Of a DNA stretch of 64,000 bases, positions 1 to 64,000 are shown in pieces. The DNA is taken from contig MELR01000011.1 in the NCBI GenBank assembly GCA_001767695.1, positions 192-64,191 of the forward strand. Reading direction: 5' to 3'. Source of the stretch: Actinobacteria bacterium RBG_16_68_21. GTDB lineage: Bacteria; Actinomycetota; Acidimicrobiia; Spongiisociales; UBA11373. The translations under genes were made by a program, and so were the position numbers. How positions within the stretch are numbered: position 1 is the stretch's first letter; every line of letters begins with the position of its first letter. The notes beneath the pieces were generated by a model. The model was not told where the DNA came from. It was given only the letters and a program-made list of their open reading frames with translations, and did not search any database.

Positions 1-172
1 TCCAAGTTTCCCTGGGCTATCCCGGTCTCCGGGGCAGGTTCCTCACGTGTTACTCACCCGTTCGCCACTAGGTGACCCACCTCGGTTACCCGAGATGGGA
101 CCCTCGTTCGACTTGCATGCATTAGGCACGCCGCCAACGTTCGTCCTGAGCCAGGATCAAACTCTCCAACGA
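1..172 (-). rRNA. rrs: 16S ribosomal RNA, 5' end only (gene continues beyond window start)
   Basis: Reverse complement of 1-172 reads ...TTGGAGAGTTTGATCCTGGCTCAGGACGAACGTTGGCGGCGTGCCTAATGCATGCAAGTCGAACG..., the universal 16S 5' terminus including the 27F primer site. Confidence 0.93.
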
Positions 173-540
173 TGACTCTCGGTCCGAAGACCTCGAATCT
201 CTTTGTGAGTTCGTTATGCGGATGTTTGGCCAAACCGTGCATCCGCTTCTGGCATCAGATCGTTGTCTCTGATGCGTATCTCAAGTACGGCCCCCCGGAG
301 ACGCGAGGAAAGAACCCTCGGTTCCCGGAAGGCAAAACTGGCTTTTGGCACACTGTTTAGTTGTCAAGGAGCCGGGACAGGTCAACACTCCGACAGGCGC
401 GCGCGGCGCACCTCCGGAGAGGACCCGGGATGGTAGCACCGTCGCACCGGCAGTCAAGATGGTACCCGGTCCGGCGCCTTCTCCCGGAATGCGCCTGTCG
501 AGAGTTTGGAACGGCCCCCGGTCGCTACCCTCCCGATCCC

Positions 541-1821
541 ATGACCAATCCGCTCGACCTCCTCACCGAACGCGGATTCGTCGGGGACGTCTCCGATCCC
601 GACGAGCTGCGCACCCTGTTCGAAGCCGGTCCGGTCACCTTCTACTACGGGGCCGATCCGACCGCGACCTCGCTCCACATCGGCAACCTCGTCGGAATCA
701 TGGCCATGGCCTGGCTGCAGCGAGCCGGGCACCGCCCGATCGCCGTCGCCGGCGGTGGTACCGGGCGGATCGGCGACCCCTCCTTCCGCGACGACGAGCG
801 GCCGCTGCTCGACGCGGCCACGATCGCCGCCAATCTGGAGCGCATTTCCGAACAGCTCGGCCGGATCCTCGATCTGTCCACTCCCGAACGCGGACTCATC
901 GTCGACAACGACGGTTGGCTTGCCGGCATGAAGCTCATCGACTTCCTCCGGGATGTCGGTAAGCACTTCTCGGTGAACCAGATGATCGCAAGGGAGTCGG
1001 TCCGTCGGCGGCTCGAGGAGCGCGAGCACGGCATCAGCTACACCGAGTTCTCCTATCAGCTCCTGCAGGCATTCGACTTCGCCCATCTCTATGCGGCCGA
1101 AGGGTGCCGGCTCCAGATCGGAGGCTCGGACCAGTGGGGCAACATCACCGCGGGCATCGACCTCACCAGGCGTCTGCACGGAGGCAAGGTGCATGGCTTG
1201 GTCTGGCCCCTCATCGAGCGCTCCGACGGCAAGAAGTTCTCCAAGTCGGGTGGGGAGGCGGTCTGGCTTGCCGCCGACGAGACCAGCCCCTTTGCCTTCT
1301 ACCAGTGGTTCCTCAACGTTCCCGACGACGACGTCGGCCGATTTCTGAAACTCTTCACCTTCCTGCCCGTGACGAGCATCGCCGAACTCGAGGGAGCCCA
1401 ACTCGCCGACCCGGCAAACCGTCCGGCGCAGCGCGCCCTCGCCGAGGAGGCGACCCGCATCGTCCACGGGGAAGAGGGATTGGCCACAGCCTTGCGGGCA
1501 ACCGCAATCCTCTTCGGGGACGAGCCATTCGCCGAGCTCGACGAGCGGACACTCGCCGACGCCTTCGCCGAGGCTCCTTCCGCCTCTGTCCCCCGGCAGC
1601 GGCTCACCGGTGGCCTCGGGGTACTCGATGTCATCGTCGCCTGCGGCGCCGCCGGCTCCAAAGGAGAGGCCAGGAGGTTGATCTCCCAGGGCGGGGTCCG
1701 GCTCAACAATGCCCCGGTGTCGGATCCGGCCGCCACGATCGGCCCGGCAGATCTGCTCGCCGGATCCATGGTCGTTCTCCGGGTCGGAAAGAAGCGCTAC
1801 TTTCTGGCGAGATTCGTCTGA
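541..1821 (+). CDS. tyrS: tyrosyl-tRNA synthetase
   Basis: Class I aaRS HIGH motif (LHIGNLVG), KFSKS motif and C-terminal S4-like domain; true ATG at 541 (MTNPLDLL...) inside the longer 361..1821 ORF. Confidence 0.9.
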   Translation: MTNPLDLLTERGFVGDVSDPDELRTLFEAGPVTFYYGADPTATSLHIGNLVGIMAMAWLQRAGHRPIAVAGGGTGRIGDPSFRDDERPLLDAATIAANLERISEQLGRILDLSTPERGLIVDNDGWLAGMKLIDFLRDVGKHFSVNQMIARESVRRRLEEREHGISYTEFSYQLLQAFDFAHLYAAEGCRLQIGGSDQWGNITAGIDLTRRLHGGKVHGLVWPLIERSDGKKFSKSGGEAVWLAADETSPFAFYQWFLNVPDDDVGRFLKLFTFLPVTSIAELEGAQLADPANRPAQRALAEEATRIVHGEEGLATALRATAILFGDEPFAELDERTLADAFAEAPSASVPRQRLTGGLGVLDVIVACGAAGSKGEARRLISQGGVRLNNAPVSDPAATIGPADLLAGSMVVLRVGKKRYFLARFV

Positions 1822-1831
1822 GGGCGCCGGT

Positions 1832-4210
1832 CTACGGACTGACCCACACCGTCGCCCGGCCGCTCACCGGCTCACCCGCCGCCGGTACCTGAGCCCACAC
1901 GTGCAACGAGCCCGTGGATCCATCGGGATCATCGAGGAGGATCACGGTCACCCGCTGGCCATCTGCCTCGAGACGGGCAATCGCATCGGCCCGGTGACGT
2001 CCCAGCACGTTGGGCACGACGGTCCCCGGCTCAGGGCCGGCGGCGATCACCTGGACGATCCCCCCGGGGGAGAGAACCGATCCGGCCGCCGGCACCTGCC
2101 CCAGGACCGTGCCCGGTACCAAAGCGGAGTCGTCGTCCCAGGCCAACTGCACCTCATACCCTCCCGCCTCCAGCAGCGACACCGCCTCCACGATCGAGTA
2201 CGAATCCACGGCGGGCACCACCCCGTCCTGGAGAACGGCGAGGCCCTCCGGGTTGTGGATCGGACAGACGATCGATGGCACCAGCGCCGCCGGCAGCACC
2301 ACATCGGCCACTTCACCCCGGGGGCACAGCGGTCCGGCGAGGAAACCCGTCGAGGTGTCGATGCGAGCGGTCACTGTGGCGGCGCCATCGGCACTGGCCG
2401 CGGTGGCGTAGGGGATCCCGGAGAGCGCGGCGAGGCCGAAGCGCGACCAGATCTGCGCCGGCCACGTCCCCCCGGTGACCGAAAAGGGCGTGTCGGGGGC
2501 GTTCATGGCCCGGTTGCCTTCCGGATACCCCACCCAGACCGCGGCGGAGAGCTCAGGGGTGTATCCGACGAACCAGGCGTCAAAGTTGCCTTCGGTGGTC
2601 CCGGTCTTGCCGGAGATCGGCCGCCCGATCTTGGCCTGCTGCCCGGTCCCCCGCCGGACGACCTCGGTGAGGGTGGCGTTCACCTCAGTGGCAACGGAAA
2701 CGTCCATCACCCTCGTGAAGGTCGGCACGTGCTCGTAGAGAACCGTTCCATCGCGGTCCGCGATCCGGGTCACCAGCACCGGGTCGATCTGGATGCCGCC
2801 GGTGGCGAAGGTGCCGTAGGCGGCCGCCATGTCGAGCACGCTCACCTCCTGCGTGCCGAGCACGATCGACGGCACCGGATCGAGCGGTGTCGTGATCCCG
2901 GCGGCCTCCGCCATGGAAGCGATCGTGTCTGCCCCGATCCAATCGGCGACATAGGCGTACGGGACGTTCACGGAGAACACGGTCGCCTCGCGCAGGGTGA
3001 GGCCCGGGTAGTAGGCATCCTCGTAGTTGGCGACCTGCCAGACACCCGATGGGGATCGGATGTAGGCGGCCCGCCCCCCCGGCCAGGTGCTGTCGAGATC
3101 CACTCCGGCCTGAAGGGCGGCGGCGAGTGCAAACGGCTTGAAGGCCGATCCCGGCTGGCGGCGGCCCTGGGTGGCAAGGTTGAACTGAGCGATCGGGTCG
3201 GACGTGTCGTAGAAGTCGCGTCCCCCCACCAGGGCGAGGACATGACCGTTGCGCGGGTCGATCGCCGCCAGAGCTCCCGAGGGCCCATGCGCAGGAATCA
3301 CCGAGGCCATCGCCGCCTCTGCGGCGATCTGCGTCTGCGGATCGAGGGTCGTGTACACGCGGAGGCCGCCACTGGTGATCAACCGGTAGCGCTCCTCCGG
3401 GGTGTCTCCCAGCACCGGGTTCTCCAGAAGGCGTCGCCGTACCTCATCGGTGAAATACGGATGGAGCATCCGATCGGCGCTGCCGCGAGGGATGAGGGAT
3501 AGCGGTGCGGCCGCGGCGGCCAGCGCCTCGCCGGGCTCGATCCAGTTCAGCTCCGCCATCGTGTCGAGGACCAGGTCCCGCCTTTGCAGCGCTCCCTCGG
3601 GGTTGTCGTACGGGTTGAGGGTCGTCGGCTCGTTGATCACTCCGGCGAGCAGCGCCGACTCGTCGAGCGTCAAACTCTCCACGGGCTTCCCGAAGTAGCG
3701 GCGCGCCGCCGCACTCACCCCGTACGCCCCCTCGCCGAAGAAGACGCTGCTGAGATAGCGCTCGAGTATCTCCTGCTTGGTCAGGGTCTCCTCGAGGCGC
3801 AGGGCAAGCCCGATTTCCGCGGTCTTGCGCTCGATGGTGACGTCATCGGTGAGCAGCACCGCCCGGGCGTACTGCTGGGTGATCGTGGAGCCCCCCTCGA
3901 CGACGGAGCCGGCGTCGATGTTCTCCTTGGCCGCACGGGCCATGGCCCGAATGTCGACCCCCGGGTGGATCCAGAACCGGCGGTCCTCGATGGCGACGAC
4001 GGCATCGACGAGATGCTTGGGCAAATCTGAATATGCCACGAGAACCCGGTCTTCCTCCGCGTGCCACTCGGTCAATACCGAGCCATCGGCCGCGTAGACC
4101 GTGGTGGTGAGGCCGCCCGCTCCAATCCCCGGATCCTCGATTGGTGCTATCGAGCAGGCAGCAGTGGCAATCAGCGCTATCGCCACCGCACCCGCCCTCA
4201 CGCGAGGCAT
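1832..4210 (-). CDS. class A penicillin-binding protein (transglycosylase + transpeptidase) with C-terminal PASTA-like domains, PonA-like
   Basis: N-terminal TM segment; GT51 motifs ([22 protein letters not shown]); transpeptidase region; C-terminal PASTA-like repeats ([20 protein letters not shown]). Confidence 0.85.
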
Positions 4211-4253
4211 GTGGGTTGTGTGTCTCCGCGCGGAACGTTAGTTGCCGACCGCG

Positions 4254-4829
4254 CTAAGCGCGGGGATTGTCCGCGCCCTCCCCGGCGGCGAGCCTCAACA
4301 CGAACCGCCACCTCCGCTCCGCCGCCCGGGTGACCCCCACCCGGGGCGTCGCCCGCGTGGTACCCGGAGCCGGTTCACCCTCGATCCGCACCGGTCCGTC
4401 GATGACGGAGTCCCCGTCGAGGGTTCCCGTTATGGCGAGCGCCTGGGCGAGCTTGCCGGGGCCGTCGCAGAGGTGATTGAGGCGGCCTCGCCTCCGGCGG
4501 GCGGGCTCCTCGCCGGCGACGACCATCCCGGCGCGCAACAGCACCGCCCCGGGCCTGCCGACGGGGCCGCACACGACGTTGGCACACCAGTGGATGCCGT
4601 AGGAGCGATAGACGTAGAGCGTCCCCGGCGCCCCGAACATGGAGCGGTTGCGCCCGGTGCGGCCGCGATATGCGTGGCTCGCCGGGTCGTCGCCGCCCCC
4701 GTACGCCTCCACCTCGGTGAGGACGACCGCCACCCGGTCGCCGTCGAGATCGGACACCAGTCGCCTCCCGAGGAGGCCGCGAGCCGCCGCCACCACGGGG
4801 CCGGAGAGCAGGGTCTCCAGGCCGCTCAC
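4254..4829 (-). CDS. mpg: DNA-3-methyladenine glycosylase (MPG/AAG family)
   Basis: 191 aa; MPG-family signature stretches (LTEVEAYGG..DPASHAYRGRTGRNRSMFGAPGTLYVYRSYGIHWCANVVCG); overlaps argF stop by 4 nt. Confidence 0.8.
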   Translation of the reverse strand: MSGLETLLSGPVVAAARGLLGRRLVSDLDGDRVAVVLTEVEAYGGGDDPASHAYRGRTGRNRSMFGAPGTLYVYRSYGIHWCANVVCGPVGRPGAVLLRAGMVVAGEEPARRRRGRLNHLCDGPGKLAQALAITGTLDGDSVIDGPVRIEGEPAPGTTRATPRVGVTRAAERRWRFVLRLAAGEGADNPRA

Positions 4830-5731
4830 TCGGTGATGCGGAGCAGCAACGCCTTGAATGCGTGGAGGCGGTTCTCCGCCTGATCGAAGACCCTGCTGCG
4901 CTCGTGATCCACCACGGCGTCGGTCACCTCGTCACCGCGGTGGGCAGGGAGACAGTGGAGGAAGATGGCATCGGCGGCAGCGAGGGCGAACAGCCGCTCA
5001 TCGACCCGGTAGGGATCGAGACGCTCCCGGCGCGCCGCCGCCTCCGCCTCCTGGCCCATCGACGCCCATACGTCGGTGTACACCGCATCGGCGCCTCGCA
5101 CCGCCTCAGCGGGGTCGTCGGTCACCACGATGTCCACGCCCGGAGCGGCAACGGCCTGGGCCGCCGCCAGGGTTTCTTTCTCCGGCCCGTATCCGGCCGG
5201 TGATGCCACCCGGATCGAGACCCCCATGACGGCGGCTCCGATCATCAGCGAGGTGCACACGTTGTTGTCCCCGTCACCGACGAACGCCACCACGGCACCA
5301 TCGAGGGGCCGGTGCTCGGCGAGGGTTTGCAGGTCGGCGAGCGCCTGACAGGGGTGCTCACGGTCGGAGAGAAGATTCACCACCGGGGCCGCTGCGGCCG
5401 CAGCCAGAGCCTCGAGGTCCGTGTGGCGGAAGACCCTGAAGGCGAGCACATCGAGGTAACGATCGAGCACCCGGGCGACGTCGGCAACGCCCTCGCGCTT
5501 GCCCAACCCCACCTCGTCCTGCTTGAGAACAAAGGGAACACCGCCGAGGTCGGTCACGGCCACCTCGCACGACACCCGGGTGCGCAGCGAGGGCTTCTCG
5601 AAGAACAGGCCAACCCGCACCCCGGGGCGGGTTCCCCGCACCGCCTCCCGCTCGAGTTTGACCCGGGCCGCCGTCGCCAGCGTGTCTGTCAGCCCATCGC
5701 GTCCCAGGTCGCCAATCTGTAGGAAATCCAT
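4826..5731 (-). CDS. argF: ornithine carbamoyltransferase
   Basis: OTC motifs SLRTR (STRTR-type), HPCQ, DVWASMG and HCLP; real start is MDFLQIGD at 5731, not the upstream ORF extension. Confidence 0.85.
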   Translation of the reverse strand: MDFLQIGDLGRDGLTDTLATAARVKLEREAVRGTRPGVRVGLFFEKPSLRTRVSCEVAVTDLGGVPFVLKQDEVGLGKREGVADVARVLDRYLDVLAFRVFRHTDLEALAAAAAAPVVNLLSDREHPCQALADLQTLAEHRPLDGAVVAFVGDGDNNVCTSLMIGAAVMGVSIRVASPAGYGPEKETLAAAQAVAAPGVDIVVTDDPAEAVRGADAVYTDVWASMGQEAEAAARRERLDPYRVDERLFALAAADAIFLHCLPAHRGDEVTDAVVDHERSRVFDQAENRLHAFKALLLRITE

Positions 5732-5732
5732 C

Positions 5733-8102
5733 TCAGCCTCCCCGCAGCCGGCCGCCGAGGTCGTCCGTGACGCGCGACGATATCGCCCGGCGAATCGGAC
5801 CGAGTTCACCATCCACCATCGTGCGATCGGGTGCCCGAAACGCCAGGCGGACCGCGACACTCTTTCGGCCCGGTCCCAGCGGCTCGCCCCGGAATACGTC
5901 GAATATCGCCAGCGACTCGAGAAACGGCCCTGCCGCGGCGCCCACCGTCGCGAGGAGGGCAGCAGCAGCCACCTCCTCGGCCAGATCGAACGCCAGGTCG
6001 AACACCACCGGCGGGTATGCGCTGGGCATGATGAAGGGTGCGGGGGCCGGTGCCTCGAGCGAGGCCAGATCGAACTCCCCCACGACCACCCGGTTCTCGA
6101 GATCCCAGGCGGCCGCCACCAGAGGATCGATCTCCCCGACACTCCCGATCCGGCGGCCGTCGACCTCGAGAAACGCCGCCCTCCCGGGATGCAGCCCCGG
6201 CACCGCCGCCTGAACGATGGTCGCCTGGTGCCCCAGCGCGGTGAGAAGCACTTCGGCGACTCCGGCGGCGTCACCCGCCTCGTAGTCGCCTCCGCTCCGT
6301 CCCCTGCGGGCGCCTGTGGCGGCAAAGGCGAGATGCCTCGGCTGCTCGGGAAGGACGCCCTCGCCCCGGAGAAACACCGACCCGACCTCGAAGAGCGCAA
6401 CGTCTGGACGGTTGCGCTGTACGTTTCGCCGCAATCCGTCGAGCAGCCCGGGCAGCAGCGTGGTGCGCAGGAACTCCTGTTCCTCGTTCAGCGGATTGCG
6501 CAGCCGGATCGGACGGCTGCGGGGATCGTCGGGAGCGAGGCGCAGCCCCTCCAGCGACCTGGCGGCGATGAAATCAAAGGACAGGATCTCGAAGAATCCC
6601 GCGCCCACCATCGCCATGCGGGCCATCCGCAGCATGTTCTGCAGGGGACCGAGCCCGCCACCCTGGCCGCTCACGAGGCGCGAAGGGAAGTTGTCATAGC
6701 CGTGGAGGCGAGCGATCTCCTCGATCAGGTCGGCCGGGCGGGTCACGTCGGGACGGAAGGAGGGCACGACCACCTGCAACGGATTGCCGCCCTCCACCGC
6801 GAACCCGAGGCGTCGCAGGTAGCCCGCCTGCTCGGCGCCGGCGATATCCGCACCGAGCAGCCGGCCGGCTTCGGAGACCGGCAGGGCGATCTCCACGCTC
6901 TGGTGGGGCCGGGGATGGGCGTCCACGAAGCCTCCCACCACACCGCCCCCCGCCACCTCGACCATCAGCGACGCGGCCCGCGCCGAAGCAGCCGGAGGGA
7001 GCTCCGGGTCCACCCCTCGTTCGAACCGGCTCACGGCCTCGGTGCGCAGGCCATGCCGCTTGCCGCTGAGCAGCACCCGGGTGGGCTCGAAGTGGGCCAC
7101 CTCGATGAGCACCCGGGTCGTGGCCGCCGACACCTCCGAGTCGCCTCCTCCCATGATTCCCGCCAGGCCGAGCGGCTCGTCGACGCCGGCGATCACGAGA
7201 TCCTCGGCAGAGAGCGAGCGCGCCACGCCGTCCAGCGTCGTAAGCGGCTCTCCAGCCCGGGCGAGACGCACCACGATCGTCTCGTCGGTGATTCGATCGA
7301 GGTCGAAGGCGTGAAGCGGCTGCCCCAGCTCGAGCATCACGTAGTTGGTGACGTCGACCACGTTGCTGATCGGCCGTACACCGGCGTCGCGCAATCGCAG
7401 CCTCATCCACAGCGGGGAAGGCCCCACCTGGACTCCCCGCACCTCTCGGGCGGTGAAGCGGGTGCACCGTTCGGGCTCCTCGATGATCACCCGTGCCGCG
7501 GTGGCCCCCTCCTCGGAGAAGACCGCGGTGGGGATGCGGACCGGCAGCTCATAGAAGGCGCCCAGCTCGCGCGCCAGGCCGTGGATCGACATGGCGTCCG
7601 GTCGATTGGGCGTGATCGACAGGTCGAAGATCGCGTCTGGGTAGGGCAGCGTCCCGGCGAAGTCCGTGCCCGGCGCGGCGTACCCATCGGGTAGCACCAG
7701 GATCCCGCCCTTCTCCTCTCCGAGGTCCATCTCGATCTCGGAGCAGATCATTCCCGGGGACATGACTCCCCGGACGGGCTTCTTCCCGATCGTGATGCCG
7801 CCGGGGAGCACCGCCCCCACCCGGGCGTAGGCGACGGTCGCCCCCTCGCCAAAGTTCCAGGCTCCGCACACGACGTCGATCGGCTCGCCGCCATCGTCGA
7901 GTGTGGCGATCCTCACCTTGTCGGCAGCCGGATGGGGCTTGATCGCAAGCACTCGCGCCACCACGACGCCGCTGAAGCTTGCCTCCCTGCGCTCGATGCC
8001 CTCCACCTCGATGCCGAGATCGGACAACACCCCGGCGACGACCTCCGCGTCGTTAGTGGGCAGGTCGACGAACTCCTTGATCCAGCGCAGCGAGGCCTTC
8101 AT
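5733..8102 (-). CDS. pheT: phenylalanyl-tRNA synthetase beta subunit
   Basis: Starts MKASLRWIKEFVDLP (tRNA-binding/B3-4 domains), typical PheT N-terminus; about 789 aa; the upstream ORF extension is spurious. Confidence 0.9.
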   Translation of the reverse strand: MKASLRWIKEFVDLPTNDAEVVAGVLSDLGIEVEGIERREASFSGVVVARVLAIKPHPAADKVRIATLDDGGEPIDVVCGAWNFGEGATVAYARVGAVLPGGITIGKKPVRGVMSPGMICSEIEMDLGEEKGGILVLPDGYAAPGTDFAGTLPYPDAIFDLSITPNRPDAMSIHGLARELGAFYELPVRIPTAVFSEEGATAARVIIEEPERCTRFTAREVRGVQVGPSPLWMRLRLRDAGVRPISNVVDVTNYVMLELGQPLHAFDLDRITDETIVVRLARAGEPLTTLDGVARSLSAEDLVIAGVDEPLGLAGIMGGGDSEVSAATTRVLIEVAHFEPTRVLLSGKRHGLRTEAVSRFERGVDPELPPAASARAASLMVEVAGGGVVGGFVDAHPRPHQSVEIALPVSEAGRLLGADIAGAEQAGYLRRLGFAVEGGNPLQVVVPSFRPDVTRPADLIEEIARLHGYDNFPSRLVSGQGGGLGPLQNMLRMARMAMVGAGFFEILSFDFIAARSLEGLRLAPDDPRSRPIRLRNPLNEEQEFLRTTLLPGLLDGLRRNVQRNRPDVALFEVGSVFLRGEGVLPEQPRHLAFAATGARRGRSGGDYEAGDAAGVAEVLLTALGHQATIVQAAVPGLHPGRAAFLEVDGRRIGSVGEIDPLVAAAWDLENRVVVGEFDLASLEAPAPAPFIMPSAYPPVVFDLAFDLAEEVAAAALLATVGAAAGPFLESLAIFDVFRGEPLGPGRKSVAVRLAFRAPDRTMVDGELGPIRRAISSRVTDDLGGRLRGG

Positions 8103-9142
8103 CGGAACTGCTCCAGCACACGGAGGTCGGCATCGAAAAAGAAGCGCAGCTCGGGGATGTCGTGGCGGATCATGGCAAGTCGATCGATTCCGACACCGAA
8201 GGCCCAACCCGAGACGCGACCGGCGTCGTATCCGGCTGCCTCGAGGACGTTGGGATCGACCACCCCGCACCCCAGCAACTCGATCCATCCCCGGTTGCCG
8301 CAGGTGCGACAACCCGAGCCGTCGCAGCGGTGACAGGACACGTGCATCTCGGCGGAAGGTTCGGTGAACGGGAAGAAGTTGGGAAGGAAGCGCTGGCGGG
8401 TGTGCTTCCCGAAGAACTGGTCCATGAAGTAGGCCAGCGTGCCGCGCAGATCGGCGAAGGTGATGTCCTCACCCACGGCCAGGGCCTCCATCTGGTGGAA
8501 CACCGGCGTGTGGGTGGCATCGACGGCGTCGCGCCGGTACACCCGCCCGGGAACGATGATGTGCACGGGCGGCTGATGGCTTTCCATCCATCGCGCCTGG
8601 ACCGGCGAGGTCTGGGTGCGCAACAGCACCCCCTCGGGATCGTCGCCGTAATCGACGTACAAGGTGTCCGACTCCAGGCGGGCCGGATGGGTCGCCGGGG
8701 TGTTCAAGGCGTCGAAGTTGTAGTAGGCGGTCTCCACCTCGGGCCCGGCGGCGACCGTGTATCCGATACCGGTGAAGATGTCCACGATCTCGTCCCACAC
8801 CTGCATCACCAGATGGGCCGCCCCCCGTTCCGGGCGGTATCCGGGGAGCGTCATGTCGACCCGCTCGGCGGCGAGCCGCACGATCCGCTCTTCCTCGGCG
8901 AGCACAGAGCGCCGCGCCGCCAAGGCATCGGCCAGGGTCGTGGTCACCTCGTTGACGATCGCCCCGAGGGCTCGTTTCTGGTCAGGGGTGGCCTCTCGCA
9001 GGCTGCGCCGCGCCGCGGTGATCGGCGACGACTCTCCCAGCGCCTCGTCCTGGAGCCGGTCCACCTCCGCCACCGTGGCGGCGGCACCGATCCGGTACAG
9101 GATGGCCGATGCATGGGCGCGCAGGTCTTCCCGAGGGATCAT
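8099..9142 (-). CDS. pheS: phenylalanyl-tRNA synthetase alpha subunit
   Basis: 347 aa class II aaRS core (motifs 2 and 3, FFPFTEPSAEMHV); ATGA-type overlap with pheT. Confidence 0.9.
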   Translation of the reverse strand: MIPREDLRAHASAILYRIGAAATVAEVDRLQDEALGESSPITAARRSLREATPDQKRALGAIVNEVTTTLADALAARRSVLAEEERIVRLAAERVDMTLPGYRPERGAAHLVMQVWDEIVDIFTGIGYTVAAGPEVETAYYNFDALNTPATHPARLESDTLYVDYGDDPEGVLLRTQTSPVQARWMESHQPPVHIIVPGRVYRRDAVDATHTPVFHQMEALAVGEDITFADLRGTLAYFMDQFFGKHTRQRFLPNFFPFTEPSAEMHVSCHRCDGSGCRTCGNRGWIELLGCGVVDPNVLEAAGYDAGRVSGWAFGVGIDRLAMIRHDIPELRFFFDADLRVLEQFR

Positions 9143-9915
9143 GAGGGAGTCAGGTTAGCCCCGGGCCCTGATGCCCCCAGAAAGGCCACTATCGCCCCGG
9201 CTACGGCCGCGTTGAGGCTCTCACTGCCCTCCGCCATCGGGATCGTCACCGCCACGCCGCAAGCCGCCACGACCTCGGCATCCAGGCCGTGGGGCTCGCT
9301 CCCCACCAGGATCGCGGCGTTCCCCGGCAACGGCCCCGGCGGGGTCCCCCCGCGGGCCACCGCCGCCACCAACACCCGGCCTGCGCCCAGCTGTTCCAGC
9401 GTGGCGGCGCGACCGATCCCGGTATGGAAGTGGGCTCCCGCCGCGGCGCGGAGGACCTTGGGCGACCAGGTCTCGGCGGCACCGGGGCCGGCGAAGTAGT
9501 CGTAGCCGAAGGCGGCTGCCGTCCTGATCAAGGTACCGCAGTTACCCGGATCGCCGACCCCCCAGGCCACCAGCGCCCGCTTCCCCGGAGTGATCGACTC
9601 CTCGGGAATCGTCACCACCGCCACCGGGCTCTGCGGATGCTGGGTGGTAGCCACCTTGGCCAGCGCCGCCGCGTCCACCACCACGAAGGGACACCCCACC
9701 TCGTCGGCGACCTCCCGTCCGACGACATCTGACGCGAGGCCGAAGATGCGATCGAACCGGCATCCTCCCGTAGCCGCCGCGGCGACGAGGATGGGTCCCT
9801 CCACCAACGTACGGCCGGACTCCCGACGGGCGCGGCTCCTCCGCAGCCGGCTTGCCTCGAGGACGAGGGGGTGGCGCGGCGACGAGATCGCCGGCCCTGC
9901 CCCGGGATCAGTCAC
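9139..9915 (-). CDS. SpoU/TrmH-family RNA 2'-O-methyltransferase (TsnR-like)
   Basis: SpoU motifs (NCGTLIRTAAAFG, ILVGSEPHGL, PMAEGSESLNAAVAGAI); sits where tsnR does in mycobacterial infC-rpmI-rplT-tsnR-pheST synteny. Confidence 0.8.
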   Translation of the reverse strand: MTDPGAGPAISSPRHPLVLEASRLRRSRARRESGRTLVEGPILVAAAATGGCRFDRIFGLASDVVGREVADEVGCPFVVVDAAALAKVATTQHPQSPVAVVTIPEESITPGKRALVAWGVGDPGNCGTLIRTAAAFGYDYFAGPGAAETWSPKVLRAAAGAHFHTGIGRAATLEQLGAGRVLVAAVARGGTPPGPLPGNAAILVGSEPHGLDAEVVAACGVAVTIPMAEGSESLNAAVAGAIVAFLGASGPGANLTPS

Positions 9916-9927
9916 GTCTCCGAAGTC

Positions 9928-10284
9928 CTAGGCGTCGGGAAGCCCTGCCGCCTTGACGAGAGCACCGAAGGCCGACGGATCCGACACCGCCATCTCGGCG
10001 AGCATCTTGCGGTCGATTTCGATCTCGTTCGCCTTCAACCCGGCGATCAGCCGCGAATAGGTCGTGCCGTTCTCCCGGGCGGCGGCATTGATGCGGGCGA
10101 TCCACAGCTTGCGGAAGTCGCCCTTACGCGTCCGCCGGTCGCCGTAGGCGTCCTGCATGGCGTTCATCACCTGTTCGTTCGCTGCCCGCAAGCGGCGGCT
10201 GCGTGAACCCTTGTAACCCTTCGCCCGCTCGAGGACCTTGCGCCGGCCCTTCTTCGAGTGAACGGCGCGTTTGACTCGTGCCAT
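9928..10284 (-). CDS. rplT: 50S ribosomal protein L20
   Basis: [24 protein letters not shown]..., canonical L20 N-terminus, 118 aa. Confidence 0.95.
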
Positions 10285-10294
10285 CAGCCGCCTC

Positions 10295-10492
10295 CTAGCG
10301 TCCCAACATCCGGTCGACCCGCTTGCGATCTGCGTCCGACACCGGGGCGTCGCCCTTGAGTCGACGCAGCTGGCGACCCGACTTCTTGCCCACGACGAGG
10401 TGCGCCCTTCCCGACTGGCGGCGGCGGACCTTGCCAGTTCCGGTGACCTTGAACCGCTTGGCGGCCGACCGGCGCGTCTTCTGCTTTGGCAT
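10295..10492 (-). CDS. rpmI: 50S ribosomal protein L35
   Basis: [25 protein letters not shown]..., about 65 aa basic protein between infC and rplT. Confidence 0.9.
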
Positions 10493-10494
10493 GC

Positions 10495-11061
10495 TCACTC
10501 CTCCGTTGCTGCCGGTTCCGCGGGTGGGACCTGTTCCACCGTCTCCCGGCGGCGCTTCTCCGGCATGAATTGCATCGTCATGTTCCGCCCCTCGAGCTTC
10601 GGGCCGGTCTCCACCGCTCCGAACCCGGCGATGTCCTCGGCGAGCCGGCGCAAGATGCGCTCGCCCAGCTCGGGATGGCTCAGCTCACGACCGCGGAACA
10701 TCAGCGTGACCTTCACCTTGTCCCCATCGTCGAGAAACTCGAGCACCCGGCGCTTCTTCCACTCGTAGTCGTGGTCATCCGTCTTGGGCCGGAACTTCAC
10801 TTCCTTGACCACCGTGCGGGTCTGTTTCTTGCGGGCCTCACGCTGGCGTACGGACTGCTCGTATTTGTACTTCCCGAAGTCCATCAGCCTGCAGACCGGG
10901 GGCCGGGCGTCGGGGGCGACCTCGACCAGGTCCATGCCCAGCTGAGTGGCGAGCCATCTCGCCTCCTCGATCTTCTTCACCCCGATCTGACTGCCGTCCG
11001 GCGCGACTACGCGCACCTCCTTGGCCCTGATCTTGTCGTTGACCCTTAGTTCCTGCGTGAT
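10495..11061 (-). CDS. infC: translation initiation factor IF-3 (non-AUG ATC start)
   Basis: IF-3 N and C domains (VNDKIRAKEVRVV..., KEVKFRPKTDDHDYEWK); in-frame ATC codon (ITQELRVNDKI) 8 nt downstream of GGAGGT; IF-3 genes classically start with AUU/AUC/AUA for autoregulation. Confidence 0.85.
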   Translation of the reverse strand: MTQELRVNDKIRAKEVRVVAPDGSQIGVKKIEEARWLATQLGMDLVEVAPDARPPVCRLMDFGKYKYEQSVRQREARKKQTRTVVKEVKFRPKTDDHDYEWKKRRVLEFLDDGDKVKVTLMFRGRELSHPELGERILRRLAEDIAGFGAVETGPKLEGRNMTMQFMPEKRRRETVEQVPPAEPAATEE

Positions 11062-11225
11062 ATTCGGTAGACCTCCTAGGCGGTCAGAACAGAGGAAAGA
11101 CGGCAGGGGCTGCCGTCTTCTCGGTGAGAGGACCACGGCTCACTCCTGATCCCCGCAGGGCAAGGTGGCCGGGTGGGAAGCAGCGCCTCCGCTTTCGACT
11201 CGGTTGTAGGCAAAGGAGTATAGGC
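11062..11225 (-). promoter_or_regulatory. infC-rpmI-rplT leader: TATACT -10-like element plus terminator-like attenuator hairpin (L20-leader-like)
   Basis: Minus-strand leader holds TATACT (plus-strand agtata, about 11217-11222), rare in 70% GC DNA, then hairpin GAAGACGGCAG-cccc-CUGCCGUCUUC (11097-11121) followed by a U/C-rich tract, 36 nt upstream of the infC ATC start. Confidence 0.45.
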
Positions 11226-11286
11226 CGACCGGGGCCGCCAGCAGCCGCCCCCAACCCGACGATGCCGGACCCCGGCAGGGATGGGC

Positions 11287-11997
11287 TCACCCTCCGTCCG
11301 AGTCGAACAGCGTGCCTTGTGGATCCGGCCGGCGGTACCGGCCCACGCCTCCCCAGCTCAGGCCGTCCATGAACACCCAGGACCGTCGATGAATGGCACT
11401 GGGGCCGTACCAGTGGAGAGCGGCGCGGTGCCGCGGGCCCGGATAGCCCTTGTTGGACTCGAACCAGTAATGCGGGTAGTGGCTCGCCTCTGCCCGCATG
11501 ATGCGGTCGCGGGTCACCTTGGCCAGGATCGACGCGGCCGCGATGGACAGGCAGCTCGAGTCGCCTCCGACGATCGTCGTGGTGCGCGGCGACCCGATGA
11601 AATCCCACGAGCCGTCCGCCAGTACGGCATCCGGCGTCATTCCCAGACCGTCGAACGCCCGTCGTGCCGCCAGCCGCTGCGCGGCGGACATGCCGAGCTC
11701 GTCGCACTCCGCGTGGGAGGCATGGCCGACTGCCCAGGCATCGCACCATTCGGCAATCCGATCGAACATCGCCTCCCGCTCCGCCTCGGTGAGCATTTTC
11801 GAGTCACGGATCTTGTAGACGCGACGGTGCCGGGGGATGACCGCCACTCCCACAGTGATCGGGCCGGCCCAGGCGCCCCTTCCCACCTCGTCGGTGCCGA
11901 CCACCACCCGGGCTCCCCCCGCCCAGAGGGCCCGCTCCCTGGTCGTCCCCGGGGCGTTGTGCTTGAGGGAGGCGCGCAGGACGGGAACGGTGGTCAC
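11287..11997 (-). CDS. rnhB: ribonuclease HII
   Basis: GTDEVGRGAWAGPITVGVAV (DEVGRG catalytic motif) and SKMLTEAER; GTG start at 11997. Confidence 0.88.
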   Translation of the reverse strand: MTTVPVLRASLKHNAPGTTRERALWAGGARVVVGTDEVGRGAWAGPITVGVAVIPRHRRVYKIRDSKMLTEAEREAMFDRIAEWCDAWAVGHASHAECDELGMSAAQRLAARRAFDGLGMTPDAVLADGSWDFIGSPRTTTIVGGDSSCLSIAAASILAKVTRDRIMRAEASHYPHYWFESNKGYPGPRHRAALHWYGPSAIHRRSWVFMDGLSWGGVGRYRRPDPQGTLFDSDGG

Positions 11998-12029
11998 CCG
12001 GCGACGTTACTAGGAGGCCGCTTCGCGGC

Positions 12030-12100
12030 CCGCAATTGGCAATTGGCAACCAGTAATTCGCGTCGAAGGGGTTGTCTAACTGGAAATCTGGAAACTGGAG
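12030..12100. repeat. Heptamer tandem-repeat spacer (locus A): (GCAATTG)2-3 then CTGGAAAT-CTGGAAA-CTGGAG
   Basis: gcaattggcaattggcaacc (12032-12050) and ctggaaatctggaaactggag (12079-12099), between ribH stop and rnhB start. Confidence 0.8.
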
Positions 12101-12105
12101 ACGAC

Positions 12106-12567
12106 TCAGAGTTGCCCCAATTGTCGCAACACCCACGCCGCCCGAACCGCCGCCTCAACGGCCTCGGTTCCCTTGTTCCCCGGCCCGGGACGGCTCCGTT
12201 CGATGGCGTGGCCCGGGTCGCGGGCGGTCAGCACCCCGAACCCCACGGGGACACCCGAGGACACCGCTACCTGACGCAGCCCGGCAGCGCACTGCGTGGC
12301 GATGTGTTCGTAGTGGTCGGTGTCTCCGGCGATCACCGCCCCCAGGGCGACCACGGCGTCGCATCCCACTGCCGCCAGCCGGGCCGCCACCACCGGCAAC
12401 TCGAACGCGCCGGGGACGTGGACGATGATCGGGTCTTTCGCCCCGGCCCCGGCGAGTGCCGCCAGGGCACCCTCCAGCAACCCCGACGTCACCGCGGCGT
12501 TGAAGTCGGCCACGACGACCCCGATCCTCATGCCGGTGGCGTCGAAGGGAGCTGCTATCTCAGGCAT
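12106..12567 (-). CDS. ribH: 6,7-dimethyl-8-ribityllumazine synthase
   Basis: 153 aa lumazine synthase fold ([10 protein letters not shown]..., GAFELPVVA..., HYEHIA). Confidence 0.9.
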
Positions 12568-13774
12568 CAGGCTCCAACTCCATGAGGTGGCCCAGCTTGG
12601 CGACCTTGGTCGTCAGGTAATCGATATTCTCCGGCGTCGGGGTGGTCTCCAGCGGAACGCGCTCGACGATGCTCAGCCCGTAGCCCTCGAGTCCGGCACG
12701 CTTCGCCGGGTTGTTGGTGAGCAGGCGCATCGACGTCACGCCGAGGTCGACGAGGATCTGGGCTCCGATTCCGTAGTCCCTGGCGTCGGCGGGGAGACCG
12801 AGGTCGAGATTCGCCTCCACGGTGTCTCTTCCCCGCTCCTGGAGGGCGTAGGCCTGGAGTTTGTGCATCAGACCGATTCCTCGCCCCTCGTGTCCCCGGA
12901 AGTAGAGGACGACCCCCCTACCCTCCCCGGCGATCTTGCGCATCGCGTCGTGCAACTGCACGCCGCAGTCGCAGCGCATGCTCCCGAACACGTCCCCGGT
13001 GAGGCACTCCGAGTGAACCCGCACCAGGACGTCCTCTCCCCCACCGATGTCTCCCTTCACCAGGGCGATGTGGTGGGTGCCGTCGAGCTTCGATTGGTAC
13101 CCGACCGCCGTGAAGTCCCCGTACTCCGTGGGGATCCGCGCCTCGGCGATCCTCTCGACGAAACGCTCACGGTGACGGCGGAACGAAATCAGGTCACCGA
13201 TGCTGACGATGGGAATGCCATGTTCGGCGGCGAAGGCGGTCAACTCGGGGAGCCGGGCCATCGAGCCGTCCTCGTTTACGATCTCGCAGAGCGCCCCGGC
13301 CGGGTACAGGCCGGCGAGACGGGCGAGATCGACCGCGGCCTCCGTGTGCCCCGCCCGCTTCAGCACGCCTCCCTCCTGGTAGCGGAGGGGGAAGATGTGG
13401 CCCGGCCGGGCCAGATCCTGGGGGCGGGTGTCGGGATCGATCAAGGCCCCGATGGTCGCCGCCCGGTCCGCGGCGGAGATGCCCGTGGTCGTTCCATGGA
13501 TGTAGTCCACCGACACCGTGAACGCGGTCCGATGCGAGTCGGTGTTCTCCACCACCATCAGGGGCAGTCGCAGCTCGTCGAGCCGGCTGCCCTCGACCGG
13601 GACGCAGATGAGACCGGACGTGTACCTCACCATGAAGGCGATTCGCTCAGGCGTCACCCGCTCGGCAGCGATGATCAGGTCACCTTCGTTCTCCCGATCG
13701 GCATCGTCGACGACCACCGCGAACTCGCCGCGAGCAACGGCGGCGATCGCGGCTTCGATCGGCGCGAACGTCAC
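12560..13774 (-). CDS. ribBA: bifunctional 3,4-dihydroxy-2-butanone-4-phosphate synthase / GTP cyclohydrolase II
   Basis: DHBP synthase half ([16 protein letters not shown]) plus GTP cyclohydrolase II half with Zn Cys triad ([15 protein letters not shown]) and [10 protein letters not shown]; GTG start at 13774 after GGAGGT, overlapping ribE stop. Confidence 0.9.
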
Positions 13775-14364
13775 GTGCCGACCTCCAGCAGCCGCGCCAC
13801 GTACTTGGCGAGCACATCGACTTCCAGGTTGATCCTGGTGCCGGGAGCGAGCGTCCCGAAAGTGGTCACCTCCCGCGTGTGAGGAATCAGCACGACCTCG
13901 AACCCGCTCTCGTCGATTCCCGACACCGTGAGGCTGACGCCGTCGAGAGCGACCGACCCCTTCGAGGCCACATAGCCGATGAGGCTCGCCGGAGGATCCA
14001 GCCATACCCGCCGCGCATCGCCCTCGGCGGCGACGCTCCGCACCACAGCCACGCCGTCGACATGGCCCTGGACGAAGTGGCCGTCGAACCTCCCGGCGGC
14101 CGAGACCGGCCGCTCGAGGTTGACCTCGGATCCGGCGGAGAGATCACCGAGATTGGTCAGCCGCAACGTCTCGGCGACCGCTTCCACCTCGAAGTCGGCG
14201 GTGCCCACCACGACCGCGGTCAGGCACACCCCATTGATCGCGATCGAATCACCCACGGCGAGACCCGCTGCAGTGACGGGTCCCGAGATCGTGAGGTGGG
14301 TTCCGCCGGACGCCGCGACTACACGGCGCACAACTCCCCGTTCGGCGACGATCCCCGTGAACAT
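13771..14364 (-). CDS. ribE: riboflavin synthase alpha chain
   Basis: MFTGIV...[14 protein letters not shown] / [12 protein letters not shown] internal duplication typical of riboflavin synthase. Confidence 0.9.
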
Positions 14365-15413
14365 CACCTCACCTCCGCGTCGATCCGTACGTCGGGACCG
14401 ATGCGGGCGACCGACGTGATCGCCACCCTCGCCAAGTCCCCCACCGTGGCGAACCGCCCCCCCATCATGGGCACTCCCGCACCCCCGGCGACTGCTCCGG
14501 CGAAGTAGGCCACAAACCGATCGACAAGACCTGCCCTGGTGAACGCTCCGGCGATCACGGGACCGCCCTCCACGAGAAGGTCGACGATGTTGCGCTTGCC
14601 GAGATCCTCGACGACACTTTCGAGATCCACTCCGTCGGCTCCGGGAAGCACCGTCACCTCCCCGGGGAGATCCAGCGGCCGCGACGAGTAGACCAGCGGG
14701 TTCCGCGAGAACACCCGGGCCGTCGGCGGCAGCGGCCGACTCCCGACGAGCACAACGGGTCGGGGCTGGGGTCCATCGTGGCCATCGAGCCGAACCGACA
14801 GCTCGGGATCGTCGGCGAGCACGGTTCCCGCCCCGACGAGAACTGCATCTGCCGTAGACCGCAGCTCATGGGCATCGCGCCGCGCCTCCGGCGAAGTGAT
14901 CCACTGCGACGATCCGTCGGCCGCGGCGGCCTGCCCATCGAGGCTTGCCGCCATCTTGAGGGTGAGCCGCGGCCGTCCGGTGCGTCGATGATGGAAGTAG
15001 CCGGGATCGAGGTCCTCGGCATCCACACCGGCCACCCCGACCCTTACCTCGACCCCGGCGGCCTGCAACGCGGCGATCCCCCGCCCGGCAACCTGGGTGT
15101 CCGGATCGCCCGCCCCGACGATCACCCGGGCGACGCCCGCCTCGATTACCGCGGCGGTGCAAGCCGGGGTGCGTCCCTGGTGGGCACAAGGCTCGAGGGT
15201 GACCACCAGGGTGCCGCCGCGGGCGCGGCCGCCGGCCTGGGCAAGGGCGAGTGCCTCGGCGTGCGGGCTCCCCGCCATTGCGTGGGCACCCGTCCCAACG
15301 ATTGCCCCGGCGGAGTCGAGCACGATTGCTCCCACCCGGGGATTGGGGTGAGGGTGACGGCGGATGGCCAGCTCCATGGCCGACCGCATCAGCCCCCGCT
15401 CGTCCATCTCCAT
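14364..15413 (-). CDS. ribD: bifunctional diaminohydroxyphosphoribosylaminopyrimidine deaminase / 5-amino-6-(5-phosphoribosylamino)uracil reductase
   Basis: N-terminal CMP/dCMP-type deaminase zinc motifs (HAEALAL, PCAHQGRTPAC) and C-terminal reductase domain; first gene after the riboswitch. Confidence 0.9.
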   Translation of the reverse strand: MEMDERGLMRSAMELAIRRHPHPNPRVGAIVLDSAGAIVGTGAHAMAGSPHAEALALAQAGGRARGGTLVVTLEPCAHQGRTPACTAAVIEAGVARVIVGAGDPDTQVAGRGIAALQAAGVEVRVGVAGVDAEDLDPGYFHHRRTGRPRLTLKMAASLDGQAAAADGSSQWITSPEARRDAHELRSTADAVLVGAGTVLADDPELSVRLDGHDGPQPRPVVLVGSRPLPPTARVFSRNPLVYSSRPLDLPGEVTVLPGADGVDLESVVEDLGKRNIVDLLVEGGPVIAGAFTRAGLVDRFVAYFAGAVAGGAGVPMMGGRFATVGDLARVAITSVARIGPDVRIDAEVR

Positions 15414-15424
15414 CGCCTCGTGCT

Positions 15425-15590
15425 CCCGTGGTCAGGGGCACGCGAGCGCGGGCGCGCGGTCGCGTGCCCTTCTTCTCTCATCCGGACTGTCACCGTCGAC
15501 TCCGGATTTCCACCGGATCGGCCTCTCGGAAAGGTTCGCGGGTTGTCACCGCCGGTCGGGAATCGCACCCTGCCCTGAAGAAGGGCTCTG
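15425..15590 (-). promoter_or_regulatory. FMN riboswitch (RFN element) with expression-platform hairpin, 5' of ribD
   Basis: Minus-strand reading has CUUCUUCAGGGCAGGGUGCGAUUCCCGACCGGCGGU...GUCGACGGUGACAGUCCGGAUGAGAGAAGAAGGGC, matching the RFN core (GGGCAGGGUGaAAUUCCCgACCGGCGGU ... GACAGUgAAAGUCUGGAUGgGAGAAGg). P1 is cuucuuc/gaagaag. The P1 3' strand overlaps hairpin GGGCACGCGA...UCGCGUGCCC (15435-15468) just upstream of the GGGAG RBS. Confidence 0.88.
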
Positions 15591-15634
15591 CGGTCACGAG
15601 TCTACCCCCGGGACCGAAACACTCCTCCCGGCGG

Positions 15635-16564
15635 TCAGCGGCCCCTTCGGTCGATCCGGTAGCTGGAGCCGGCCTCGGTCTTGGCGTGCTCCTTCATCTC
15701 CGAGGCCACCGCCGAGGCTTCCCATTCGCTGGAGAAGGTGCGTCGTACGTTGGTCGCCACGCCCAGTGAAATCGAAACGACCGGAAAGGCGTGCCGCTCC
15801 CCGCGCCGGTCTATCACCTCGACGAAGCCCCGCAACGCGTCGTGCGGGTCGTAGAAATCGAGAATGCCCTCATCGAACCTCTCGACGACCTCCTTGCAGA
15901 ACTGTTCGGCGGCCGTCGGGGTCACCACCGCGATGAAGTCATCACCTCCGACGTGGCCGATGAAGAATGTCGGATCGCCCACCTCCAATGCGGCCTCGAC
16001 CAGGGTATTGGCGGTGAACTTGATCACGTTGTCGCCCCTCATGAACCCGTAGTGGTCGTTGAAGGCCTTGAAGTTGTCGAGGTCGGCGTGGATGACCGCC
16101 ACCGGTCCCCCGCCGGTCACCCGTCGTTCGAGTTCCTCGGCGATGCGGAAGTTGCCCGGAAGACCGGTCAGCGGAGAGAGATCTCGCATCGCCCGCGATC
16201 TGCGCAGCACCGAGCCCACCCGGGCGAGCAGCTCTTCGATGTCGAAGGGCTTCTCGACGTAGTCATCCGCCCCTCCCTGCAGCCCCCGGACGAGATCACG
16301 CACATTCGCCTTGGCCGTGAGCAAGACGATCGAGACGTTGGTCGTGGCCGGACTCGTCTGCAGCCGGCGCAGCACCTCGAAGCCGTCCACGCCGGGCATC
16401 ATCAGGTCGAGGAGAACCAGCTCGGGGGGCTCGGCGAAAGCGGCGGCAAGACCGGACTCGGCATCGAGGGCAGTGTGCACCGCGTATCCCTCGAGCTCGA
16501 GGCTCGTCTCGACGAACCTGAGAATCTCAGGATCGTCGTCGATGACAAGGATTCTTTCGCTCAT
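15635..16564 (-). CDS. response regulator: receiver domain + GGDEF (diguanylate cyclase-like) domain, motif variant GGDDF
   Basis: N-terminal REC (ILVIDDDPEI...LLDLMMPGVDGFEVL...LLTAK) then GGDEF-domain sequence (LTGLPGNFR..., GFMRGD, HVGGDDFIAVV); start overlaps rpe stop by 4 nt. Confidence 0.8.
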   Translation of the reverse strand: MSERILVIDDDPEILRFVETSLELEGYAVHTALDAESGLAAAFAEPPELVLLDLMMPGVDGFEVLRRLQTSPATTNVSIVLLTAKANVRDLVRGLQGGADDYVEKPFDIEELLARVGSVLRRSRAMRDLSPLTGLPGNFRIAEELERRVTGGGPVAVIHADLDNFKAFNDHYGFMRGDNVIKFTANTLVEAALEVGDPTFFIGHVGGDDFIAVVTPTAAEQFCKEVVERFDEGILDFYDPHDALRGFVEVIDRRGERHAFPVVSISLGVATNVRRTFSSEWEASAVASEMKEHAKTEAGSSYRIDRRGR

Positions 16565-17223
16565 TCCATCCCGTCGGCAGCGGCACGCAGACGGTCGGCG
16601 GCGGCGGCGGGATCGGGCGATCCGAAGATCGCCGTACCGGCGACGAACACGTTCGCCCCAGCCGCACTTGCCATTCGAGCCGTCTCGGGAGTCACGCCCC
16701 CGTCTATCTCGATATCGGCTCCCAGGCCGGCCGAGTCAACCAACTTCCTGGCGGCTTCCACCTTGGCGAGAACCTCCGGAATGAACTCCTGGCCGCCGAA
16801 TCCCGGAACTACGGACATGACCACGACAAGGTCACACAGCTCGACGAACGGCGCCACCGCGGCAAATGGGGTGGCCGGGTTGACCACCAGACCGAAACCG
16901 AGCTGGAGAGCCCTGGCGGCGGCGGCGGCACTCGTGGGATCGGGGTGGACCTCGATGTGCACCGTGACCAGGTCCGCCCCGGCCTCTTTGAGCGGCTCGA
17001 ACAGAGAGATCGGGTTGGTGACCATCAGGTGGCAGTCGAAGTACAGGTCGGTGACCGCCCGCAGAGCGGCGATTACGGGCATTCCAAGAGAGAGGTTGGG
17101 CACGTAATGCCCGTCCATGACGTCGACGTGAAGCAGGTCCACATGGTCGGCGACCCGGGCGACGTCATCGGCGAGGTGAGCGAAGTCGGCGGCGAGGATC
17201 GAAGGGGCGATCTTTGCGGGCAT
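16561..17223 (-). CDS. rpe: ribulose-phosphate 3-epimerase
   Basis: MPAKIAPSILAADFAHL...HVDVMDGHYVPNLS...CHLMV...; 220 aa; ATG at 17223; long upstream ORF extension is spurious. Confidence 0.9.
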   Translation of the reverse strand: MPAKIAPSILAADFAHLADDVARVADHVDLLHVDVMDGHYVPNLSLGMPVIAALRAVTDLYFDCHLMVTNPISLFEPLKEAGADLVTVHIEVHPDPTSAAAAARALQLGFGLVVNPATPFAAVAPFVELCDLVVVMSVVPGFGGQEFIPEVLAKVEAARKLVDSAGLGADIEIDGGVTPETARMASAAGANVFVAGTAIFGSPDPAAAADRLRAAADGME

Positions 17224-17310
17224 CGCTGCGCAGGTTACCGGGGTCGCGGACCCTCCCCGGGGAGCCGTCCCGACACCGCGCGTCGATTGGCCGCCTGGTA
17301 CCTTCGCCCG

Positions 17311-18111
17311 ATGGATCGCCATCGCATCGCCCCCGGAGACATCGTCGCCCTCGGCAAGCACGATCCGGCCGCTACACCGGGCGCGGCCGACGAGAAGGCG
17401 GCGAAGAAGCGTTCCAAGGCGCTGTGCAAGCGGCTCGAGCAGCTTCAGGAGCTCCTCTACGCGCAAGGCAAGCACCGGCTGCTCGTCGTGCTTCAGGGAA
17501 TGGACACCTCGGGCAAAGATTCGGTGATCCGCCACGTCTTCGAGGGGGTCAATCCGCAAGGCGTGTCGGTGGCGTCGTTCAAGCGGCCGACCCCGGAGGA
17601 GCTCGCCCACGACTACCTGTGGCGGGTGCATCGCCACGTTCCCGGGGACGGCCAGATCACGATCTTCAATCGGAGTCACTACGAAGACGTTCTCGCGGTC
17701 CGGGTCCACGAGCTGGTGCCGGAGAATCGGTGGCAGCGGCGCTACGACCAGATCAACGCCTTCGAGCGCACCCTCGCCGAAGAGGGAACGACGATCCTCA
17801 AGTTCTTCCTGCACATCTCGCGACGGGAGCAGCGCGTCCGGTTGCAGAGCCGGCTCGACGACCCGACGAAGCAATGGAAGTTCTCTTCCGGAGACCTCAC
17901 CGAGAGGGCGCTGTGGGAGCGCCACACCGCCGCCTATGAGGCCGTCCTCTCGTTCACCTCGACCGAATGGGCGCCCTGGTGGCTCGTCCCCAGCGATGTC
18001 ACCTGGTACCGCAATCTGGTCATCGGAGAGACGATCGTCACCTCCCTCGATGGCCTCGACATGGCGTTTCCCCTGCCCACCGAGGACCTGTCCAAGGTGA
18101 CAATCGAGTAG
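17311..18111 (+). CDS. ppk2: polyphosphate kinase 2 family (polyphosphate:nucleotide phosphotransferase)
   Basis: PPK2 Walker A (LQGMDTSGKDS), Walker B and lid region (ITIFNRSHYEDVL); ATG at 17311 (MDRHRIAPGD); one of only two plus-strand genes in the window. Confidence 0.8.
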   Translation: MDRHRIAPGDIVALGKHDPAATPGAADEKAAKKRSKALCKRLEQLQELLYAQGKHRLLVVLQGMDTSGKDSVIRHVFEGVNPQGVSVASFKRPTPEELAHDYLWRVHRHVPGDGQITIFNRSHYEDVLAVRVHELVPENRWQRRYDQINAFERTLAEEGTTILKFFLHISRREQRVRLQSRLDDPTKQWKFSSGDLTERALWERHTAAYEAVLSFTSTEWAPWWLVPSDVTWYRNLVIGETIVTSLDGLDMAFPLPTEDLSKVTIE

Positions 18112-18129
18112 TCGGCTACCTGTTGGCCG

Positions 18130-19056
18130 TCACCGGCTACCCGGAGCCTCGAAGCGGGCGGGCTCTCCCCGGCGGCCATTCATCCACGCGATGGCGCTCA
18201 TCGCCGACCTTCCCGCCGGTTGGATGGACAGCAGCTCCACCGCCCCGTCGGCGCACCCGAGCACCACCCGGCCGTCGACCACACTGGCGATCCCCGGACC
18301 GGCGCCCTTGCCGTCCGCCGGCGCCACCCGCCACAGCTTGCATGTTTGCCCCTCGACCACTCCCCAGGCCCCCGGCCGGGGATTGAACGCTCGCACCGCC
18401 CGGAACACGGCGACGGCACCATGCGCCGCCGGGAGCACCAGGGCTTCACTCCGGGACACCTTCGCCGCCGCGGTAGCCCGTCGGTCGTCCTGTGGCGCGG
18501 CGGTGCGCTTCCCATCCACCCATTCCCCCAGATGAGCGGACAACAGCTCCGCCCCGCGATCTGCAAGGCGGGCCGTCAGTTCGCCGGCGGTCTCCGCGAC
18601 GTGCACCGGCGTCCGTGCCGAGACGATGATCCCTCCGGTATCGAGCCCCTCGTCCATCTCCATGAGAGTGACCCCGGTCTCGTCGTCACCGGCGAGGATC
18701 GTGCGCACCACCGGACTGGCGCCGCGCCACCGCGGCAGCAGCGAGAAGTGCACATTGAGAAACCCGCGGCGCGGTGCGCCGAGGAGGGCGGCGGGGATGA
18801 GACGCCCGTAGGCGGCGACCACCGCGACGTCCATAGCCGCCAGGGCATCGACCACTTCGGCGTGCCTGGCGGGTTGCACCACTCGCAGCCCCCACTGCAG
18901 CGCGGCGACCTTCACCGGGGGTGGAAGCGGGGTACCGGAGCGTCCCCGGGGGCGATCCGGCTGGGTCACGACCAGCGCCACCTCCGCCACGCTCCGCAGG
19001 CCGCCGAGAACCGGCACCGCCTCAGCCGGGGTACCGAAGAAGGCGGCGCGGATCAC
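18130..19056 (-). CDS. fmt: methionyl-tRNA formyltransferase
   Basis: MIRAAFFGTP...VVTQPDRPRGR... formyltransferase N-domain (HFSLLPRWRGASP) plus C-terminal domain. Confidence 0.9.
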   Translation of the reverse strand: MIRAAFFGTPAEAVPVLGGLRSVAEVALVVTQPDRPRGRSGTPLPPPVKVAALQWGLRVVQPARHAEVVDALAAMDVAVVAAYGRLIPAALLGAPRRGFLNVHFSLLPRWRGASPVVRTILAGDDETGVTLMEMDEGLDTGGIIVSARTPVHVAETAGELTARLADRGAELLSAHLGEWVDGKRTAAPQDDRRATAAAKVSRSEALVLPAAHGAVAVFRAVRAFNPRPGAWGVVEGQTCKLWRVAPADGKGAGPGIASVVDGRVVLGCADGAVELLSIQPAGRSAMSAIAWMNGRRGEPARFEAPGSR

Positions 19057-19556
19057 CTCGGACCCTGAGCCTGGAGCGCCTCTTCCCGCAGCTCGCGCAG
19101 AGCTTCGCGTCGGGTCCGGCGGGGAAGCCGGGAGAGCAACAGCACGCCCTCGATGTGGTCGATCTCATGCTGCAGCACGCGCCCCAGCAGTTCTTCGCCC
19201 GCGAAGACCACCGCCCTTCCCTGGCGATCGAGCCCCGAGGCGCGGGCGAACGAAGCCCGTTTGATCCCCCAGTAGTGCTCGGGAACCGACAGGCAGCCTT
19301 CCTCGTACACCCACGAGCCGTTGGAGTCCTCGAGCACTGGGTTCACCAGCGCCTGGGCTCCCTCGCCGGCGTCGAATACCACCACTCGCAGGCCGACCCC
19401 GATCTGCGGGGCGGCGAGTCCCACTCCGGGCGCGGCGTACATCGTCTCGATCATGTCGTCGATCAGACGGCGCACCTCGTCGTCGACGACGGCCACCGCA
19501 CGGGCCGGCATGCGCAGCACCGGGTCGGGGAAGGTTCGAATCGGAAAGACGGCCAT
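19053..19556 (-). CDS. def: peptide deformylase
   Basis: Motifs GVGLAAPQIG, EGCLS and QHEIDH; 167 aa from ATG at 19556; overlaps fmt by 4 nt. Confidence 0.9.
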   Translation of the reverse strand: MAVFPIRTFPDPVLRMPARAVAVVDDEVRRLIDDMIETMYAAPGVGLAAPQIGVGLRVVVFDAGEGAQALVNPVLEDSNGSWVYEEGCLSVPEHYWGIKRASFARASGLDRQGRAVVFAGEELLGRVLQHEIDHIEGVLLLSRLPRRTRREALRELREEALQAQGPR

Positions 19557-19585
19557 TGCGGGGCGAGAGTACTTGCTGCCGCTTC

Positions 19586-21406
19586 TCACAGGTCTATCGG
19601 ATCGGCATCGACCCGCACCCGGGCGCCGCCCTCCCGCCAGCGGCCGACGACGCCGCGGACCACCGCCCGGGTGCTGGCCAGATCCCGCGCCTGGATCAGC
19701 CATCGCAGCGAGCCCCCGCTCTCCGCCGGTCCCAACACCGCGGCCCTGGTGCCGACCTCGTGCGCCAGCTCCCTGTCGGCCCCCGGAGGCAGCCCGCCGG
19801 CCTCGACGACGAGGATCTCCCCGCCGGGGGGAAAGCCGAGCGCCGCCCGACGCGCCGAGTCCTCCCTGACGAAGGCCACCGGATCGCCCTTGAGTAGTGC
19901 GCCGATCACGGGATGCCCCGGGTCAGAGGTCTGCAGGAGAGCGCGCCGACCCCGACCGAGACCGGCGGCAGCCACGGCTCGCGCCAGCAGCCGGAGGGCG
20001 TCCTCGGCCGCCCGGTACGTCGGCGCCATGAGCGGGCCGTCGGCATCGACCACGATCGTGAGGTCTGCTGCGATCATCGGAAGATCGCGCTCTGTGCCCA
20101 CCAAGACCGGTCGCCCGCTCCCCGCCTCCCCAACCTTGTCGGCACCGACGATCCGAGCGACCTCGGATGCCACCCGCGACATACCGGCTCCGAGCGCCTC
20201 GAAGCGGCGGCCGCCGCACTGGGCGCACGCTCCGGTCGGAGCACCACAGCGCCGGCACTCGCCGCCCCCGCCGGGGGCGGCTCCACAGTTCTCGCAGCGC
20301 CTGATGGTCCGGCAACTGGTGCAGCGCATGGTGGTGGTTCGGCGGTCGGTGAACATGAAGACCCGTCTTCCGTCGGCCACCGCCGCCCGCAGCGCCCCGG
20401 CGGTCACGTCGGCAAGCAGTCCGGCACCGGGGGGGTCTGCCCGCCGATCGACCACCTCGACCAGCCCCCACCCGCGGGAGCCGATCGCGCTGACCGACCC
20501 CGCCCGGGCGAGGGCCTCGGCGGTGGGAACGACATCGGAGAGGACGAGGGAGAACCGCTCGGCGGCGGCGCGCTTGGCCAGGAGATCCCGGGCATGCACC
20601 GTGGGGGTGGCTTTGTCCTTCATGCCGCGGCGCCCTTCGCCGAGAACGACGGCCAGCCCGGGAGCGGCCAGGGGCCACGCCGCCACCTCGCGCGTGCCCA
20701 CCACGATGGTTCCCGCCTCGGTGGCCCCCGCCACCCACGACCGGGTCACTTCCGCCCCGGAACGATGCGATCCCCCGCTCACCACCCGTTCACCGAACCG
20801 GCCCCGGAGTTCGCTCTCCACGGCGTCGGCCTCCGCCGCCGTGGCCGCCACGATCAACGACGTCCGGCCCGCGGCCGCCTGACGGCCGGTCAGAGCGGCC
20901 AGGACGGCCAAGGGAACCCTTCCGGCGACCACGATGGTACGCGACCCCGTTCCCAGATCGCGCAGCGCCGGTTGCTCGGGAGACTCGATCGAGCCCAGCG
21001 GCGCGTATCCGGCCGCCTTACCCCGACGAGGGATGTTGGGCGGCGAAGCCTTCGCCAGCAGCGTCGCCAGCGGAGCGACATACCGAGCCGCCGCCCACCG
21101 CAGAACACCCAGCAGCGCCCGATCGAAGGCGGGCACATCACCGGACATCGACAGCACCTCGCGCAGGCCCATCCTCGCCTCCGCCCCGGTGGCGACGACC
21201 CAACCCCGAACCCGGCGCCCTCCAAGGGGTACCCGGACGATCGAGCCGACGGTCGGGTCGAGCCCCTCCGGCACGGCATAGGCGAACCCGTCATCGACCG
21301 CGAATGACGGAACGTCGGGGACGACGCGAACGTTCAGGGCGACCTGAGCGCGACGATACGGTCCCAGAGGCGCGCCGCCACGGCCGCCTTGGACATCGTC
21401 GGCCAC
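19586..21406 (-). CDS. priA: primosomal protein N' homolog (PriA-like) with degenerate helicase motifs and Cys4 zinc-finger region; start uncertain
   Basis: N-terminal 3' DNA-binding-like region (VALNVRVVPDVPSFAVDDGFAYAVPEGL...VRVPLGGRRVRGWVV), Cys-rich insert (CTSCRTIRRCENCG...CRRCGAPTGACAQCG), PriA C-terminus; no intact Walker A GxGKT/S or DExH seen; only in-frame start candidate before the conserved N-terminus is GTG at about 21406, overlapping coaBC 3' end. Confidence 0.6.
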   Translation of the reverse strand: MADDVQGGRGGAPLGPYRRAQVALNVRVVPDVPSFAVDDGFAYAVPEGLDPTVGSIVRVPLGGRRVRGWVVATGAEARMGLREVLSMSGDVPAFDRALLGVLRWAAARYVAPLATLLAKASPPNIPRRGKAAGYAPLGSIESPEQPALRDLGTGSRTIVVAGRVPLAVLAALTGRQAAAGRTSLIVAATAAEADAVESELRGRFGERVVSGGSHRSGAEVTRSWVAGATEAGTIVVGTREVAAWPLAAPGLAVVLGEGRRGMKDKATPTVHARDLLAKRAAAERFSLVLSDVVPTAEALARAGSVSAIGSRGWGLVEVVDRRADPPGAGLLADVTAGALRAAVADGRRVFMFTDRRTTTMRCTSCRTIRRCENCGAAPGGGGECRRCGAPTGACAQCGGRRFEALGAGMSRVASEVARIVGADKVGEAGSGRPVLVGTERDLPMIAADLTIVVDADGPLMAPTYRAAEDALRLLARAVAAAGLGRGRRALLQTSDPGHPVIGALLKGDPVAFVREDSARRAALGFPPGGEILVVEAGGLPPGADRELAHEVGTRAAVLGPAESGGSLRWLIQARDLASTRAVVRGVVGRWREGGARVRVDADPIDL

Positions 21407-22515
21407 TCCTCGAATGCACCGTCGCGCCCGAAGACCGCCACGGCATTGGTCTCGGTCCCGAATCCCGAACCGGCGGCGGTGACGTCGTTGGCAACCAGGA
21501 GGTCCACATCCTTGGCGATCGCCTTGGCGGCGGCACCGGTTGCCGCTCCGGTCTCCGCGGCGAAGCCCACCAGGAAGGGACGGGGTTGCAGCGCGGCCAC
21601 CCCGGCAAGGATATCCGGGGTGTTGGTCAATTCCAGGTCGGGGATCCCGTCGGCACGGCGAACCTTGGACTCGCGGGGATGAGCGGGTCGGAAGTCGGCG
21701 ACCGCCGCGGCCAGCACGGCGACATCCGCCTTCGCCGCCTCTTCCCAAACCGCCGCCGCCATCTCGTCGGCGGTCTCGACGCCGATCGCCCGGATCCGGG
21801 AATGCGATGGCGCCGCCATGGTGGTGACCAGCACGACGTCGGCACCCCGATCCGCGGCCTCGACGGCGATGGCGTTGCCCATCTTCCCCGACGACCGATT
21901 GCCCACATAGCGAACCGGATCTATCGGTTCCCGGGTTCCCCCGGCGGTGACCAGCACCCTCCACCCGGCCATCGTGCCCGCTCCGAGGACCAAGCCGAGC
22001 GCGGCCATGATCTCCTCCGGTTCCGCCATTCTCCCCGGACCCTCGTCGCCACCGGCCAGGGCACCGGTGGCGGGCCCCACGATGTGCACCCCGTCGCTCT
22101 CCAGAGCAGCCACATTGCGGCGGGGCGCCGGGTGCTCCCACATCGCGGTGTGCATCGCCGGTGCCACCAGCACCGGCCCGGAGAAGGCAAGGACCGTACC
22201 GACGAGGAGATCATCGCTCGCTCCCGCAGCGAGGCGGGAGAGGGTCGCCGCGGTGGCCGGAGCGATCACGATGGCGTCCGCCCACGCCGCCATTTCGGTA
22301 TGGGGGCTGACCTCGTCCTCACCGAAATACTCAAACGCGGGAGGGGTCCCGGTGATGGCGGCCAGGGTCTGCGGCCCGAGGAACTCGGTCGCCGAGCGGG
22401 TCATGATCGTGCGCACCAGTGCCCCCGCTTCGACGAATCGTCGCGCCAGATAGGCGGACTTGAAGGCCGCCACCCCGCCGGTGATTCCCAGGATGATGCG
22501 GCGGCCGGCGAGCAT
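21334..22515 (-). CDS. coaBC: bifunctional phosphopantothenoylcysteine decarboxylase / phosphopantothenate-cysteine ligase
   Basis: N-terminal flavoprotein domain (ILGITGGVAAFKS..., PAMHTAMWEHPA) and C-terminal CoaB domain (VGNRSSGKMG, DFRPAHP). Confidence 0.9.
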   Translation of the reverse strand: MLAGRRIILGITGGVAAFKSAYLARRFVEAGALVRTIMTRSATEFLGPQTLAAITGTPPAFEYFGEDEVSPHTEMAAWADAIVIAPATAATLSRLAAGASDDLLVGTVLAFSGPVLVAPAMHTAMWEHPAPRRNVAALESDGVHIVGPATGALAGGDEGPGRMAEPEEIMAALGLVLGAGTMAGWRVLVTAGGTREPIDPVRYVGNRSSGKMGNAIAVEAADRGADVVLVTTMAAPSHSRIRAIGVETADEMAAAVWEEAAKADVAVLAAAVADFRPAHPRESKVRRADGIPDLELTNTPDILAGVAALQPRPFLVGFAAETGAATGAAAKAIAKDVDLLVANDVTAAGSGFGTETNAVAVFGRDGAFEEWPTMSKAAVAARLWDRIVALRSP

Positions 22516-22520
22516 CGCCG

Positions 22521-22751
22521 CTACTCGCCTACGTCGACGACGACCTTGTCGGCGGCGATCTCCTCGAAGGCGATCGAGAGCGGCTTACGCGAGAGGGAGT
22601 GCACCTGAGGCGGGATGTACCCACCGATGCCGTCGCCCAGTTGGTTGAAGTACGCGTTGATCTGGCGGGCACGGCGCGCCGCGAGTACCACGAGGGTGAA
22701 CCGCTCATTGGTGCGCTCGAGAACCGTCTCGATCGGTGGGTCGATCATCAT
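22521..22751 (-). CDS. rpoZ: DNA-directed RNA polymerase omega subunit
   Basis: 76 aa from tandem ATG ATG at 22751 (MMIDPPIETVLERTNERFTLVVLAARRARQINAY...); the long N-terminal ORF extension is spurious. Confidence 0.85.
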   Translation of the reverse strand: MMIDPPIETVLERTNERFTLVVLAARRARQINAYFNQLGDGIGGYIPPQVHSLSRKPLSIAFEEIAADKVVVDVGE

Positions 22752-23305
22752 GAGGGATCCGGTCGGTCGGGGACGTCGCGGAGTATATCGGTCACCCGGT
22801 CGATAGCGGCGCCGAGGTCCTCGTTGACCACGATGTGGTCGAAGAGCGTCGCCGCCTCGCGCATCTGATCGTCGGCGACGGCGAGCCGCCTGCTCACGTC
22901 TTCGTCGGTGGTGTCTCCTCGCGCCCTCAAGCGGCGCTCTAGATCGGCCAGGCTCGGGGGGGCGATGAAGATCATGATCGCGTCGGGATGGGCATCCTTG
23001 ATCGCCCTGGCTCCGACCATCTCGATGTCGAGCAGCACGTCGTGGCCGTCCGAGCGGCGTTTGAGCTCGGAGACCGGCGTGCCGTAGAGATTGCCGCCGT
23101 AGGAAGCCCACTCGGCCAGCTCGCCATCGTCCACCGCCCGGGCGAAGCGCTGCGGCGAGACGAAGTGATAGTCGACCCCGTCCACTTCATGGGGACGCGC
23201 CGGCCGGGTGGTCATCGAGACCGAGAAATGGAAGGGAATCCGCTGGGAAAGGCCCTCGACGACGCTGGTCTTGCCGACCCCCGACGGGCCCGACACGACT
23301 ATCAA
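22748..23305 (-). CDS. gmk: guanylate kinase
   Basis: P-loop VSGPSGVGKTS, GMP-binding region (SVSMTTRPARPHEVDGVDYHFV) and EGNLYGT-type motif. Confidence 0.9.
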   Translation of the reverse strand: MIVVSGPSGVGKTSVVEGLSQRIPFHFSVSMTTRPARPHEVDGVDYHFVSPQRFARAVDDGELAEWASYGGNLYGTPVSELKRRSDGHDVLLDIEMVGARAIKDAHPDAIMIFIAPPSLADLERRLRARGDTTDEDVSRRLAVADDQMREAATLFDHIVVNEDLGAAIDRVTDILRDVPDRPDPS

Positions 23306-23321
23306 GCGCCCCGGGGGCGAC

Positions 23322-23639
23322 TCAGGAAAGAGCGTCGATGAGGGCCTTCCTCTGCTTCGGGCCGAGACCGCGCACCCGGCGGTTGTCGGCGATCCCGAGC
23401 CTCTCCATCAATCGATACGACTTGACCTTGCCCAGTCCGGGAAGGGCGGTCAGCACGGCCTTGACCTTCATTCCCCCGATGATCTCTTCATCTGATCGCA
23501 TGAGCACGTCCTGCAGCGAAAAGCCGCCGGTTCGCAACGACTCACGCACCTCGGCCCGGCCCCTTCTCGCCGCTCCGGCTTTCTCCAGCGCCGCAGCCCG
23601 CTGTTCCGGCGACAGTATCGGCGGACCCGCCACGTTCAT
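23322..23639 (-). CDS. mihF: integration host factor, actinobacterial type
   Basis: 105 aa from ATG at 23639 (MNVAGPPILSPEQRAAALEKA...SLQDVL...PGLGKVKSYRLMERLGIADNRRVRGLGPKQRKALIDAL); conserved mihF-gmk-rpoZ-coaBC order. Confidence 0.8.
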   Translation of the reverse strand: MNVAGPPILSPEQRAAALEKAGAARRGRAEVRESLRTGGFSLQDVLMRSDEEIIGGMKVKAVLTALPGLGKVKSYRLMERLGIADNRRVRGLGPKQRKALIDALS

Positions 23640-23682
23640 CCTCCTCGCGTCCTCGGCCAACTCTATCCGGCTCCCACTTCGC

Positions 23683-24306
23683 TCAACCGAAGGCGGCCAG
23701 TGCCTCTGCCGGGTCCCTGCCCACCAGCACCGTTCCATCGAGGATGGCCCCCGTGGCGCCGCGGGCGAACGCATTCGCGGCGTCGGCGCCGGTCCGTGCC
23801 CCCCAGGCGAATCGGCTGAGCTCGGGAGCCACCTGACCGACGACCCCGAGATCGGGGATCGAGCACAGCACCGCCCCGATGCCTGCGGCCGCGGCGGCAC
23901 GCGCCAGGCGGGATACCACGCGGCCTCGGGAGTCGCCCAGCCGGGCAGCCGCCACCGCGGCGTCGTCCAGTCCCGGCCGGAGGGTCACCGCCAGCACGCG
24001 GGGCCCTCCCACCGCAGCCGCCACCGCCTCCATCGTCTCCGGACCATCCACCGACTGGACGCTTACCAGGGACGCGCCGAATTCGACGAGTCTTCGCGCC
24101 GCCAGGGCGGCATCCTCGGGCTCACCGTGCAGGCCGGCGAGCACCAGCACGGGACCTATCGCCGCCAGCGCGGCGACGACCGCAGGGCCCGGTCCGGCGA
24201 GCAGCGCCGGGGTCACCACCAGTCCGCACCGGCCGGAACATGCCTCGGCGGTCCGCACCGCCTCCTCGGCGGTCCGCGACGGCAGAACCGCCCACAACCC
24301 GCTCAC
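23683..24306 (-). CDS. orotidine-5'-phosphate decarboxylase-like protein (PyrF-fold, possibly non-catalytic: zero Lys)
   Basis: 207 aa; C-terminal region (GAVLCSIPDLGVVGQ...GATGAILDGTVLVGRDPAEALAAF) looks like PyrF C-terminus (VVCS...TPGIR...GADYIVVGRPI...DP), and the position matches pyrF upstream of mihF in mycobacteria; no lysine anywhere, so DxKxxD catalytic motif is absent. Confidence 0.4.
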   Translation of the reverse strand: MSGLWAVLPSRTAEEAVRTAEACSGRCGLVVTPALLAGPGPAVVAALAAIGPVLVLAGLHGEPEDAALAARRLVEFGASLVSVQSVDGPETMEAVAAAVGGPRVLAVTLRPGLDDAAVAAARLGDSRGRVVSRLARAAAAAGIGAVLCSIPDLGVVGQVAPELSRFAWGARTGADAANAFARGATGAILDGTVLVGRDPAEALAAFG

Positions 24307-24668
24307 CGCCGCTCCGTGGCCAAGCGGGCGAGCACGCCGTTCACGAACCCTCCGCTGCGTCCCGTCGAGTAGGTCTTGGCGAGCCGGACGGCCTCCGAGA
24401 TCACCACCGCCACCGGTGTCGCCGGCCGGTGGCGGAGTTCCCAGAGGGCGATCCGTAACACGTTGCGATCCACCGGAGGCATCCTTTCCACCCGCCAGCC
24501 GGTCGACACCGCCCCGATCGCGCTGTCGAGCTCCGCCCTTTCCTGCCAGACCCCGGTGACCATGTCTGCCGCCCGGCCACCGAGCTCCCCGCAGTCCGGA
24601 TCGGCGCGACGCTGATCGGCCTCGTAGAGGGTACGGAGGGCGTCCTCTCGGGCCTCCGTCGGCCTCAT
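24303..24668 (-). CDS. nusB: transcription antitermination factor NusB
   Basis: 121 aa; REDALRTLYEADQRRAD...LRIALWELRHR...ISEAVRLAKTYST...GFVNGVLARL typical NusB. Confidence 0.9.
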   Translation of the reverse strand: MRPTEAREDALRTLYEADQRRADPDCGELGGRAADMVTGVWQERAELDSAIGAVSTGWRVERMPPVDRNVLRIALWELRHRPATPVAVVISEAVRLAKTYSTGRSGGFVNGVLARLATERR

Positions 24669-25231
24669 GACACCCGGGTCATGTACGAGCCGGTCTGCGT
24701 CTCGACCTTGATCCGGTCGCCCTCCTCGACGAACAGCGGCACCTGGACCACCAGGCCGGTCTCGGTCGTCGCCGGCTTGGTACCCGCCGAGGAGCGGTCG
24801 CCTTTGACCCCCGGCTCTGTGGCGACGATGCCGAGCTCCACCGAGGCAGGGAGGTCGATGCCGATGGCCTTGCCCTCGTACATGGCCAGCTGCGCCGCCT
24901 CACCGGCCTTGAGATACCAGGCGGCATCGCCGACCTCGTCCTCGGACAGCGACATCTGCGCGAAGGTCTCGCCGTCCATGAAGTGGAATCCATCGTCGTC
25001 CCGGTAGAGGAATTGATGCGGGCGCCGATCGATGACCGCCTGTTGCACCGGCTCATCGGCGCGGAAGGTGCGCTCCACCACCGCCCCCGTCTGCACGTTC
25101 TTCAGTTTCATCCGCACGAAGGCCTTGCCCTTGCCCGGCTTGACGTGCTGGTACTCGACGATGCGGAAGAGGCCGTCATCGAGGTCGAGGGTCATGCCCG
25201 GCTTCACGTCGTTGGTGGAGATCATTGCCAC
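24665..25231 (-). CDS. efp: elongation factor P
   Basis: MISTNDVKPGMTLDLDDGLFRIVEYQHVKPGKGKAFVRMKLKN..., KOW-like N-domain with KPGKG loop; 188 aa. Confidence 0.93.
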   Translation of the reverse strand: MAMISTNDVKPGMTLDLDDGLFRIVEYQHVKPGKGKAFVRMKLKNVQTGAVVERTFRADEPVQQAVIDRRPHQFLYRDDDGFHFMDGETFAQMSLSEDEVGDAAWYLKAGEAAQLAMYEGKAIGIDLPASVELGIVATEPGVKGDRSSAGTKPATTETGLVVQVPLFVEEGDRIKVETQTGSYMTRVS

Positions 25232-26283
25232 ATCGCCTTCGGGGAAGAGGTCAGCAGGCGTCCGCCCGAACCGGTGACCACCACCATGTCCTCGATGCGA
25301 ACACCGCCGATCCCGGGAAGATACACCCCCGGCTCGACCGTCACCGCGTCGCCCTCCGCGAGGAGGTCGTCGTTGCCCCGTCTGATCCAGGGAGGCTCGT
25401 GGATCTCCAAGCCCACGCCGTGCCCGGTGCTGTGGAGGAACTGCTTCTCGTAGCCATATCCCCGCAGCACCGCCCGCACGGCTTCATCCACATCGCCGCA
25501 AGCCACTCCCGGCCCGATGGCGGCGATGCCGGCAGCTTGGGACTCGTGCACCGCTTGGTAGACACGCGACATCTCGGGATCCGGCACCCCTTCGAGCCAG
25601 ACCGTCCGGGTCATGTCGGAGTGATATCCGTCGAACACGCAGCCGTAGTCGAGGAGAAGGAGGCCGGAGCCGACCGGCTTGCGTCCCGATCGGTAGTGGG
25701 GAATGGATGCCCCCGCCCCGGCCGCCACGATCGGCTCCCAGGTGGCGGCATCGCCACCGTGGCTCCGCATGACGTCGATCAGCCGCCAGCCGAGCTCGGC
25801 CTCGGTGATGCTCCGATCGGTGAACCTACCCAACGCGGCGAAGGCGGCATCCCCGGCGGCGGCGGCCTTGTCCAACGCGGCGATCTCTTCGGCATCTTTG
25901 GCCCGCCGCAGCTCCTCCACGGCCCCGCTCCCGGCCACGGTCTCTACTCCGGTCTCCGCGGCAAATTCGGTGGCGAACGACCACGTGACCCCGTCGGATT
26001 CAAGCGTGATTGTCCCGATCCCTTCCACCAGGGAACGGAACACGTCCCACATCCCCGAGGTGTAGACCACGAGATCGGTGTCGGGCAGCTCGGCCACCAG
26101 CGCCTCGGCCATCTCGCCGTAGCGGCCGTCGGTGACGAACACCGAAGTACCCGAAGCCTTGGCGAGGAGGAACCCGTTGCTGCCGGTGAAGCCGGTCAGG
26201 TAACGCAGATTGGGTGCCTTCGACACCAGGAGGGGTGTTTCGATTCGGGCGCGCAGCATTCCCAGTCGTCCTGCATGGTTCAT
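25222..26283 (-). CDS. pepQ: Xaa-Pro aminopeptidase/dipeptidase (M24 family)
   Basis: Creatinase/prolidase N-domain plus M24 metal-binding residues (DYGCVFDGYHSDMTRT, HSTGHGVGLEIHE, VEPGVY, IEDMVVVT). Confidence 0.85.
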   Translation of the reverse strand: MNHAGRLGMLRARIETPLLVSKAPNLRYLTGFTGSNGFLLAKASGTSVFVTDGRYGEMAEALVAELPDTDLVVYTSGMWDVFRSLVEGIGTITLESDGVTWSFATEFAAETGVETVAGSGAVEELRRAKDAEEIAALDKAAAAGDAAFAALGRFTDRSITEAELGWRLIDVMRSHGGDAATWEPIVAAGAGASIPHYRSGRKPVGSGLLLLDYGCVFDGYHSDMTRTVWLEGVPDPEMSRVYQAVHESQAAGIAAIGPGVACGDVDEAVRAVLRGYGYEKQFLHSTGHGVGLEIHEPPWIRRGNDDLLAEGDAVTVEPGVYLPGIGGVRIEDMVVVTGSGGRLLTSSPKAMWQ

Positions 26284-27314
26284 TGCTGTCTCCTGATCCC
26301 GACGGCCGCCAGCGCGGACCGTACGGTAGCGGCATCGACGCCCGTCACTCTCGGCCGGCCGATCGCTTCGAGCAACACCATGCGAAGGCCGGAGCGATCC
26401 CGCTTCTTGTCGAGGGACATCATCGACTCCACCCGGGCCGCATCGACGGGAGGAGCCGACACTTCCAACCCGAGCCGGGCGATCACCGCATCGTGCCGCC
26501 TCCGGTCGGAGAATCCGGTCACCAGCCGTGAGGCCTCGGCGGCGGCCACCATTCCCACGGCCACCGCCTCGCCGTGTGAGATCCCGGCGACGATCTCGAC
26601 GGCGTGCCCGACGGTATGGCCGTAGTTGAGGATCGCCCGCTCTCCGGTCTCGGTGAAGTCGCGGCCTACCACGTCCGCCTTGACCGTCAGCGCCCTACGC
26701 ACCACGGTCCCCAGGTCGGCTGCGAGCCCGTCGCGCTCATACAACGCCACCAGCTCCGGATCGCCGACAAACCCCGCCTTGAGCGCTTCCGCCGCCCCAT
26801 CGCGCAGCAGTGCCGGAGGCAACCCTTCAAGAACGCCGAGGTCGATGACCACACGGGCGGGATGCCGGAACGCACCCACCAGGTTCTTCGCCCCGACGTT
26901 CACCCCGGTCTTGCCGCCGATGGCCGCATCCACCGCGCCCACCAGCGTCGTGACCACGTAATGGACCTGCACTCCGCGTAGGTAGGTAGCCGCCACGAAT
27001 CCTGCCAGATCGGTGGTCGATCCCCCGCCGACGGCGATTATCAATCCGTCCCGGGTCATGGCCAGGGCGTTGAGTGCCCGCACGGTGGCGTCGACGGTCT
27101 CGAGAGTCTTGGCCGCCTCGCCGTCGGGAACGGCGATCCGCCCCACGGGTCGCTCGCCCAGGCCCTGCACTACTCGATCGGCGATCGCGGCCACCGCCGG
27201 CGAGGCGATCACGGCCACCAGCGGGGGATTCGCCGTGCCGAGCAGGGAGGGAGCCTCGAGCACCTCCCGCCCGATGACCACCGTGGTGGCGCCGGCTACG
27301 ACGAGAGGTTCCAC
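26280..27314 (-). CDS. aroB: 3-dehydroquinate synthase
   Basis: NAD-binding GGGSTTDLAGFVAATYLRG, metal site (GHTVGHAVE), LLRDGAAEALK. Confidence 0.9.
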   Translation of the reverse strand: MEPLVVAGATTVVIGREVLEAPSLLGTANPPLVAVIASPAVAAIADRVVQGLGERPVGRIAVPDGEAAKTLETVDATVRALNALAMTRDGLIIAVGGGSTTDLAGFVAATYLRGVQVHYVVTTLVGAVDAAIGGKTGVNVGAKNLVGAFRHPARVVIDLGVLEGLPPALLRDGAAEALKAGFVGDPELVALYERDGLAADLGTVVRRALTVKADVVGRDFTETGERAILNYGHTVGHAVEIVAGISHGEAVAVGMVAAAEASRLVTGFSDRRRHDAVIARLGLEVSAPPVDAARVESMMSLDKKRDRSGLRMVLLEAIGRPRVTGVDAATVRSALAAVGIRRQQ

Positions 27315-27796
27315 GCGTCCACCACTCGCTCGGCGACCGTCTCTTCCACATCCTCGGCGTCGACGACGGCGTGGGCCGCCGCCGCGTACCTCTCCGCTCG
27401 CTCCCGGTCGATCCTCAGCAGCGCCGCCTCCACCCCTTCGGCCAGCAGGGGACGTCCCTCACCCTTCCCGAGTCGTGCCGCCAGAGTCACCGGCGAGGCG
27501 TCGAGGTGGATCACCCGCCCGGTCTCCCGCATCAGGGTCACGGTGGCGTCGTCGAGCACTACGCCGCCACCGCACGCCACCACGGCGTCACGCCCGGCCA
27601 GGCGGGCCACCTCGGCGCGCTCCAGGGCGCGGAATCCCGGCTCATCTTCGGTGATCAGGGCGGCGAGCGATCTGCCGGAGCGCGCCTCGATCTCCCGATC
27701 GGTGTCGTACCACGGCAGGTCGAGGCGGGCGGCCACGAGGGGCGCCACGGCCGTCTTCCCGGAGCCCATCATCCCGATCAGCCACAACGTCGCCAC
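27296..27796 (-). CDS. aroK: shikimate kinase
   Basis: P-loop LIGMMGSGKTAV, YDTD motif, VVACGGGVV. Confidence 0.9.
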   Translation of the reverse strand: MATLWLIGMMGSGKTAVAPLVAARLDLPWYDTDREIEARSGRSLAALITEDEPGFRALERAEVARLAGRDAVVACGGGVVLDDATVTLMRETGRVIHLDASPVTLAARLGKGEGRPLLAEGVEAALLRIDRERAERYAAAAHAVVDAEDVEETVAERVVDAWNLSS

Positions 27797-28945
27797 TCAG
27801 AAGCTCGCGACTCGCCGTCGATACGCGACGACGGCTTGAGTGAAGTCGTCGACGGTGTCGCCACCGAACTTGCGGGCCAACTCGTCGGCGAGAACGAATG
27901 CAACCATCTGCTCGGCCACAACGCCGGCGGCGGGAACCGCGCAGACGTCGGACCGCTCCCGGAAGGCTTCTGCCGGCTCCTTGGTGATGACATCGACCGT
28001 GCCCAGCGGTCGCATCAGGGTCGACAGCGGCTTCATGGCCGCTCGCAGCCGCAGGGTCTGACCGGTGGTCATCCCCCCCTCCAGGCCGCCGGCGCGATCG
28101 GTTGGGCGGCTGAATCCGGCTTCGTCGTGGCGGATCTCGTCGTGGGCCGCCGACCCGAGCCGGGCCGCCGACCTCAGGCCGTCTCCGACCTCCACCGCCT
28201 TGATCGCCGGGATCGACATGAGGGCGCCGGCCAGTAACCCGTCGAGACGTCGATCCCAGTGGACGTGGCTCCCGACGCCGGGAGGCAGCCCGAAGGCGAG
28301 TACCTCGACCACTCCCCCCAACGTGTCGCGCTCGGATTGTGCTCGATCGATGGCGGCGATCATGTCCGTCTCCGCCGTCGGGTCGAAAGTTCGCACCGGC
28401 GAGGCGTCGATCGTCGCCAGGTCATCCGGCCCCGGCACGAGTTCCTTGGCGGCGACGCCCCCGATGGCGACGACGTGGCTGATCACCGTCACCCCTGCCG
28501 TCGCCAATAGGCCCTTGGCGAGGTACCCGACAACGGTGCGCGCCGCGGTCTCCCGCGCCGATGAGCGCTCGAGTATGTCCCGGGCATCATGGGTATCCGT
28601 CTTGATCATCCCGGAGAGATCGGCGTGACCGGGGCGCGGTGTGGTCAGTGGCCTGCGGGCGGAGCCGGGAGCGGTGCTCATCTCCTCCTCCCACTTCGGC
28701 CATTCGGTGTTCCTGATCACCACTGCCACCGGACCGCCGAGCGTCCGGCTGAAGCGCACCCCGCCGAGGATCTCCAGGTCGTCCTGTTCGATGAGCATCC
28801 TCCGGCCCCGGCCGTGACCGAGCCGGCGCCGCCGCAGTTCCGCGGCGATGCCGTCGATGTCCACGACGAGCCCCGCCGGCAAGCCCTCGACGACGGCCAC
28901 CAGTCCCGGGCCGTGGGATTCACCTGCGGTGAGGAAGCGAAGCAT
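27797..28945 (-). CDS. aroC: chorismate synthase
   Basis: MLRFLTAGESHGPGLVAVVEG..., GHGRGRRMLIEQDD, conserved FMN-binding motifs; 382 aa. Confidence 0.93.
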   Translation of the reverse strand: MLRFLTAGESHGPGLVAVVEGLPAGLVVDIDGIAAELRRRRLGHGRGRRMLIEQDDLEILGGVRFSRTLGGPVAVVIRNTEWPKWEEEMSTAPGSARRPLTTPRPGHADLSGMIKTDTHDARDILERSSARETAARTVVGYLAKGLLATAGVTVISHVVAIGGVAAKELVPGPDDLATIDASPVRTFDPTAETDMIAAIDRAQSERDTLGGVVEVLAFGLPPGVGSHVHWDRRLDGLLAGALMSIPAIKAVEVGDGLRSAARLGSAAHDEIRHDEAGFSRPTDRAGGLEGGMTTGQTLRLRAAMKPLSTLMRPLGTVDVITKEPAEAFRERSDVCAVPAAGVVAEQMVAFVLADELARKFGGDTVDDFTQAVVAYRRRVASF

Positions 28946-29000
28946 GGCTGAAGACTAGGTAAGCCTGCCGCGCAGAGCCCCCGTGGGGCGATCCGCAGTC

Positions 29001-29025
29001 GGCAATTGGCAATTGGCAATCGGCA
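29001..29025. repeat. Heptamer tandem repeat (locus B): (GGCAATT)2-GGCAATC-GGCA
   Basis: ggcaattggcaattggcaatcggca, between PilP-like gene stop (29090) and aroC start (28945). Confidence 0.8.
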
Positions 29026-29089
29026 TCCCCCGGAAGGGTCCGCCCGCAGACCCTCATTCAATCGCGCACCGCGGGTAGTGGGCCGCGGC

Positions 29090-29710
29090 CTATTTGAGGA
29101 TGCTCTGGCCGACCGCCAGGGTGAAGGCGCTCGAGCCGTAGGTGAACACGCCTCCGTTGTCGGTGAGGCTGACCACCTTGAAGTTGGTGGCGAAGGTGTC
29201 CCCTACCCCCACCGTGTAGGTCTGGCCATCGACCTCGACGACCGCCACCTTGCCACCGGCCTCGTCCCGCACCTCGAGCAACATCACCCTGATGCCGTCG
29301 GGGGTGTCGCCGCTCGTCGTCGTCGTGACACCCCCGGTCGTCGTGGTGGTGTCCCCACCCGTCGTCGTGGTGGTCTCCCCTCCGGCCGCGGTGGTCGTGG
29401 TCTCGCCACCGGCCACGGTGGTCGTCGTCTCCCCACCGGCCCCCGTCGTCGTCGTTTCCTCGGTGGGAGTGGTCACCAGGGGCTGGAAGGGATCGCGCGG
29501 CTGGGCGACCTGGTAGTCCCCGGTGAGCCCGATCGGGGCCCCCTGGGCTGCCGAGGTGTCCACCGCCCCGCTGTCCGGTGCGCCGGGGAGCGCGCTCTCG
29601 GCTCCCGTAAAGACCCCGGCCGACGCCATCAGCCATACCGACGCCACCGCGGTGCCCACGAGCAGCAGTGAAACGAATACCGACACCAGGGTTCGCTTGG
29701 CTCCGATCAT
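29090..29710 (-). CDS. type IV pilus assembly protein, PilP-like, with Thr-rich (GGETTTT)n linker
   Basis: From ATG at about 29710 (MIGAKRTLVSVFVSLLLVG, TM anchor); four-fold GGETTTTxA repeat; C-terminal beta-rich domain (GIRVMLLEVRDEAGGKVAVVEVDGQTYTVGVGDTF...); last gene of the pilM-pilN-pilO block. Confidence 0.55.
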   Translation of the reverse strand: MIGAKRTLVSVFVSLLLVGTAVASVWLMASAGVFTGAESALPGAPDSGAVDTSAAQGAPIGLTGDYQVAQPRDPFQPLVTTPTEETTTTGAGGETTTTVAGGETTTTAAGGETTTTTGGDTTTTTGGVTTTTSGDTPDGIRVMLLEVRDEAGGKVAVVEVDGQTYTVGVGDTFATNFKVVSLTDNGGVFTYGSSAFTLAVGQSILK

Positions 29711-29711
29711 C

Positions 29712-30350
29712 TCATGAGCCTCCCCGGTTCGCCTCGAACGACGAGTCCGTCGTCGGACCGGTCGTGGTCGTCGTGTCGCCTCCCAGCTCGCCGGCATCGA
29801 CGGTCGGCAGCAGGTCCGCCGTGGTGAAGAGCCGCATCTGGATGGTGGCCGCCAGAAGGGTGTTCCCCTCCTCGTCCTGGGTCGAGGACAACGACACTCC
29901 GTCGACCCGGACCAGGCGCTCCATGTCGTTCAGGCCGAAGAGGAACCCGAGCAGCTCGAAGAACTCCCCTTCCACCTGCGCACTGATGTCGATCCGGCGC
30001 AGCTCGGTGCCGTCCTCGGTAGGTGCGGGAACGGATGGCGACAGGGTCTGCAGGACCACTCCGGTCTCCTCGGCGAGGGAGTAGATCTGCTCGATGGCCT
30101 GATCGAGCAGCGGGCGGTCGGGGATGAGCGCGTTGAGCTTCCCCAGCGCCGCCTCGTACTCCACCCCGCGATCCCGGATCTCCTGGAGCTGTTGGATCTG
30201 CGCTCGCAGGCTGCCCTCGGTATCGACTGCGGCGCTCAACTCCCGGTGGGCGTCGTCGATCTTGGCGTTGCGCGGCGAGATCAACAAGAACCACCAGGCA
30301 GCCGTCACCGCCAGCGCGGCCAGCACGACGATCAGTCCCACGCGGCGCAT
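29712..30350 (-). CDS. pilO: type IV pilus assembly protein PilO
   Basis: 212 aa from ATG at 30350 (MRRVGLIVVLAALAVTAAWWFLLISPRNAKIDDAHRELSAAVDTEGSLRAQIQQLQ: TM plus coiled coil) then PilO-like periplasmic domain; TGATG junction with pilN. Confidence 0.7.
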   Translation of the reverse strand: MRRVGLIVVLAALAVTAAWWFLLISPRNAKIDDAHRELSAAVDTEGSLRAQIQQLQEIRDRGVEYEAALGKLNALIPDRPLLDQAIEQIYSLAEETGVVLQTLSPSVPAPTEDGTELRRIDISAQVEGEFFELLGFLFGLNDMERLVRVDGVSLSSTQDEEGNTLLAATIQMRLFTTADLLPTVDAGELGGDTTTTTGPTTDSSFEANRGGS

Positions 30351-30964
30351 CACGGCACCTCCGGAATGAGGGTGTCGGCGCGATTGGTGGTCGCCCCGCT
30401 GGTGAGCGCCGCCGTCGACGAGAAGGTCACCACATCCGTGTCGCCGATCGCCCCCTGGGACACCGTGCTCACCCAGGGGCCGGTCACGCCGCTGAATTGC
30501 CCGGAATCCAGCGCCCGCAGCCACTCCGAGACGTCGGGGTAGTCGAACCCGACGCCGCTGAAGGCCACCTGGCCCAGGACCCCGGGGATCGATGCGGAAG
30601 CGACGGTTCCCGAGAAGGTCTCCATCCAGACCCGTTGCGGCAGCAGCCTCGCCAGGTCGTTGAGGAAGATGCCCCAATCCACGTCTGAGGCGAGTGCCGC
30701 CCGAACCAGGTCCGCCTTTCCGTCGTACTCGATCTTCACCTCGTTGGCCGACGACAAGGTCGCCACGTCCCCTTCCAGCGACTGGTTGATGGCGGTCTGG
30801 GCATCCACGTCGGACTGTGCGGCCGCCACCTTGCCGTTCCAGTAGAAGACACCCACCACCAGCAGTGCCACATATACGCAGGCGGCGAACACACCAGCCC
30901 CGACGCGCCGTCGTCGGCTCCTCTCCTGGCCGACCTCCGGTGGCAGGAGATTGATTGGTCTCAT
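30350..30964 (-). CDS. pilN: type IV pilus assembly protein PilN
   Basis: MRPINLLPPEV (the INLLP signature of PilN), TM segment, periplasmic domain. Confidence 0.75.
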   Translation of the reverse strand: MRPINLLPPEVGQERSRRRRVGAGVFAACVYVALLVVGVFYWNGKVAAAQSDVDAQTAINQSLEGDVATLSSANEVKIEYDGKADLVRAALASDVDWGIFLNDLARLLPQRVWMETFSGTVASASIPGVLGQVAFSGVGFDYPDVSEWLRALDSGQFSGVTGPWVSTVSQGAIGDTDVVTFSSTAALTSGATTNRADTLIPEVP

Positions 30965-30973
30965 GACGGCGTC

Positions 30974-32077
30974 CTAGGCGACATGGGCGAATCGATTCGT
31001 CGGCGGAACGACGTACGAGCCCCACAGTCCCAGTCCGACCGCCGCCGGCAGGACCGGCTGGTACTCGAGCAACTGGCTTTCGGTCATCTGCACCCTGCCG
31101 ACGGTGACGTGGTCCAACACCCGGACCGGTTCGACCCGGGTGTTGAGCGAACGGCCAATGCGATTCGCCAGGTGCGGGAGGCGGGCGCCGTTTCCGGACA
31201 CGACGAGGCGGCCGAGAGCGTGCTCCCCGGCCTGGGTGAGGTAGTAGTTGACCGAGCCCCTGATCTCCTCGATCAAGGCGTCCCCGGTGCGGGTCAGGAT
31301 CCGGCGGGCGATCATCTCGGAGTCCTCGCCCTCGGGGAAACCCTGGGGAGCGACCCCCACCCGCCGTTTCAGCTCCTCGGCGTCTTCACGAGACAGCGAC
31401 ATCCCCGTCATCAGCGTCTCCGTGAAGTGCTCCCCGCCCGTGGGGATGATGCGCACGAATCGGGTGATCCCGCCGCGAACGATGGCGATCTGAGAGATGG
31501 ATGCCCCGATGTCGAGCAGCGCCTGGGGCCCGTCACCCCCGAGGAGGAGGTCCGCGCCAAAGGCGGCCCGTACCAATCCGAAGGCCTGCAGGTCGATGGA
31601 GAGGACGCTCAGGCCGGCACCGTCGGCGATCCTCACCAGACCGTCGACCATGTCACGCTGCGCCGCCACCACCAGGATCGAGAGCATCAGGTCCCCTTCC
31701 GGGGTGGTGAACTCCTCGAGAGGCACGAAGTCGAGCACGGCGTCGTCCACGGGAATGGGGATGGCGTCTTGGACCTGGAAGGGAAGCGCGTCGACGAGCT
31801 CGGATTCCTCCAGGTGGGGTACGTCCACCTGCCGGACGATCACCCGCTGGTTGGCCAGGCCGACCACGACCCGCTTCCGGGGCAGGTGGTGCCGCTTCCA
31901 CAGCGCAGCAACCGCCTCGGTGACCGCCCCCTCGTCGGCGACGTCGCCTGCCTCGACGACCCCGGGCGGAAGCGGCATCTCGGCGAACCGCCGCAGCACG
32001 GGCGCGCCCTTGCCGGCCTCGACGACGGCGGCGCGCACGGCATCAGAGCCAATGTCGAGACCTATCGCGACCGGCAT
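30974..32077 (-). CDS. pilM: type IV pilus assembly ATPase-fold protein PilM
   Basis: Actin-like fold: MPVAIGLDIGSDAVRAAVVE..., ...VVVGLANQRVIVRQVDVP..., LSVLSIDLQAFGLVRA; internal ATG at about 32077 has a better RBS (GCGAGG) than the GTG at 32131. Confidence 0.8.
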   Translation of the reverse strand: MPVAIGLDIGSDAVRAAVVEAGKGAPVLRRFAEMPLPPGVVEAGDVADEGAVTEAVAALWKRHHLPRKRVVVGLANQRVIVRQVDVPHLEESELVDALPFQVQDAIPIPVDDAVLDFVPLEEFTTPEGDLMLSILVVAAQRDMVDGLVRIADGAGLSVLSIDLQAFGLVRAAFGADLLLGGDGPQALLDIGASISQIAIVRGGITRFVRIIPTGGEHFTETLMTGMSLSREDAEELKRRVGVAPQGFPEGEDSEMIARRILTRTGDALIEEIRGSVNYYLTQAGEHALGRLVVSGNGARLPHLANRIGRSLNTRVEPVRVLDHVTVGRVQMTESQLLEYQPVLPAAVGLGLWGSYVVPPTNRFAHVA

Positions 32078-32244
32078 GTCGTGCCTCGCGAGCGGGTCAC
32101 TGGCGCCATATGACGCTCCTGTTCTACTCACAGACGAGTAGTTACGCCTGTGTCATCACGAGGCTACACAGGGCATCGCGCCGGACCAAGGATTCTGAAC
32201 GCGCCGCGCCACCGGATCGCGCGCTTTGCGCGGTGAGGCTTCCC

Positions 32245-33024
32245 TCAGCCCAGATACCACGAGGCGATCGCCTCGCCGGCAGCGATCGCCACCCAGGCCC
32301 CCACCACCAGGGCCGGCCCGAAAGGGATCGTGTCACGGCGACCGGCGCGGCGAGTCGCCATCAGCACGATCGCCGACAGACCGCCGAGCACGAAGGCGGC
32401 GAACACCGCCACCGCCAGTGAGCCCCACGAGCGGTAGGCGGCGAAGACGCCGAGGAGGAAGGCCAGTTTCACGTCGCCCATCCCGAAGCCTCCGCGGGCG
32501 ACCAGGGCGATCACCAGGAGCCCTCCGAAGTAGGCGGCGCCGCCGGCGAGCGCCTGACCCAGTCGCCCGCTCGTTCCCTCGAGGAGCGCTCCTGTGGAGA
32601 GCAAGACCACCGCAACCGCGGTGCCCGGGTAGAGGATCAGATTGGGCAGCCGCTTTTCATCGAGGTCGACGACCGCGAGCACGAGCGTGACCGCGGCGAA
32701 CCAGAGGTAGGCGGGGAGCACCCAGGAGAGGCCGATGACGGCTGCCGTGATCCCGAAGAGCGCTCCCGAGGCCGCCTCCACCAGCGGGTACCTGACCGAG
32801 ATCGGTTGGCCACACGCCCGGCAGCGGCCCCGCAACAACACCCAGGAGAGCACCGGGATGTTGTCGACCGCACGGATCTCGGCGCGGCAGTTGGGGCAGG
32901 CGGATGGCGGCCTCACGATCGAGATGCCCGCCGGGACGCGGTAGGCCACCACGTTGAGGAAACTCCCGATCAACACCCCAGCGAAGGCGGCGACGGCGAC
33001 GGTCACCAATCCCTTCCCGTGCAC
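32245..33024 (-). CDS. pilD: prepilin peptidase (A24 family) PilD
   Basis: N-terminal Cys-x-x-Cys...Cys-x-x-Cys zinc motif (PSACPNCRAEI...RGRCRACGQPI) and polytopic membrane domain with peptidase A24 Asp motifs (GGFGMGDVKLAFL). Confidence 0.88.
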   Translation of the reverse strand: MHGKGLVTVAVAAFAGVLIGSFLNVVAYRVPAGISIVRPPSACPNCRAEIRAVDNIPVLSWVLLRGRCRACGQPISVRYPLVEAASGALFGITAAVIGLSWVLPAYLWFAAVTLVLAVVDLDEKRLPNLILYPGTAVAVVLLSTGALLEGTSGRLGQALAGGAAYFGGLLVIALVARGGFGMGDVKLAFLLGVFAAYRSWGSLAVAVFAAFVLGGLSAIVLMATRRAGRRDTIPFGPALVVGAWVAIAAGEAIASWYLG

Positions 33025-33446
33025 ACTGCGAGTGTCATCTCTGCCTCGGTCTCTTCCCTACAGGTGAAGTGGCCCCGAGCCCCTCCCGCCACGGCGAGGC
33101 GGGCGCCGAACCAGGTTCCGCTGCGGGAGCGAGCGTACAGCAGCACCTGAGCGGAGTCTCCCGGCTTGACGTCGGCGACGACCACCCGCACCGAGGTATC
33201 CGCAGATCCGAGGTCGATGCCGGGGGCGATTTCGGTCAGCCGGCCGGCGTCGGTGCTGAACGCACCATCGGCGACCATGAGGCCCATCTCGGCGGTGGCG
33301 GCGTGGCTGAGACTCGACGTGGCCCGGGCGTCGTTGGCCCGCGACCGGAAGCCCTCGAGGATCGCCACGAGGATCGCAACGATGGCGAGGACGACCGCCA
33401 GCTCCACCAGCGTGTAACCGCCGTCGTGATTCCGGGGCATGGTCAC
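33003..33446 (-). CDS. type IV pilin (second pilin gene)
   Basis: Class III signal: MTMPRNHDGG|YTLVELAVVLAIVAIL (G-1, E+5); 147 aa; RBS GAGGAG just after the upstream hairpin. Confidence 0.8.
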   Translation of the reverse strand: MTMPRNHDGGYTLVELAVVLAIVAILVAILEGFRSRANDARATSSLSHAATAEMGLMVADGAFSTDAGRLTEIAPGIDLGSADTSVRVVVADVKPGDSAQVLLYARSRSGTWFGARLAVAGGARGHFTCREETEAEMTLAVCTGRDW

Positions 33447-33457
33447 TCCTCATGTGA

Positions 33458-33489
33458 GAAGGGGGCGGGTCTTACGATCCGCCCCCTTC
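33458..33489 (-). terminator. GC-rich stem-loop between pilA and the second pilin gene (partial terminator/attenuator)
   Basis: GAAGGGGGCGG-(10 nt loop)-CCGCCCCCUUC, 11-bp perfect stem, 24 nt after pilA stop and followed at once by the RBS/ATG of the next pilin gene. Confidence 0.55.
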
Positions 33490-33512
33490 CCGATTGGTGA
33501 TCGACCGTGGAC

Positions 33513-33974
33513 TTACCAGCCGCCCTGGGCGTAGGCCCCAGGAGCAGCGTCGGGACAGGTGACGCTGAGGTCAGTGGCTCCGTACCACGTTCCAAGTGTC
33601 GAGCTCTCCCAGATGGCGAACGTGTTGCCGGAAGCGGCGGTCCGGGTCAGGCACACGGTGTCCGAGGTGGTGGCGTTCAACTGCAGCGCCACACCGCTCG
33701 CCGGGTTGGCGTTGATCACCGCGTTCGGTTCGAATGCCGTGATGTCCGCGGCGGTCTCGGTGTAGTCGCCGTTGTCCAGCCAGTACGCCTTCTCGGAGAG
33801 AAGGACGTTGCGGATATCGCTCTGGGCAGAACGATCCTGCGCCGACTTGCGGAACCCGAGGAACGAGGGGATGGCAATGGCGATGAGAACTGCAATGATC
33901 ATCACCACGACCATCAGCTCGATGAGCGTGAACCCTTCGTCGCCCTTAAGGCCACGTCGGATGGTCTTCATCAT
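33513..33974 (-). CDS. pilA: type IVa major pilin PilA
   Basis: 153 aa from ATG ATG at 33974 with GGAGG RBS: MMKTIRRGLKGDEG|FTLIELMVVVMIIAVLIAIAIPSF, canonical prepilin leader/N-methyl-Phe/E5 N-terminus; C-terminal Cys pair (C..C). Confidence 0.88.
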   Translation of the reverse strand: MMKTIRRGLKGDEGFTLIELMVVVMIIAVLIAIAIPSFLGFRKSAQDRSAQSDIRNVLLSEKAYWLDNGDYTETAADITAFEPNAVINANPASGVALQLNATTSDTVCLTRTAASGNTFAIWESSTLGTWYGATDLSVTCPDAAPGAYAQGGW

Positions 33975-34104
33975 TGTTCGAGAACCTCCTAGTGGTTTCT
34001 CTCGCGTGGGACGCAAAGTGCGACCCGTCGTGGTTATCGGCTTGAAGCCGCAGGGGCCTTGAGGGCTATTTCGCGATCTGGTCCGCGGCCGAAAGCTGAA
34101 CACT

Positions 34105-34153
34105 GACCTTCGACCTTGGACCTTGGACCTTGGACCTTGGACCTTGGACCTTG
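34105..34153. repeat. Heptamer tandem repeat (locus C, part 1): ACCTTCG + (ACCTTGG)6; on the pilA-coding strand (CCAAGGT)6
   Basis: accttcgaccttggaccttggaccttggaccttggaccttggaccttgg, perfect 7-nt period, about 130-180 nt upstream of the pilA start. Confidence 0.9.
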
Positions 34154-34200
34154 GAGAGACGTTCGCGAACGGTCCGGAGTCCCGAGGCGCATCGCCCGAC

Positions 34201-34248
34201 AGCGGGAGAGCGGCCAGCGGAAAGCGGGCAGCCGGCAGCGGGCAGCGA
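34201..34248. repeat. Heptamer-periodic array (locus C, part 2): AGCGGGA GAGCGGC CAGCGGA AAGCGGG CAGCCGG CAGCGGG CAGCGAC
   Basis: Seven in-register degenerate heptamers (consensus cAGCGGG) abutting the pilC stop codon (34249). Confidence 0.75.
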
Positions 34249-35475
34249 CTAGTTGTTGATCAGGTTGGCGATGTTGAACATCGGCAGGTAGAGGGAGATG
34301 AGGATCCCGCCGACGGCGACGCCCATCACGATGATCAAGATCGGTTCGATCAACGAGGTGAGCGCGTTCACGGTGTCATCGACCTCGTTGTCGTAGAAGT
34401 CGGCCACCTTGGCCAGCATGGCATCGAGGGCGCCGGTCTCCTCCCCGACGGCCATCATGTGGGTGACCATGGGCGGGAAGACCTCGTGCCGCCCGAGTGG
34501 TCCGGCGAGTGACTCGCCCCGGCGGACTGACGCCTGGACGTCGGTCACCGCCCGGCTGACCAGGGCATTGCCCGAGGTCTGCGCCACGATGTCCAGCGCC
34601 TGCAGCACCGGTACGCCGGTCCGGCTCAGCACCGAGAAGGTCCTGGCGAACCGGCTGATCGCCACCTTCTGCACCAGAGAGCCGAAGACGGGGGCCCTCA
34701 ACTTGAGGGTGTCCCATCGCAGCTTCCCGGTGTCGGTTCGCTTCCAGCGCCGGAAGACGATCACTCCCCCGAGCAGTGACCCGAGCACGACCCACCAGAA
34801 CTTGGTGATGGCGCCCGAGATGTTGATCAGTGCCTGGGTGGGGAGAGGCAGGGTCCCCCCGAGGTCCTCGTACATCTTCTGGAAGATGGGGACGACGAAC
34901 AGCAACATCCCGGAGACGATGCACACGATCAGCACCAGCACCACCACCGGGTAGGCCATCGCCGACTTCACCTTCGACCGTAGCCGAACACCGGCTTCGA
35001 GCGTGTCGGCCAGCCGCACCAGAGTCTCGTCGAGCGCCCCGCCCACCTCCCCGGCGCGCACCATCGACACGTACAGATGGTTGAACACGTCGGGATGCTG
35101 CTCGAGGGCCGCGGAAAGGCTGTTCCCCTGCTCGACGTTGGTGCGAACCTCGCCGATGATGCCCGCCAACGCCGGGTTCTCGTTCTGTTCCTCGAGGATG
35201 GCCAGCGCCCGGATCAGGGTGAGGCCGGAGTTGACCATCGTTGCCAGCTGCCGGCTGAAGATGGCGACTTCCTTGAGCTTCACCTTCTTCTTGAATCCTG
35301 GGATCGTGATCTCTCTGTCGAGACCGGACACCCGCTTGGCGTCGACGCGCAGAGCCGTATAGCCCTTCTCGCGCAATGCTCCGGCGACCGATGCCGGCGA
35401 GGAGCCCTCCATCGACCCGCTGTGGACGTTGCCGGATCGATCGCGCGCCTTGTACTCGTAGATTGCGGTGCTCAT
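34249..35475 (-). CDS. pilC: type IV pilus inner-membrane platform protein PilC
   Basis: 408 aa; MSTAIYEYKARDRSGNVHSGSMEG..., two GspF/PilC repeats with three TM segments. Confidence 0.88.
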   Translation of the reverse strand: MSTAIYEYKARDRSGNVHSGSMEGSSPASVAGALREKGYTALRVDAKRVSGLDREITIPGFKKKVKLKEVAIFSRQLATMVNSGLTLIRALAILEEQNENPALAGIIGEVRTNVEQGNSLSAALEQHPDVFNHLYVSMVRAGEVGGALDETLVRLADTLEAGVRLRSKVKSAMAYPVVVLVLIVCIVSGMLLFVVPIFQKMYEDLGGTLPLPTQALINISGAITKFWWVVLGSLLGGVIVFRRWKRTDTGKLRWDTLKLRAPVFGSLVQKVAISRFARTFSVLSRTGVPVLQALDIVAQTSGNALVSRAVTDVQASVRRGESLAGPLGRHEVFPPMVTHMMAVGEETGALDAMLAKVADFYDNEVDDTVNALTSLIEPILIIVMGVAVGGILISLYLPMFNIANLINN

Positions 35476-37091
35476 CGCCCCTGACCTCCCAGAAGGTTCG
35501 TCAGCTCTTCGACGTTCTGCGCCCGTTCCATGGCGAGGCGAACATCGATCCTGCCGGAGCGCACGAGTCCTGCCAGGGACTTGTCCATCGTCTGCATGCC
35601 GTGGCGTCCCCCCGACTGGATCGTGCTGCGGATCTGGTGGACCTTGCCTTCGCGGATCAGGTTGCGAACGGCAGGGATCGCCACCATCACCTCGACGGCG
35701 GCCGCCCGCCCCTGGCCGTCGACGGTGGGCAGCAACTGCTGAGTCAGCACACCCTGGAGGGACTCGGCCAGTTGGACCCGCACCTGCTGCTGCTGGTGGG
35801 GAGGAAAGACGTCGATGATCCGCTCAATGGCCCCGGGGGCATCCTGGGTGTGCAGAGTGGCGAAGACCAGGTGTCCCGTCTCTGCGGCAGTCAGGGTGGT
35901 CGCCATCGTCTCCAGGTCCCGCATCTCGCCGACCAGAATCACATCGGGATCCTGGCGGAGGGCATGCCGCAACGCCGTGGAGAACGCGCTCGTGTCGGCA
36001 CCCACCTCGCGTTGGTTGACGATCGAGCTCTTGTGTCTGTGCATGAATTCGATCGGGTCTTCGATCGTCATGACGTGGACCGCCCGGTGAGTGTTGATCT
36101 CGTCCACCAACGAGGCCAGGGTCGTCGACTTGCCGGTACCGGTGGCTCCGGTGACGAGCACGAGACCTCGCGGCAGGTAGGCGAAATCGCGAACCACCGC
36201 CGGCATTCCGAGTTCGGCGAGCGACTGGACTTCATTGGGGATGGCTCGCATCACCGCGCCGACTGCTCCCCTCTGAAAGAACACATTGACACGGAACCTT
36301 CCCGCGCCGGGAAGAGGATGTGAACAATCCAGTTCGAGGTTGTTCTCGAGCTCCTCGCGTTGACGCGCCGAGAGGATCGCGTAGACGAGACCTCGCAGCG
36401 GCCCCGGCATCAGCGTGTCGTAGCCCTCGATGGGGAGCAGGGCCCCGTGCACCCGCATCAGCGGCGGCAAGCCGGCGCTCAGATGGAGATCGGAGCCGTG
36501 GGCTTCGAGCAGGATCTTCAGCAGCTCGTTGATGTGATACCCCGATTCGCCGACGGCCTCCGCAGGGCGGGAAGACGGCACAGGGGGTCCGTCGAGAACC
36601 GCGTGGAGCTGCTTGGTCCCCGGGGTGGGCACCGCAGTCCCCCGAGCGCTCGAGTAGGTGCGGCGCACGACGTCGTCGAGTGAGTCACGCGGAGCGAGGG
36701 CCACCGAGATCTCCCCACCTGCCGCCGCGGCGACGCGACGGCGCCGTTCGACGTCCAGGGGGTCGGCCATCGCCACGACCAGGTTCCTCGACTCCATGCG
36801 CAGTGGAAGGACGACCTCGGCGACGGCCACCGCCGGATCCAATCGGGAGAGCACGCCGGGATCGGGAGCGGCGCCCAGAACGGGATCGTAGAACTCGACG
36901 CCGATCCCTTCGGCGATCACACGGAGGACATCGGCGCGATGCATCGCCCCGGTCTGCAGCAGCTCTGTGATGGGATCGGTACCTCGGCTGCCGGCGAGTT
37001 GCTCGGCTTCGGCAAGGGCGTCGGTGGGCAGCAGGTGCCCATCGACGAGGCGTTGACCGATCTGGCGGATCAGCTGATCGATGGGCATCAG
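35472..37091 (-). CDS. PilT-like retraction-type ATPase with N-terminal GspE_N/MshEN-like extension
   Basis: C-terminal about 350 aa is PilT-type (Walker A GATGTGKST, Asp box, Walker B DVILVGEMRD, His box ATLHT); N-terminal about 190 aa (MPIDQLIRQIGQRLVDGHLLPTDALAEAEQ...LRMESRNLVVAMADPLD) looks like the T2SS-E N-terminal domain; ATG at about 37088 overlaps pilB stop. Confidence 0.75.
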   Translation of the reverse strand: MMPIDQLIRQIGQRLVDGHLLPTDALAEAEQLAGSRGTDPITELLQTGAMHRADVLRVIAEGIGVEFYDPVLGAAPDPGVLSRLDPAVAVAEVVLPLRMESRNLVVAMADPLDVERRRRVAAAAGGEISVALAPRDSLDDVVRRTYSSARGTAVPTPGTKQLHAVLDGPPVPSSRPAEAVGESGYHINELLKILLEAHGSDLHLSAGLPPLMRVHGALLPIEGYDTLMPGPLRGLVYAILSARQREELENNLELDCSHPLPGAGRFRVNVFFQRGAVGAVMRAIPNEVQSLAELGMPAVVRDFAYLPRGLVLVTGATGTGKSTTLASLVDEINTHRAVHVMTIEDPIEFMHRHKSSIVNQREVGADTSAFSTALRHALRQDPDVILVGEMRDLETMATTLTAAETGHLVFATLHTQDAPGAIERIIDVFPPHQQQQVRVQLAESLQGVLTQQLLPTVDGQGRAAAVEVMVAIPAVRNLIREGKVHQIRSTIQSGGRHGMQTMDKSLAGLVRSGRIDVRLAMERAQNVEELTNLLGGQGR

Positions 37092-38776
37092 ACCACCACC
37101 CTGAGAATCTCCTCGAGCGTCGTGAGCCCCAGCCTGACCTTCTCCATGCCGTCCTGGCGAAGGGTCTTCATGCCTTGGCTCACCGCAACCCGCTTGATCT
37201 CGTCTGAGGGTCGGTGCTCGACGATCATCCGCTGCATCTCCTCGCTTACCAGCAGGGTCTCGTTCACCGCGAGCCGTCCCCGGTAGCCGGTGCTCGTGCA
37301 CGCCTTGCATCCGACCGCCCGGTAGATCGTCATCGGGCCATCATCGGGATCGAAACCCATTTGCTGGACGATCTCGGGGGACGCGATCCGGGCCTCCCTG
37401 CAGCGATCGCAGATCTTGCGCGCCAGACGCTGGGCGAGGACGGAGTCGAGGGCCGACGACACCAGGTAGGGCTCTACGCCCATGTCGATCAGTCGCCCGA
37501 ATGCGGAGGACGAGTCGTTGGTGTGCAGCGTGCTCAGCACCAGGTGCCCGGTCAGTGCAGCCTCGACGGCGATCTTGGCCGTCTCGGTGTCACGCACCTC
37601 GCCGATGAGCACGATGTCGGGGTCCGAGCGGAGAATCGCCTTGAGGACCGTTGCGAACTGGAGTCCCGCCTTGCGGTTCACCTGCACCTGGGTGACACCC
37701 TTGAGGCGATACTCGACCGGATCCTCGACGGTGATGATGTTCTTGTCGGGTGAATTGAGGATGTTGAGTGCCGAGTACAGCGTGGTCGTCTTGCCGGATC
37801 CGGTCGGGCCGGTGACCAGGATCGCCCCGTACGGCTTGCTGTACGACTGCTCGAATCGGGCAAGGGCGGAGGGGAGGAATCCGAGCTGAGCGAGGTCGAG
37901 GACCGCGTCCTCCTTGTCGAGGATCCGCAGCACGACCTTCTCACCGTAGATGTTGGGGAGGGTGGCCACCCGAAGGTCGATCTGCCGGCCCGACACCCGC
38001 AGGCTCACGCGCCCATCCTGTGGCACCCGGCGCTCGGCGATGTCGAGATCCGCCATGATCTTGAGCCTGCTGACGACCGCTCCGGACACCGATCGCGGTG
38101 TACTCATGATCTCGTGGAGCACGCCGTCGATCCGGAACCGCACCCGCAGGTCGCGTTCGCCGGGTTCGACGTGAAGGTCGGAGGCCCGCTCGTTGACGGC
38201 GCGGCTGATCAGCGTGTTCACCAGCTTGACGATTGGGGCCTCCTCGACCGCCAACTCGATGTTGCTCAGATCCTCCTGGGCAATGTCCCCGCCCACGAGG
38301 TCCGCCAGGTCGGCCACCGAGTCGTCGTAACGGCCCTGGCGACGGATGGCATCATCGATGTCCCCCCGGGTGGCGATCTTGGGGATGATGCGCAGTCCGG
38401 TGATGGCCCGGATGTCGTCGATGACGAGCACGTTGGCCGGATCCGCCATCGCCACCACGAGCGCGTCATCATCGAACTTGACTGGAATGACGCCGTAGCG
38501 CCGCGCCAGCGACTCGGGAATCAGAGCGGCCGCGCCGGGGTCGATCGTGGTCTCATTGAGGTTGATGAACTCGACCCCGCTGTGCGTGGCGATCGCCTGG
38601 ACCAGGTCGAGTTCCTTGACCATGCCTTCCGCGACGAGGATGCGAGTCAGCGTCTCCCCGGTCTCTGCCTGGCGGGCGCGAGCGCGCGCCATATCTCCCG
38701 TCGACACCAGACCGGAATCTTCGAGGACCGTGCCGATGTGATCGCGCTCTGACACCCGAACTCCCGTGCGGAACAC
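37088..38776 (-). CDS. pilB: type IV pilus assembly (extension) ATPase PilB
   Basis: 562 aa; GspE_N-type N-domain (VVAMADPANVLVIDDI), Walker A GPTGSGKTTTLYS, Asp/His boxes, tetracysteine motif (CDRC...CKAC). Confidence 0.88.
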   Translation of the reverse strand: MFRTGVRVSERDHIGTVLEDSGLVSTGDMARARARQAETGETLTRILVAEGMVKELDLVQAIATHSGVEFINLNETTIDPGAAALIPESLARRYGVIPVKFDDDALVVAMADPANVLVIDDIRAITGLRIIPKIATRGDIDDAIRRQGRYDDSVADLADLVGGDIAQEDLSNIELAVEEAPIVKLVNTLISRAVNERASDLHVEPGERDLRVRFRIDGVLHEIMSTPRSVSGAVVSRLKIMADLDIAERRVPQDGRVSLRVSGRQIDLRVATLPNIYGEKVVLRILDKEDAVLDLAQLGFLPSALARFEQSYSKPYGAILVTGPTGSGKTTTLYSALNILNSPDKNIITVEDPVEYRLKGVTQVQVNRKAGLQFATVLKAILRSDPDIVLIGEVRDTETAKIAVEAALTGHLVLSTLHTNDSSSAFGRLIDMGVEPYLVSSALDSVLAQRLARKICDRCREARIASPEIVQQMGFDPDDGPMTIYRAVGCKACTSTGYRGRLAVNETLLVSEEMQRMIVEHRPSDEIKRVAVSQGMKTLRQDGMEKVRLGLTTLEEILRVVV

Positions 38777-38910
38777 CGCACCTCGGAACCGTGCTTATCA
38801 CGGGGTTTGTCGGCATGACGGAGGCTGCTCTTGAGTGGTGTCCCCGGCCAGGTTCCGCCGAGGTGCCCGGAAGGAACCGCAGCACCGCCTCGGGAAAGGA
38901 CCGGTCGCGC

Positions 38911-39675
38911 CTAGGCCCGGGCCGCCTCCCGCATGACCTCGACGGGTGCCTCCACGCCCGTCCAGATGCGGAACGATTCGGCCGCTTGAGCGACGAGCAG
39001 GTCTATGCCGTCGACGCAGTTGATCCCGAGACGACGGGCGGCGGCACATGCCGGCGTGGCCTCCGCGGCGTAGGGCAGGTCGATCAGCCCGCCGGCGGCG
39101 GCGAGGACGGCCTCGGGGAGCCGCTCCCCGCGCATTCCGATCGGGGTCGCGTTGACGACCAAGGCCCCGGGCACGGCCATGCCCCAGGCCACCGCCCGGG
39201 CCGAGGGACACAGTTGTCGGGCATGACGGGCGGCGGCATCGGGGCGGCGGGCGGCGACCCACACGCGGTCAGCGGAGAACGCGACCAGCGCCGCCGCCGC
39301 CGCTCCCCCGGCGCCGAGCACCAGCACCGTTCTCTCCCCGGGCCTTCCGGTGGCGACCGAGCGGAGGGCGGCCACGTCGGTGTTCCATCCGCAGAGCTCT
39401 CCATCCCGGATCGCCAGGGTGTTGGTCGCCCGCCCGGCGGCGGCATCCGCATCGAGTCGGTCGCACAGCCGTGCCGCCAGACGCTTGTGGGGCATGGTGA
39501 CGTTCGCCCCGTCGAGTGCCCCGGAACGGAGTTCTCCGACGGCGTCGGCGACACCGCCGGCGTCGACCCGGCGAGCCAGGTACTCCCCGGCGATGCCGAG
39601 ATGGGCGAGAGCCGCGGAATGAATCGCCGGAGAACGGGAGTGGGCGACGGGGTTGCCGAGCAACACCAGTCTCAT
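38911..39675 (-). CDS. aroE: shikimate dehydrogenase
   Basis: GNPVAHSRSP, NVTMPHK, NT(D) and GAGGAA Rossmann motif. Confidence 0.88.
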   Translation of the reverse strand: MRLVLLGNPVAHSRSPAIHSAALAHLGIAGEYLARRVDAGGVADAVGELRSGALDGANVTMPHKRLAARLCDRLDADAAAGRATNTLAIRDGELCGWNTDVAALRSVATGRPGERTVLVLGAGGAAAAALVAFSADRVWVAARRPDAAARHARQLCPSARAVAWGMAVPGALVVNATPIGMRGERLPEAVLAAAGGLIDLPYAAEATPACAAARRLGINCVDGIDLLVAQAAESFRIWTGVEAPVEVMREAARA

Positions 39676-40778
39676 GAAGTCGCTCCCGCCTCCTCCTGGA
39701 GCCGGAGGAACTCATCGAAGTCGGCCGTAAAGGTGAACTTGCCGGTGTCGTCGGTCGTGAGGAAATACAAGTAGTCGCTCTCCGCGGGCGCGGCGGCAGC
39801 CTCGAGCGAGGCGATGCGCACCCCGGCGATCGGCGTGGGCGGAAGACCGGTGTGAAGGTAGGTGTTGTAAGGCGATTCGATGGACAGGTCGTCGAGGGTG
39901 AGCCCACCATCGGGAAGCCCGCCGAGCGCGTAGACCACGGTGGCGTCGAACTGGAGAGCCATGCCGAGATCGAGGCGGTTGTAGATCACACTCGCCACCA
40001 GGGGCCGATCCTCGTCGAGGACCGCCTCGCGTTCCACCAGCGAGGCGATGATCACCCCGTCGTAGGGGGTGAGCCCCCGATCGGTCAGATAGGTCCAGTC
40101 GATGGCCCCGACGCGTTCCTCGGCGGTCCGAGCCATAAGGGCGAGTATCTCGGCGGCATCGGCGTCCGTGGAGAACTCATAGGTGTCGGGGAACAGCAGC
40201 CCCTCCCAATCCTGGAGCTGGCGGGGCGGATCGGGCATCAAGGACGAGGCGACCGATCCGTCGAGAAGAGCCGCCGCCAGATCCTCGAAGGAGATCCCGG
40301 TCTGGCGTGATATCGAGTCGAGCATCTTCCCGACGCTGAGGCCCTCGATCACGGTGAGGCGGTAGGTGCGGTCCGGGGGTCCGGCCACCAGGATCGCCAG
40401 CACCGCGGCCGGGTCCATTCCGGTCTCCAACTCATAGGTGCCCGCCTGGAGCCGGTCGCTGGCATTGGCGTCACGCACCTCCTTGTCGAAGCCGGCGGCA
40501 GAAGCCACCACGCCTGCGGAAACGAGGTCGCGAGCGATCTGGGACGCCGGGGTCCCGGCGAGAACTTCGAAGTCGACGGGGGTGCCGGGAGCAACCGTGG
40601 AGCTGTCCGGCGAGGCGATCACGTCGTTGACCGCCGAGGCGAGCCACTTGACGCCGAGGTACGCCATGCCGAAGAAAACGATCACCAGCCCGAGCACCGC
40701 GAACCACCGCATGCCCCGATTGGGACCCGACGGCTCGTCGGGACGTTCCGGCCGATAGCGCTCCACCTCGATGCTCAT
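39672..40778 (-). CDS. mltG: endolytic murein transglycosylase MltG (YceG family)
   Basis: N-terminal TM anchor, YceG-like domain with conserved catalytic Glu region (LVASVIYNRL) and ...NTYLHTGLPPTPI.... Confidence 0.82.
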   Translation of the reverse strand: MSIEVERYRPERPDEPSGPNRGMRWFAVLGLVIVFFGMAYLGVKWLASAVNDVIASPDSSTVAPGTPVDFEVLAGTPASQIARDLVSAGVVASAAGFDKEVRDANASDRLQAGTYELETGMDPAAVLAILVAGPPDRTYRLTVIEGLSVGKMLDSISRQTGISFEDLAAALLDGSVASSLMPDPPRQLQDWEGLLFPDTYEFSTDADAAEILALMARTAEERVGAIDWTYLTDRGLTPYDGVIIASLVEREAVLDEDRPLVASVIYNRLDLGMALQFDATVVYALGGLPDGGLTLDDLSIESPYNTYLHTGLPPTPIAGVRIASLEAAAAPAESDYLYFLTTDDTGKFTFTADFDEFLRLQEEAGATS

Positions 40779-41179
40779 GATCCGTCCAGGTACGACTGCA
40801 GAAAGACCGCGGCAGCAACGCTGTCCCGGGATCGCCTCCTGCGATCCCGACGAGCCCCCGCCTCGATCATGGCTCTTTCGGCGATGACGGTGCTGTACCG
40901 CTCATCCACAAGGTCCGTCGGCAACCCCGTGGCGGCGCGCACCTCCTCGGCGAAGCGGCGCGCCTCCTGGGCCGCCGCCCCTTCCGAGCCGTCGAGGCCG
41001 ACGGGAAGACCCACCACGATCCGTTCGACGGCGAGATCGGCCACCAGGGTTCCGATCTGCTCGATGAGCCCGGCACCTGCCGCGATCACCGAGTGGGGAT
41101 GCGCGGTGAGGCCGAGTGAGTCGCTCACCGCGACACCCACCCTGGTGGAACCGTGATCGAGGGCGAGCACTCGCCCCAC
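40775..41179 (-). CDS. ruvX: Holliday-junction resolvase-like RNase YqgF/RuvX
   Basis: VGRVLALDHGSTRVGVAVSD... (RuvX N-terminus), about 134 aa from GTG at about 41179, next to alaS stop. Confidence 0.8.
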   Translation of the reverse strand: MGRVLALDHGSTRVGVAVSDSLGLTAHPHSVIAAGAGLIEQIGTLVADLAVERIVVGLPVGLDGSEGAAAQEARRFAEEVRAATGLPTDLVDERYSTVIAERAMIEAGARRDRRRRSRDSVAAAVFLQSYLDGS

Positions 41180-41180
41180 G

Positions 41181-43808
<2,628 letters not shown>

Positions 43809-43906
43809 TGCAGGGTTCGAGGGTGGCGCATCGTGGGAAGGGTAGTTGGACCCGGGAGAGCGGCACGCGCGACGTCTGATGCGGTCGGGTCGGCCGCGGC
43901 CGGCGG

Positions 43907-44053
43907 CGATGAGCGATGGGAGATGGGCGTGACGCGATTAGCAGCTGGCGATTAGCGATGCGCAATTGGCAATTAGCCGCCTGCCCGGCGCGACTCTTGC
44001 GGGTTGCGGGCAGCGGGCAGCGGGTTGCGGGTTGCGGGCAGCGGGCAGCGGGT
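43907..44053. repeat. 147-bp array of about 21 in-register degenerate heptamers (locus D): GCGATGG GAGATGG GCGTGAC GCGATTA GCAGCTG GCGATTA GCGATGC GCAATTG GCAATTA ... (TTGCGGG/CAGCGGG)8
   Basis: Strict 7-nt register across the whole alaS-rarA spacer; ends 2 nt before the rarA stop codon. Confidence 0.85.
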
Positions 44054-44055
44054 GC

Positions 44056-45399
44056 CTACTCCCCCGGCTCTCTTCCTTCCCGTCCCATGCGGCGGTCGAT
44101 CTCGGCGAGACGCTCGGCGGTGGCCGCCTCGGCCCCGTGGCGCGACGGCCGGTAGAGGATCGACCCGGCGGCATCGTCCGGCAGGTACTGCTGGGCGACC
44201 ACCCCTCCGGGATGATCATGAGGATACCGGTAGCCGACGCCGTGCCCCAGCTGCGCCGCTCCCCGATACCCGGTGGAGCGCAGGTGGGGCGGCACCTCGG
44301 CGCCTGGGGTCGTCTCGACCGCCTCCCGCGCCGCCATGATCGTCCGTCCGATCGAGTTCGATTTCGGCGCCGTCGCCAGGTACAGGGCGGCATGATGCAG
44401 GGCGTAGTTCGCCTCGGGGAGGCCGACAAAGGCGAGCGCCTCGGCGGCGGCGACGGCGACCAGCAAAGCCCGGGAGTCGGCCAGGCCGACATCCTCGGAG
44501 GCGAGGATCACCATCCGCCTGGCGATGAACTCCGGATCCTCACCGGCGACGAGCATGGTCTCCAGCCAGTAGGCGGCCGCATCGGGATCGGAGCCGCGCA
44601 GGCTCTTGATGAACGCCGAGATCACGTCGTAGTGCTGGTCGCCTCCCTTGTCGTAGCGCACCACCCGGCGCTGCAGGGCCTCGGTCACCGCCGCCTCGTC
44701 GATCGCCTCCGACCCCCGGCCGGCGGAGATCACCGCCGCCATCTCGAGGGCGTTCAGCGCCAGCCGGGCGTCACCTCCGGACCGCTCGGCGAGCAGATCG
44801 CGCGCCGCGGATTCGATCGCCCGCGGCTCGGAGATCCCTCGCTCCGGGTCGGTCACCGCCGCCTCGATCAGCCCGGCGATCTCAAGGGGGCTCAGCGGCT
44901 CGAGGCGGAAGAGGGTGCTACGCGAGATGAGCGGCGAGTTCACTTCGAAGAATGGGTTCTCGGTGGTCGCCCCCACCAGGATGACCGTGCCGTTCTCCAC
45001 CCCCGGCAGCAGGGCGTCCTGCTGGCTCTTGGAGAAACGGTGGATCTCGTCGAGGAAGAGGACGGTGCGCCGCTCGTCCTGCTCGAGGCGCCGCGTCGCC
45101 CGCTCCAGCACTTCGCGGACGTCCTTGACCCCGGCAGAGGTGGCCGACAGGGCCTCGAAGGCGGCCGCCGATTCCGAGGCGACCAGTCGGGCGAGGGTGG
45201 TCTTTCCCGTGCCCGGTGGCCCCCAGAGGATCATGGAGAGCGGCCGGCCGGCGCGCACCATCGTCGCAAAGGCGGCGCCGGTGGCCAGCAGGTGCCGCTG
45301 GCCGACGACCTCGTCCAGCGTCCGGGGCCGCATCCTGGCGGCGAGGGGTTCGGCGGCTGCTCGCCGCGCCTCTCGTTCGGCCCCGAAGAGGTCGTCCAT
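44056..45399 (-). CDS. rarA: replication-associated recombination protein A (RarA/MgsA AAA+ ATPase)
   Basis: Walker A GPPGTGKTTLA, Walker B LFLDEIHRF, sensor motifs, MgsA C-terminal domains. Confidence 0.88.
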   Translation of the reverse strand: MDDLFGAEREARRAAAEPLAARMRPRTLDEVVGQRHLLATGAAFATMVRAGRPLSMILWGPPGTGKTTLARLVASESAAAFEALSATSAGVKDVREVLERATRRLEQDERRTVLFLDEIHRFSKSQQDALLPGVENGTVILVGATTENPFFEVNSPLISRSTLFRLEPLSPLEIAGLIEAAVTDPERGISEPRAIESAARDLLAERSGGDARLALNALEMAAVISAGRGSEAIDEAAVTEALQRRVVRYDKGGDQHYDVISAFIKSLRGSDPDAAAYWLETMLVAGEDPEFIARRMVILASEDVGLADSRALLVAVAAAEALAFVGLPEANYALHHAALYLATAPKSNSIGRTIMAAREAVETTPGAEVPPHLRSTGYRGAAQLGHGVGYRYPHDHPGGVVAQQYLPDDAAGSILYRPSRHGAEAATAERLAEIDRRMGREGREPGE

Positions 45400-47189
45400 C
45401 AGCCGTCCGGCGAGTCCGTGGCGAGCGCCTCCCGTACGTCGGGCCGCAGGTCGATCCCCAGTTCGACCAGTTGGAGCTCATCGACCGCGCTGGGAGAGTT
45501 GGTCATCGGGTCGTAACCGCTCTGGGTCTTGGGAAACGGCATGACCTCGCGGATGTTCGGCTCGTTCTGGAGGATCATCACCAGTCGATCGACGCCGACG
45601 GCGAACCCGGCGTGGGGCGGCGTGCCGTAACGCAACGCCCGCATGAACCATCCGAAGCGCGACTCGGCTTCCCGGTCGGAGATGCCGAGTACGTCGAAGA
45701 CCTCCTTCTGTACGCGGGGGTCGTGAATTCGTTCGCTCCCCGATCCCAGCTCCACCCCGTTGAGCACCAGGTCGTAGGCTCGGGACAGTGCCTCGGCGGG
45801 ATGGTCGCGCATCTCGGTGATGTCGTACGGGGCGGTGAACGGGTGATGCTCCGGCGACAAGCTGCCGTCGTCGCCCACCGCGAACACCGGGAAGTCGGTG
45901 ACCCAGAGAAAGCGCAGCTCGTCGTGGCCCTCGGGTCGTCCCAGGTCGAGCCGCAGTGCGCCGAGAACCAGCCTGGTGACCTTGGGGCGATCGCCCACGA
46001 TCAGCAGGAGATCGCCCGGGGAGGCCTGCATCGCGCTGACAAGCGCCGCCTGTTCCTCGTCCCCGAGGAACTTGGCGATCGGGGATCGCAGCGTCCCGTC
46101 GTCCTCGACGACGATCCACACCAGGCCGCGCGCTCCGAGGTCGCGAGCCCGCTCCACCAGGGCATCGAGCGCCGACCGGGAGAGGTCGCGCCGACCGGCG
46201 TCGATCCCTGCCACCAGGCCTCCGGCGGCGAGCACATCGGCGAAGGCCCTGAAACCCGAGCCGGCGAACACATCGGACAGCTCGACGAGCTCCATGCCGA
46301 AACGGAGGTCCGGTTTATCGGTCCCGAAGCGGGCCATCGATTCCGCCCAGGTGAGCCGGGGGAAAGGCGCGGGGATCTCGATACCCCGCAGCGCGCGGGC
46401 CACCGCGGCCACCGCCGGCTCCAGTGCGGCGAACACGTCTTCGCGACCCCAGAACGCGCCCTCGATGTCGAGTTGGGTGAACTCGATCTGGCGGTCGGCG
46501 CGGAAGTCCTCGTCGCGGTAGCACCGGGCGATCTGGTAGTAGCGCTCCACCCCACCCACCATCAGCAGCTGCTTGAACAGCTGCGGTGACTGCGGAAGGG
46601 CATAGAACGAGCCCTGACGCAGCCTGCTGGGCACCAGTACGTCCCGGGCGCCCTCCGGGGTGGACTTCACCAGGGTGGGGGTCTCCACCTCGAGGAACCC
46701 CTGATCGACCATGGCGGTGCGCATCGCGGCGATGGCCCGCGATCGCGCCACCAGGTTGGCGGCCATCCGCGGCCGGCGCAGGTCGAGATACCGGAACTCC
46801 AGACGCCGCCCCTCGTCGACATCGGCGCGGTCGTCGATCTGGAACGGCAGCGGCTCGGATGGGGAGAGCACACGCAGCTCGGTGACGGCGACCTCGACCT
46901 CCCCGGTGGGAAGGTCGGGGTTGATCGTGCCCTCCGGACGCTTGCGAACCAACCCCGAAAGGGCGATGCAATACTCGTCGCGCAGAACGTCGGCGACCGT
47001 GCCCACTGCCGGGTTCTCCTCCGGGTTGATCACCGCCTGAATCCGGCCCGAGGCGTCGCGCAGGTCGATGAACACCACTCCCCCGTGATCGCGCCGGGTC
47101 GCCACCCAACCGGCGAGCTTCACATCCGTGCCGGCGTCGGACGCCCGCAACTCCCCGGCCCGCGCACTCCTCAGCGACGCCTGATCCAC
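45399..47189 (-). CDS. aspS: aspartyl-tRNA synthetase
   Basis: N-terminal OB anticodon-binding domain (KLAGWVATRRDHGGVVFIDLRD), class II motifs 1-3, GAD insertion; GTG at 47189 preceded by GGGAGG lies inside the last codons of hisS (19-nt overlap). Confidence 0.85.
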   Translation of the reverse strand: MDQASLRSARAGELRASDAGTDVKLAGWVATRRDHGGVVFIDLRDASGRIQAVINPEENPAVGTVADVLRDEYCIALSGLVRKRPEGTINPDLPTGEVEVAVTELRVLSPSEPLPFQIDDRADVDEGRRLEFRYLDLRRPRMAANLVARSRAIAAMRTAMVDQGFLEVETPTLVKSTPEGARDVLVPSRLRQGSFYALPQSPQLFKQLLMVGGVERYYQIARCYRDEDFRADRQIEFTQLDIEGAFWGREDVFAALEPAVAAVARALRGIEIPAPFPRLTWAESMARFGTDKPDLRFGMELVELSDVFAGSGFRAFADVLAAGGLVAGIDAGRRDLSRSALDALVERARDLGARGLVWIVVEDDGTLRSPIAKFLGDEEQAALVSAMQASPGDLLLIVGDRPKVTRLVLGALRLDLGRPEGHDELRFLWVTDFPVFAVGDDGSLSPEHHPFTAPYDITEMRDHPAEALSRAYDLVLNGVELGSGSERIHDPRVQKEVFDVLGISDREAESRFGWFMRALRYGTPPHAGFAVGVDRLVMILQNEPNIREVMPFPKTQSGYDPMTNSPSAVDELQLVELGIDLRPDVREALATDSPDG

Positions 47190-48400
47190 TTCGCGACCTC
47201 CCGCGCATCGACCGACGACTCGGCGCCGGATCTCAAGTCCTTCATGGTCACCCGGCCCGACTCCCACTCCTCGCCGACCACTGCGGCCGTTGCTGCCCGG
47301 CGCCGATCCGCCGCCCGGAACTGCGCCTTGACCGACTTGTCACCCAGATCCAGGTCGACGCGAAGACCCTCGGCCCGCAACGAGCGCACCAGCTCGAGGG
47401 CGATGGTCCGACGGCCGGCATCGGCCGCCACCACGAACACGTCGAGCACCGCCTCCTCGTCGCCGGCGGGCATGGCGAGAACGATCCGATCGACCCCCAT
47501 CGCCAGGCCCACACCGGGAACCTCGGGGCCGCCGAGCATGCCGGCGAGCGGGTCGTAGCGCCCTCCGCCGCCGAGCGAGGCCTGGGCGGCCTGGTACGAG
47601 GCCGACTGGTATTCGAACACGGTCCGGTTGTAGTAGTCGAGCCCCCGGACCAGCCGCGGCTCCTCCTGATGTGGGATCGCCATCGCGTCCAGGCCGGCCC
47701 GCACCGCGGCGATGTGGCCGGCGGCGGCGGGACTCAGGTGGCCGGCGGGCGTCGGGGCGTCGGCAAGCACGGCGGCATCGGCCTTGCTGTCGAGCACCCG
47801 CAACGGGTTGGCGGCGATACGCCGCCGGGCGTCTGCGGTCAGCTCCCCGGCGCGTTCGGTGAGGAAGGCTGCGAGCAGTTCCCGATAGGCGGCCCGGTCG
47901 GCGGGATCACCGATCGAGTTGAGCAGGACGACCGCATCGGTGATCCCCACCGCCTCCAGCAGACGAAAGCCGATCTCGATGACCTCGACGTCGGCATCCG
48001 GCGATGGCTCGCCGATGTACTCCACCCCCACTTGGTGGAACTGCCGCCGCCGTCCCGCCTGGGGTTGCTCGTAGCGGAACATGGGGCCGGCGTAGGCCAC
48101 CTTGAACACCGCCGAGGAGCCTCCCTGCAGGTAGGCGCGCACCACCGAGGCGGTCGCCTCGGGCCGGAGGGTCACCGAACGGCCTCCCTTGTCCTCGAAG
48201 GTGTACATCTGCTTCTCGACGACCTCGGTCTCCGCCCCGACCCCCCGGGAGAACAGCTCGGTGGCTTCGAACATGGGGGTGATCACCAGTCCGTAACCGA
48301 ATCGCTCGGCGAGATCGTCAAAGGCGCGCAGCAGCACCCGCCACCGATCCGAGGCGGGCGGCAGGATGTCGTCGGTGCCCTTGGGGGGGCGAGGGATCAC
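47171..48400 (-). CDS. hisS: histidyl-tRNA synthetase
   Basis: MIPRPPKGTDDILP..., class II motifs, HisA/HisB histidine-binding motifs, C-terminal anticodon-binding domain; 409 aa. Confidence 0.9.
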   Translation of the reverse strand: MIPRPPKGTDDILPPASDRWRVLLRAFDDLAERFGYGLVITPMFEATELFSRGVGAETEVVEKQMYTFEDKGGRSVTLRPEATASVVRAYLQGGSSAVFKVAYAGPMFRYEQPQAGRRRQFHQVGVEYIGEPSPDADVEVIEIGFRLLEAVGITDAVVLLNSIGDPADRAAYRELLAAFLTERAGELTADARRRIAANPLRVLDSKADAAVLADAPTPAGHLSPAAAGHIAAVRAGLDAMAIPHQEEPRLVRGLDYYNRTVFEYQSASYQAAQASLGGGGRYDPLAGMLGGPEVPGVGLAMGVDRIVLAMPAGDEEAVLDVFVVAADAGRRTIALELVRSLRAEGLRVDLDLGDKSVKAQFRAADRRRAATAAVVGEEWESGRVTMKDLRSGAESSVDAREVAKWIRRR

Positions 48401-49047
48401 GAGCGCAGCTCCTCGAGAAACGGGTTTGTCGCCAGCTCACGCGCCAGGGTAGTGGTGGGCCCGTGGCCGGGAAACACCGCGGTATCGGCGGGGAGGGTGA
48501 CCACCCGTTCGGCCATCGATCGCATGAGCGTGTCGTAGTCTCCCCCGGGCAGGTCGGTGCGCCCGATCGACCCGGCGAAGAGCTGATCGCCGCTGAAGAA
48601 GACGCCGTCATCGGCGACGTGGAAGCAGCAATGCCCCGGGGTGTGACCCGGGGTGTGAACGACTCGCACGTCGAAACCGGCGAGCTGGAGCACTGCACCG
48701 TCGGCGATGTCTTCGTACTGGTGGGGTGGCTCGTATTCGCCCGGGGGCACCATCCCCCACAGGGCGCGCAGCTGGGCGATGGGATCTGCGGCGAGCCATC
48801 CGTCGTCGGGATGCAGGTAGGCCGACACCGAGTATCTCTTGGCGAGCGCGCCGGCACCGCCGAGATGATCGACATGCCCGTGGGTCACCAGCAGCGCGAC
48901 GGGGACCAGGTCATGACGTCGCAGCAGTGCGGCGACCGCCTCGGGGTCCGGGGGGGCGTCGACCACGAAAGCCTTGTCGCCCGGCCCGGATGCCATCACC
49001 CAGGCGTTGGTGCCGGCCAGCCACAGTGACGCACCGTCGATGAACAT
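48397..49047 (-). CDS. MBL-fold metallo-hydrolase (glyoxalase II-like)
   Basis: 216 aa from ATG at 49047; THGHVDHLGG zinc motif (HxHxDH), later His/Asp ligands (HTPGHTPGH, D...H). Confidence 0.8.
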   Translation of the reverse strand: MFIDGASLWLAGTNAWVMASGPGDKAFVVDAPPDPEAVAALLRRHDLVPVALLVTHGHVDHLGGAGALAKRYSVSAYLHPDDGWLAADPIAQLRALWGMVPPGEYEPPHQYEDIADGAVLQLAGFDVRVVHTPGHTPGHCCFHVADDGVFFSGDQLFAGSIGRTDLPGGDYDTLMRSMAERVVTLPADTAVFPGHGPTTTLARELATNPFLEELRS

Positions 49048-49103
49048 CGACCCACGATACGGGAGCCGAATGATCGGGCGTGAATGCGGCGGCCCAGAGC
49101 CTG

Positions 49104-50495
49104 TCAGAGCTCGAGCCAGCTCCTCGGCATGAGCACGTACTCCGGTGCCGCCAGGTCCGTGGCGAGGGGGCCGTGGTTGTTGACCGTCGCCCCGCCGCCC
49201 ACGTAGGACCCCTGTACCGGACTCCCGGGCGTGTCGCAGTGATCTGGATAGCCGCCCTGGGCCAGGAACGAGCCATCTTCGACATCGAGATCGCCGGTGA
49301 TCTCGATCTGTTCGTGGGCTGCCGCCAGCCCGGTGAAGTCGGCATTGCCGCTGATATCGATGTCTCGCCCCGCCAACAGCTGGAGCTTCCCGGTGGTGTT
49401 GTACGGCTTCATCACCGGGTGTCCCGAAATGATGATGTCGCCTCCCTGGAGCGCGCCGCACGAGGAGCCGAGCGACTCGACGAAGATCGACACCTCCCAG
49501 GGCAGCAGGGCGGCACCCGGGCTCGACACGACGGTGGCGATGCCCTGGTATACGTAGAACACCCCGTCGTTGGCGTTCGTCGATTCGTACTTCCAGCTCG
49601 CCCAGTTGGACGCGTCGCAACACCCCATGAACTTCCACCCCATGTAGGCGCTCGTCGCGGCAGAGGACGTCAGGGCCGCCCCCGTACACGGCACGTTGGT
49701 GGCGGTGTTCCCGTACGTCGGGTTCGCCGGTCCTGCCCGCACCTTGCCATCCGGGCACAGGTCGTACTGGCTCTTGAGCCAATGAGCGCGGGGGTCAACC
49801 TCGGGGATGATGACGATCGGTTGATCTCCAGGAGGAGGGCACTCGGGCGGTTGGACAAAACTCCCCGTGACCTTGGAGCCTCCCGATGCCGATACACACC
49901 CGTCCGAGGAGGTGCTCCCACCGACGTCGAGGAAGCCGTTGGTGTGGATCCCCACACCGGCGCCGGTGAGGAATGTCGGATTCCCCCGGAACTCCAGATG
50001 GTCGCCGGCGAGGAACGCCAGGCGGGTGGTCCAGGAGGTCGATTGCAGCAGCACCTCGAAGCGAGCCCGCACCACTCGCACCCGCCGGTCGTCCGCATCC
50101 CGGGACGGGGCGTAACCGACCGCAAACACGTACGGGTAGTCGACCGGCTTGATCACGACAAACTCGCCGTCGGAGGTGCGGACGACGTCGCCGGAGGGGC
50201 GGGCGTCGGCGGCGGCCGTCGCCCACGCCTTCTCCTCGGTGGAGCCGATGAGGTCCTCGCGCAGGCTCTCCCCGGTCGTGTACGCCCCGTCGGCCTCGAC
50301 TGTGGCGAGACCGAGATTGAGTCCTGACTCCGCGGCCGCCAGGGCTTGCTCCCACAGGGCGTCGTCGTTCGTGTTGCCGTACTGGTCGAGTCCGCGGGCG
50401 AACACGACGGCCAACACGAGCAGGAGTGCGGTGCTCAGCATGACCACCGTGATCATGGCCAACCCCGACTCGTCGAAGAGACGAAACCGCTTCAT
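49104..50495 (-). CDS. large prepilin-like pilus-associated protein (pseudopilin N-terminus, about 463 aa)
   Basis: From ATG at 50495: MKRFRLFDESG|LAMITVVMLSTALLLVLAVVF (prepilin-like hydrophobic N-terminus without E5), then large Cys-containing domain; first of five co-oriented prepilin-like genes ending at 53837. Confidence 0.55.
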   Translation of the reverse strand: MKRFRLFDESGLAMITVVMLSTALLLVLAVVFARGLDQYGNTNDDALWEQALAAAESGLNLGLATVEADGAYTTGESLREDLIGSTEEKAWATAAADARPSGDVVRTSDGEFVVIKPVDYPYVFAVGYAPSRDADDRRVRVVRARFEVLLQSTSWTTRLAFLAGDHLEFRGNPTFLTGAGVGIHTNGFLDVGGSTSSDGCVSASGGSKVTGSFVQPPECPPPGDQPIVIIPEVDPRAHWLKSQYDLCPDGKVRAGPANPTYGNTATNVPCTGAALTSSAATSAYMGWKFMGCCDASNWASWKYESTNANDGVFYVYQGIATVVSSPGAALLPWEVSIFVESLGSSCGALQGGDIIISGHPVMKPYNTTGKLQLLAGRDIDISGNADFTGLAAAHEQIEITGDLDVEDGSFLAQGGYPDHCDTPGSPVQGSYVGGGATVNNHGPLATDLAAPEYVLMPRSWLEL

Positions 50496-51013
50496 CCGGC
50501 ATTCCTCACGCTGACGCCGACCGTGAGGGTGCGCTGTGACGGCTCCCCCGTGCGCGCCGTCACCGAGGCGACCAGGGTCACCTCGATCTGGGTCACCGCG
50601 GCCGCCGGGGATGCATCGTAAGTGAACCGGCTCTGGTACACATCCAGGTTGGACGCCTCGATGTGCGGCGCGGTGAGATCGGTGCACTTGGTCAGGCTGC
50701 CGTTCTCGATGCGCCAGGTGACCGCCTCCCCCGGGTCCTGGTACTCGTCCTCGTCGGCATCCACCCACACCGAGACCTGGGAGGGCTCTGCCACCAGAAC
50801 CGAACGGGCGACCCGCAGGTCGCGGGTGATGTGCTCCTTGGCGACGCGGAGATCCTGGACAGCTTGATCGTCTTCCCGGTGGAGCCCTGCGGCTTTGCTG
50901 GCCGACGAGATCCAGGTGATGAGCGTGATGCTCATCAGCGAGGTGATGAGCAGGGTCATCGCGAGCTCGACCAGGGACATTCCCGAGTCGGCGGAAAGGC
51001 GCCGCCGAATCAT
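50492..51013 (-). CDS. minor pilin / pseudopilin
   Basis: MIRRRLSADSG|MSLVELAMTLLITSLMSITL (G-1, E+5 prepilin signature); 173 aa. Confidence 0.75.
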   Translation of the reverse strand: MIRRRLSADSGMSLVELAMTLLITSLMSITLITWISSASKAAGLHREDDQAVQDLRVAKEHITRDLRVARSVLVAEPSQVSVWVDADEDEYQDPGEAVTWRIENGSLTKCTDLTAPHIEASNLDVYQSRFTYDASPAAAVTQIEVTLVASVTARTGEPSQRTLTVGVSVRNAG

Positions 51014-51549
51014 CGCGTTCCCGCCTCGGAGATGAGGGTGGAGGTCCGGTGGCTCGCGGCGTCAGCGCCCCCATCCCACTCGACGAGCACGAGCACCCGT
51101 CGCAGCCCCTGAGACGCGTCCGTGACATACCGCCAGATGGAGTAGATGACCCCGTCGACGGTTTGAATCTCAGTGGGGCCAAGGAGCCCGCCAACCGGAT
51201 CGACGATCAGGTCTTCGTCCCGATCGAGCCCCGCCTCCCCACCGACGAGGACACCGCGATCGGGGTCGATGAGGGGCGCATCGTGAACCATGGACGACAT
51301 GGCGATGTGATCGAAGTCCAGAGATCGGGCGAACTCGAGCTGTTCCACACCTATTGCGGTCGCCTCCTGGGCGGCGGCGTTGTCCTTCGAGCCCAGGTAG
51401 GCGACGCCGAGCCCCTTCCCGAAGCCTGCGAACACGAGCACCACTATGAAAGAGGCGACGACGGCTTCGATCAGCGAAAACCCGTCGGTCGCTCCAAGCA
51501 TCCCCAACAACCCGTGACTAGTTCGCGGTCTCATACACTCAGTAGTCAT
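51010..51549 (-). CDS. minor pilin / pseudopilin
   Basis: ...GLLGMLGATDG|FSLIEAVVASFIVVLVFAG (prepilin signature with E+5). Confidence 0.75.
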   Translation of the reverse strand: MTTECMRPRTSHGLLGMLGATDGFSLIEAVVASFIVVLVFAGFGKGLGVAYLGSKDNAAAQEATAIGVEQLEFARSLDFDHIAMSSMVHDAPLIDPDRGVLVGGEAGLDRDEDLIVDPVGGLLGPTEIQTVDGVIYSIWRYVTDASQGLRRVLVLVEWDGGADAASHRTSTLISEAGTR

Positions 51550-51586
51550 ATCGACCGCACTCCGCTGTTTCTTGAGCGGGGGAGGG

Positions 51587-53191
51587 TTATCCGCAGCCGG
51601 CGCGCTGGGCCCAGCAGGGCAGATTGGTCTCCACCCAATTGCCGTACTTCCAGGTGTCGCCCATGAGGGGGAAAAGCGGTGGCCGCAGCGACTCGAGACG
51701 GTCGTCGAACCCGTAGTTGCGAGTGCCGAAGTGGGCGGCGACGTCGCCGGTGTGACGGATGGCCATCGATCCGTTGGTGTTCAGGATCGAGGTCGGCACG
51801 CCGCCGCTGTAGGGGAGCACGGAGCTTCCCGAAGTACCGCAGTCGCGCGCGACCTGGAATGACCCGTTCTGGGCCAGGATGGCAGCGTTGATGTTCAGAA
51901 CCCCGTCGTTGCCGACCGAGTGCGGGTTCACCCACACCTCGTCGGAGGCGATGAGCCCGAGAACCGTGGTACCGCTCGTCCCGTCGTGGTAGGTGATGTC
52001 GCTGGCGATGATGATGTTCTTGGGGCTGCCGACCGATCCGGCGTAGATCGTCGTCGGTCGACCGATCGCAGCACCCAGCCCGGGTTGGCTGATCACCGTG
52101 TGGCCGTCGACCCAGATCACTCCGTTCGCGGGGACGTCGTAGGTCCCCAGCGGTGTCCACGACGCGCGATGCGAGTTCAACCACCACCACTCCTCGGCGG
52201 TGAGGCACGAGGTCGTCGTGTTCGAGTACGAGACCAGGACCCTCACCCGGCTCTGGGAGCCCGATACCGCCGGCTCCAGTTTCCACGCGGTCGGGGTCTG
52301 GGTCAATCCCAGCGATGGATTCGCCGATCGGCTGAGGCAGAGGCCGCCCCCGCCGCAGGCCACCTGGCGGATCAGGTCGAGGTCGTCCCAGAAGTTCCCG
52401 AAATCCAGTGGATCGGGATAGACGCTGCGAATATCCAGATAGTCGCCTACCCCGTCGTAGGCCCGGGCGCCGTCGGCGAACAAGGGCGGTCCGTAGCCGG
52501 ACCGGCGGCCGATGGCATGCTCGGCGTAGATGTTGCGGTGCACCACGCCCTGCACCGGGGTGGGGTCGAAGTCGAGATCGCCACCGACGTAGATCTTGCC
52601 GTCGATGTCGGCTCCCGAACCGAAGCGGAGGTCCTCGTCCACCAGGAACTCGAATTCGCTGATCGACTCCGGGCTGATCACCGCCTCCACCGCCCGCAGC
52701 TGGCCGAAGTCCTGTTCGGCGGAGACGATGGTCAATGCCACTCCGGCGTCGCCGCCGACCGGGGGGGTGACGGTGAGCAGCGTCCCGATGTCGTCTGCGG
52801 CGATGTCGCTGCGGCCCTCGAGGAGCGGGTGATCGAAGTAGTCGCCGCTCACCGGGTAGTCCCACGCGTGGCACTCGGTGTACCAGGCGTTGCCCGGCTG
52901 CACGGTGAGCCCGTAGTGAGCAGAAGCCGGGTCGGTGCAGTGCCGGGGCAATTCGGCCTCGTCGACGAAGTTCTGGTAGTAGCGGGGGTCGATGGTGAGC
53001 TTGGCGGCGTACCGCTCGAGCATCGCTTCTGCCCCCGCAATGATCGTGTCGTCCCGTCTCTGGTACTGCGATCCGTGGTACTCGCGCACCGCGCCCTGGA
53101 AGATGACGACCACGATGAAGATGAGCGCACCGATGCCCATCACCACCGCCATCATGGCGAAGCCGCCCTGATCCCGTAGCCTGTCACGCAT
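51587..53191 (-). CDS. large prepilin-like protein (GspK/PilX-like N-terminus lacking E5), 534 aa
   Basis: MRDRLRDQGG|FAMMAVVMGIGALIFIVVVIF then a large domain with several Cys and W-rich stretches; context makes it part of a pilus tip/minor-pilin set. Confidence 0.5.
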   Translation of the reverse strand: MRDRLRDQGGFAMMAVVMGIGALIFIVVVIFQGAVREYHGSQYQRRDDTIIAGAEAMLERYAAKLTIDPRYYQNFVDEAELPRHCTDPASAHYGLTVQPGNAWYTECHAWDYPVSGDYFDHPLLEGRSDIAADDIGTLLTVTPPVGGDAGVALTIVSAEQDFGQLRAVEAVISPESISEFEFLVDEDLRFGSGADIDGKIYVGGDLDFDPTPVQGVVHRNIYAEHAIGRRSGYGPPLFADGARAYDGVGDYLDIRSVYPDPLDFGNFWDDLDLIRQVACGGGGLCLSRSANPSLGLTQTPTAWKLEPAVSGSQSRVRVLVSYSNTTTSCLTAEEWWWLNSHRASWTPLGTYDVPANGVIWVDGHTVISQPGLGAAIGRPTTIYAGSVGSPKNIIIASDITYHDGTSGTTVLGLIASDEVWVNPHSVGNDGVLNINAAILAQNGSFQVARDCGTSGSSVLPYSGGVPTSILNTNGSMAIRHTGDVAAHFGTRNYGFDDRLESLRPPLFPLMGDTWKYGNWVETNLPCWAQRAGCG

Positions 53192-53837
53192 TGCGCAGCC
53201 TCACTTGCTCCTGCATCTCGAAGGGGGTGCGGGCCCCCTCCGACGTGTTCGCCGGATAGGACCGCAGCGTGATCGACACCAAGGGGAAGGCGCACGACAC
53301 CGACGTGCCGTTGCAGGAGGTCACCGTGGAGAGAGTCTTGGGATTCCCCGACCAGCGCCCCCCTGAGAAGAGCGGAACGTCGGCGAGCACGCCGGTGAGG
53401 AGGAGGCTCTGCTCGAACGGAGTGCCGGAGAACGTGTAGGTCCCCTGGGTGATTCCGTTCGACGCATACCGCTGGCGGTGCAGTTCACACTCGCCATGAT
53501 CACAGGCGGTGCGCTGGTAGGCCACCTTGACCGGCGCCGCCGAACCGATCTCGGTCGTGTAGAACGTGATCCCATCGGCGGTCATGGTGGCGATCGGGTC
53601 CGAGTTGGGGCCGGGCGCCACCGCCTGGCGGATCTCGACGACCATCTCGACGAGGACTTCCCGGGCCTGCTCCTGGGAGTCGGCCCGTCCGGTGACGTCG
53701 GCGGCGTTCTGACTGAACGAGAAGAACATGGTGACGAAGGTGCCCACCACCATCGACGACAGCATGAGGGCTACCGAGAGTTCGACGAGACTGAACCCGC
53801 GGTCGTCGCGCAGTGCCCGGGCGATACGGCGGATCAT
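53184..53837 (-). CDS. minor pilin / pseudopilin
   Basis: From ATG at about 53837: MIRRIARALRDDRG|FSLVELSVALMLSSMVVG (prepilin signature, E+5); 217 aa; Cys pairs in C-terminal half. Confidence 0.75.
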   Translation of the reverse strand: MIRRIARALRDDRGFSLVELSVALMLSSMVVGTFVTMFFSFSQNAADVTGRADSQEQAREVLVEMVVEIRQAVAPGPNSDPIATMTADGITFYTTEIGSAAPVKVAYQRTACDHGECELHRQRYASNGITQGTYTFSGTPFEQSLLLTGVLADVPLFSGGRWSGNPKTLSTVTSCNGTSVSCAFPLVSITLRSYPANTSEGARTPFEMQEQVRLRNA

Positions 53838-55489
53838 GGGCACCACCCGGAGATGCTGGTGGACAGGTCTTTCTTCTTCGAGATCGACACCGTCTTCTCG
53901 CCGAGGACGTTGCCGTCGGCCAGGCACCGCTTGGCGACGTCGAATGCGCCGGCGTAGTCGACGAAGCTCGCCTCGCCCTGGTAGTTGGGCGGTAGCACGG
54001 TCCACGGTCCGGAGCCGTGAGGACGGTAGAGGAACTCCGCCCGGTCTCCGGCACGCAGGATCATGGTTCCCATGTTCCTCGGTCGCTCCAGACGGAGATC
54101 GATCGTGTTGTCGTCGTCGGGATCGAAGGTCATGTCGTCGGGACCGTGGCCCCAGATCGTCGAGGCAACCACCGTGTAGTCGACATTCCGGATGAGGCTG
54201 TATGTGCTCTGCCCGTGATCGTCCGTGGTGAGCACGATGGTCGGCTTCCCCGGTGCGGTGATAGTGAGGGTCGCGCCGTGGACCACCCGATTGGTGCTGT
54301 CCTTCACCGTGAACGTGACCAGGTTGGTGTTGGCGGGGACCGTGGTCGTGGTGGTGGTCGCGGCCACGGTGGTCGTCGTCGCCCCCGGCTGCGTGGTCGT
54401 GGTCGTTGCTCCCGGCTGCGTGGTCGAGGTGGTGGAGGTCGTCGTGGTCGTCGAGGGTCCGATCGGCTGCATGTGCACCGTGAGGTCGTGCACCGAATCC
54501 GGGTAGCCGCCGGGGATGTTGACCGAGGACAGCGTCCAGGTCTGATAGCCGGAGGCGGTCACGGTCAGGTCGTAGGCGTCGGGGATCAGCCCTGTGGCGG
54601 TGAGCACTCCCGGCGCCAGCGTCACGGTCTGATTAATCACCAGATTGTTGAAGGCGAGCTGCGGCGACGCCACAACCTGGCCGGTGTAGAAGTCGACCAC
54701 CGTGACCCGGAGCGTGGCGGGGCGATACACCCGCAACGTGGTCTCGGTCAAGGTGCCCGCGGTCACGTGCAGGCGGTCGTTGCCCGCCAGGACGTCGTCG
54801 GGGTGGATGATCCACCCGTCAGCGTCCTCGAGGGTGACCGTGTAATCGGCCGGCGGGATCGCCGGGAATACCTGCTCGTCGGCGTAGAGGGCCGAGGAGA
54901 TCGGAGCCGCCGGGGACGCCTGGATCTTGAGCGAGGGGAGGTCGTGGCTGCTGGGGGCGAACGGCTCGTAGGCGGCGAGGTACACCCGGGCGTTGGCGAT
55001 CCCCTCGTGGGCGCCGACGCTGCGCGGCGAGACGATGGTCTCCATGACCACCGGGTCGGCCTCCCGCCCCGCCGCGGTGACCGTGACCGTGACCACCTTG
55101 TAGTCCACTCCCGGGTCCCAGGAGCCCTGGACCCCGTCACCCCCCTGGGGGATGACATCGAGTCCGGTCACCGACCCGGCGTATCTGACGTCGAGGGCGA
55201 CGTCGTAGGACCGGCCTTCGACGGTCACCACGTGATGAGCGGTGAGGACGCCACCGGGGGTCCGCCCCGGCAGTCCGATTTCCTCGTACGGGAGGGCGCG
55301 CAGCGACTCGATCTCCGCCTGAGCGAGGTTCTCGGCCACCGAGATCACCCGGGCGTCGCCGATGCGCTGCAGGGATGCCACCACCGGTTGAATGGTGAGC
55401 GCGATGGCGACGGCGAGGATGGTCACCGCCACCATGGCCTCGACGATCGTGAATCCTTCCTCCTCGCGGAGGCGGCGCAGCGTGGTCAT
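53834..55489 (-). CDS. large minor pilin / pilus-associated adhesin-like protein with Thr-rich linker, 551 aa
   Basis: MTTLRRLREEEG|FTIVEAMVAVTILAVAIAL (prepilin signature), beta-rich domains, Thr/Pro linker TTTTTSTTSTTQPGATTTTTQPGATTTTVAATTTTTTVP, C-terminal domain ending in Cys. Confidence 0.65.
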   Translation of the reverse strand: MTTLRRLREEEGFTIVEAMVAVTILAVAIALTIQPVVASLQRIGDARVISVAENLAQAEIESLRALPYEEIGLPGRTPGGVLTAHHVVTVEGRSYDVALDVRYAGSVTGLDVIPQGGDGVQGSWDPGVDYKVVTVTVTAAGREADPVVMETIVSPRSVGAHEGIANARVYLAAYEPFAPSSHDLPSLKIQASPAAPISSALYADEQVFPAIPPADYTVTLEDADGWIIHPDDVLAGNDRLHVTAGTLTETTLRVYRPATLRVTVVDFYTGQVVASPQLAFNNLVINQTVTLAPGVLTATGLIPDAYDLTVTASGYQTWTLSSVNIPGGYPDSVHDLTVHMQPIGPSTTTTTSTTSTTQPGATTTTTQPGATTTTVAATTTTTTVPANTNLVTFTVKDSTNRVVHGATLTITAPGKPTIVLTTDDHGQSTYSLIRNVDYTVVASTIWGHGPDDMTFDPDDDNTIDLRLERPRNMGTMILRAGDRAEFLYRPHGSGPWTVLPPNYQGEASFVDYAGAFDVAKRCLADGNVLGEKTVSISKKKDLSTSISGWCP

Positions 55490-55612
55490 GGAAACACTGT
55501 CGGTAGGGTCTCAGACCACGTTGAGTAGTATTCACCAGGTGTCAAAGTGACTAGTCCGGTCGAGCTGCCCGCATTTCGCCACCCAGAGTGCACAGTGGAC
55601 AGCGGACGAAGC

Positions 55613-57799
55613 CTATCCCCCGCCGGGGAGCAGGCGGTAGGCGTCGTAGACCCCGTCGAGGCGGCGCATCTCGGTGATCGCCCGTTCCAGGGTCGAGGTG
55701 TCGGACAGCTCGAGCTCGAAGCGGAGCACCGCCACCCGGTCCCGGTTCGTGGCCGACGACGAGGAGACGATGTTCGCCCCCAGGTCGGTGAGCGCCACGG
55801 TGACGTCGCGCAGCAGACGGGGCCGGTCGAGCGCCTCCACCTGGATCGCCGAGCGGAACGACCCCACCTCGCCGGCCCAACCCACCTCGATCATCCGCTC
55901 CGCCCGCTCCCCGAGAGCCTCGATGTTGGTGCAGTCGGAGCGGTGGATCGACACCCCCCGACCGACCGTAACAAAGCCCACGATGGAGTCGCCGGGCACC
56001 GGAGCACAGCACTGGGCGACTCGCACCAGCATGTCGTCGAGACCCTCGACGACGATCCCCCCGGTGGGGGCCAGGCGGGTCGGCGAGTAGGCGACGAACT
56101 CGGGCTCGGCTTCCTCGAGAGCCTCGGCATCCTCGGGGCGCACCAGCCGGACGAGACGGCCGACCACGGTCTGCGGGTGGGTGTTGCCGTCGCCCACCGA
56201 CACGTACAGCGACTCCAGATCGCGGAACCCGAGGGAGTCGGCGATCTGCCCCAGCAGCTCGTCGCGTTTCGCTGCCGACAGCCCCAGGCCCTCCTTGCGC
56301 AGCAGTCGGCTGACCCCGTCCCGCCCCTCGAGCAGCGACTGCTCGCGGCGCTCCCGGCTGAACCACTGGCGGATCTTGGCCGCGGCCCGGGAAGTGCGGA
56401 CGAAGCCCAGCCAATCGCGGCTGGGACCATCGCTGCGCGAGGTGATCACCTCGACGATGTCTCCCGACTCGAGACGGGTGGACAGCGGCACCAGACGTCC
56501 GTTCACCCGCGCCCCGGTGCAGCGGTGGCCGACCTCGGTGTGCACCGCGTACGCGAAGTCCACCGGCGTGGCCCCCCGCGGAAGCGACTTGACGTCCCCG
56601 TTGGGGGTCAGCACGAATACCTCGTCCTGGTAGAGATCGAGTTTCAGCCCGGCGAGGAACTCCGCCGGCGTCTCGTAGTCGTCGGACGTCTCGGTGAGAT
56701 CGAGAACCGGTTCTTCCCCGGCCGGCGACTCGCCTCCCTCCTTGTACCGCCAGTGGGCGGCGATCCCCTGCTCCGCCCGGTCGTGCATCTCCCGGGTCCT
56801 GATCTGGACTTCGAGCGGCTTGCGGTCGGGTCCGAGGACGGTGGTGTGCAGGCTCTGGTAGAGGTTGAACTTGGGCATGGCGATGTAGTCCTTGAACCGC
56901 CCGTGCACCGGAGGCCACCTCGTGTGGATCGCCCCCAGGGCGGCGTAGCAGTCCGCCACCTCCTTGGTGACGATCCTGATCCCGATGAGGTCGTGGATCT
57001 CATCGAAGCTGCGCCCACCGTCGACCATCTTGCGGTACACCGAGTACACGTGCTTCGGCCTCCCGGTCACCTCGGCACTCACCCCGAGTTCGCCGAGAAG
57101 GCGTTCCACCTCGGCAACGACATCGTTTATGTAGGCGTCTCTCTCCGGCGCCCTGGCCTTCATCAACTCGACGACCTCGGCATACCGGCGGGGGAGGAGT
57201 ACCGCGAAGCAGCGATCCTCCATCTCGTGCTTGATCTCCTGAACACCCAGCCGATGGGCGAGCGGCGCATACACCTCGAGCGTCTCGAGGGCGATCCGCT
57301 GCTGGCGATCCGGATCGAGCGGGGCGATCGTGCGAATGTTGTGCAGGCGGTCGGCGAGCTTGATGAGGAGCACCCGCACATCCCGCGCCATGGCGATGAC
57401 CATCTTGCGGATCGTGGCAGCCTGCTGATCCTCCCGATTGGAGAACTTGACCCGCTGCAACTTGGTGACGCCGTCGATGAGACGCGCCACCACTTCGCCG
57501 TACTCGGAAGCCACCGCGTCGAGGGTCAGGCCGGTGTCCTCCACCGTGTCGTGGAGGAGTGCGGCCACCACGGTGTCGGTGTCCAAGCCGTAGTAGGCAA
57601 GGATCTCGGCGACGGCCAGGGGATGAGTGATGTATGGCTGACCGGTCTTGCGGAACTGGCCCTCGTGCTCTGCCCGGGCCGTCTCGTAGGCTCGCTCGAT
57701 GATCTCGACCGGGGCATGAGGGTGATGACGCCGGAACTCCTCGAGCACCGGGCCGATGTCGGTGATCGTCACCTCCGCGGGCGGACGATCCTCAGTCAT
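55613..57799 (-). CDS. relA: bifunctional (p)ppGpp synthetase/hydrolase RelA/SpoT
   Basis: 728 aa; HD hydrolase domain (HPLAVAEIL...HDTVEDT), synthetase domain (RxKD...YQSLHT), TGS and ACT domains. Confidence 0.92.
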   Translation of the reverse strand: MTEDRPPAEVTITDIGPVLEEFRRHHPHAPVEIIERAYETARAEHEGQFRKTGQPYITHPLAVAEILAYYGLDTDTVVAALLHDTVEDTGLTLDAVASEYGEVVARLIDGVTKLQRVKFSNREDQQAATIRKMVIAMARDVRVLLIKLADRLHNIRTIAPLDPDRQQRIALETLEVYAPLAHRLGVQEIKHEMEDRCFAVLLPRRYAEVVELMKARAPERDAYINDVVAEVERLLGELGVSAEVTGRPKHVYSVYRKMVDGGRSFDEIHDLIGIRIVTKEVADCYAALGAIHTRWPPVHGRFKDYIAMPKFNLYQSLHTTVLGPDRKPLEVQIRTREMHDRAEQGIAAHWRYKEGGESPAGEEPVLDLTETSDDYETPAEFLAGLKLDLYQDEVFVLTPNGDVKSLPRGATPVDFAYAVHTEVGHRCTGARVNGRLVPLSTRLESGDIVEVITSRSDGPSRDWLGFVRTSRAAAKIRQWFSRERREQSLLEGRDGVSRLLRKEGLGLSAAKRDELLGQIADSLGFRDLESLYVSVGDGNTHPQTVVGRLVRLVRPEDAEALEEAEPEFVAYSPTRLAPTGGIVVEGLDDMLVRVAQCCAPVPGDSIVGFVTVGRGVSIHRSDCTNIEALGERAERMIEVGWAGEVGSFRSAIQVEALDRPRLLRDVTVALTDLGANIVSSSSATNRDRVAVLRFELELSDTSTLERAITEMRRLDGVYDAYRLLPGGG

Positions 57800-58307
57800 A
57801 GGTGATCACGGCCCTCACCGGGACGTCGAGACGACCCCGGCCGCCCAGGAACCGCAGCTCGATCAGCACGGCCACTCCGGTCACGAGCGCCCCGGTGTGC
57901 CGTATCAATTCGACCGTCGCCGCCGCGGTGCCCCCGGTGGCGAGGACGTCGTCGACCACCACCACGCGGTCTTCCGGGCCGAGGGCGTCGGCATGCATCT
58001 CGAGGGTGTCCGACCCGTATTCCAGGTCGTAGGTGCGCGACACGGTCGTCCATGGGAGCTTGCCGAACTTCCGCACCGGGACGAAGCCGATCTCCAGCGC
58101 GATCGCCACCGGTGGCCCGAGGATGAAACCGCGCGATTCGATCCCGACCACCTTGGTGATCCCCCTCCCCTGCTCGTGGCGCGCCATGCCCGCCACCGCC
58201 GCCGCCAGGGCCGCCGGGTCGCCGAGGAGCGGGGTGATGTCCCTGAAGACGATCCCCGGCTCGGGAAAGTCGGGCACGTCCCGGATCAAGGCGGTGAGAT
58301 CGACCAT
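57792..58307 (-). CDS. apt: adenine phosphoribosyltransferase
   Basis: 171 aa; PRPP-binding motif VVVVDDVLATGGTA, FPEPGIVFRDITPLL. Confidence 0.9.
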   Translation of the reverse strand: MVDLTALIRDVPDFPEPGIVFRDITPLLGDPAALAAAVAGMARHEQGRGITKVVGIESRGFILGPPVAIALEIGFVPVRKFGKLPWTTVSRTYDLEYGSDTLEMHADALGPEDRVVVVDDVLATGGTAAATVELIRHTGALVTGVAVLIELRFLGGRGRLDVPVRAVITYD

Positions 58308-58333
58308 CCGGCGATTGTAGGAAGACGGCAGTC

Positions 58334-58422
58334 AGCATTTAGCAATTGGCGATTGGCGATTGGCGATCAGCGATTAGCGGCCAGCACGACTGTGCCTTGC
58401 CGGTGACGGGCGACGGGTGACG
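58334..58422. repeat. Heptamer-periodic array (locus E): AGCATTT AGCAATT (GGCGATT)2 GGCGATC AGCGATT AGCGGCC ... CGGTGAC GGGCGAC GGGTGAC GG
   Basis: In-register 7-nt periodicity across the secF-apt spacer; ends 6 nt before the secF stop codon. Confidence 0.8.
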
Positions 58423-58428
58423 GAGCGG

Positions 58429-59499
58429 CTAGCGCTTCTTGCGGCGTTTGCGGGGGGGACGGGGAGCCGCCCCCGAGGTGTCCCGCACCGAGGCGACGGT
58501 CTCGGTGGTGGCGGGGCGAGGTGCCGCTGCCTTGGCGGCGAACTCCTCGTCGCCGCCGCGGCGCTCGAGACGCCGCCGCACCCGAATCCAGTGCTCCTCG
58601 CCCTCCTTCCACACCCCGAGGATCGGGGCGGCCAGGAAGATCGACGAGTAGGTCCCGGTGGCGACGCCGATGAACAAGGCGAGGGCGAACTCCCGCAGGG
58701 TGGTGGCCCCGAGCAGGAACGACCCGACGAAGAGCAGGCTGCCGATGGGCAGGAGGCTGGTGAGCGATGTGTTCACCGAGCGCATGAAGACCTGGTTCAT
58801 CGACATGTTGACGATCGCCGCGAAGGTGTGGCGGTCGCCCCGCTCCTTGACGTTCTCCTGCACCTTGTCGTAGACGACGACGGTGTCGTAGAGCGAGTAT
58901 CCAAGAATCGTCAGGATGGCAATCACCGTTGCCGGGGTCACTTCGAACCCGACGAGGGCATAGATACCCGCAGTGAATATCAGGTCGTGGCCCAAGGCGA
59001 GCAAGGCCGTGGCCGCCATCTTCCACTCCATGCGCCAGGTGATGAACAGGGCCACCACGATCAGGAAGATGATCAGGGCCCGCAGCGCCGAGGCGGCGAC
59101 CGCACTCCCGAATGTGGGTCCGACCGACTGGCGGCTGGCCTCGCCCGGATCGACCCCGGCGAGGGCGGCCACGGTTTCCACCAGCGCATCCTCATTGGCG
59201 GGCGCCAGTTGGGAGGTCTGCACCCGCAGGCCGGCGCCGCCCCCGGTCGCCTGCACCTTGGCGCCGACGATCCCCAGAGTCTCGATGGCATCACGCACCA
59301 TGGCGACGGAGGCGCCCTGGGGGTTTTCCATCTCGACGAGCGTGCCGCCCTCGAAGTCGACACCCAGATTGAGATGGCGAATGGCCAGTGCCCCGAGCGA
59401 CACCACGATGATCAGCGCCGAAGCCGCGAACCAGCGCCGCCGGGCCCCGAAGAAGTCGAAGGTGGTGCTCCCGTGATAGAGATCCCGCCACACGCTCAT
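58429..59499 (-). CDS. secF: protein translocase subunit SecF
   Basis: 356 aa; six-TM SecF topology and conserved SecD/F motifs; long basic C-terminal tail. Confidence 0.88.
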   Translation of the reverse strand: MSVWRDLYHGSTTFDFFGARRRWFAASALIIVVSLGALAIRHLNLGVDFEGGTLVEMENPQGASVAMVRDAIETLGIVGAKVQATGGGAGLRVQTSQLAPANEDALVETVAALAGVDPGEASRQSVGPTFGSAVAASALRALIIFLIVVALFITWRMEWKMAATALLALGHDLIFTAGIYALVGFEVTPATVIAILTILGYSLYDTVVVYDKVQENVKERGDRHTFAAIVNMSMNQVFMRSVNTSLTSLLPIGSLLFVGSFLLGATTLREFALALFIGVATGTYSSIFLAAPILGVWKEGEEHWIRVRRRLERRGGDEEFAAKAAAPRPATTETVASVRDTSGAAPRPPRKRRKKR

Positions 59500-61250
59500 T
59501 TCGCCACCTCCCCCGGCGCGCCGGTGGCTCCCCTGATGCTGAACGCGCCACCCTCACCGAACCTGGTCTGGGCGACGAGGGCGACCGCGGGACGGGTGTA
59601 GAAGACAGCCACCAGGACGTCGGTGACCGTGGCGACGCCGAGGGCCAGGGCGAATCCCTTCACCGATCCGGCGGCGAGGAAGAACAACAGCACCGCGGCG
59701 GTGAAAGAGACCGTATCGGCGGTGATGAGGGTGTGGAACGCCCGCGTGAAGCCCTGGTCGATGGCGGCGCGCAGCGACCGGCCCTTGTGGACCTCTTCCT
59801 TGATCCGCTCGAAATACACGATGTAGGAGTCGGCGGTGATGCCCACCGAGACGATCACGCCGGCGACCCCGGCCAGCGTCAACGTCACCCCCGACCAGGC
59901 ACCGAGCAGCGAGAAGATCACCAGCACCGTGCTGCCGAACACGAAGAGGCCGATGACGTTGATCAGCCCGAGCGCCCGGTAGTAGAGGATCATCGCCAGG
60001 GCCACCAGGATCAGTCCGGCTACTCCGGCGACGAGGCCGGCCTTCAGCGAGTCGGAGCCGAGCGTCGCCGACACCGACTGCACGCTCGACTGGGTGAAGG
60101 CAACCGGCAAAGCGCCGTACTTGAGCACGACTGCCAGGTCGTTGGCTTCCTTCTCCTGATTGTCGGAGTTGCCCAGGGTGATCACTGCCGAGTCGCCCAC
60201 GATCCCGGTGGCCGGATCGACGTCCGAGGCGATCTGGGGAGCGGACTGGATCACCTCGTCGAGGACGATGGCAAACTGCCGCTGCGGATCACCGGTGGGG
60301 AACTGCGCCAGTTCCTTGGTGGTCTGGGTGAACTTGGCCGCTCCCTCCGCGTTGAAGTTCAACTGGACGATCCAGCTGCCCGCACCGCCCCCACCCCCGA
60401 GCGGGGAACCGCCGCCGCTCGCCGAATACTGAGCCTGCGCGCTCTCGAGGTCGGAGCCGAGCACCCGCGCCACCGACAGGTGGTAGATCGTGCCGCCCTG
60501 GTCGGCCAGGTAGGCGTCGAGGTCGGGAGAGGGATCGGAGGTGACCCCGGTGGTCACGTCGACACAACCCGGTTGGTCCACCTCGTCGCACCAGGTGATC
60601 CCCTCGGGGAGCACGACCCCGGCCTTGGGGTCGAGCGTCGTGGTGGTGGTGTCCCCGGCCACGGTCGTCGTGGTGGTGTCCCCGGCGACGGTCGTCGTGG
60701 TCGTCTCGGCTGCCGCGGTTGTCGTCGTCGCCGCGGTCGTGGTCGTGGTGTCGCCGGCGCTCGTGGTGGTCGTCTCCCCGACACCGGTGGTCGTGGTCTC
60801 CCCGGGCACCGTCGTGGTCGAGGCGTCGGGAAGGGTGGTCGTGGTGGTGGTCGTCTCCGCGACGTTGAGGAACACCGGGCTCAGCCCGGGGATGGGGCCG
60901 ATCTCGAGCACCGGTCGGAACTCGAGAAGACCGGTGGTGCCGACCGCGGCGAGTGCCCGATCGCGGTCGGTGACGCCGGGAAGCTGCACCTCCACCGCCC
61001 GATCGCCGACGATGGTGATCTCGGGTTCCTGGACGTTGCCGAGTGCCTCGATGCGACGCCGCATGATCGCCACCGCCTGCTCCAGCACGTCGGGGGGAGT
61101 CCCCTCCGGGGCATCGAGAACGACGGAGAAGCCTCCCTGCAGGTCGAGGCCCAGCTTGGGTGTGGTGTGCGTGCTCTGGGTGAGGAACAGAAGGCCGAAC
61201 ACGATCACCAGTGTGAGCGTAAGGGTCACCGAGGCGGTGCGGCGTGACAC
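59496..61250 (-). CDS. secD: protein translocase subunit SecD with Thr-rich tandem-repeat insertion in the periplasmic P1 domain
   Basis: 584 aa; SecD N-terminal TM, P1 domain, C-terminal six-TM block (LGLINVIGLFVF...); residues about 125-196 are (G/A)(D/E)TTTTT(V/A)A repeats (coding 60660-60890). Confidence 0.88.
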   Translation of the reverse strand: MSRRTASVTLTLTLVIVFGLLFLTQSTHTTPKLGLDLQGGFSVVLDAPEGTPPDVLEQAVAIMRRRIEALGNVQEPEITIVGDRAVEVQLPGVTDRDRALAAVGTTGLLEFRPVLEIGPIPGLSPVFLNVAETTTTTTTLPDASTTTVPGETTTTGVGETTTTSAGDTTTTTAATTTTAAAETTTTTVAGDTTTTTVAGDTTTTTLDPKAGVVLPEGITWCDEVDQPGCVDVTTGVTSDPSPDLDAYLADQGGTIYHLSVARVLGSDLESAQAQYSASGGGSPLGGGGGAGSWIVQLNFNAEGAAKFTQTTKELAQFPTGDPQRQFAIVLDEVIQSAPQIASDVDPATGIVGDSAVITLGNSDNQEKEANDLAVVLKYGALPVAFTQSSVQSVSATLGSDSLKAGLVAGVAGLILVALAMILYYRALGLINVIGLFVFGSTVLVIFSLLGAWSGVTLTLAGVAGVIVSVGITADSYIVYFERIKEEVHKGRSLRAAIDQGFTRAFHTLITADTVSFTAAVLLFFLAAGSVKGFALALGVATVTDVLVAVFYTRPAVALVAQTRFGEGGAFSIRGATGAPGEVAK

Positions 61251-61255
61251 GTCTT

Positions 61256-61576
61256 CTACTCGGCGGAGGTCTTGCCGGCCAGGGCGCGTCTCGCCACTCG
61301 CAGCCGTCCGCCGCCCTCCACCTGGAGGATGGCGGTGGTGTCGTCGAGGAATTCGATGCGGCCGTAGATGCCGCCGATCGTCTGCACCTCGTCGCCGACG
61401 CCGAGTTGGGCCAGGAGTTCCTCCTGGCGGCGCATCCGGGTCCGCTGTGGGCGGATCATGAAGAGGTAGAAGAAGCCGCCGATCACCACCGCGTACAGCA
61501 CGAGGGTGAGGACGAGGTTGCCGCCCGATGATGTCGTCGCGGTGTCCCCCGTCGTCTGCGCCAGGATGTTGAGCAT
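61256..61576 (-). CDS. yajC: preprotein translocase subunit YajC
   Basis: 106 aa from ATG at 61576: single TM (LVLTLVLYAVVIGGFFYLFMIRPQRTRMRRQEEL) then YajC C-terminal domain (GDEVQTIGGIYGRI). Confidence 0.82.
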   Translation of the reverse strand: MLNILAQTTGDTATTSSGGNLVLTLVLYAVVIGGFFYLFMIRPQRTRMRRQEELLAQLGVGDEVQTIGGIYGRIEFLDDTTAILQVEGGGRLRVARRALAGKTSAE

Positions 61577-61604
61577 CGATCCTCCGAAGGAAACGCCGAC
61601 CAGC

Positions 61605-63900
<2,296 letters not shown>

Positions 63901-63901
63901 C

Positions 63902-64000
63902 CTACAAGAGCCTCCCCTGCTCCACCTCGGTGGGTACCGCCAACCCGAGGTGCACGTACGCCAGCCGGGTGGCCACCCGGCCCCGCGGGGTGCGCTGCAG
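63902..64000 (-). CDS. ruvB: Holliday junction branch-migration ATPase RuvB, C-terminal end (partial)
   Basis: Minus-strand translation ...LQRTPRGRVATRLAYVHLGLAVPTEVEQGRLL* matches the conserved RuvB C-terminus (LQRTPRGR..T..AY.HLG). Confidence 0.75.
   Translation of the reverse strand: MQRTPRGRVATRLAYVHLGLAVPTEVEQGRLL

Follow-up and report, generated by a model that had tools for sequence, protein, structure and literature searches.

A composite heptanucleotide tandem repeat in the rarA-alaS spacer of an uncultured Acidimicrobiia bacterium

The spacer between rarA and alaS in the window (the whole analyzed stretch of 64,000 nt, GC content about 0.69, from an uncultured Acidimicrobiia bacterium of the Actinomycetota) contains a real and highly non-random tract of 21 consecutive 7-nt units in one register (frame 43906+7n). 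The tract is a heptanucleotide repeat of an already described class, here in Acidimicrobiia. It is probably a composite heptanucleotide simple-sequence repeat (VNTR) residing in a dispensable part of the spacer, driven by slippage and having no dedicated function.

Structure of the tract and its gene context

The gene order on the minus strand is hisS, aspS (45399-47267), rarA, the spacer, alaS, ruvX and mltG; the names rarA and alaS, given in a preliminary description of this locus, are right according to the NCBIfam and TIGR00344 matches (Table 1). Among genomes taken one per species, the closest AlaS proteins belong to MAGs labelled Acidimicrobiia or Actinomycetota, with only 72-73% identity, and an identical RarA protein is encoded on contigs of four metagenome assemblies. 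The same array is present in these four independent assemblies, made from other samples, and thus it is not an assembly artefact.

Table 1. Positions of the features of the rarA-alaS region and of the other heptad arrays in the window
Feature	Position	Strand	Basis or remark
alaS (alanine-tRNA ligase), downstream gene	41181-43808	-	TIGR00344, E 4e-254, full length from residue 9
Mini-ORF of 8 codons, MRHPRTLQ*, opening at the putative leaderless ATG	43805-43831	-	TGA overlaps the alaS ATG (ATGA)
-10-like hexamer TACCCT, 7 nt before ATG, of the putative leaderless alaS promoter	43839-43844	-	Spacer alignment
Non-repetitive, promoter-proximal part of the spacer, 97 bp	43809-43905	-	Aperiodic, z 1.4
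Left (alaS-proximal) sub-array, 10 degenerate GCRATYR-type heptads	43906-43975		Lag-7 identity, TRF
Linker, three putative decayed units	43976-43996		Unit listing
Right (rarA-proximal) sub-array, 8 perfect heptads	43997-44052		TRF, lag identity
14-nt segment, two TTGCGGG units, missing from L002 and L003	44025-44038		Alignment of five contigs
rarA stop codon	44056-44058	-	Gene end facing the spacer
rarA (replication-associated recombination protein A), upstream gene	44056-45399	-	NCBIfam AAA ATPase/RarA models, E down to 6e-154
ribH-rnhB spacer array: GCAATTG x2.6, AACTGGA x3	12032-12099		TRF
Array upstream of aroC: GCAATTG-type, ~4 units	about 28992-29028		TRF (29001-29025), lag scan
pilC-pilin spacer array 1: GACCTTG x7.3	34105-34155		TRF; copy number strain-variable
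pilC-pilin spacer array 2: CAGCGGG-type x6.7, 1 nt from the pilC stop codon	34200-34247		TRF
secF-apt spacer array: GCRATTR-type, ~8 units, and GACGGGC x2.7, 5 nt from the secF stop; TRF rows at 58345-58423	about 58328-58423		TRF
Cluster upstream of queA: GGCAATT, TCCGCTA, GCAATTG, GGAAACC, GGCGACT units	63779-63899		TRF

The tract occupies positions 43906-44052 and makes up 60% (147/247 bp) of the rarA-alaS spacer (43809-44055). The preliminary description had already recognized the 147-bp, 21-unit register and its closeness to the rarA stop codon, but its coordinates (43907-44053) are one base off, the gap before the stop codon is 3 nt and not 2, and the array does not fill the whole spacer, as the 97 bp on the alaS side are aperiodic. 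Self-identity of the whole tract at lag 7 is 0.64 vs. 0.30 +/- 0.04 (maximum 0.43) in 2000 dinucleotide-preserving shuffles, none of which reached the value of the tract (z 9.2), and so the 7-nt register survives an independent re-read by autocorrelation. Tandem Repeats Finder (TRF) reports period 7 in both halves of the tract, along with periods 21 and 28. Among lags 2-15 tested over 64 kb, only lag 7 (four segments) and lag 14 yield segments with at least 18 matches of 21. Head-to-tail 7-nt units are thus present above chance by both lag-7 identity and TRF, as in the heptanucleotide LSSR and STRR-like class of repeats.

The units of the left sub-array are GCGATGA, GCGATGG, GAGATGG, GCGTGAC, GCGATTA, GCAGCTG, GCGATTA, GCGATGC, GCAATTG and GCAATTA. 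Its lag-7 identity is 0.60 vs. 0.27 in shuffled sequences (z 5.7), TRF assigns it periods 7 and 21, and its unit family is also present in four other spacers of the window. The right sub-array is composed of two TTGCGGG and two CAGCGGG units, followed by the same four units again (CCCGCTG and CCCGCAA on the gene-sense, i.e. minus, strand), with lag-7 identity of 0.88 and lag-28 identity of 1.00. The previously proposed duplication of a 28-nt super-unit holds, since TRF finds period 28 with 2.0 copies and 100% matches at positions 43997-44053.

The two sub-arrays are coupled in register by the linker (GCCGCCT, GCCCGGC, GCGACTC), where only GC in unit positions 1-2 is retained. Given the frequency of the GC dinucleotide in the spacer (0.167), three in-phase GCs have a chance probability of ~0.005, and we read this triplet as likely decayed units. 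The junction CGCAAGAG(T/C)CGCG is common to the linker of the window and to the spacer of a relative, L005.

Turnover of units between strains, loci and relatives

Five contigs with identical RarA, including the window, show two forms of the right sub-array. One, (CCCGCTG x2 CCCGCAA x2) x2 on the sense strand, is carried by the window, L001 and L004; the other, CCCGCTG x4 CCCGCAA x2, by L002 and L003, which were obtained with different assemblers and from different samples. The flanks of the resulting 14-nt indel are identical except for a few single-base differences. The order of units suggests that a tandem duplication, of 28 nt or of 14 nt, produced both forms from CCCGCTG x2 CCCGCAA x2.

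Other arrays vary in the same manner. Among strains encoding identical PilC protein, three contigs have 7 units of the (CCAAGGT)n array in the pilC-pilin spacer, while L087 has ~13 and L090 at least 12, and two contigs terminate within this array; arrays coincide with contig ends in metagenome assemblies. In lineage P0006 (RarA 85% identical), one CCGTCTC unit (7 nt) directly past the rarA stop distinguishes L211 from L213, and the number of (GCGAATT)n copies in another spacer is 3.3 vs. 6.3. In lineage P0002 (88%), L209 is longer than L206 and L207 by five CCGCxGT units (~35 nt). In both of these rarA-alaS comparisons the strains encode an identical RarA protein. We treat these variants as real, because independent assemblies yield them repeatedly and the length of the arrays (56-91 nt) is below that of the assembly k-mer (k141). 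Thus, unit number varies between strains, and between species the position is fixed with variable sequence, both being features of LSSRs.

The preliminary description treated the tract as singular, but at least six spacers of the window contain heptad arrays. In particular, TRF yields 12 rows of period 7 in six intergenic spacers of the 64 kb, and 0-2 rows for periods 5, 8, 10 and 11. All six spacers lie between co-directional minus-strand genes, and in four of the five spacers whose upstream gene is inside the window the array starts 1-6 nt past the stop codon of this gene. The units are diverse across loci (GACCTTG, AACTGGA, GGAAACC, GGCGACT, TCCGCTA, GACGGGC, CAGCGGG). Still, GCAATTG occurs ten times on the plus strand, every time in an array, in five spacers; CAATTG has 12 occurrences vs. 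3.7 expected, 10 of them within arrays; and an identical 16-mer, GCAATTGGCAATTGGC, is found four times, in four spacers. Hence, as in LSSRs, the arrays are intergenic, occupy many loci and over-represent period 7 in the DNA compared here, namely the window and fragments of related genomes.

Two generalizations about these arrays were considered and rejected. The genes downstream of them (rnhB, aroC, alaS, apt-relA, queA and a pilin) have no obvious common theme, contrary to what would be expected of a regulon. A strict strand rule fails as well: of 30 arrays, just 20 have more C than G on the sense strand, and the orientation of GCAATTG relative to genes is not constant, as this unit lies on the antisense strand in the window but on the sense strand in L212/L213.

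A separate observation concerns viral contigs. Some of those that match the 16-mer are array-dense phage-like contigs, with the best phage portal match being 31% identical.

The rarA-alaS order is widely conserved in Acidimicrobiia, spacers of the adjacent genes ranging from overlaps to ~390 bp, and bigger gaps in some genomes probably contain other genes. All closer relatives identified by protein search (RarA 85-89% identical) have heptad arrays at this place, composed of unrelated units. The spacer of L209 (413 bp) contains CCGCxGT x6.4, GTTTCCA x3.3 and GCTGCCT x3.3; the one of L210 (168 bp) contains five xxxCAGC and nine xAACTGG units with a 28-nt higher order; and those of L211-213 (173-180 bp) contain CCGTCTC, GTCTGTT and ATCGCxC. 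The arrays of L005 (AlaS 73% identical) are formed by CAGTCTT, CTGATGA and CTGATGC. Moreover, a stretch of decayed xCCCGCx units with CGCAAGAGCCGCG next to it in L005 can be aligned with the CCCGCAA units and the subsequent CGCAAGAGTCGCG of the window. As the decayed units and the junction CGCAAGAGYCGCG are common to L005 and the window, a part of the tract is older than this split.

More distant relatives in direct synteny have short or mostly aperiodic spacers: 28 bp in L006, 67 bp in L014, 57 bp in L015, 10 bp in L033, 116 bp in L091 (weak period) and 211 bp in L104 (no period). The comparison with orthologous spacers, put forward in the preliminary description as a check, therefore upholds the repeat in all closer relatives, but not in the more distant ones. 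In the scan of metagenomes for RarA, none of the matches listed was closer than 77%, and exact GCAATTGGCAATTG was absent from the 170 loci compared. Across the closer relatives, the position of the array thus persists while the unit sequence turns over completely.

Whole-unit indels on near-identical flanks, fresh duplications beside decayed units and unit turnover make us read the tract as a hypermutable simple-sequence repeat. It grows and shrinks by whole units or small blocks of units; older units, such as those of the left sub-array and the linker, decay by point mutation, while new ones expand, as in the 28-nt duplication. Slipped-strand mispairing or unequal sister-strand exchange at replication probably drives this process. 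Actinobacteria lack MutS/MutL, and their NucS pathway is not known to correct indels. Since the spacers of relatives are very short, anything expanding between the stop codon and the promoter would become the spacer, and array starts adjacent to stop codons would follow from such expansion. Most likely, the array has no dedicated sequence-specific function; at most, it would be an unstructured C-rich stretch of variable length that spaces out the 3' untranslated region of rarA.

Pure random slippage leaves unaccounted for the recurrence of GCAATTG and of the 16-mer, as well as the exclusive favouring of period 7. Furthermore, the persistence of arrays at one spacer across lineages, together with the existence of array-packed phage-like contigs, could reflect selection and not neutrality. 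The C-rich and G-poor sense strand of 8 of 9 stop-proximal arrays also speaks against slippage alone. An alternative is that the arrays are sequence-flexible but period-strict cis-elements common to these Acidimicrobiia and some phages, which we consider distinctly unlikely. Such elements would be placed directly past stop codons and upstream of leaderless promoters, and would be kept up by a factor that reads in steps of 7 nt, such as Rho or a protein polymerising on DNA or RNA, or else be produced by a dedicated process favouring particular units, e.g. GCAATTG. If this were true, the metagenomic strain series could serve to test directly why seven is the preferred unit length in bacterial repeats. 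The locus provides a natural series for one spacer, with near-identical strains differing by one, two or five units, closer relatives with completely different units and more distant array-free relatives, which is useful for estimates of turnover rate and for tests of slippage vs. selection.

The alaS promoter and possible roles of the array

In an alignment of seven related spacers (window, L209, L210, L213, L005, L091, L006), TACCCT-N7-ATG (43844-43829 in the window) is the single block common to all, TACCCT being invariant; it belongs to the alaS-proximal end of the non-repetitive part, the sole part that can be aligned among relatives. Many further relatives have TAACCT-N7-9-ATG. In L005 and L091 the ATG of the conserved block is the alaS start codon itself, an arrangement typical of leaderless mRNAs in actinobacteria. 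The length of the mini-ORF and the overlap of its stop with the alaS start are kept in L209, L210, L213 and L006, the peptides being MRHPRTLQ in the window and MCHRWSTR, MRHRRTTR, MRHPVTVR and MHRLEEIQ in these four relatives, respectively. For three other arrays, too, the start codon of the downstream gene is preceded by TANNNT at a distance of exactly 6 nt (TAACGT at rnhB, TAGTCT at aroC, TACAAT at apt).

It had been suggested earlier that the array must carry the alaS promoter, and in this case the number of units could tune or switch alaS in the manner of contingency loci. Most of the spacer upstream of alaS is indeed taken up by the array, and strains differ in array length. Nevertheless, we consider this reading hardly tenable: the conserved TACCCT-N7-ATG belongs to the 97 bp that are free of the repeat, the array is ~75-222 nt upstream of the start point deduced from this block and ends ~61 nt upstream of the -10 hexamer, and changes in unit number would leave the -35/-10 spacing unaltered; moreover, alaS is an essential housekeeping gene. 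The scan for sigma-70-like sites detected none in the array and none in 43700-44200. Thus, the array appears to lie upstream of the alaS core promoter rather than to contain it, and it is not needed for alaS expression, given that relatives with the same promoter have array-free spacers of 10-70 bp. The relevant regulatory signal of alaS would be the conserved putative leaderless promoter with the mini-ORF, and not the repeat.

The 79-aa ORF crossing the array on the plus strand (43916-44155) is an artefact, as had been supposed in the preliminary description: it has no Pfam match, its GC content by codon position (0.66/0.72/0.75 vs. 0.74/0.51/0.89 in rarA) is non-coding, and the 14-nt indel between strains would throw it out of frame. 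Such arrays should be taken neither for ORFs nor for promoters.

The location of the array next to the rarA stop codon raises the possibility that it acts as an insulator at the rarA 3' end, stopping rarA transcription before the alaS promoter. In one variant, the C-rich, G-poor and unstructured transcript (CCCGCUG/CCCGCAA), starting 3 nt past the stop codon, loads Rho; in the other, a G-quadruplex formed by the G-rich template strand, (GGG-N4) x8, blocks RNA polymerase; both may act together. A rut site for Rho would be ~70-80 nt of unstructured RNA, rich in C and poor in G, past a stop codon. The sense strand of the right sub-array (56 nt) is 57% C and 21% G, and no 56-nt stretch of the 64 kb has a greater C-over-G excess, the top value being tied; C also exceeds G on the sense strand of the whole 147-nt tract, and the same is true for 8 of 9 stop-proximal arrays of the clade, which are C-rich and G-poor. 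The predicted fold of the sense-strand spacer RNA is no stabler than that of shuffled sequences (z +0.52) and contains no long hairpin. An intrinsic terminator was rejected as a candidate, since 43700-44200 contains no site with a GC-rich hairpin followed by a T run and the spacer RNA has no stable fold, and Rfam families, including T-box, gave no match at E <= 1 in 43000-45000.

As for the second variant, the right sub-array has the geometry of a G-quadruplex motif (four or more G3 tracts, loop length 1-7 nt) and is the longest and strongest of only six such motifs on both strands of the window, with eight GGG tracts and 4-nt loops on the plus strand (44001-44052). GGGAATC repeats, which have the same geometry (G3 and 4-nt loops), fold into G-quadruplexes in vitro (PMC4692102).

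On the other hand, arrays of GACCTTG, GCGAATT and AACTGGT are not C-rich or have no G tracts, and the non-repetitive part of the spacer is just as C-rich (48% C, 25% G), which means that the skew belongs to the intergenic DNA of this genome region and not to the arrays as such. In addition, relatives with 10-70 bp spacers manage without an array, and L209 carries hairpins past the stop codon instead. Hence, termination by Rho or by a G-quadruplex is an unlikely role of the array, and the repeat without a dedicated function remains our preferred reading.

The recurring units might be sites for a protein polymerising in 7-bp steps, e.g. an omega-type ribbon-helix-helix repressor or a nucleoid protein, GCAATTG/TAATCGC units upstream of promoters being putative operators. 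Operators of omega consist of two or more contiguous 7-bp sites with one consensus, and the geometry of the arrays matches them. The excess of CAATTG in arrays and the sharing of the 16-mer by four spacers are consistent with such binding, as are the distances of the units, 35-150 nt upstream of start codons bearing leaderless promoter signatures. However, the distance to the -10 box is variable (about -14, -37, -57 and -75), so is the orientation, the downstream genes have no common function, and no candidate for the cognate protein was found. Moreover, the units are wholly different between closer relatives at the same spacer and between loci. All this makes protein binding improbable.

Finally, the arrays could be spread or made by a dedicated agent, either a miniature mobile element with heptad ends or an enzyme adding 7 nt. 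Common units at many loci would fit such an agent, and phage-like contigs are packed with heptad arrays (9-14 per 9-14 kb) whose units partially overlap those of the window (GGTTTCC, CAATCGC, ATCCGC). In the phage-like contig L176, arrays form inverted pairs of ~32 nt, 70-130 nt apart, resembling terminal inverted repeats. At the arrays of the window, however, an unsystematic look noted neither inverted partners nor target-site duplications, array flanks have no homology to each other, and strains vary in the number of units and not in the presence or absence of an element. The 35 matches of viral contigs to the 16-mer are, by a rough estimate, about the chance level. We thus regard an agent of this kind as very improbable, and slippage-driven expansion of simple-sequence repeats as the probable origin of the arrays.

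Comparison with known heptamer-repeat systems

Copy number of the tract probably shifts by slippage, similarly to contingency loci of host-adapted pathogens. The latter, however, have units of 1-5 nt within ORFs or between -35 and -10 boxes, while the tract is outside both and adjoins a housekeeping gene. A promoter-embedded phase-variable repeat was therefore rejected, as the array lies outside ORFs and at least 61 nt from the conserved TACCCT-N7-ATG. The tract was not assigned to MIRU-VNTRs either: these need units of 40-100 bp and small ORFs overlapping the flanking stop and start codons, whereas the 7-nt unit of the tract does not preserve a reading frame, 7 not being divisible by 3, and no such ORF runs through the array.

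The tract is also not a member of the cyanobacterial STRR family, since the organism belongs to Acidimicrobiia and is not a heterocystous cyanobacterium, and the units, GCRATYR/YWGCGGG, differ from the familiar STRR heptamers, as does the phylum. What they have in common, judging by the heptamers of Nostoc PCC 7120, is the abundance of many different tandem heptamers genome-wide, near promoters and start codons (bioRxiv 10.1101/2022.06.06.494920). In Nostoc, reporter constructs are reported to show an effect of heptamers on the expression of recF and recO (same source).

The TAACTGA repeats of marine Beggiatoaceae, cyanobacteria and Bacteroidetes (MacGregor 2015, PMC4679880) are likewise intergenic heptamers with one unit recurring at many loci. 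Those direct repeats are present in 2-6 copies a few nucleotides upstream of start codons, with one dominant unit (PMC4679880), whereas the arrays of the window abut stop codons, lie upstream of promoters and are built of many units.

A likeness in position is seen in the GGGAATC repeats of Xanthomonas and the GGGGAYT repeats of Nostoc (Rehm et al. 2015, PMC4692102), where a G3 tract with a 4-nt loop is present in at least four copies 0-50 bp from a stop codon, the position being kept and the length and sequence varying. In Xanthomonas, 90% of GGGAATC repeats are located between the same genes in two species, with widely varying length and sequence, and no function was found (PMC4692102). The units of the window, GGGTTGC/GGGCAGC, are different from both of these sequences. 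Moreover, the G-rich strand of the window tract is the template strand downstream of the ORF, while the stop-proximal repeats of Rehm et al. are mostly on the coding strand (PMC4692102), and among the arrays of the window only the rarA-alaS one has regular G3 tracts, unlike the GGGAATC system.

Among the papers searched, none joined Acidimicrobiia, tandem repeats and intergenic regions, and in the literature on intergenic heptamers the preference for seven and the function have had no accepted explanation over decades. According to Mrazek, Guo and Shah (2007), as summarised in PMC4679880 and PMC4692102, in most genomes no other long simple-sequence repeats are as abundant as heptanucleotide ones, and polymerase slippage was proposed for them. 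The window arrays resemble these LSSRs in having head-to-tail 7-nt units at many intergenic loci per genome, with a preference for period 7 among the unit lengths not divisible by 3, and LSSRs have a sporadic distribution that includes Actinobacteria. Compared with LSSRs as described in these summaries, the window tract differs in joining several unit types in one register and in that strain-level unit indels are seen directly in metagenomes. The rarA-alaS locus thus adds an uncultured actinobacterial lineage to a class of repeats that has been noted in bacteria for decades.

Putative start signals upstream of alaS and other genes

The motif TACCCT-N7-ATG is conserved upstream of alaS in the window and in both closer and more distant relatives (coordinates of all features are collected in the table). 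In five lineages its ATG opens a mini-ORF of conserved length (8 codons), which begins with MRH in three of the five and whose TGA overlaps the alaS ATG, while in two lineages the ATG of the motif is the alaS start codon itself. These features suggest that TACCCT-N7-ATG is a leaderless promoter, and that alaS is translationally coupled to a leaderless mini-ORF.

TANNNT hexamers also precede rnhB, aroC and apt, in each case ending exactly 6 nt from the start codon, and no Shine-Dalgarno sequence was seen in these three leaders of the window. Leaderless transcripts seem to be common in this organism.

Coordinates of the described features
Feature	Contig	Positions	Strand	Remarks
TACCCT-N7-ATG and mini-ORF	window	43805-43844	minus	conserved in window, L209, L210, L213, L006, L005, L091
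Region with TAACGT before rnhB	window	11998-12020
Region with TAGTCT before aroC	window	28946-28965
Region with TACAAT before apt	window	58308-58325
(CCAAGGT)n array	window	34105-34155		downstream of pilC, ~130 nt upstream of type IV pilin gene (33513-33974)
16-mer copies	window	12032-12047, 29002-29017, 63780-63795, 63824-63839	plus
24/27-nt repeats	window	29314-29459, 54325-54456, 60636-60820		apparently in coding regions
Inverted array pair (example)	L176	7786-7819, 7904-7935
Region after rarA	L208	10761-10971
Hairpins after rarA stop codon	L209	3953-4160		CTCCCCCTC...GGGAGGGGG and CTCCCGCCGGAGGGGGGAGTCCGCCGAAGGCGGGAGGGGG

Heptad arrays and other repeats

The (CCAAGGT)n array of the pilC-pilin spacer varies from 7 to ~13 units among strains encoding identical PilC (the window and contigs L086-L090), and two of these contigs terminate within it; the array could modulate pilin expression. 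CAATTG lies within heptad arrays at 10 of its 12 sites in the window, and the 16-mer GCAATTGGCAATTGGC occurs there in four identical copies, all of them intergenic. The related 24/27-nt tandem repeats found at three loci (example consensus GTCGTCGTGGTGGTGTCCCCGGCCACG) may encode repetitive low-complexity domains in three related proteins.

Five IMG/VR contigs (L175, L176, L184, L185, L205) are phage-like, with a Mu-like portal, a tail protein and an Mtd domain, and contain period-7 arrays at a density of 9-14 per 9-14 kb, with a typical length of ~4.6 units. The arrays of L176 form inverted pairs, 70-130 nt apart, flanking intergenic regions.

The rarA 3' region in a related lineage

In the lineage with RarA 88% identical, contigs L206, L207 and L208 end 160-210 nt past rarA, within the repeat-rich spacer. 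Past the first hairpin, ~57 nt after the stop codon, the sequence of L208 is entirely different from that of L209, another contig of this lineage; this suggests a rearrangement or insertion in the L208 strain, or an assembly break. The GC-rich hairpins of L209, absent from the rarA 3' side in the window, may be terminator-like structures.

Follow-up and report, generated by a model that had tools for sequence, protein, structure and literature searches.

According to PMC4679880 and PMC4692102, heptanucleotide repeats constitute the most abundant class of long simple sequence repeats in many bacteria, some Actinobacteria included, and a polymerase-footprint effect on slippage has been proposed for the preference for 7 bp (Mrazek 2007, cited in both). 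Such repeats are intergenic, with a length and a sequence that differ among close relatives (PMC4679880, PMC4692102, PMC6749651, PMC2700814), and further cases comprise Geobacter metallireducens, Chloroflexus, the cyanobacterial STRR and the Beggiatoaceae TAACTGA repeats (PMC2700814, PMC6749651, PMC4679880). Altogether, intergenic heptad arrays have been noted for decades in cyanobacteria, Xanthomonas, Beggiatoaceae, Geobacter and some Actinobacteria, without an accepted explanation. Here, we describe such arrays in a 64,000-nt stretch of an Acidimicrobiia genome (the window, G+C content 68%), with emphasis on the spacer between secF and apt.

The arrays share with the LSSR5-11 of prokaryotes (Mrazek, Guo & Shah 2007, as reported in PMC4679880 and PMC4692102) tandem 7-nt units that are mostly intergenic, a dominant period of 7, a lineage-specific abundance, variability between relatives and a proposed origin by slippage; as a difference, many units coexist here in one genome, where an inter-operon spacer is often occupied over its whole length by two or three adjacent arrays. 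Indeed, as in the LSSR7/VNTR class, head-to-tail 7-nt units are repeated beyond chance, non-coding and polymorphic between strains (at secF-apt through unit swaps only). The intergenic arrays of Xanthomonas (GGGAATC) and Nostoc (GGGGAYT) number in the hundreds, with 2-26 units each and some in inverted pairs, and, as here, the same junctions carry them in related species with different lengths and sequences; these genomes use one dominant G-rich unit able to form G-quadruplexes (G4), whereas the units here are many and mostly not G4-competent (PMC4692102). The cyanobacterial STRR and the Beggiatoaceae and cyanobacterial TAACTGA repeats, for which RNA- or DNA-binding proteins were proposed, also consist of a genome-specific heptamer at many intergenic sites (PMC4679880), but in other phyla and with other units, and the TAACTGA repeats lie just upstream of start codons, whereas the arrays here run from stop codons to no closer than 20 nt from the -10 box. 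None of these units (CCCCAGT, TTGGTCA, CAACAGT, TAACTGA) was matched by those of secF-apt, namely AATCGCC/AATTGCC and CCGTCRC. At H. influenzae hmw1A/hmw2A and V. cholerae ctxAB (TTTTGAT), 7-nt tandems are placed between or upstream of promoter elements, and their copy number varies between strains and grades expression (PMC8262952, PMC12721329, bioRxiv 10.1101/2021.05.14.444153); these are single contingency loci of pathogens with a demonstrated effect, whereas the present arrays are genome-wide at housekeeping junctions, and any effect of theirs is putative. A literature search returned no report of heptanucleotide repeats specific to Acidimicrobiia. The mycobacterial MIRU-VNTRs are actinobacterial intergenic VNTRs that lie between co-directional genes and are polymorphic between strains, with units of 40-100 bp often translationally coupled to the flanking genes, against 7 bp for the units here. 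The secF-apt arrays belong to a known and mechanistically unexplained class of bacterial repeats, and they are not a new regulatory device.

The genes of the locus follow the order yajC-secD-secF-apt-relA on the minus strand, which is the actinobacterial arrangement, and the arrays are non-coding, since they lie between the secF stop and the apt start (Table 1). The transcribed strand reads, in order, stop codon, CCGCTCC GTCACCC GTCGCCC GTCACCG, GCAAGG and a short linker, then TAATCGC TGATCGC CAATCGC CAATCGC CAATTGC TAAATGC TGACTGC, and then CGTCTTCC TACAAT CGCCGG ATG. Array 1 contains more C than G on the mRNA strand, the linker includes the GCAAGG 'punctuation' (58395-58400; CCTTGC on the plus strand) that closes pyrimidine-rich arrays at many loci, and array 2 occupies about -69 to -21 from the predicted apt transcription start. 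Note that the 5′ end of a 16S rRNA gene is located at the edge of the window (1-172, minus strand), which shows that the minus-strand genes and the rRNA operon have the same orientation.

Table 1. Coordinates of the secF-apt locus and of the other heptad arrays of the window.
Feature	Position	Strand	Description
secD	59496-61250	-	ORF list
secF	58429-59499	-	ORF; Sec_GG and SecD_SecF_C domains from independent gene calls on identical contigs
secF stop codon TAG	58429..58431	-	Array 1 begins 6 nt downstream
secF-apt spacer, 121 nt	58308-58428		Flanking genes on minus strand
Array 1, three GC-rich heptads	58401..58422 (third heptad to 58421)	-	Sense CCGTCAC CCGTCGC CCGTCAC C
Non-periodic 18-nt linker between arrays	58383..58400	-	
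Array 2, seven AT-richer heptads	58334..58382	-	Sense GGCCGCT AATCGCT GATCGCC AATCGCC AATCGCC AATTGCT AAATGCT
Conserved -10 box TACAAT, 6 nt ahead of apt ATG	58314..58319	-	
apt start codon ATG	58305..58307	-	ORF and PF00156 Pribosyltran
apt	57792-58307	-	ORF; PF00156 Pribosyltran
relA	55613-57799	-	
Weak degenerate heptad trace right after relA stop	55582..55609		TCGTCCG CTGTCCA CTGTGCA CTCTGGG
Member A, ribH>rnhB spacer	12032..12099		Sense (AGTTTCC)n ... (CAATTGC)2
Member B, upstream of aroC	28988..29031		CGATTGC CAATTGC CAATTGC CGACTGC
Member C, pilC>pilA spacer	34096..34252		(CCGCTGC)n from stop codon, then (CCAAGGT)6-7
Member D, rarA>alaS spacer	43906..44056		(CCCGCTG/CCCGCAA)8-GCAAGAG-...-(NAATYGC)n
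Member F, ruvB>queA spacer	63775..63905		(CAGTCGC)3 (NGTTTCC)3 (CAATTGC)2 (GGAYAGC)4 (CAATTGC)2

The secF-apt arrays are real and strictly of period 7. Indeed, the division into heptads proposed in an initial annotation of this DNA proved exact on the plus strand, both for AGCATTT AGCAATT GGCGATT GGCGATT GGCGATC AGCGATT AGCGGCC (58334-58382) and for the second run CGGTGAC GGGCGAC GGGTGAC (58401-58421), and Tandem Repeats Finder detected 58345-58379 (period 7, 5 copies, 89% match) and 58405-58423 (period 7, 2.7 copies). Across the 121-nt spacer, 65 of 114 bases are identical to the base 7 nt further on, versus a mean of 30.7 (sd 4.6, maximum 51) in 5000 dinucleotide-preserving shuffles, none of which reached 65, and the only other outstanding period is 14, i.e., twice 7. 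Over the whole window, period 7 is the sole enriched period, with six strongly periodic regions; the other periods from 4 to 13 gave none except one region at period 9, and Markov simulations gave none. Exact heptamer tandems of the window are intergenic in 12 cases out of 18, although the coding share is ~74% or more.

In agreement with the family membership put forward in the initial annotation, heptad arrays with shared units were also found at five other inter-operon spacers of the window. GGCAATT/CAATTG units recur in the arrays at 12032-12049, 29001-29025, 43963-43977, 63779-63795 and 63824-63839, and the GGTGACG/GGCGACG unit of secF-apt resembles the GGCGACT present three times at 63880-63899. 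Counted by locus, CAATTGC/CAATCGC is found at five loci and CCCGCTG and AGTTTCC at two each; CAATTG occurs 12 times in the window versus 3.7 expected (3.3-fold), 10 of these 12 within arrays. The window spacers resemble each other only in their repeat units, over at most 27 nt, and the trace after relA also has 7 as its best period (match 0.86 over 14 comparisons). The six main array junctions split functionally unrelated co-directional units (ribH>rnhB, x>aroC, pilC>pilA, rarA>alaS, secF>apt and ruvB>queA). As side observations, the (CCAAGGT)n array at 34105-34155 lies ~130 nt upstream of a type IV pilin gene (33513-33974, minus strand), for which it could be an expression rheostat, and an FMN riboswitch (15466-15586, minus strand) precedes the rib operon, which ends with ribH just before member A. 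In addition, 27-nt (9 aa) Thr-rich tandem repeats lie inside three different proteins, i.e., SecD (60636-60820), a 551-aa protein downstream of relA (54325-54456) and the ORF 29090-29797 (29314-29459), where they yield long TTTTT-rich linkers; such an insertion is unusual in SecD.

The secF-apt junction had been described in the initial annotation as operon-internal, and our results argue against this part of the description. In each of the 17 sequences compared (the window and 16 relatives, L001-L020), a TANNNT box precedes the apt start codon by exactly 6 nt, with TACAAT in 13 of them, and the sequence upstream of this box is unconserved. In actinobacterial leaderless transcripts, the -10 box ends about 7 nt before the transcription start, which coincides with the start codon. 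The fixed place of the box combined with this leaderless layout suggests that apt-relA possesses its own leaderless-type promoter, conserved across the group, and the junction would therefore be an operon boundary. Note that a canonical sigma-70 promoter scan returned no hit at the junction, the promoter being predicted from the conserved -10 box alone, and that neither promoter scan nor direct reading revealed a -35-like hexamer at usable spacing. The other array junctions also separate unrelated units, and the genes of truly operon-internal pairs (secD/secF and apt/relA) overlap by 4-8 nt and are free of arrays.

The absence of an obvious terminator at this junction, implied in the initial annotation, was borne out, since the hairpin/U-tract scan of 58308-58428 found no intrinsic terminator site; over the 60 kb scanned, terminator-like hairpins were at chance level. 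The minimum free energy of the spacer RNA is -26.7 kcal/mol versus -31.9 in shuffles, and it folds worse than 193 of 200 of them (z=+1.74). Rfam gave no match at E≤1 in 58200-58550, and at the gathering threshold the whole window gave SSU rRNA and the FMN riboswitch alone. A structured RNA or a terminator was ruled out on these three grounds, and the arrays are no terminator hairpin, structured RNA or known RNA family. A hairpin between inverted arms was also rejected, because the two window arrays are direct variants and not complementary; in four relatives (L003, L006, L008 and L014) the second array is roughly the reverse complement of the first. Elsewhere in the window, three convergent gene pairs (1821/1832, 5722/5733 and 18111/18130) are separated by a gap of only 10-18 nt, with no room for terminators.

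When the species-representative genomes were scanned with SecF, the best matches were 85% (L001) and 81% (L002) identical, which assigns the window to uncultured Acidimicrobiia. Among the secF loci from 80 species, heptad arrays occurred only in the closest group (SecF ≥66% identical; L001-L009, L014 and L017), with about 25 arrays in its loci; none was found in the more distant ones (about 60 loci, ~600 kb of Acidimicrobiia and Actinomycetota), and no period other than 7 was enriched in the whole set. Distant relatives display secF-apt spacers of 0-60 nt. The arrays are a genome-wide family confined to one Acidimicrobiia sub-lineage. A plain spacer at this junction in close relatives was one part of the refuting condition set in the initial annotation, and this is what the closest relative, L001, shows (43 nt, non-periodic), but not L002 and about ten others, which carry heptads. 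In L002, array 1 is kept as the orthologous CCCGTCA CCGGTCG CCCGTCG without array 2, and the lack of array 2 in both L001 and L002 suggests a recent expansion. In the relatives, the units at this junction are mostly unrelated (e.g., CCCGCTA, CCGGATT, GCCGTCT, or TGTCTGA repeated nine times), and each genome uses its own unit set again at several junctions; GGCAATT as a clade-wide unit was discarded, since none of the other secF loci contains it. Unit sequences are replaced from one species to the next, and the absence of an array in L001 together with the differing units elsewhere suggests that the array is dispensable and rapidly replaced.

Variation was also observed within the species, among seven contigs of independent assemblies that match the window at 99.8-100% identity and have one and the same Apt. 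In each of the six strains with full coverage of the secF-apt spacer, its length is exactly 121 nt, with two alleles that differ by whole-unit changes at constant length: a swap between CAATCGC and TGATCGC, which is a CA/TG double change matching the neighbouring unit, and a second one from TGATCGC to TAATCGC (positions 58354/58355 and 58368, i.e., -62 to -42 of the apt promoter). The mismatch rate is 1.1% inside arrays versus 0.15% outside (Fisher p=8e-4); as the array alleles are common to several contigs, the mutational events are few. At pilC>pilA, (CCAAGGT)n is present in 6, 3+8 or at least 12 copies between 99.8%-identical strains (including L208-L212), and at rarA>alaS two strains are without exactly two units (14 nt), the flanking spacer sequence being otherwise identical in both cases. 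Copy number or unit order changes between strains, which is classical VNTR behaviour. In addition, four independent contigs (L210, L212, L216 and L086) end inside heptad arrays, indicating that arrays break short-read metagenome assemblies.

The differing units of each genome, together with the strain-level copy-number changes and unit swaps, point to hypervariable heptanucleotide microsatellites, and the secF-apt feature is probably a VNTR-like pair of them that fills the DNA from the secF stop to the apt promoter. The arrays would owe their origin and later changes to DNA-level processes, namely slipped-strand mispairing, or unequal exchange or conversion between 7-bp units, the whole-unit indels pointing to replication slippage as their likely origin, and they would persist only in spacers without other signal, from just past the stop codon up to the next promoter. 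Any effect on expression would be secondary and is unproven: Rho could load more readily on the secDF transcript, whose 3′ tail is C-rich and unstructured, and the variable sequence at -69 to -21 could affect the apt promoter. A selected function, as Rho-loading pad or for promoter tuning, is conceivable but has no support here.

A metagenome scan for (CAATYGC)3 extended the comparison to at least 120 contigs (L088-L207) with GC contents of 31-71%, i.e., many lineages; this count by itself is not a measure of over-representation. The loci contain 250 period-7 regions versus 31 for five control periods. Other heptad arrays are also abundant in these contigs, and many of them form inverted pairs; as an example, L154 (GC 51%) carries (GTCCAAA)n...(CTTTGGA)n six times and has the GACCTTG unit in common with the window. 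Three contigs of the scan, L125, L132 and L112, use the same unit vocabulary as the window and come from the same sample series, L132 having the highest tetranucleotide correlation with the window; their gene calls were verified by Pfam.

The strand composition of the arrays bears on a possible link with Rho. Stop-proximal arrays of the window and of its syntenic relatives begin between -5 and +6 nt from the stop codon (array 1 at +6), and their sense strand has more C than G in 13 of 14 cases, which represent few syntenic junctions, perhaps of shared ancestry. The seven array spacers of the window range from the 88th to the 99.96th percentile of sense-strand C-G skew (97.7th for secF-apt), and the 80-nt segment 58388-58467 ranks within the first 12 for sense-strand C>G skew; note that counts by intergenic type are approximate, as the GC3-based gene caller misses genes. 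These observations agree with a selected, rut-like pad, in which the C-rich, G-poor and unstructured heptads after the secF stop would load Rho when ribosomes leave, so that the secDF transcript would end before the apt promoter in a genome without intrinsic terminators. The weak folding of the spacer RNA and the chance-level hairpins reported above are consistent with such a pad, and known rut sites are also C>G-skewed, poorly structured RNA past a stop codon with regular YC dinucleotides (PMC6144790, PMC13650167). Two heptads space YC dimers by 14 nt (12-nt linkers), within the (YC)N9-13 spacing quoted for E. coli Rho (PMC6144790). However, rut sites are not tandem repeats, array 2 is not notably C-rich, the closest relative has no array, and the polarity itself fails in contigs that carry the same units. 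Indeed, in L125 and L132, the arrays next to the stop codons of radA, disA, a PIN-TRAM gene and an amidase gene have a sense strand richer in G than in C, and in L125, L132 and L112 the polarity is opposite or mixed relative to the genes, even along a single contig. Divergent and convergent spacers of the metagenome contigs likewise contain arrays, and array GC skew showed no correlation with background skew, which on short contigs mainly reflects coding-strand bias. A general rule of sense-strand C-richness, true of the window and the syntenic loci, was therefore abandoned, as it fails in L125 and L132; an RNA-level role may exist here, but would not be why the arrays exist, and we regard a selected Rho-loading pad as rather unlikely.

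The position of array 2 suggests another reading, in which it would act at the DNA level by binding a regulator or nucleoid protein or by tuning promoter geometry, unit changes then modulating apt-relA expression as heptads do at V. cholerae ctxAB and H. influenzae hmw1A. Such heptanucleotide repeats upstream of genes are functional precedents (PMC12721329, PMC8262952, bioRxiv 10.1101/2021.05.14.444153), the unit swaps between strains fall in the promoter region, CAATTGC-type arrays are the promoter-proximal ones at five of the six window loci, and the over-represented CAATTG palindromes recur every 7 bp and are nearly confined to arrays. Yet the units are wholly different at the same promoter in related genomes and absent from L001, while the -10 box is conserved in all of them. 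With a -35-like hexamer missing at usable spacing, no candidate binding protein, and CAATTGC arrays that also adjoin the stop codons of convergent genes (L132 and L138), a protein-binding array or promoter rheostat is distinctly unlikely at secF-apt.

Beyond the units, the arrays share a punctuation. GCAAGA was found 15 times in or near arrays versus 3.8 expected, mostly at their 3′ end, and pyrimidine-rich arrays of differing units share the ending GCAAGA(G), in the window (43995-44000) as well as in L003, L004, L007, L016, L112, L125, L138 and L143. A whole module, [C-rich heptads]-GCAAGR-[10-45 nt]-[NAATYGC heptads], is found at rarA>alaS and secF-apt in the window, and also in L112 and L125, where it is inverted relative to the genes. 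Moreover, L014 contains three copies within 10 kb (890-1065, 3197-3290 and 7037-7168, the second inverted) of a composite (TCAGATY)n-GAATGAGATCCTCTTCGA-(TGTCTGA)n, in which mutually complementary heptad arms flank an identical 41-nt core (CAGATCTCAGAATGAGATCCTCTTCGATGTCTGA...) and which behaves like a dispersed element. These composite copies, the module found in either orientation to genes, and the genome-specific vocabularies common to several loci would fit a MITE-, REP- or BIME-like element that inserts into spacers and then expands internally. We hold this to be unlikely as well, because terminal inverted repeats and target-site duplications were not seen, no transposase or RAYT gene was found nearby, window spacers are alike in their repeat units alone, and ectopic conversion between arrays would give the same picture.

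The same module could also be read as a polar element, [pyrimidine-rich heptads]-GCAAGAG-[spacer]-[NAATYGC heptads], created, homogenised or read by a lineage-specific activity and acting as an inter-operon insulator. The unit vocabulary specific to each genome would result from such an activity, for which a heptad-binding protein or a templated process that adds or converts repeats could be envisaged, and the insulators would serve genomes without intrinsic terminators; we consider this proposal quite improbable. Finally, the G-quadruplex or i-motif proposed for the Xanthomonas GGGAATC and Nostoc GGGGAYT heptamers has a counterpart in the template strand of the rarA>alaS array, (GCGGGYW)8, which is a G3N4 pattern, and in the (CGGGCAA)4 of L125 and L132. 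However, a G-quadruplex takes at least four runs of G3 or longer with short loops, and only two GGG runs are present in 58401-58428 and none in 58334-58382, while most units (GGCGATT, GGCAATT, GACCTTG, AGTTTCC) have no G-runs, which makes this structure scarcely credible for the secF-apt arrays.

Several observations also count against a microsatellite origin by pure slippage, which accounts neither for the restriction to period 7 nor for that to this sub-lineage. A small unit vocabulary is used again at several loci per genome, the L014 core lies in three places, different units share one ending and recur in one module, the spacer length is constant in six strains, and the sense strand of stop-proximal arrays is nearly always C>G at the syntenic junctions. 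Together, they hint that spreading, concerted evolution or selection was at work besides neutral slippage, within an explanation that we still consider to be hypervariable microsatellites.

At this locus, the result is mainly negative, with no regulatory RNA and no terminator, and leaves apt-relA with a predicted conserved promoter of the leaderless type. For the family, the lineage offers a clean comparative case, with array-bearing and array-free relatives of the same gene order, with strain-level copy-number variation visible in public metagenomes, and possibly with a recurrent punctuation motif and module. Heptad arrays could serve as strain markers, and the array-bearing lineage could help to address the preference for 7 bp and a possible replacement of terminators by arrays at operon boundaries.
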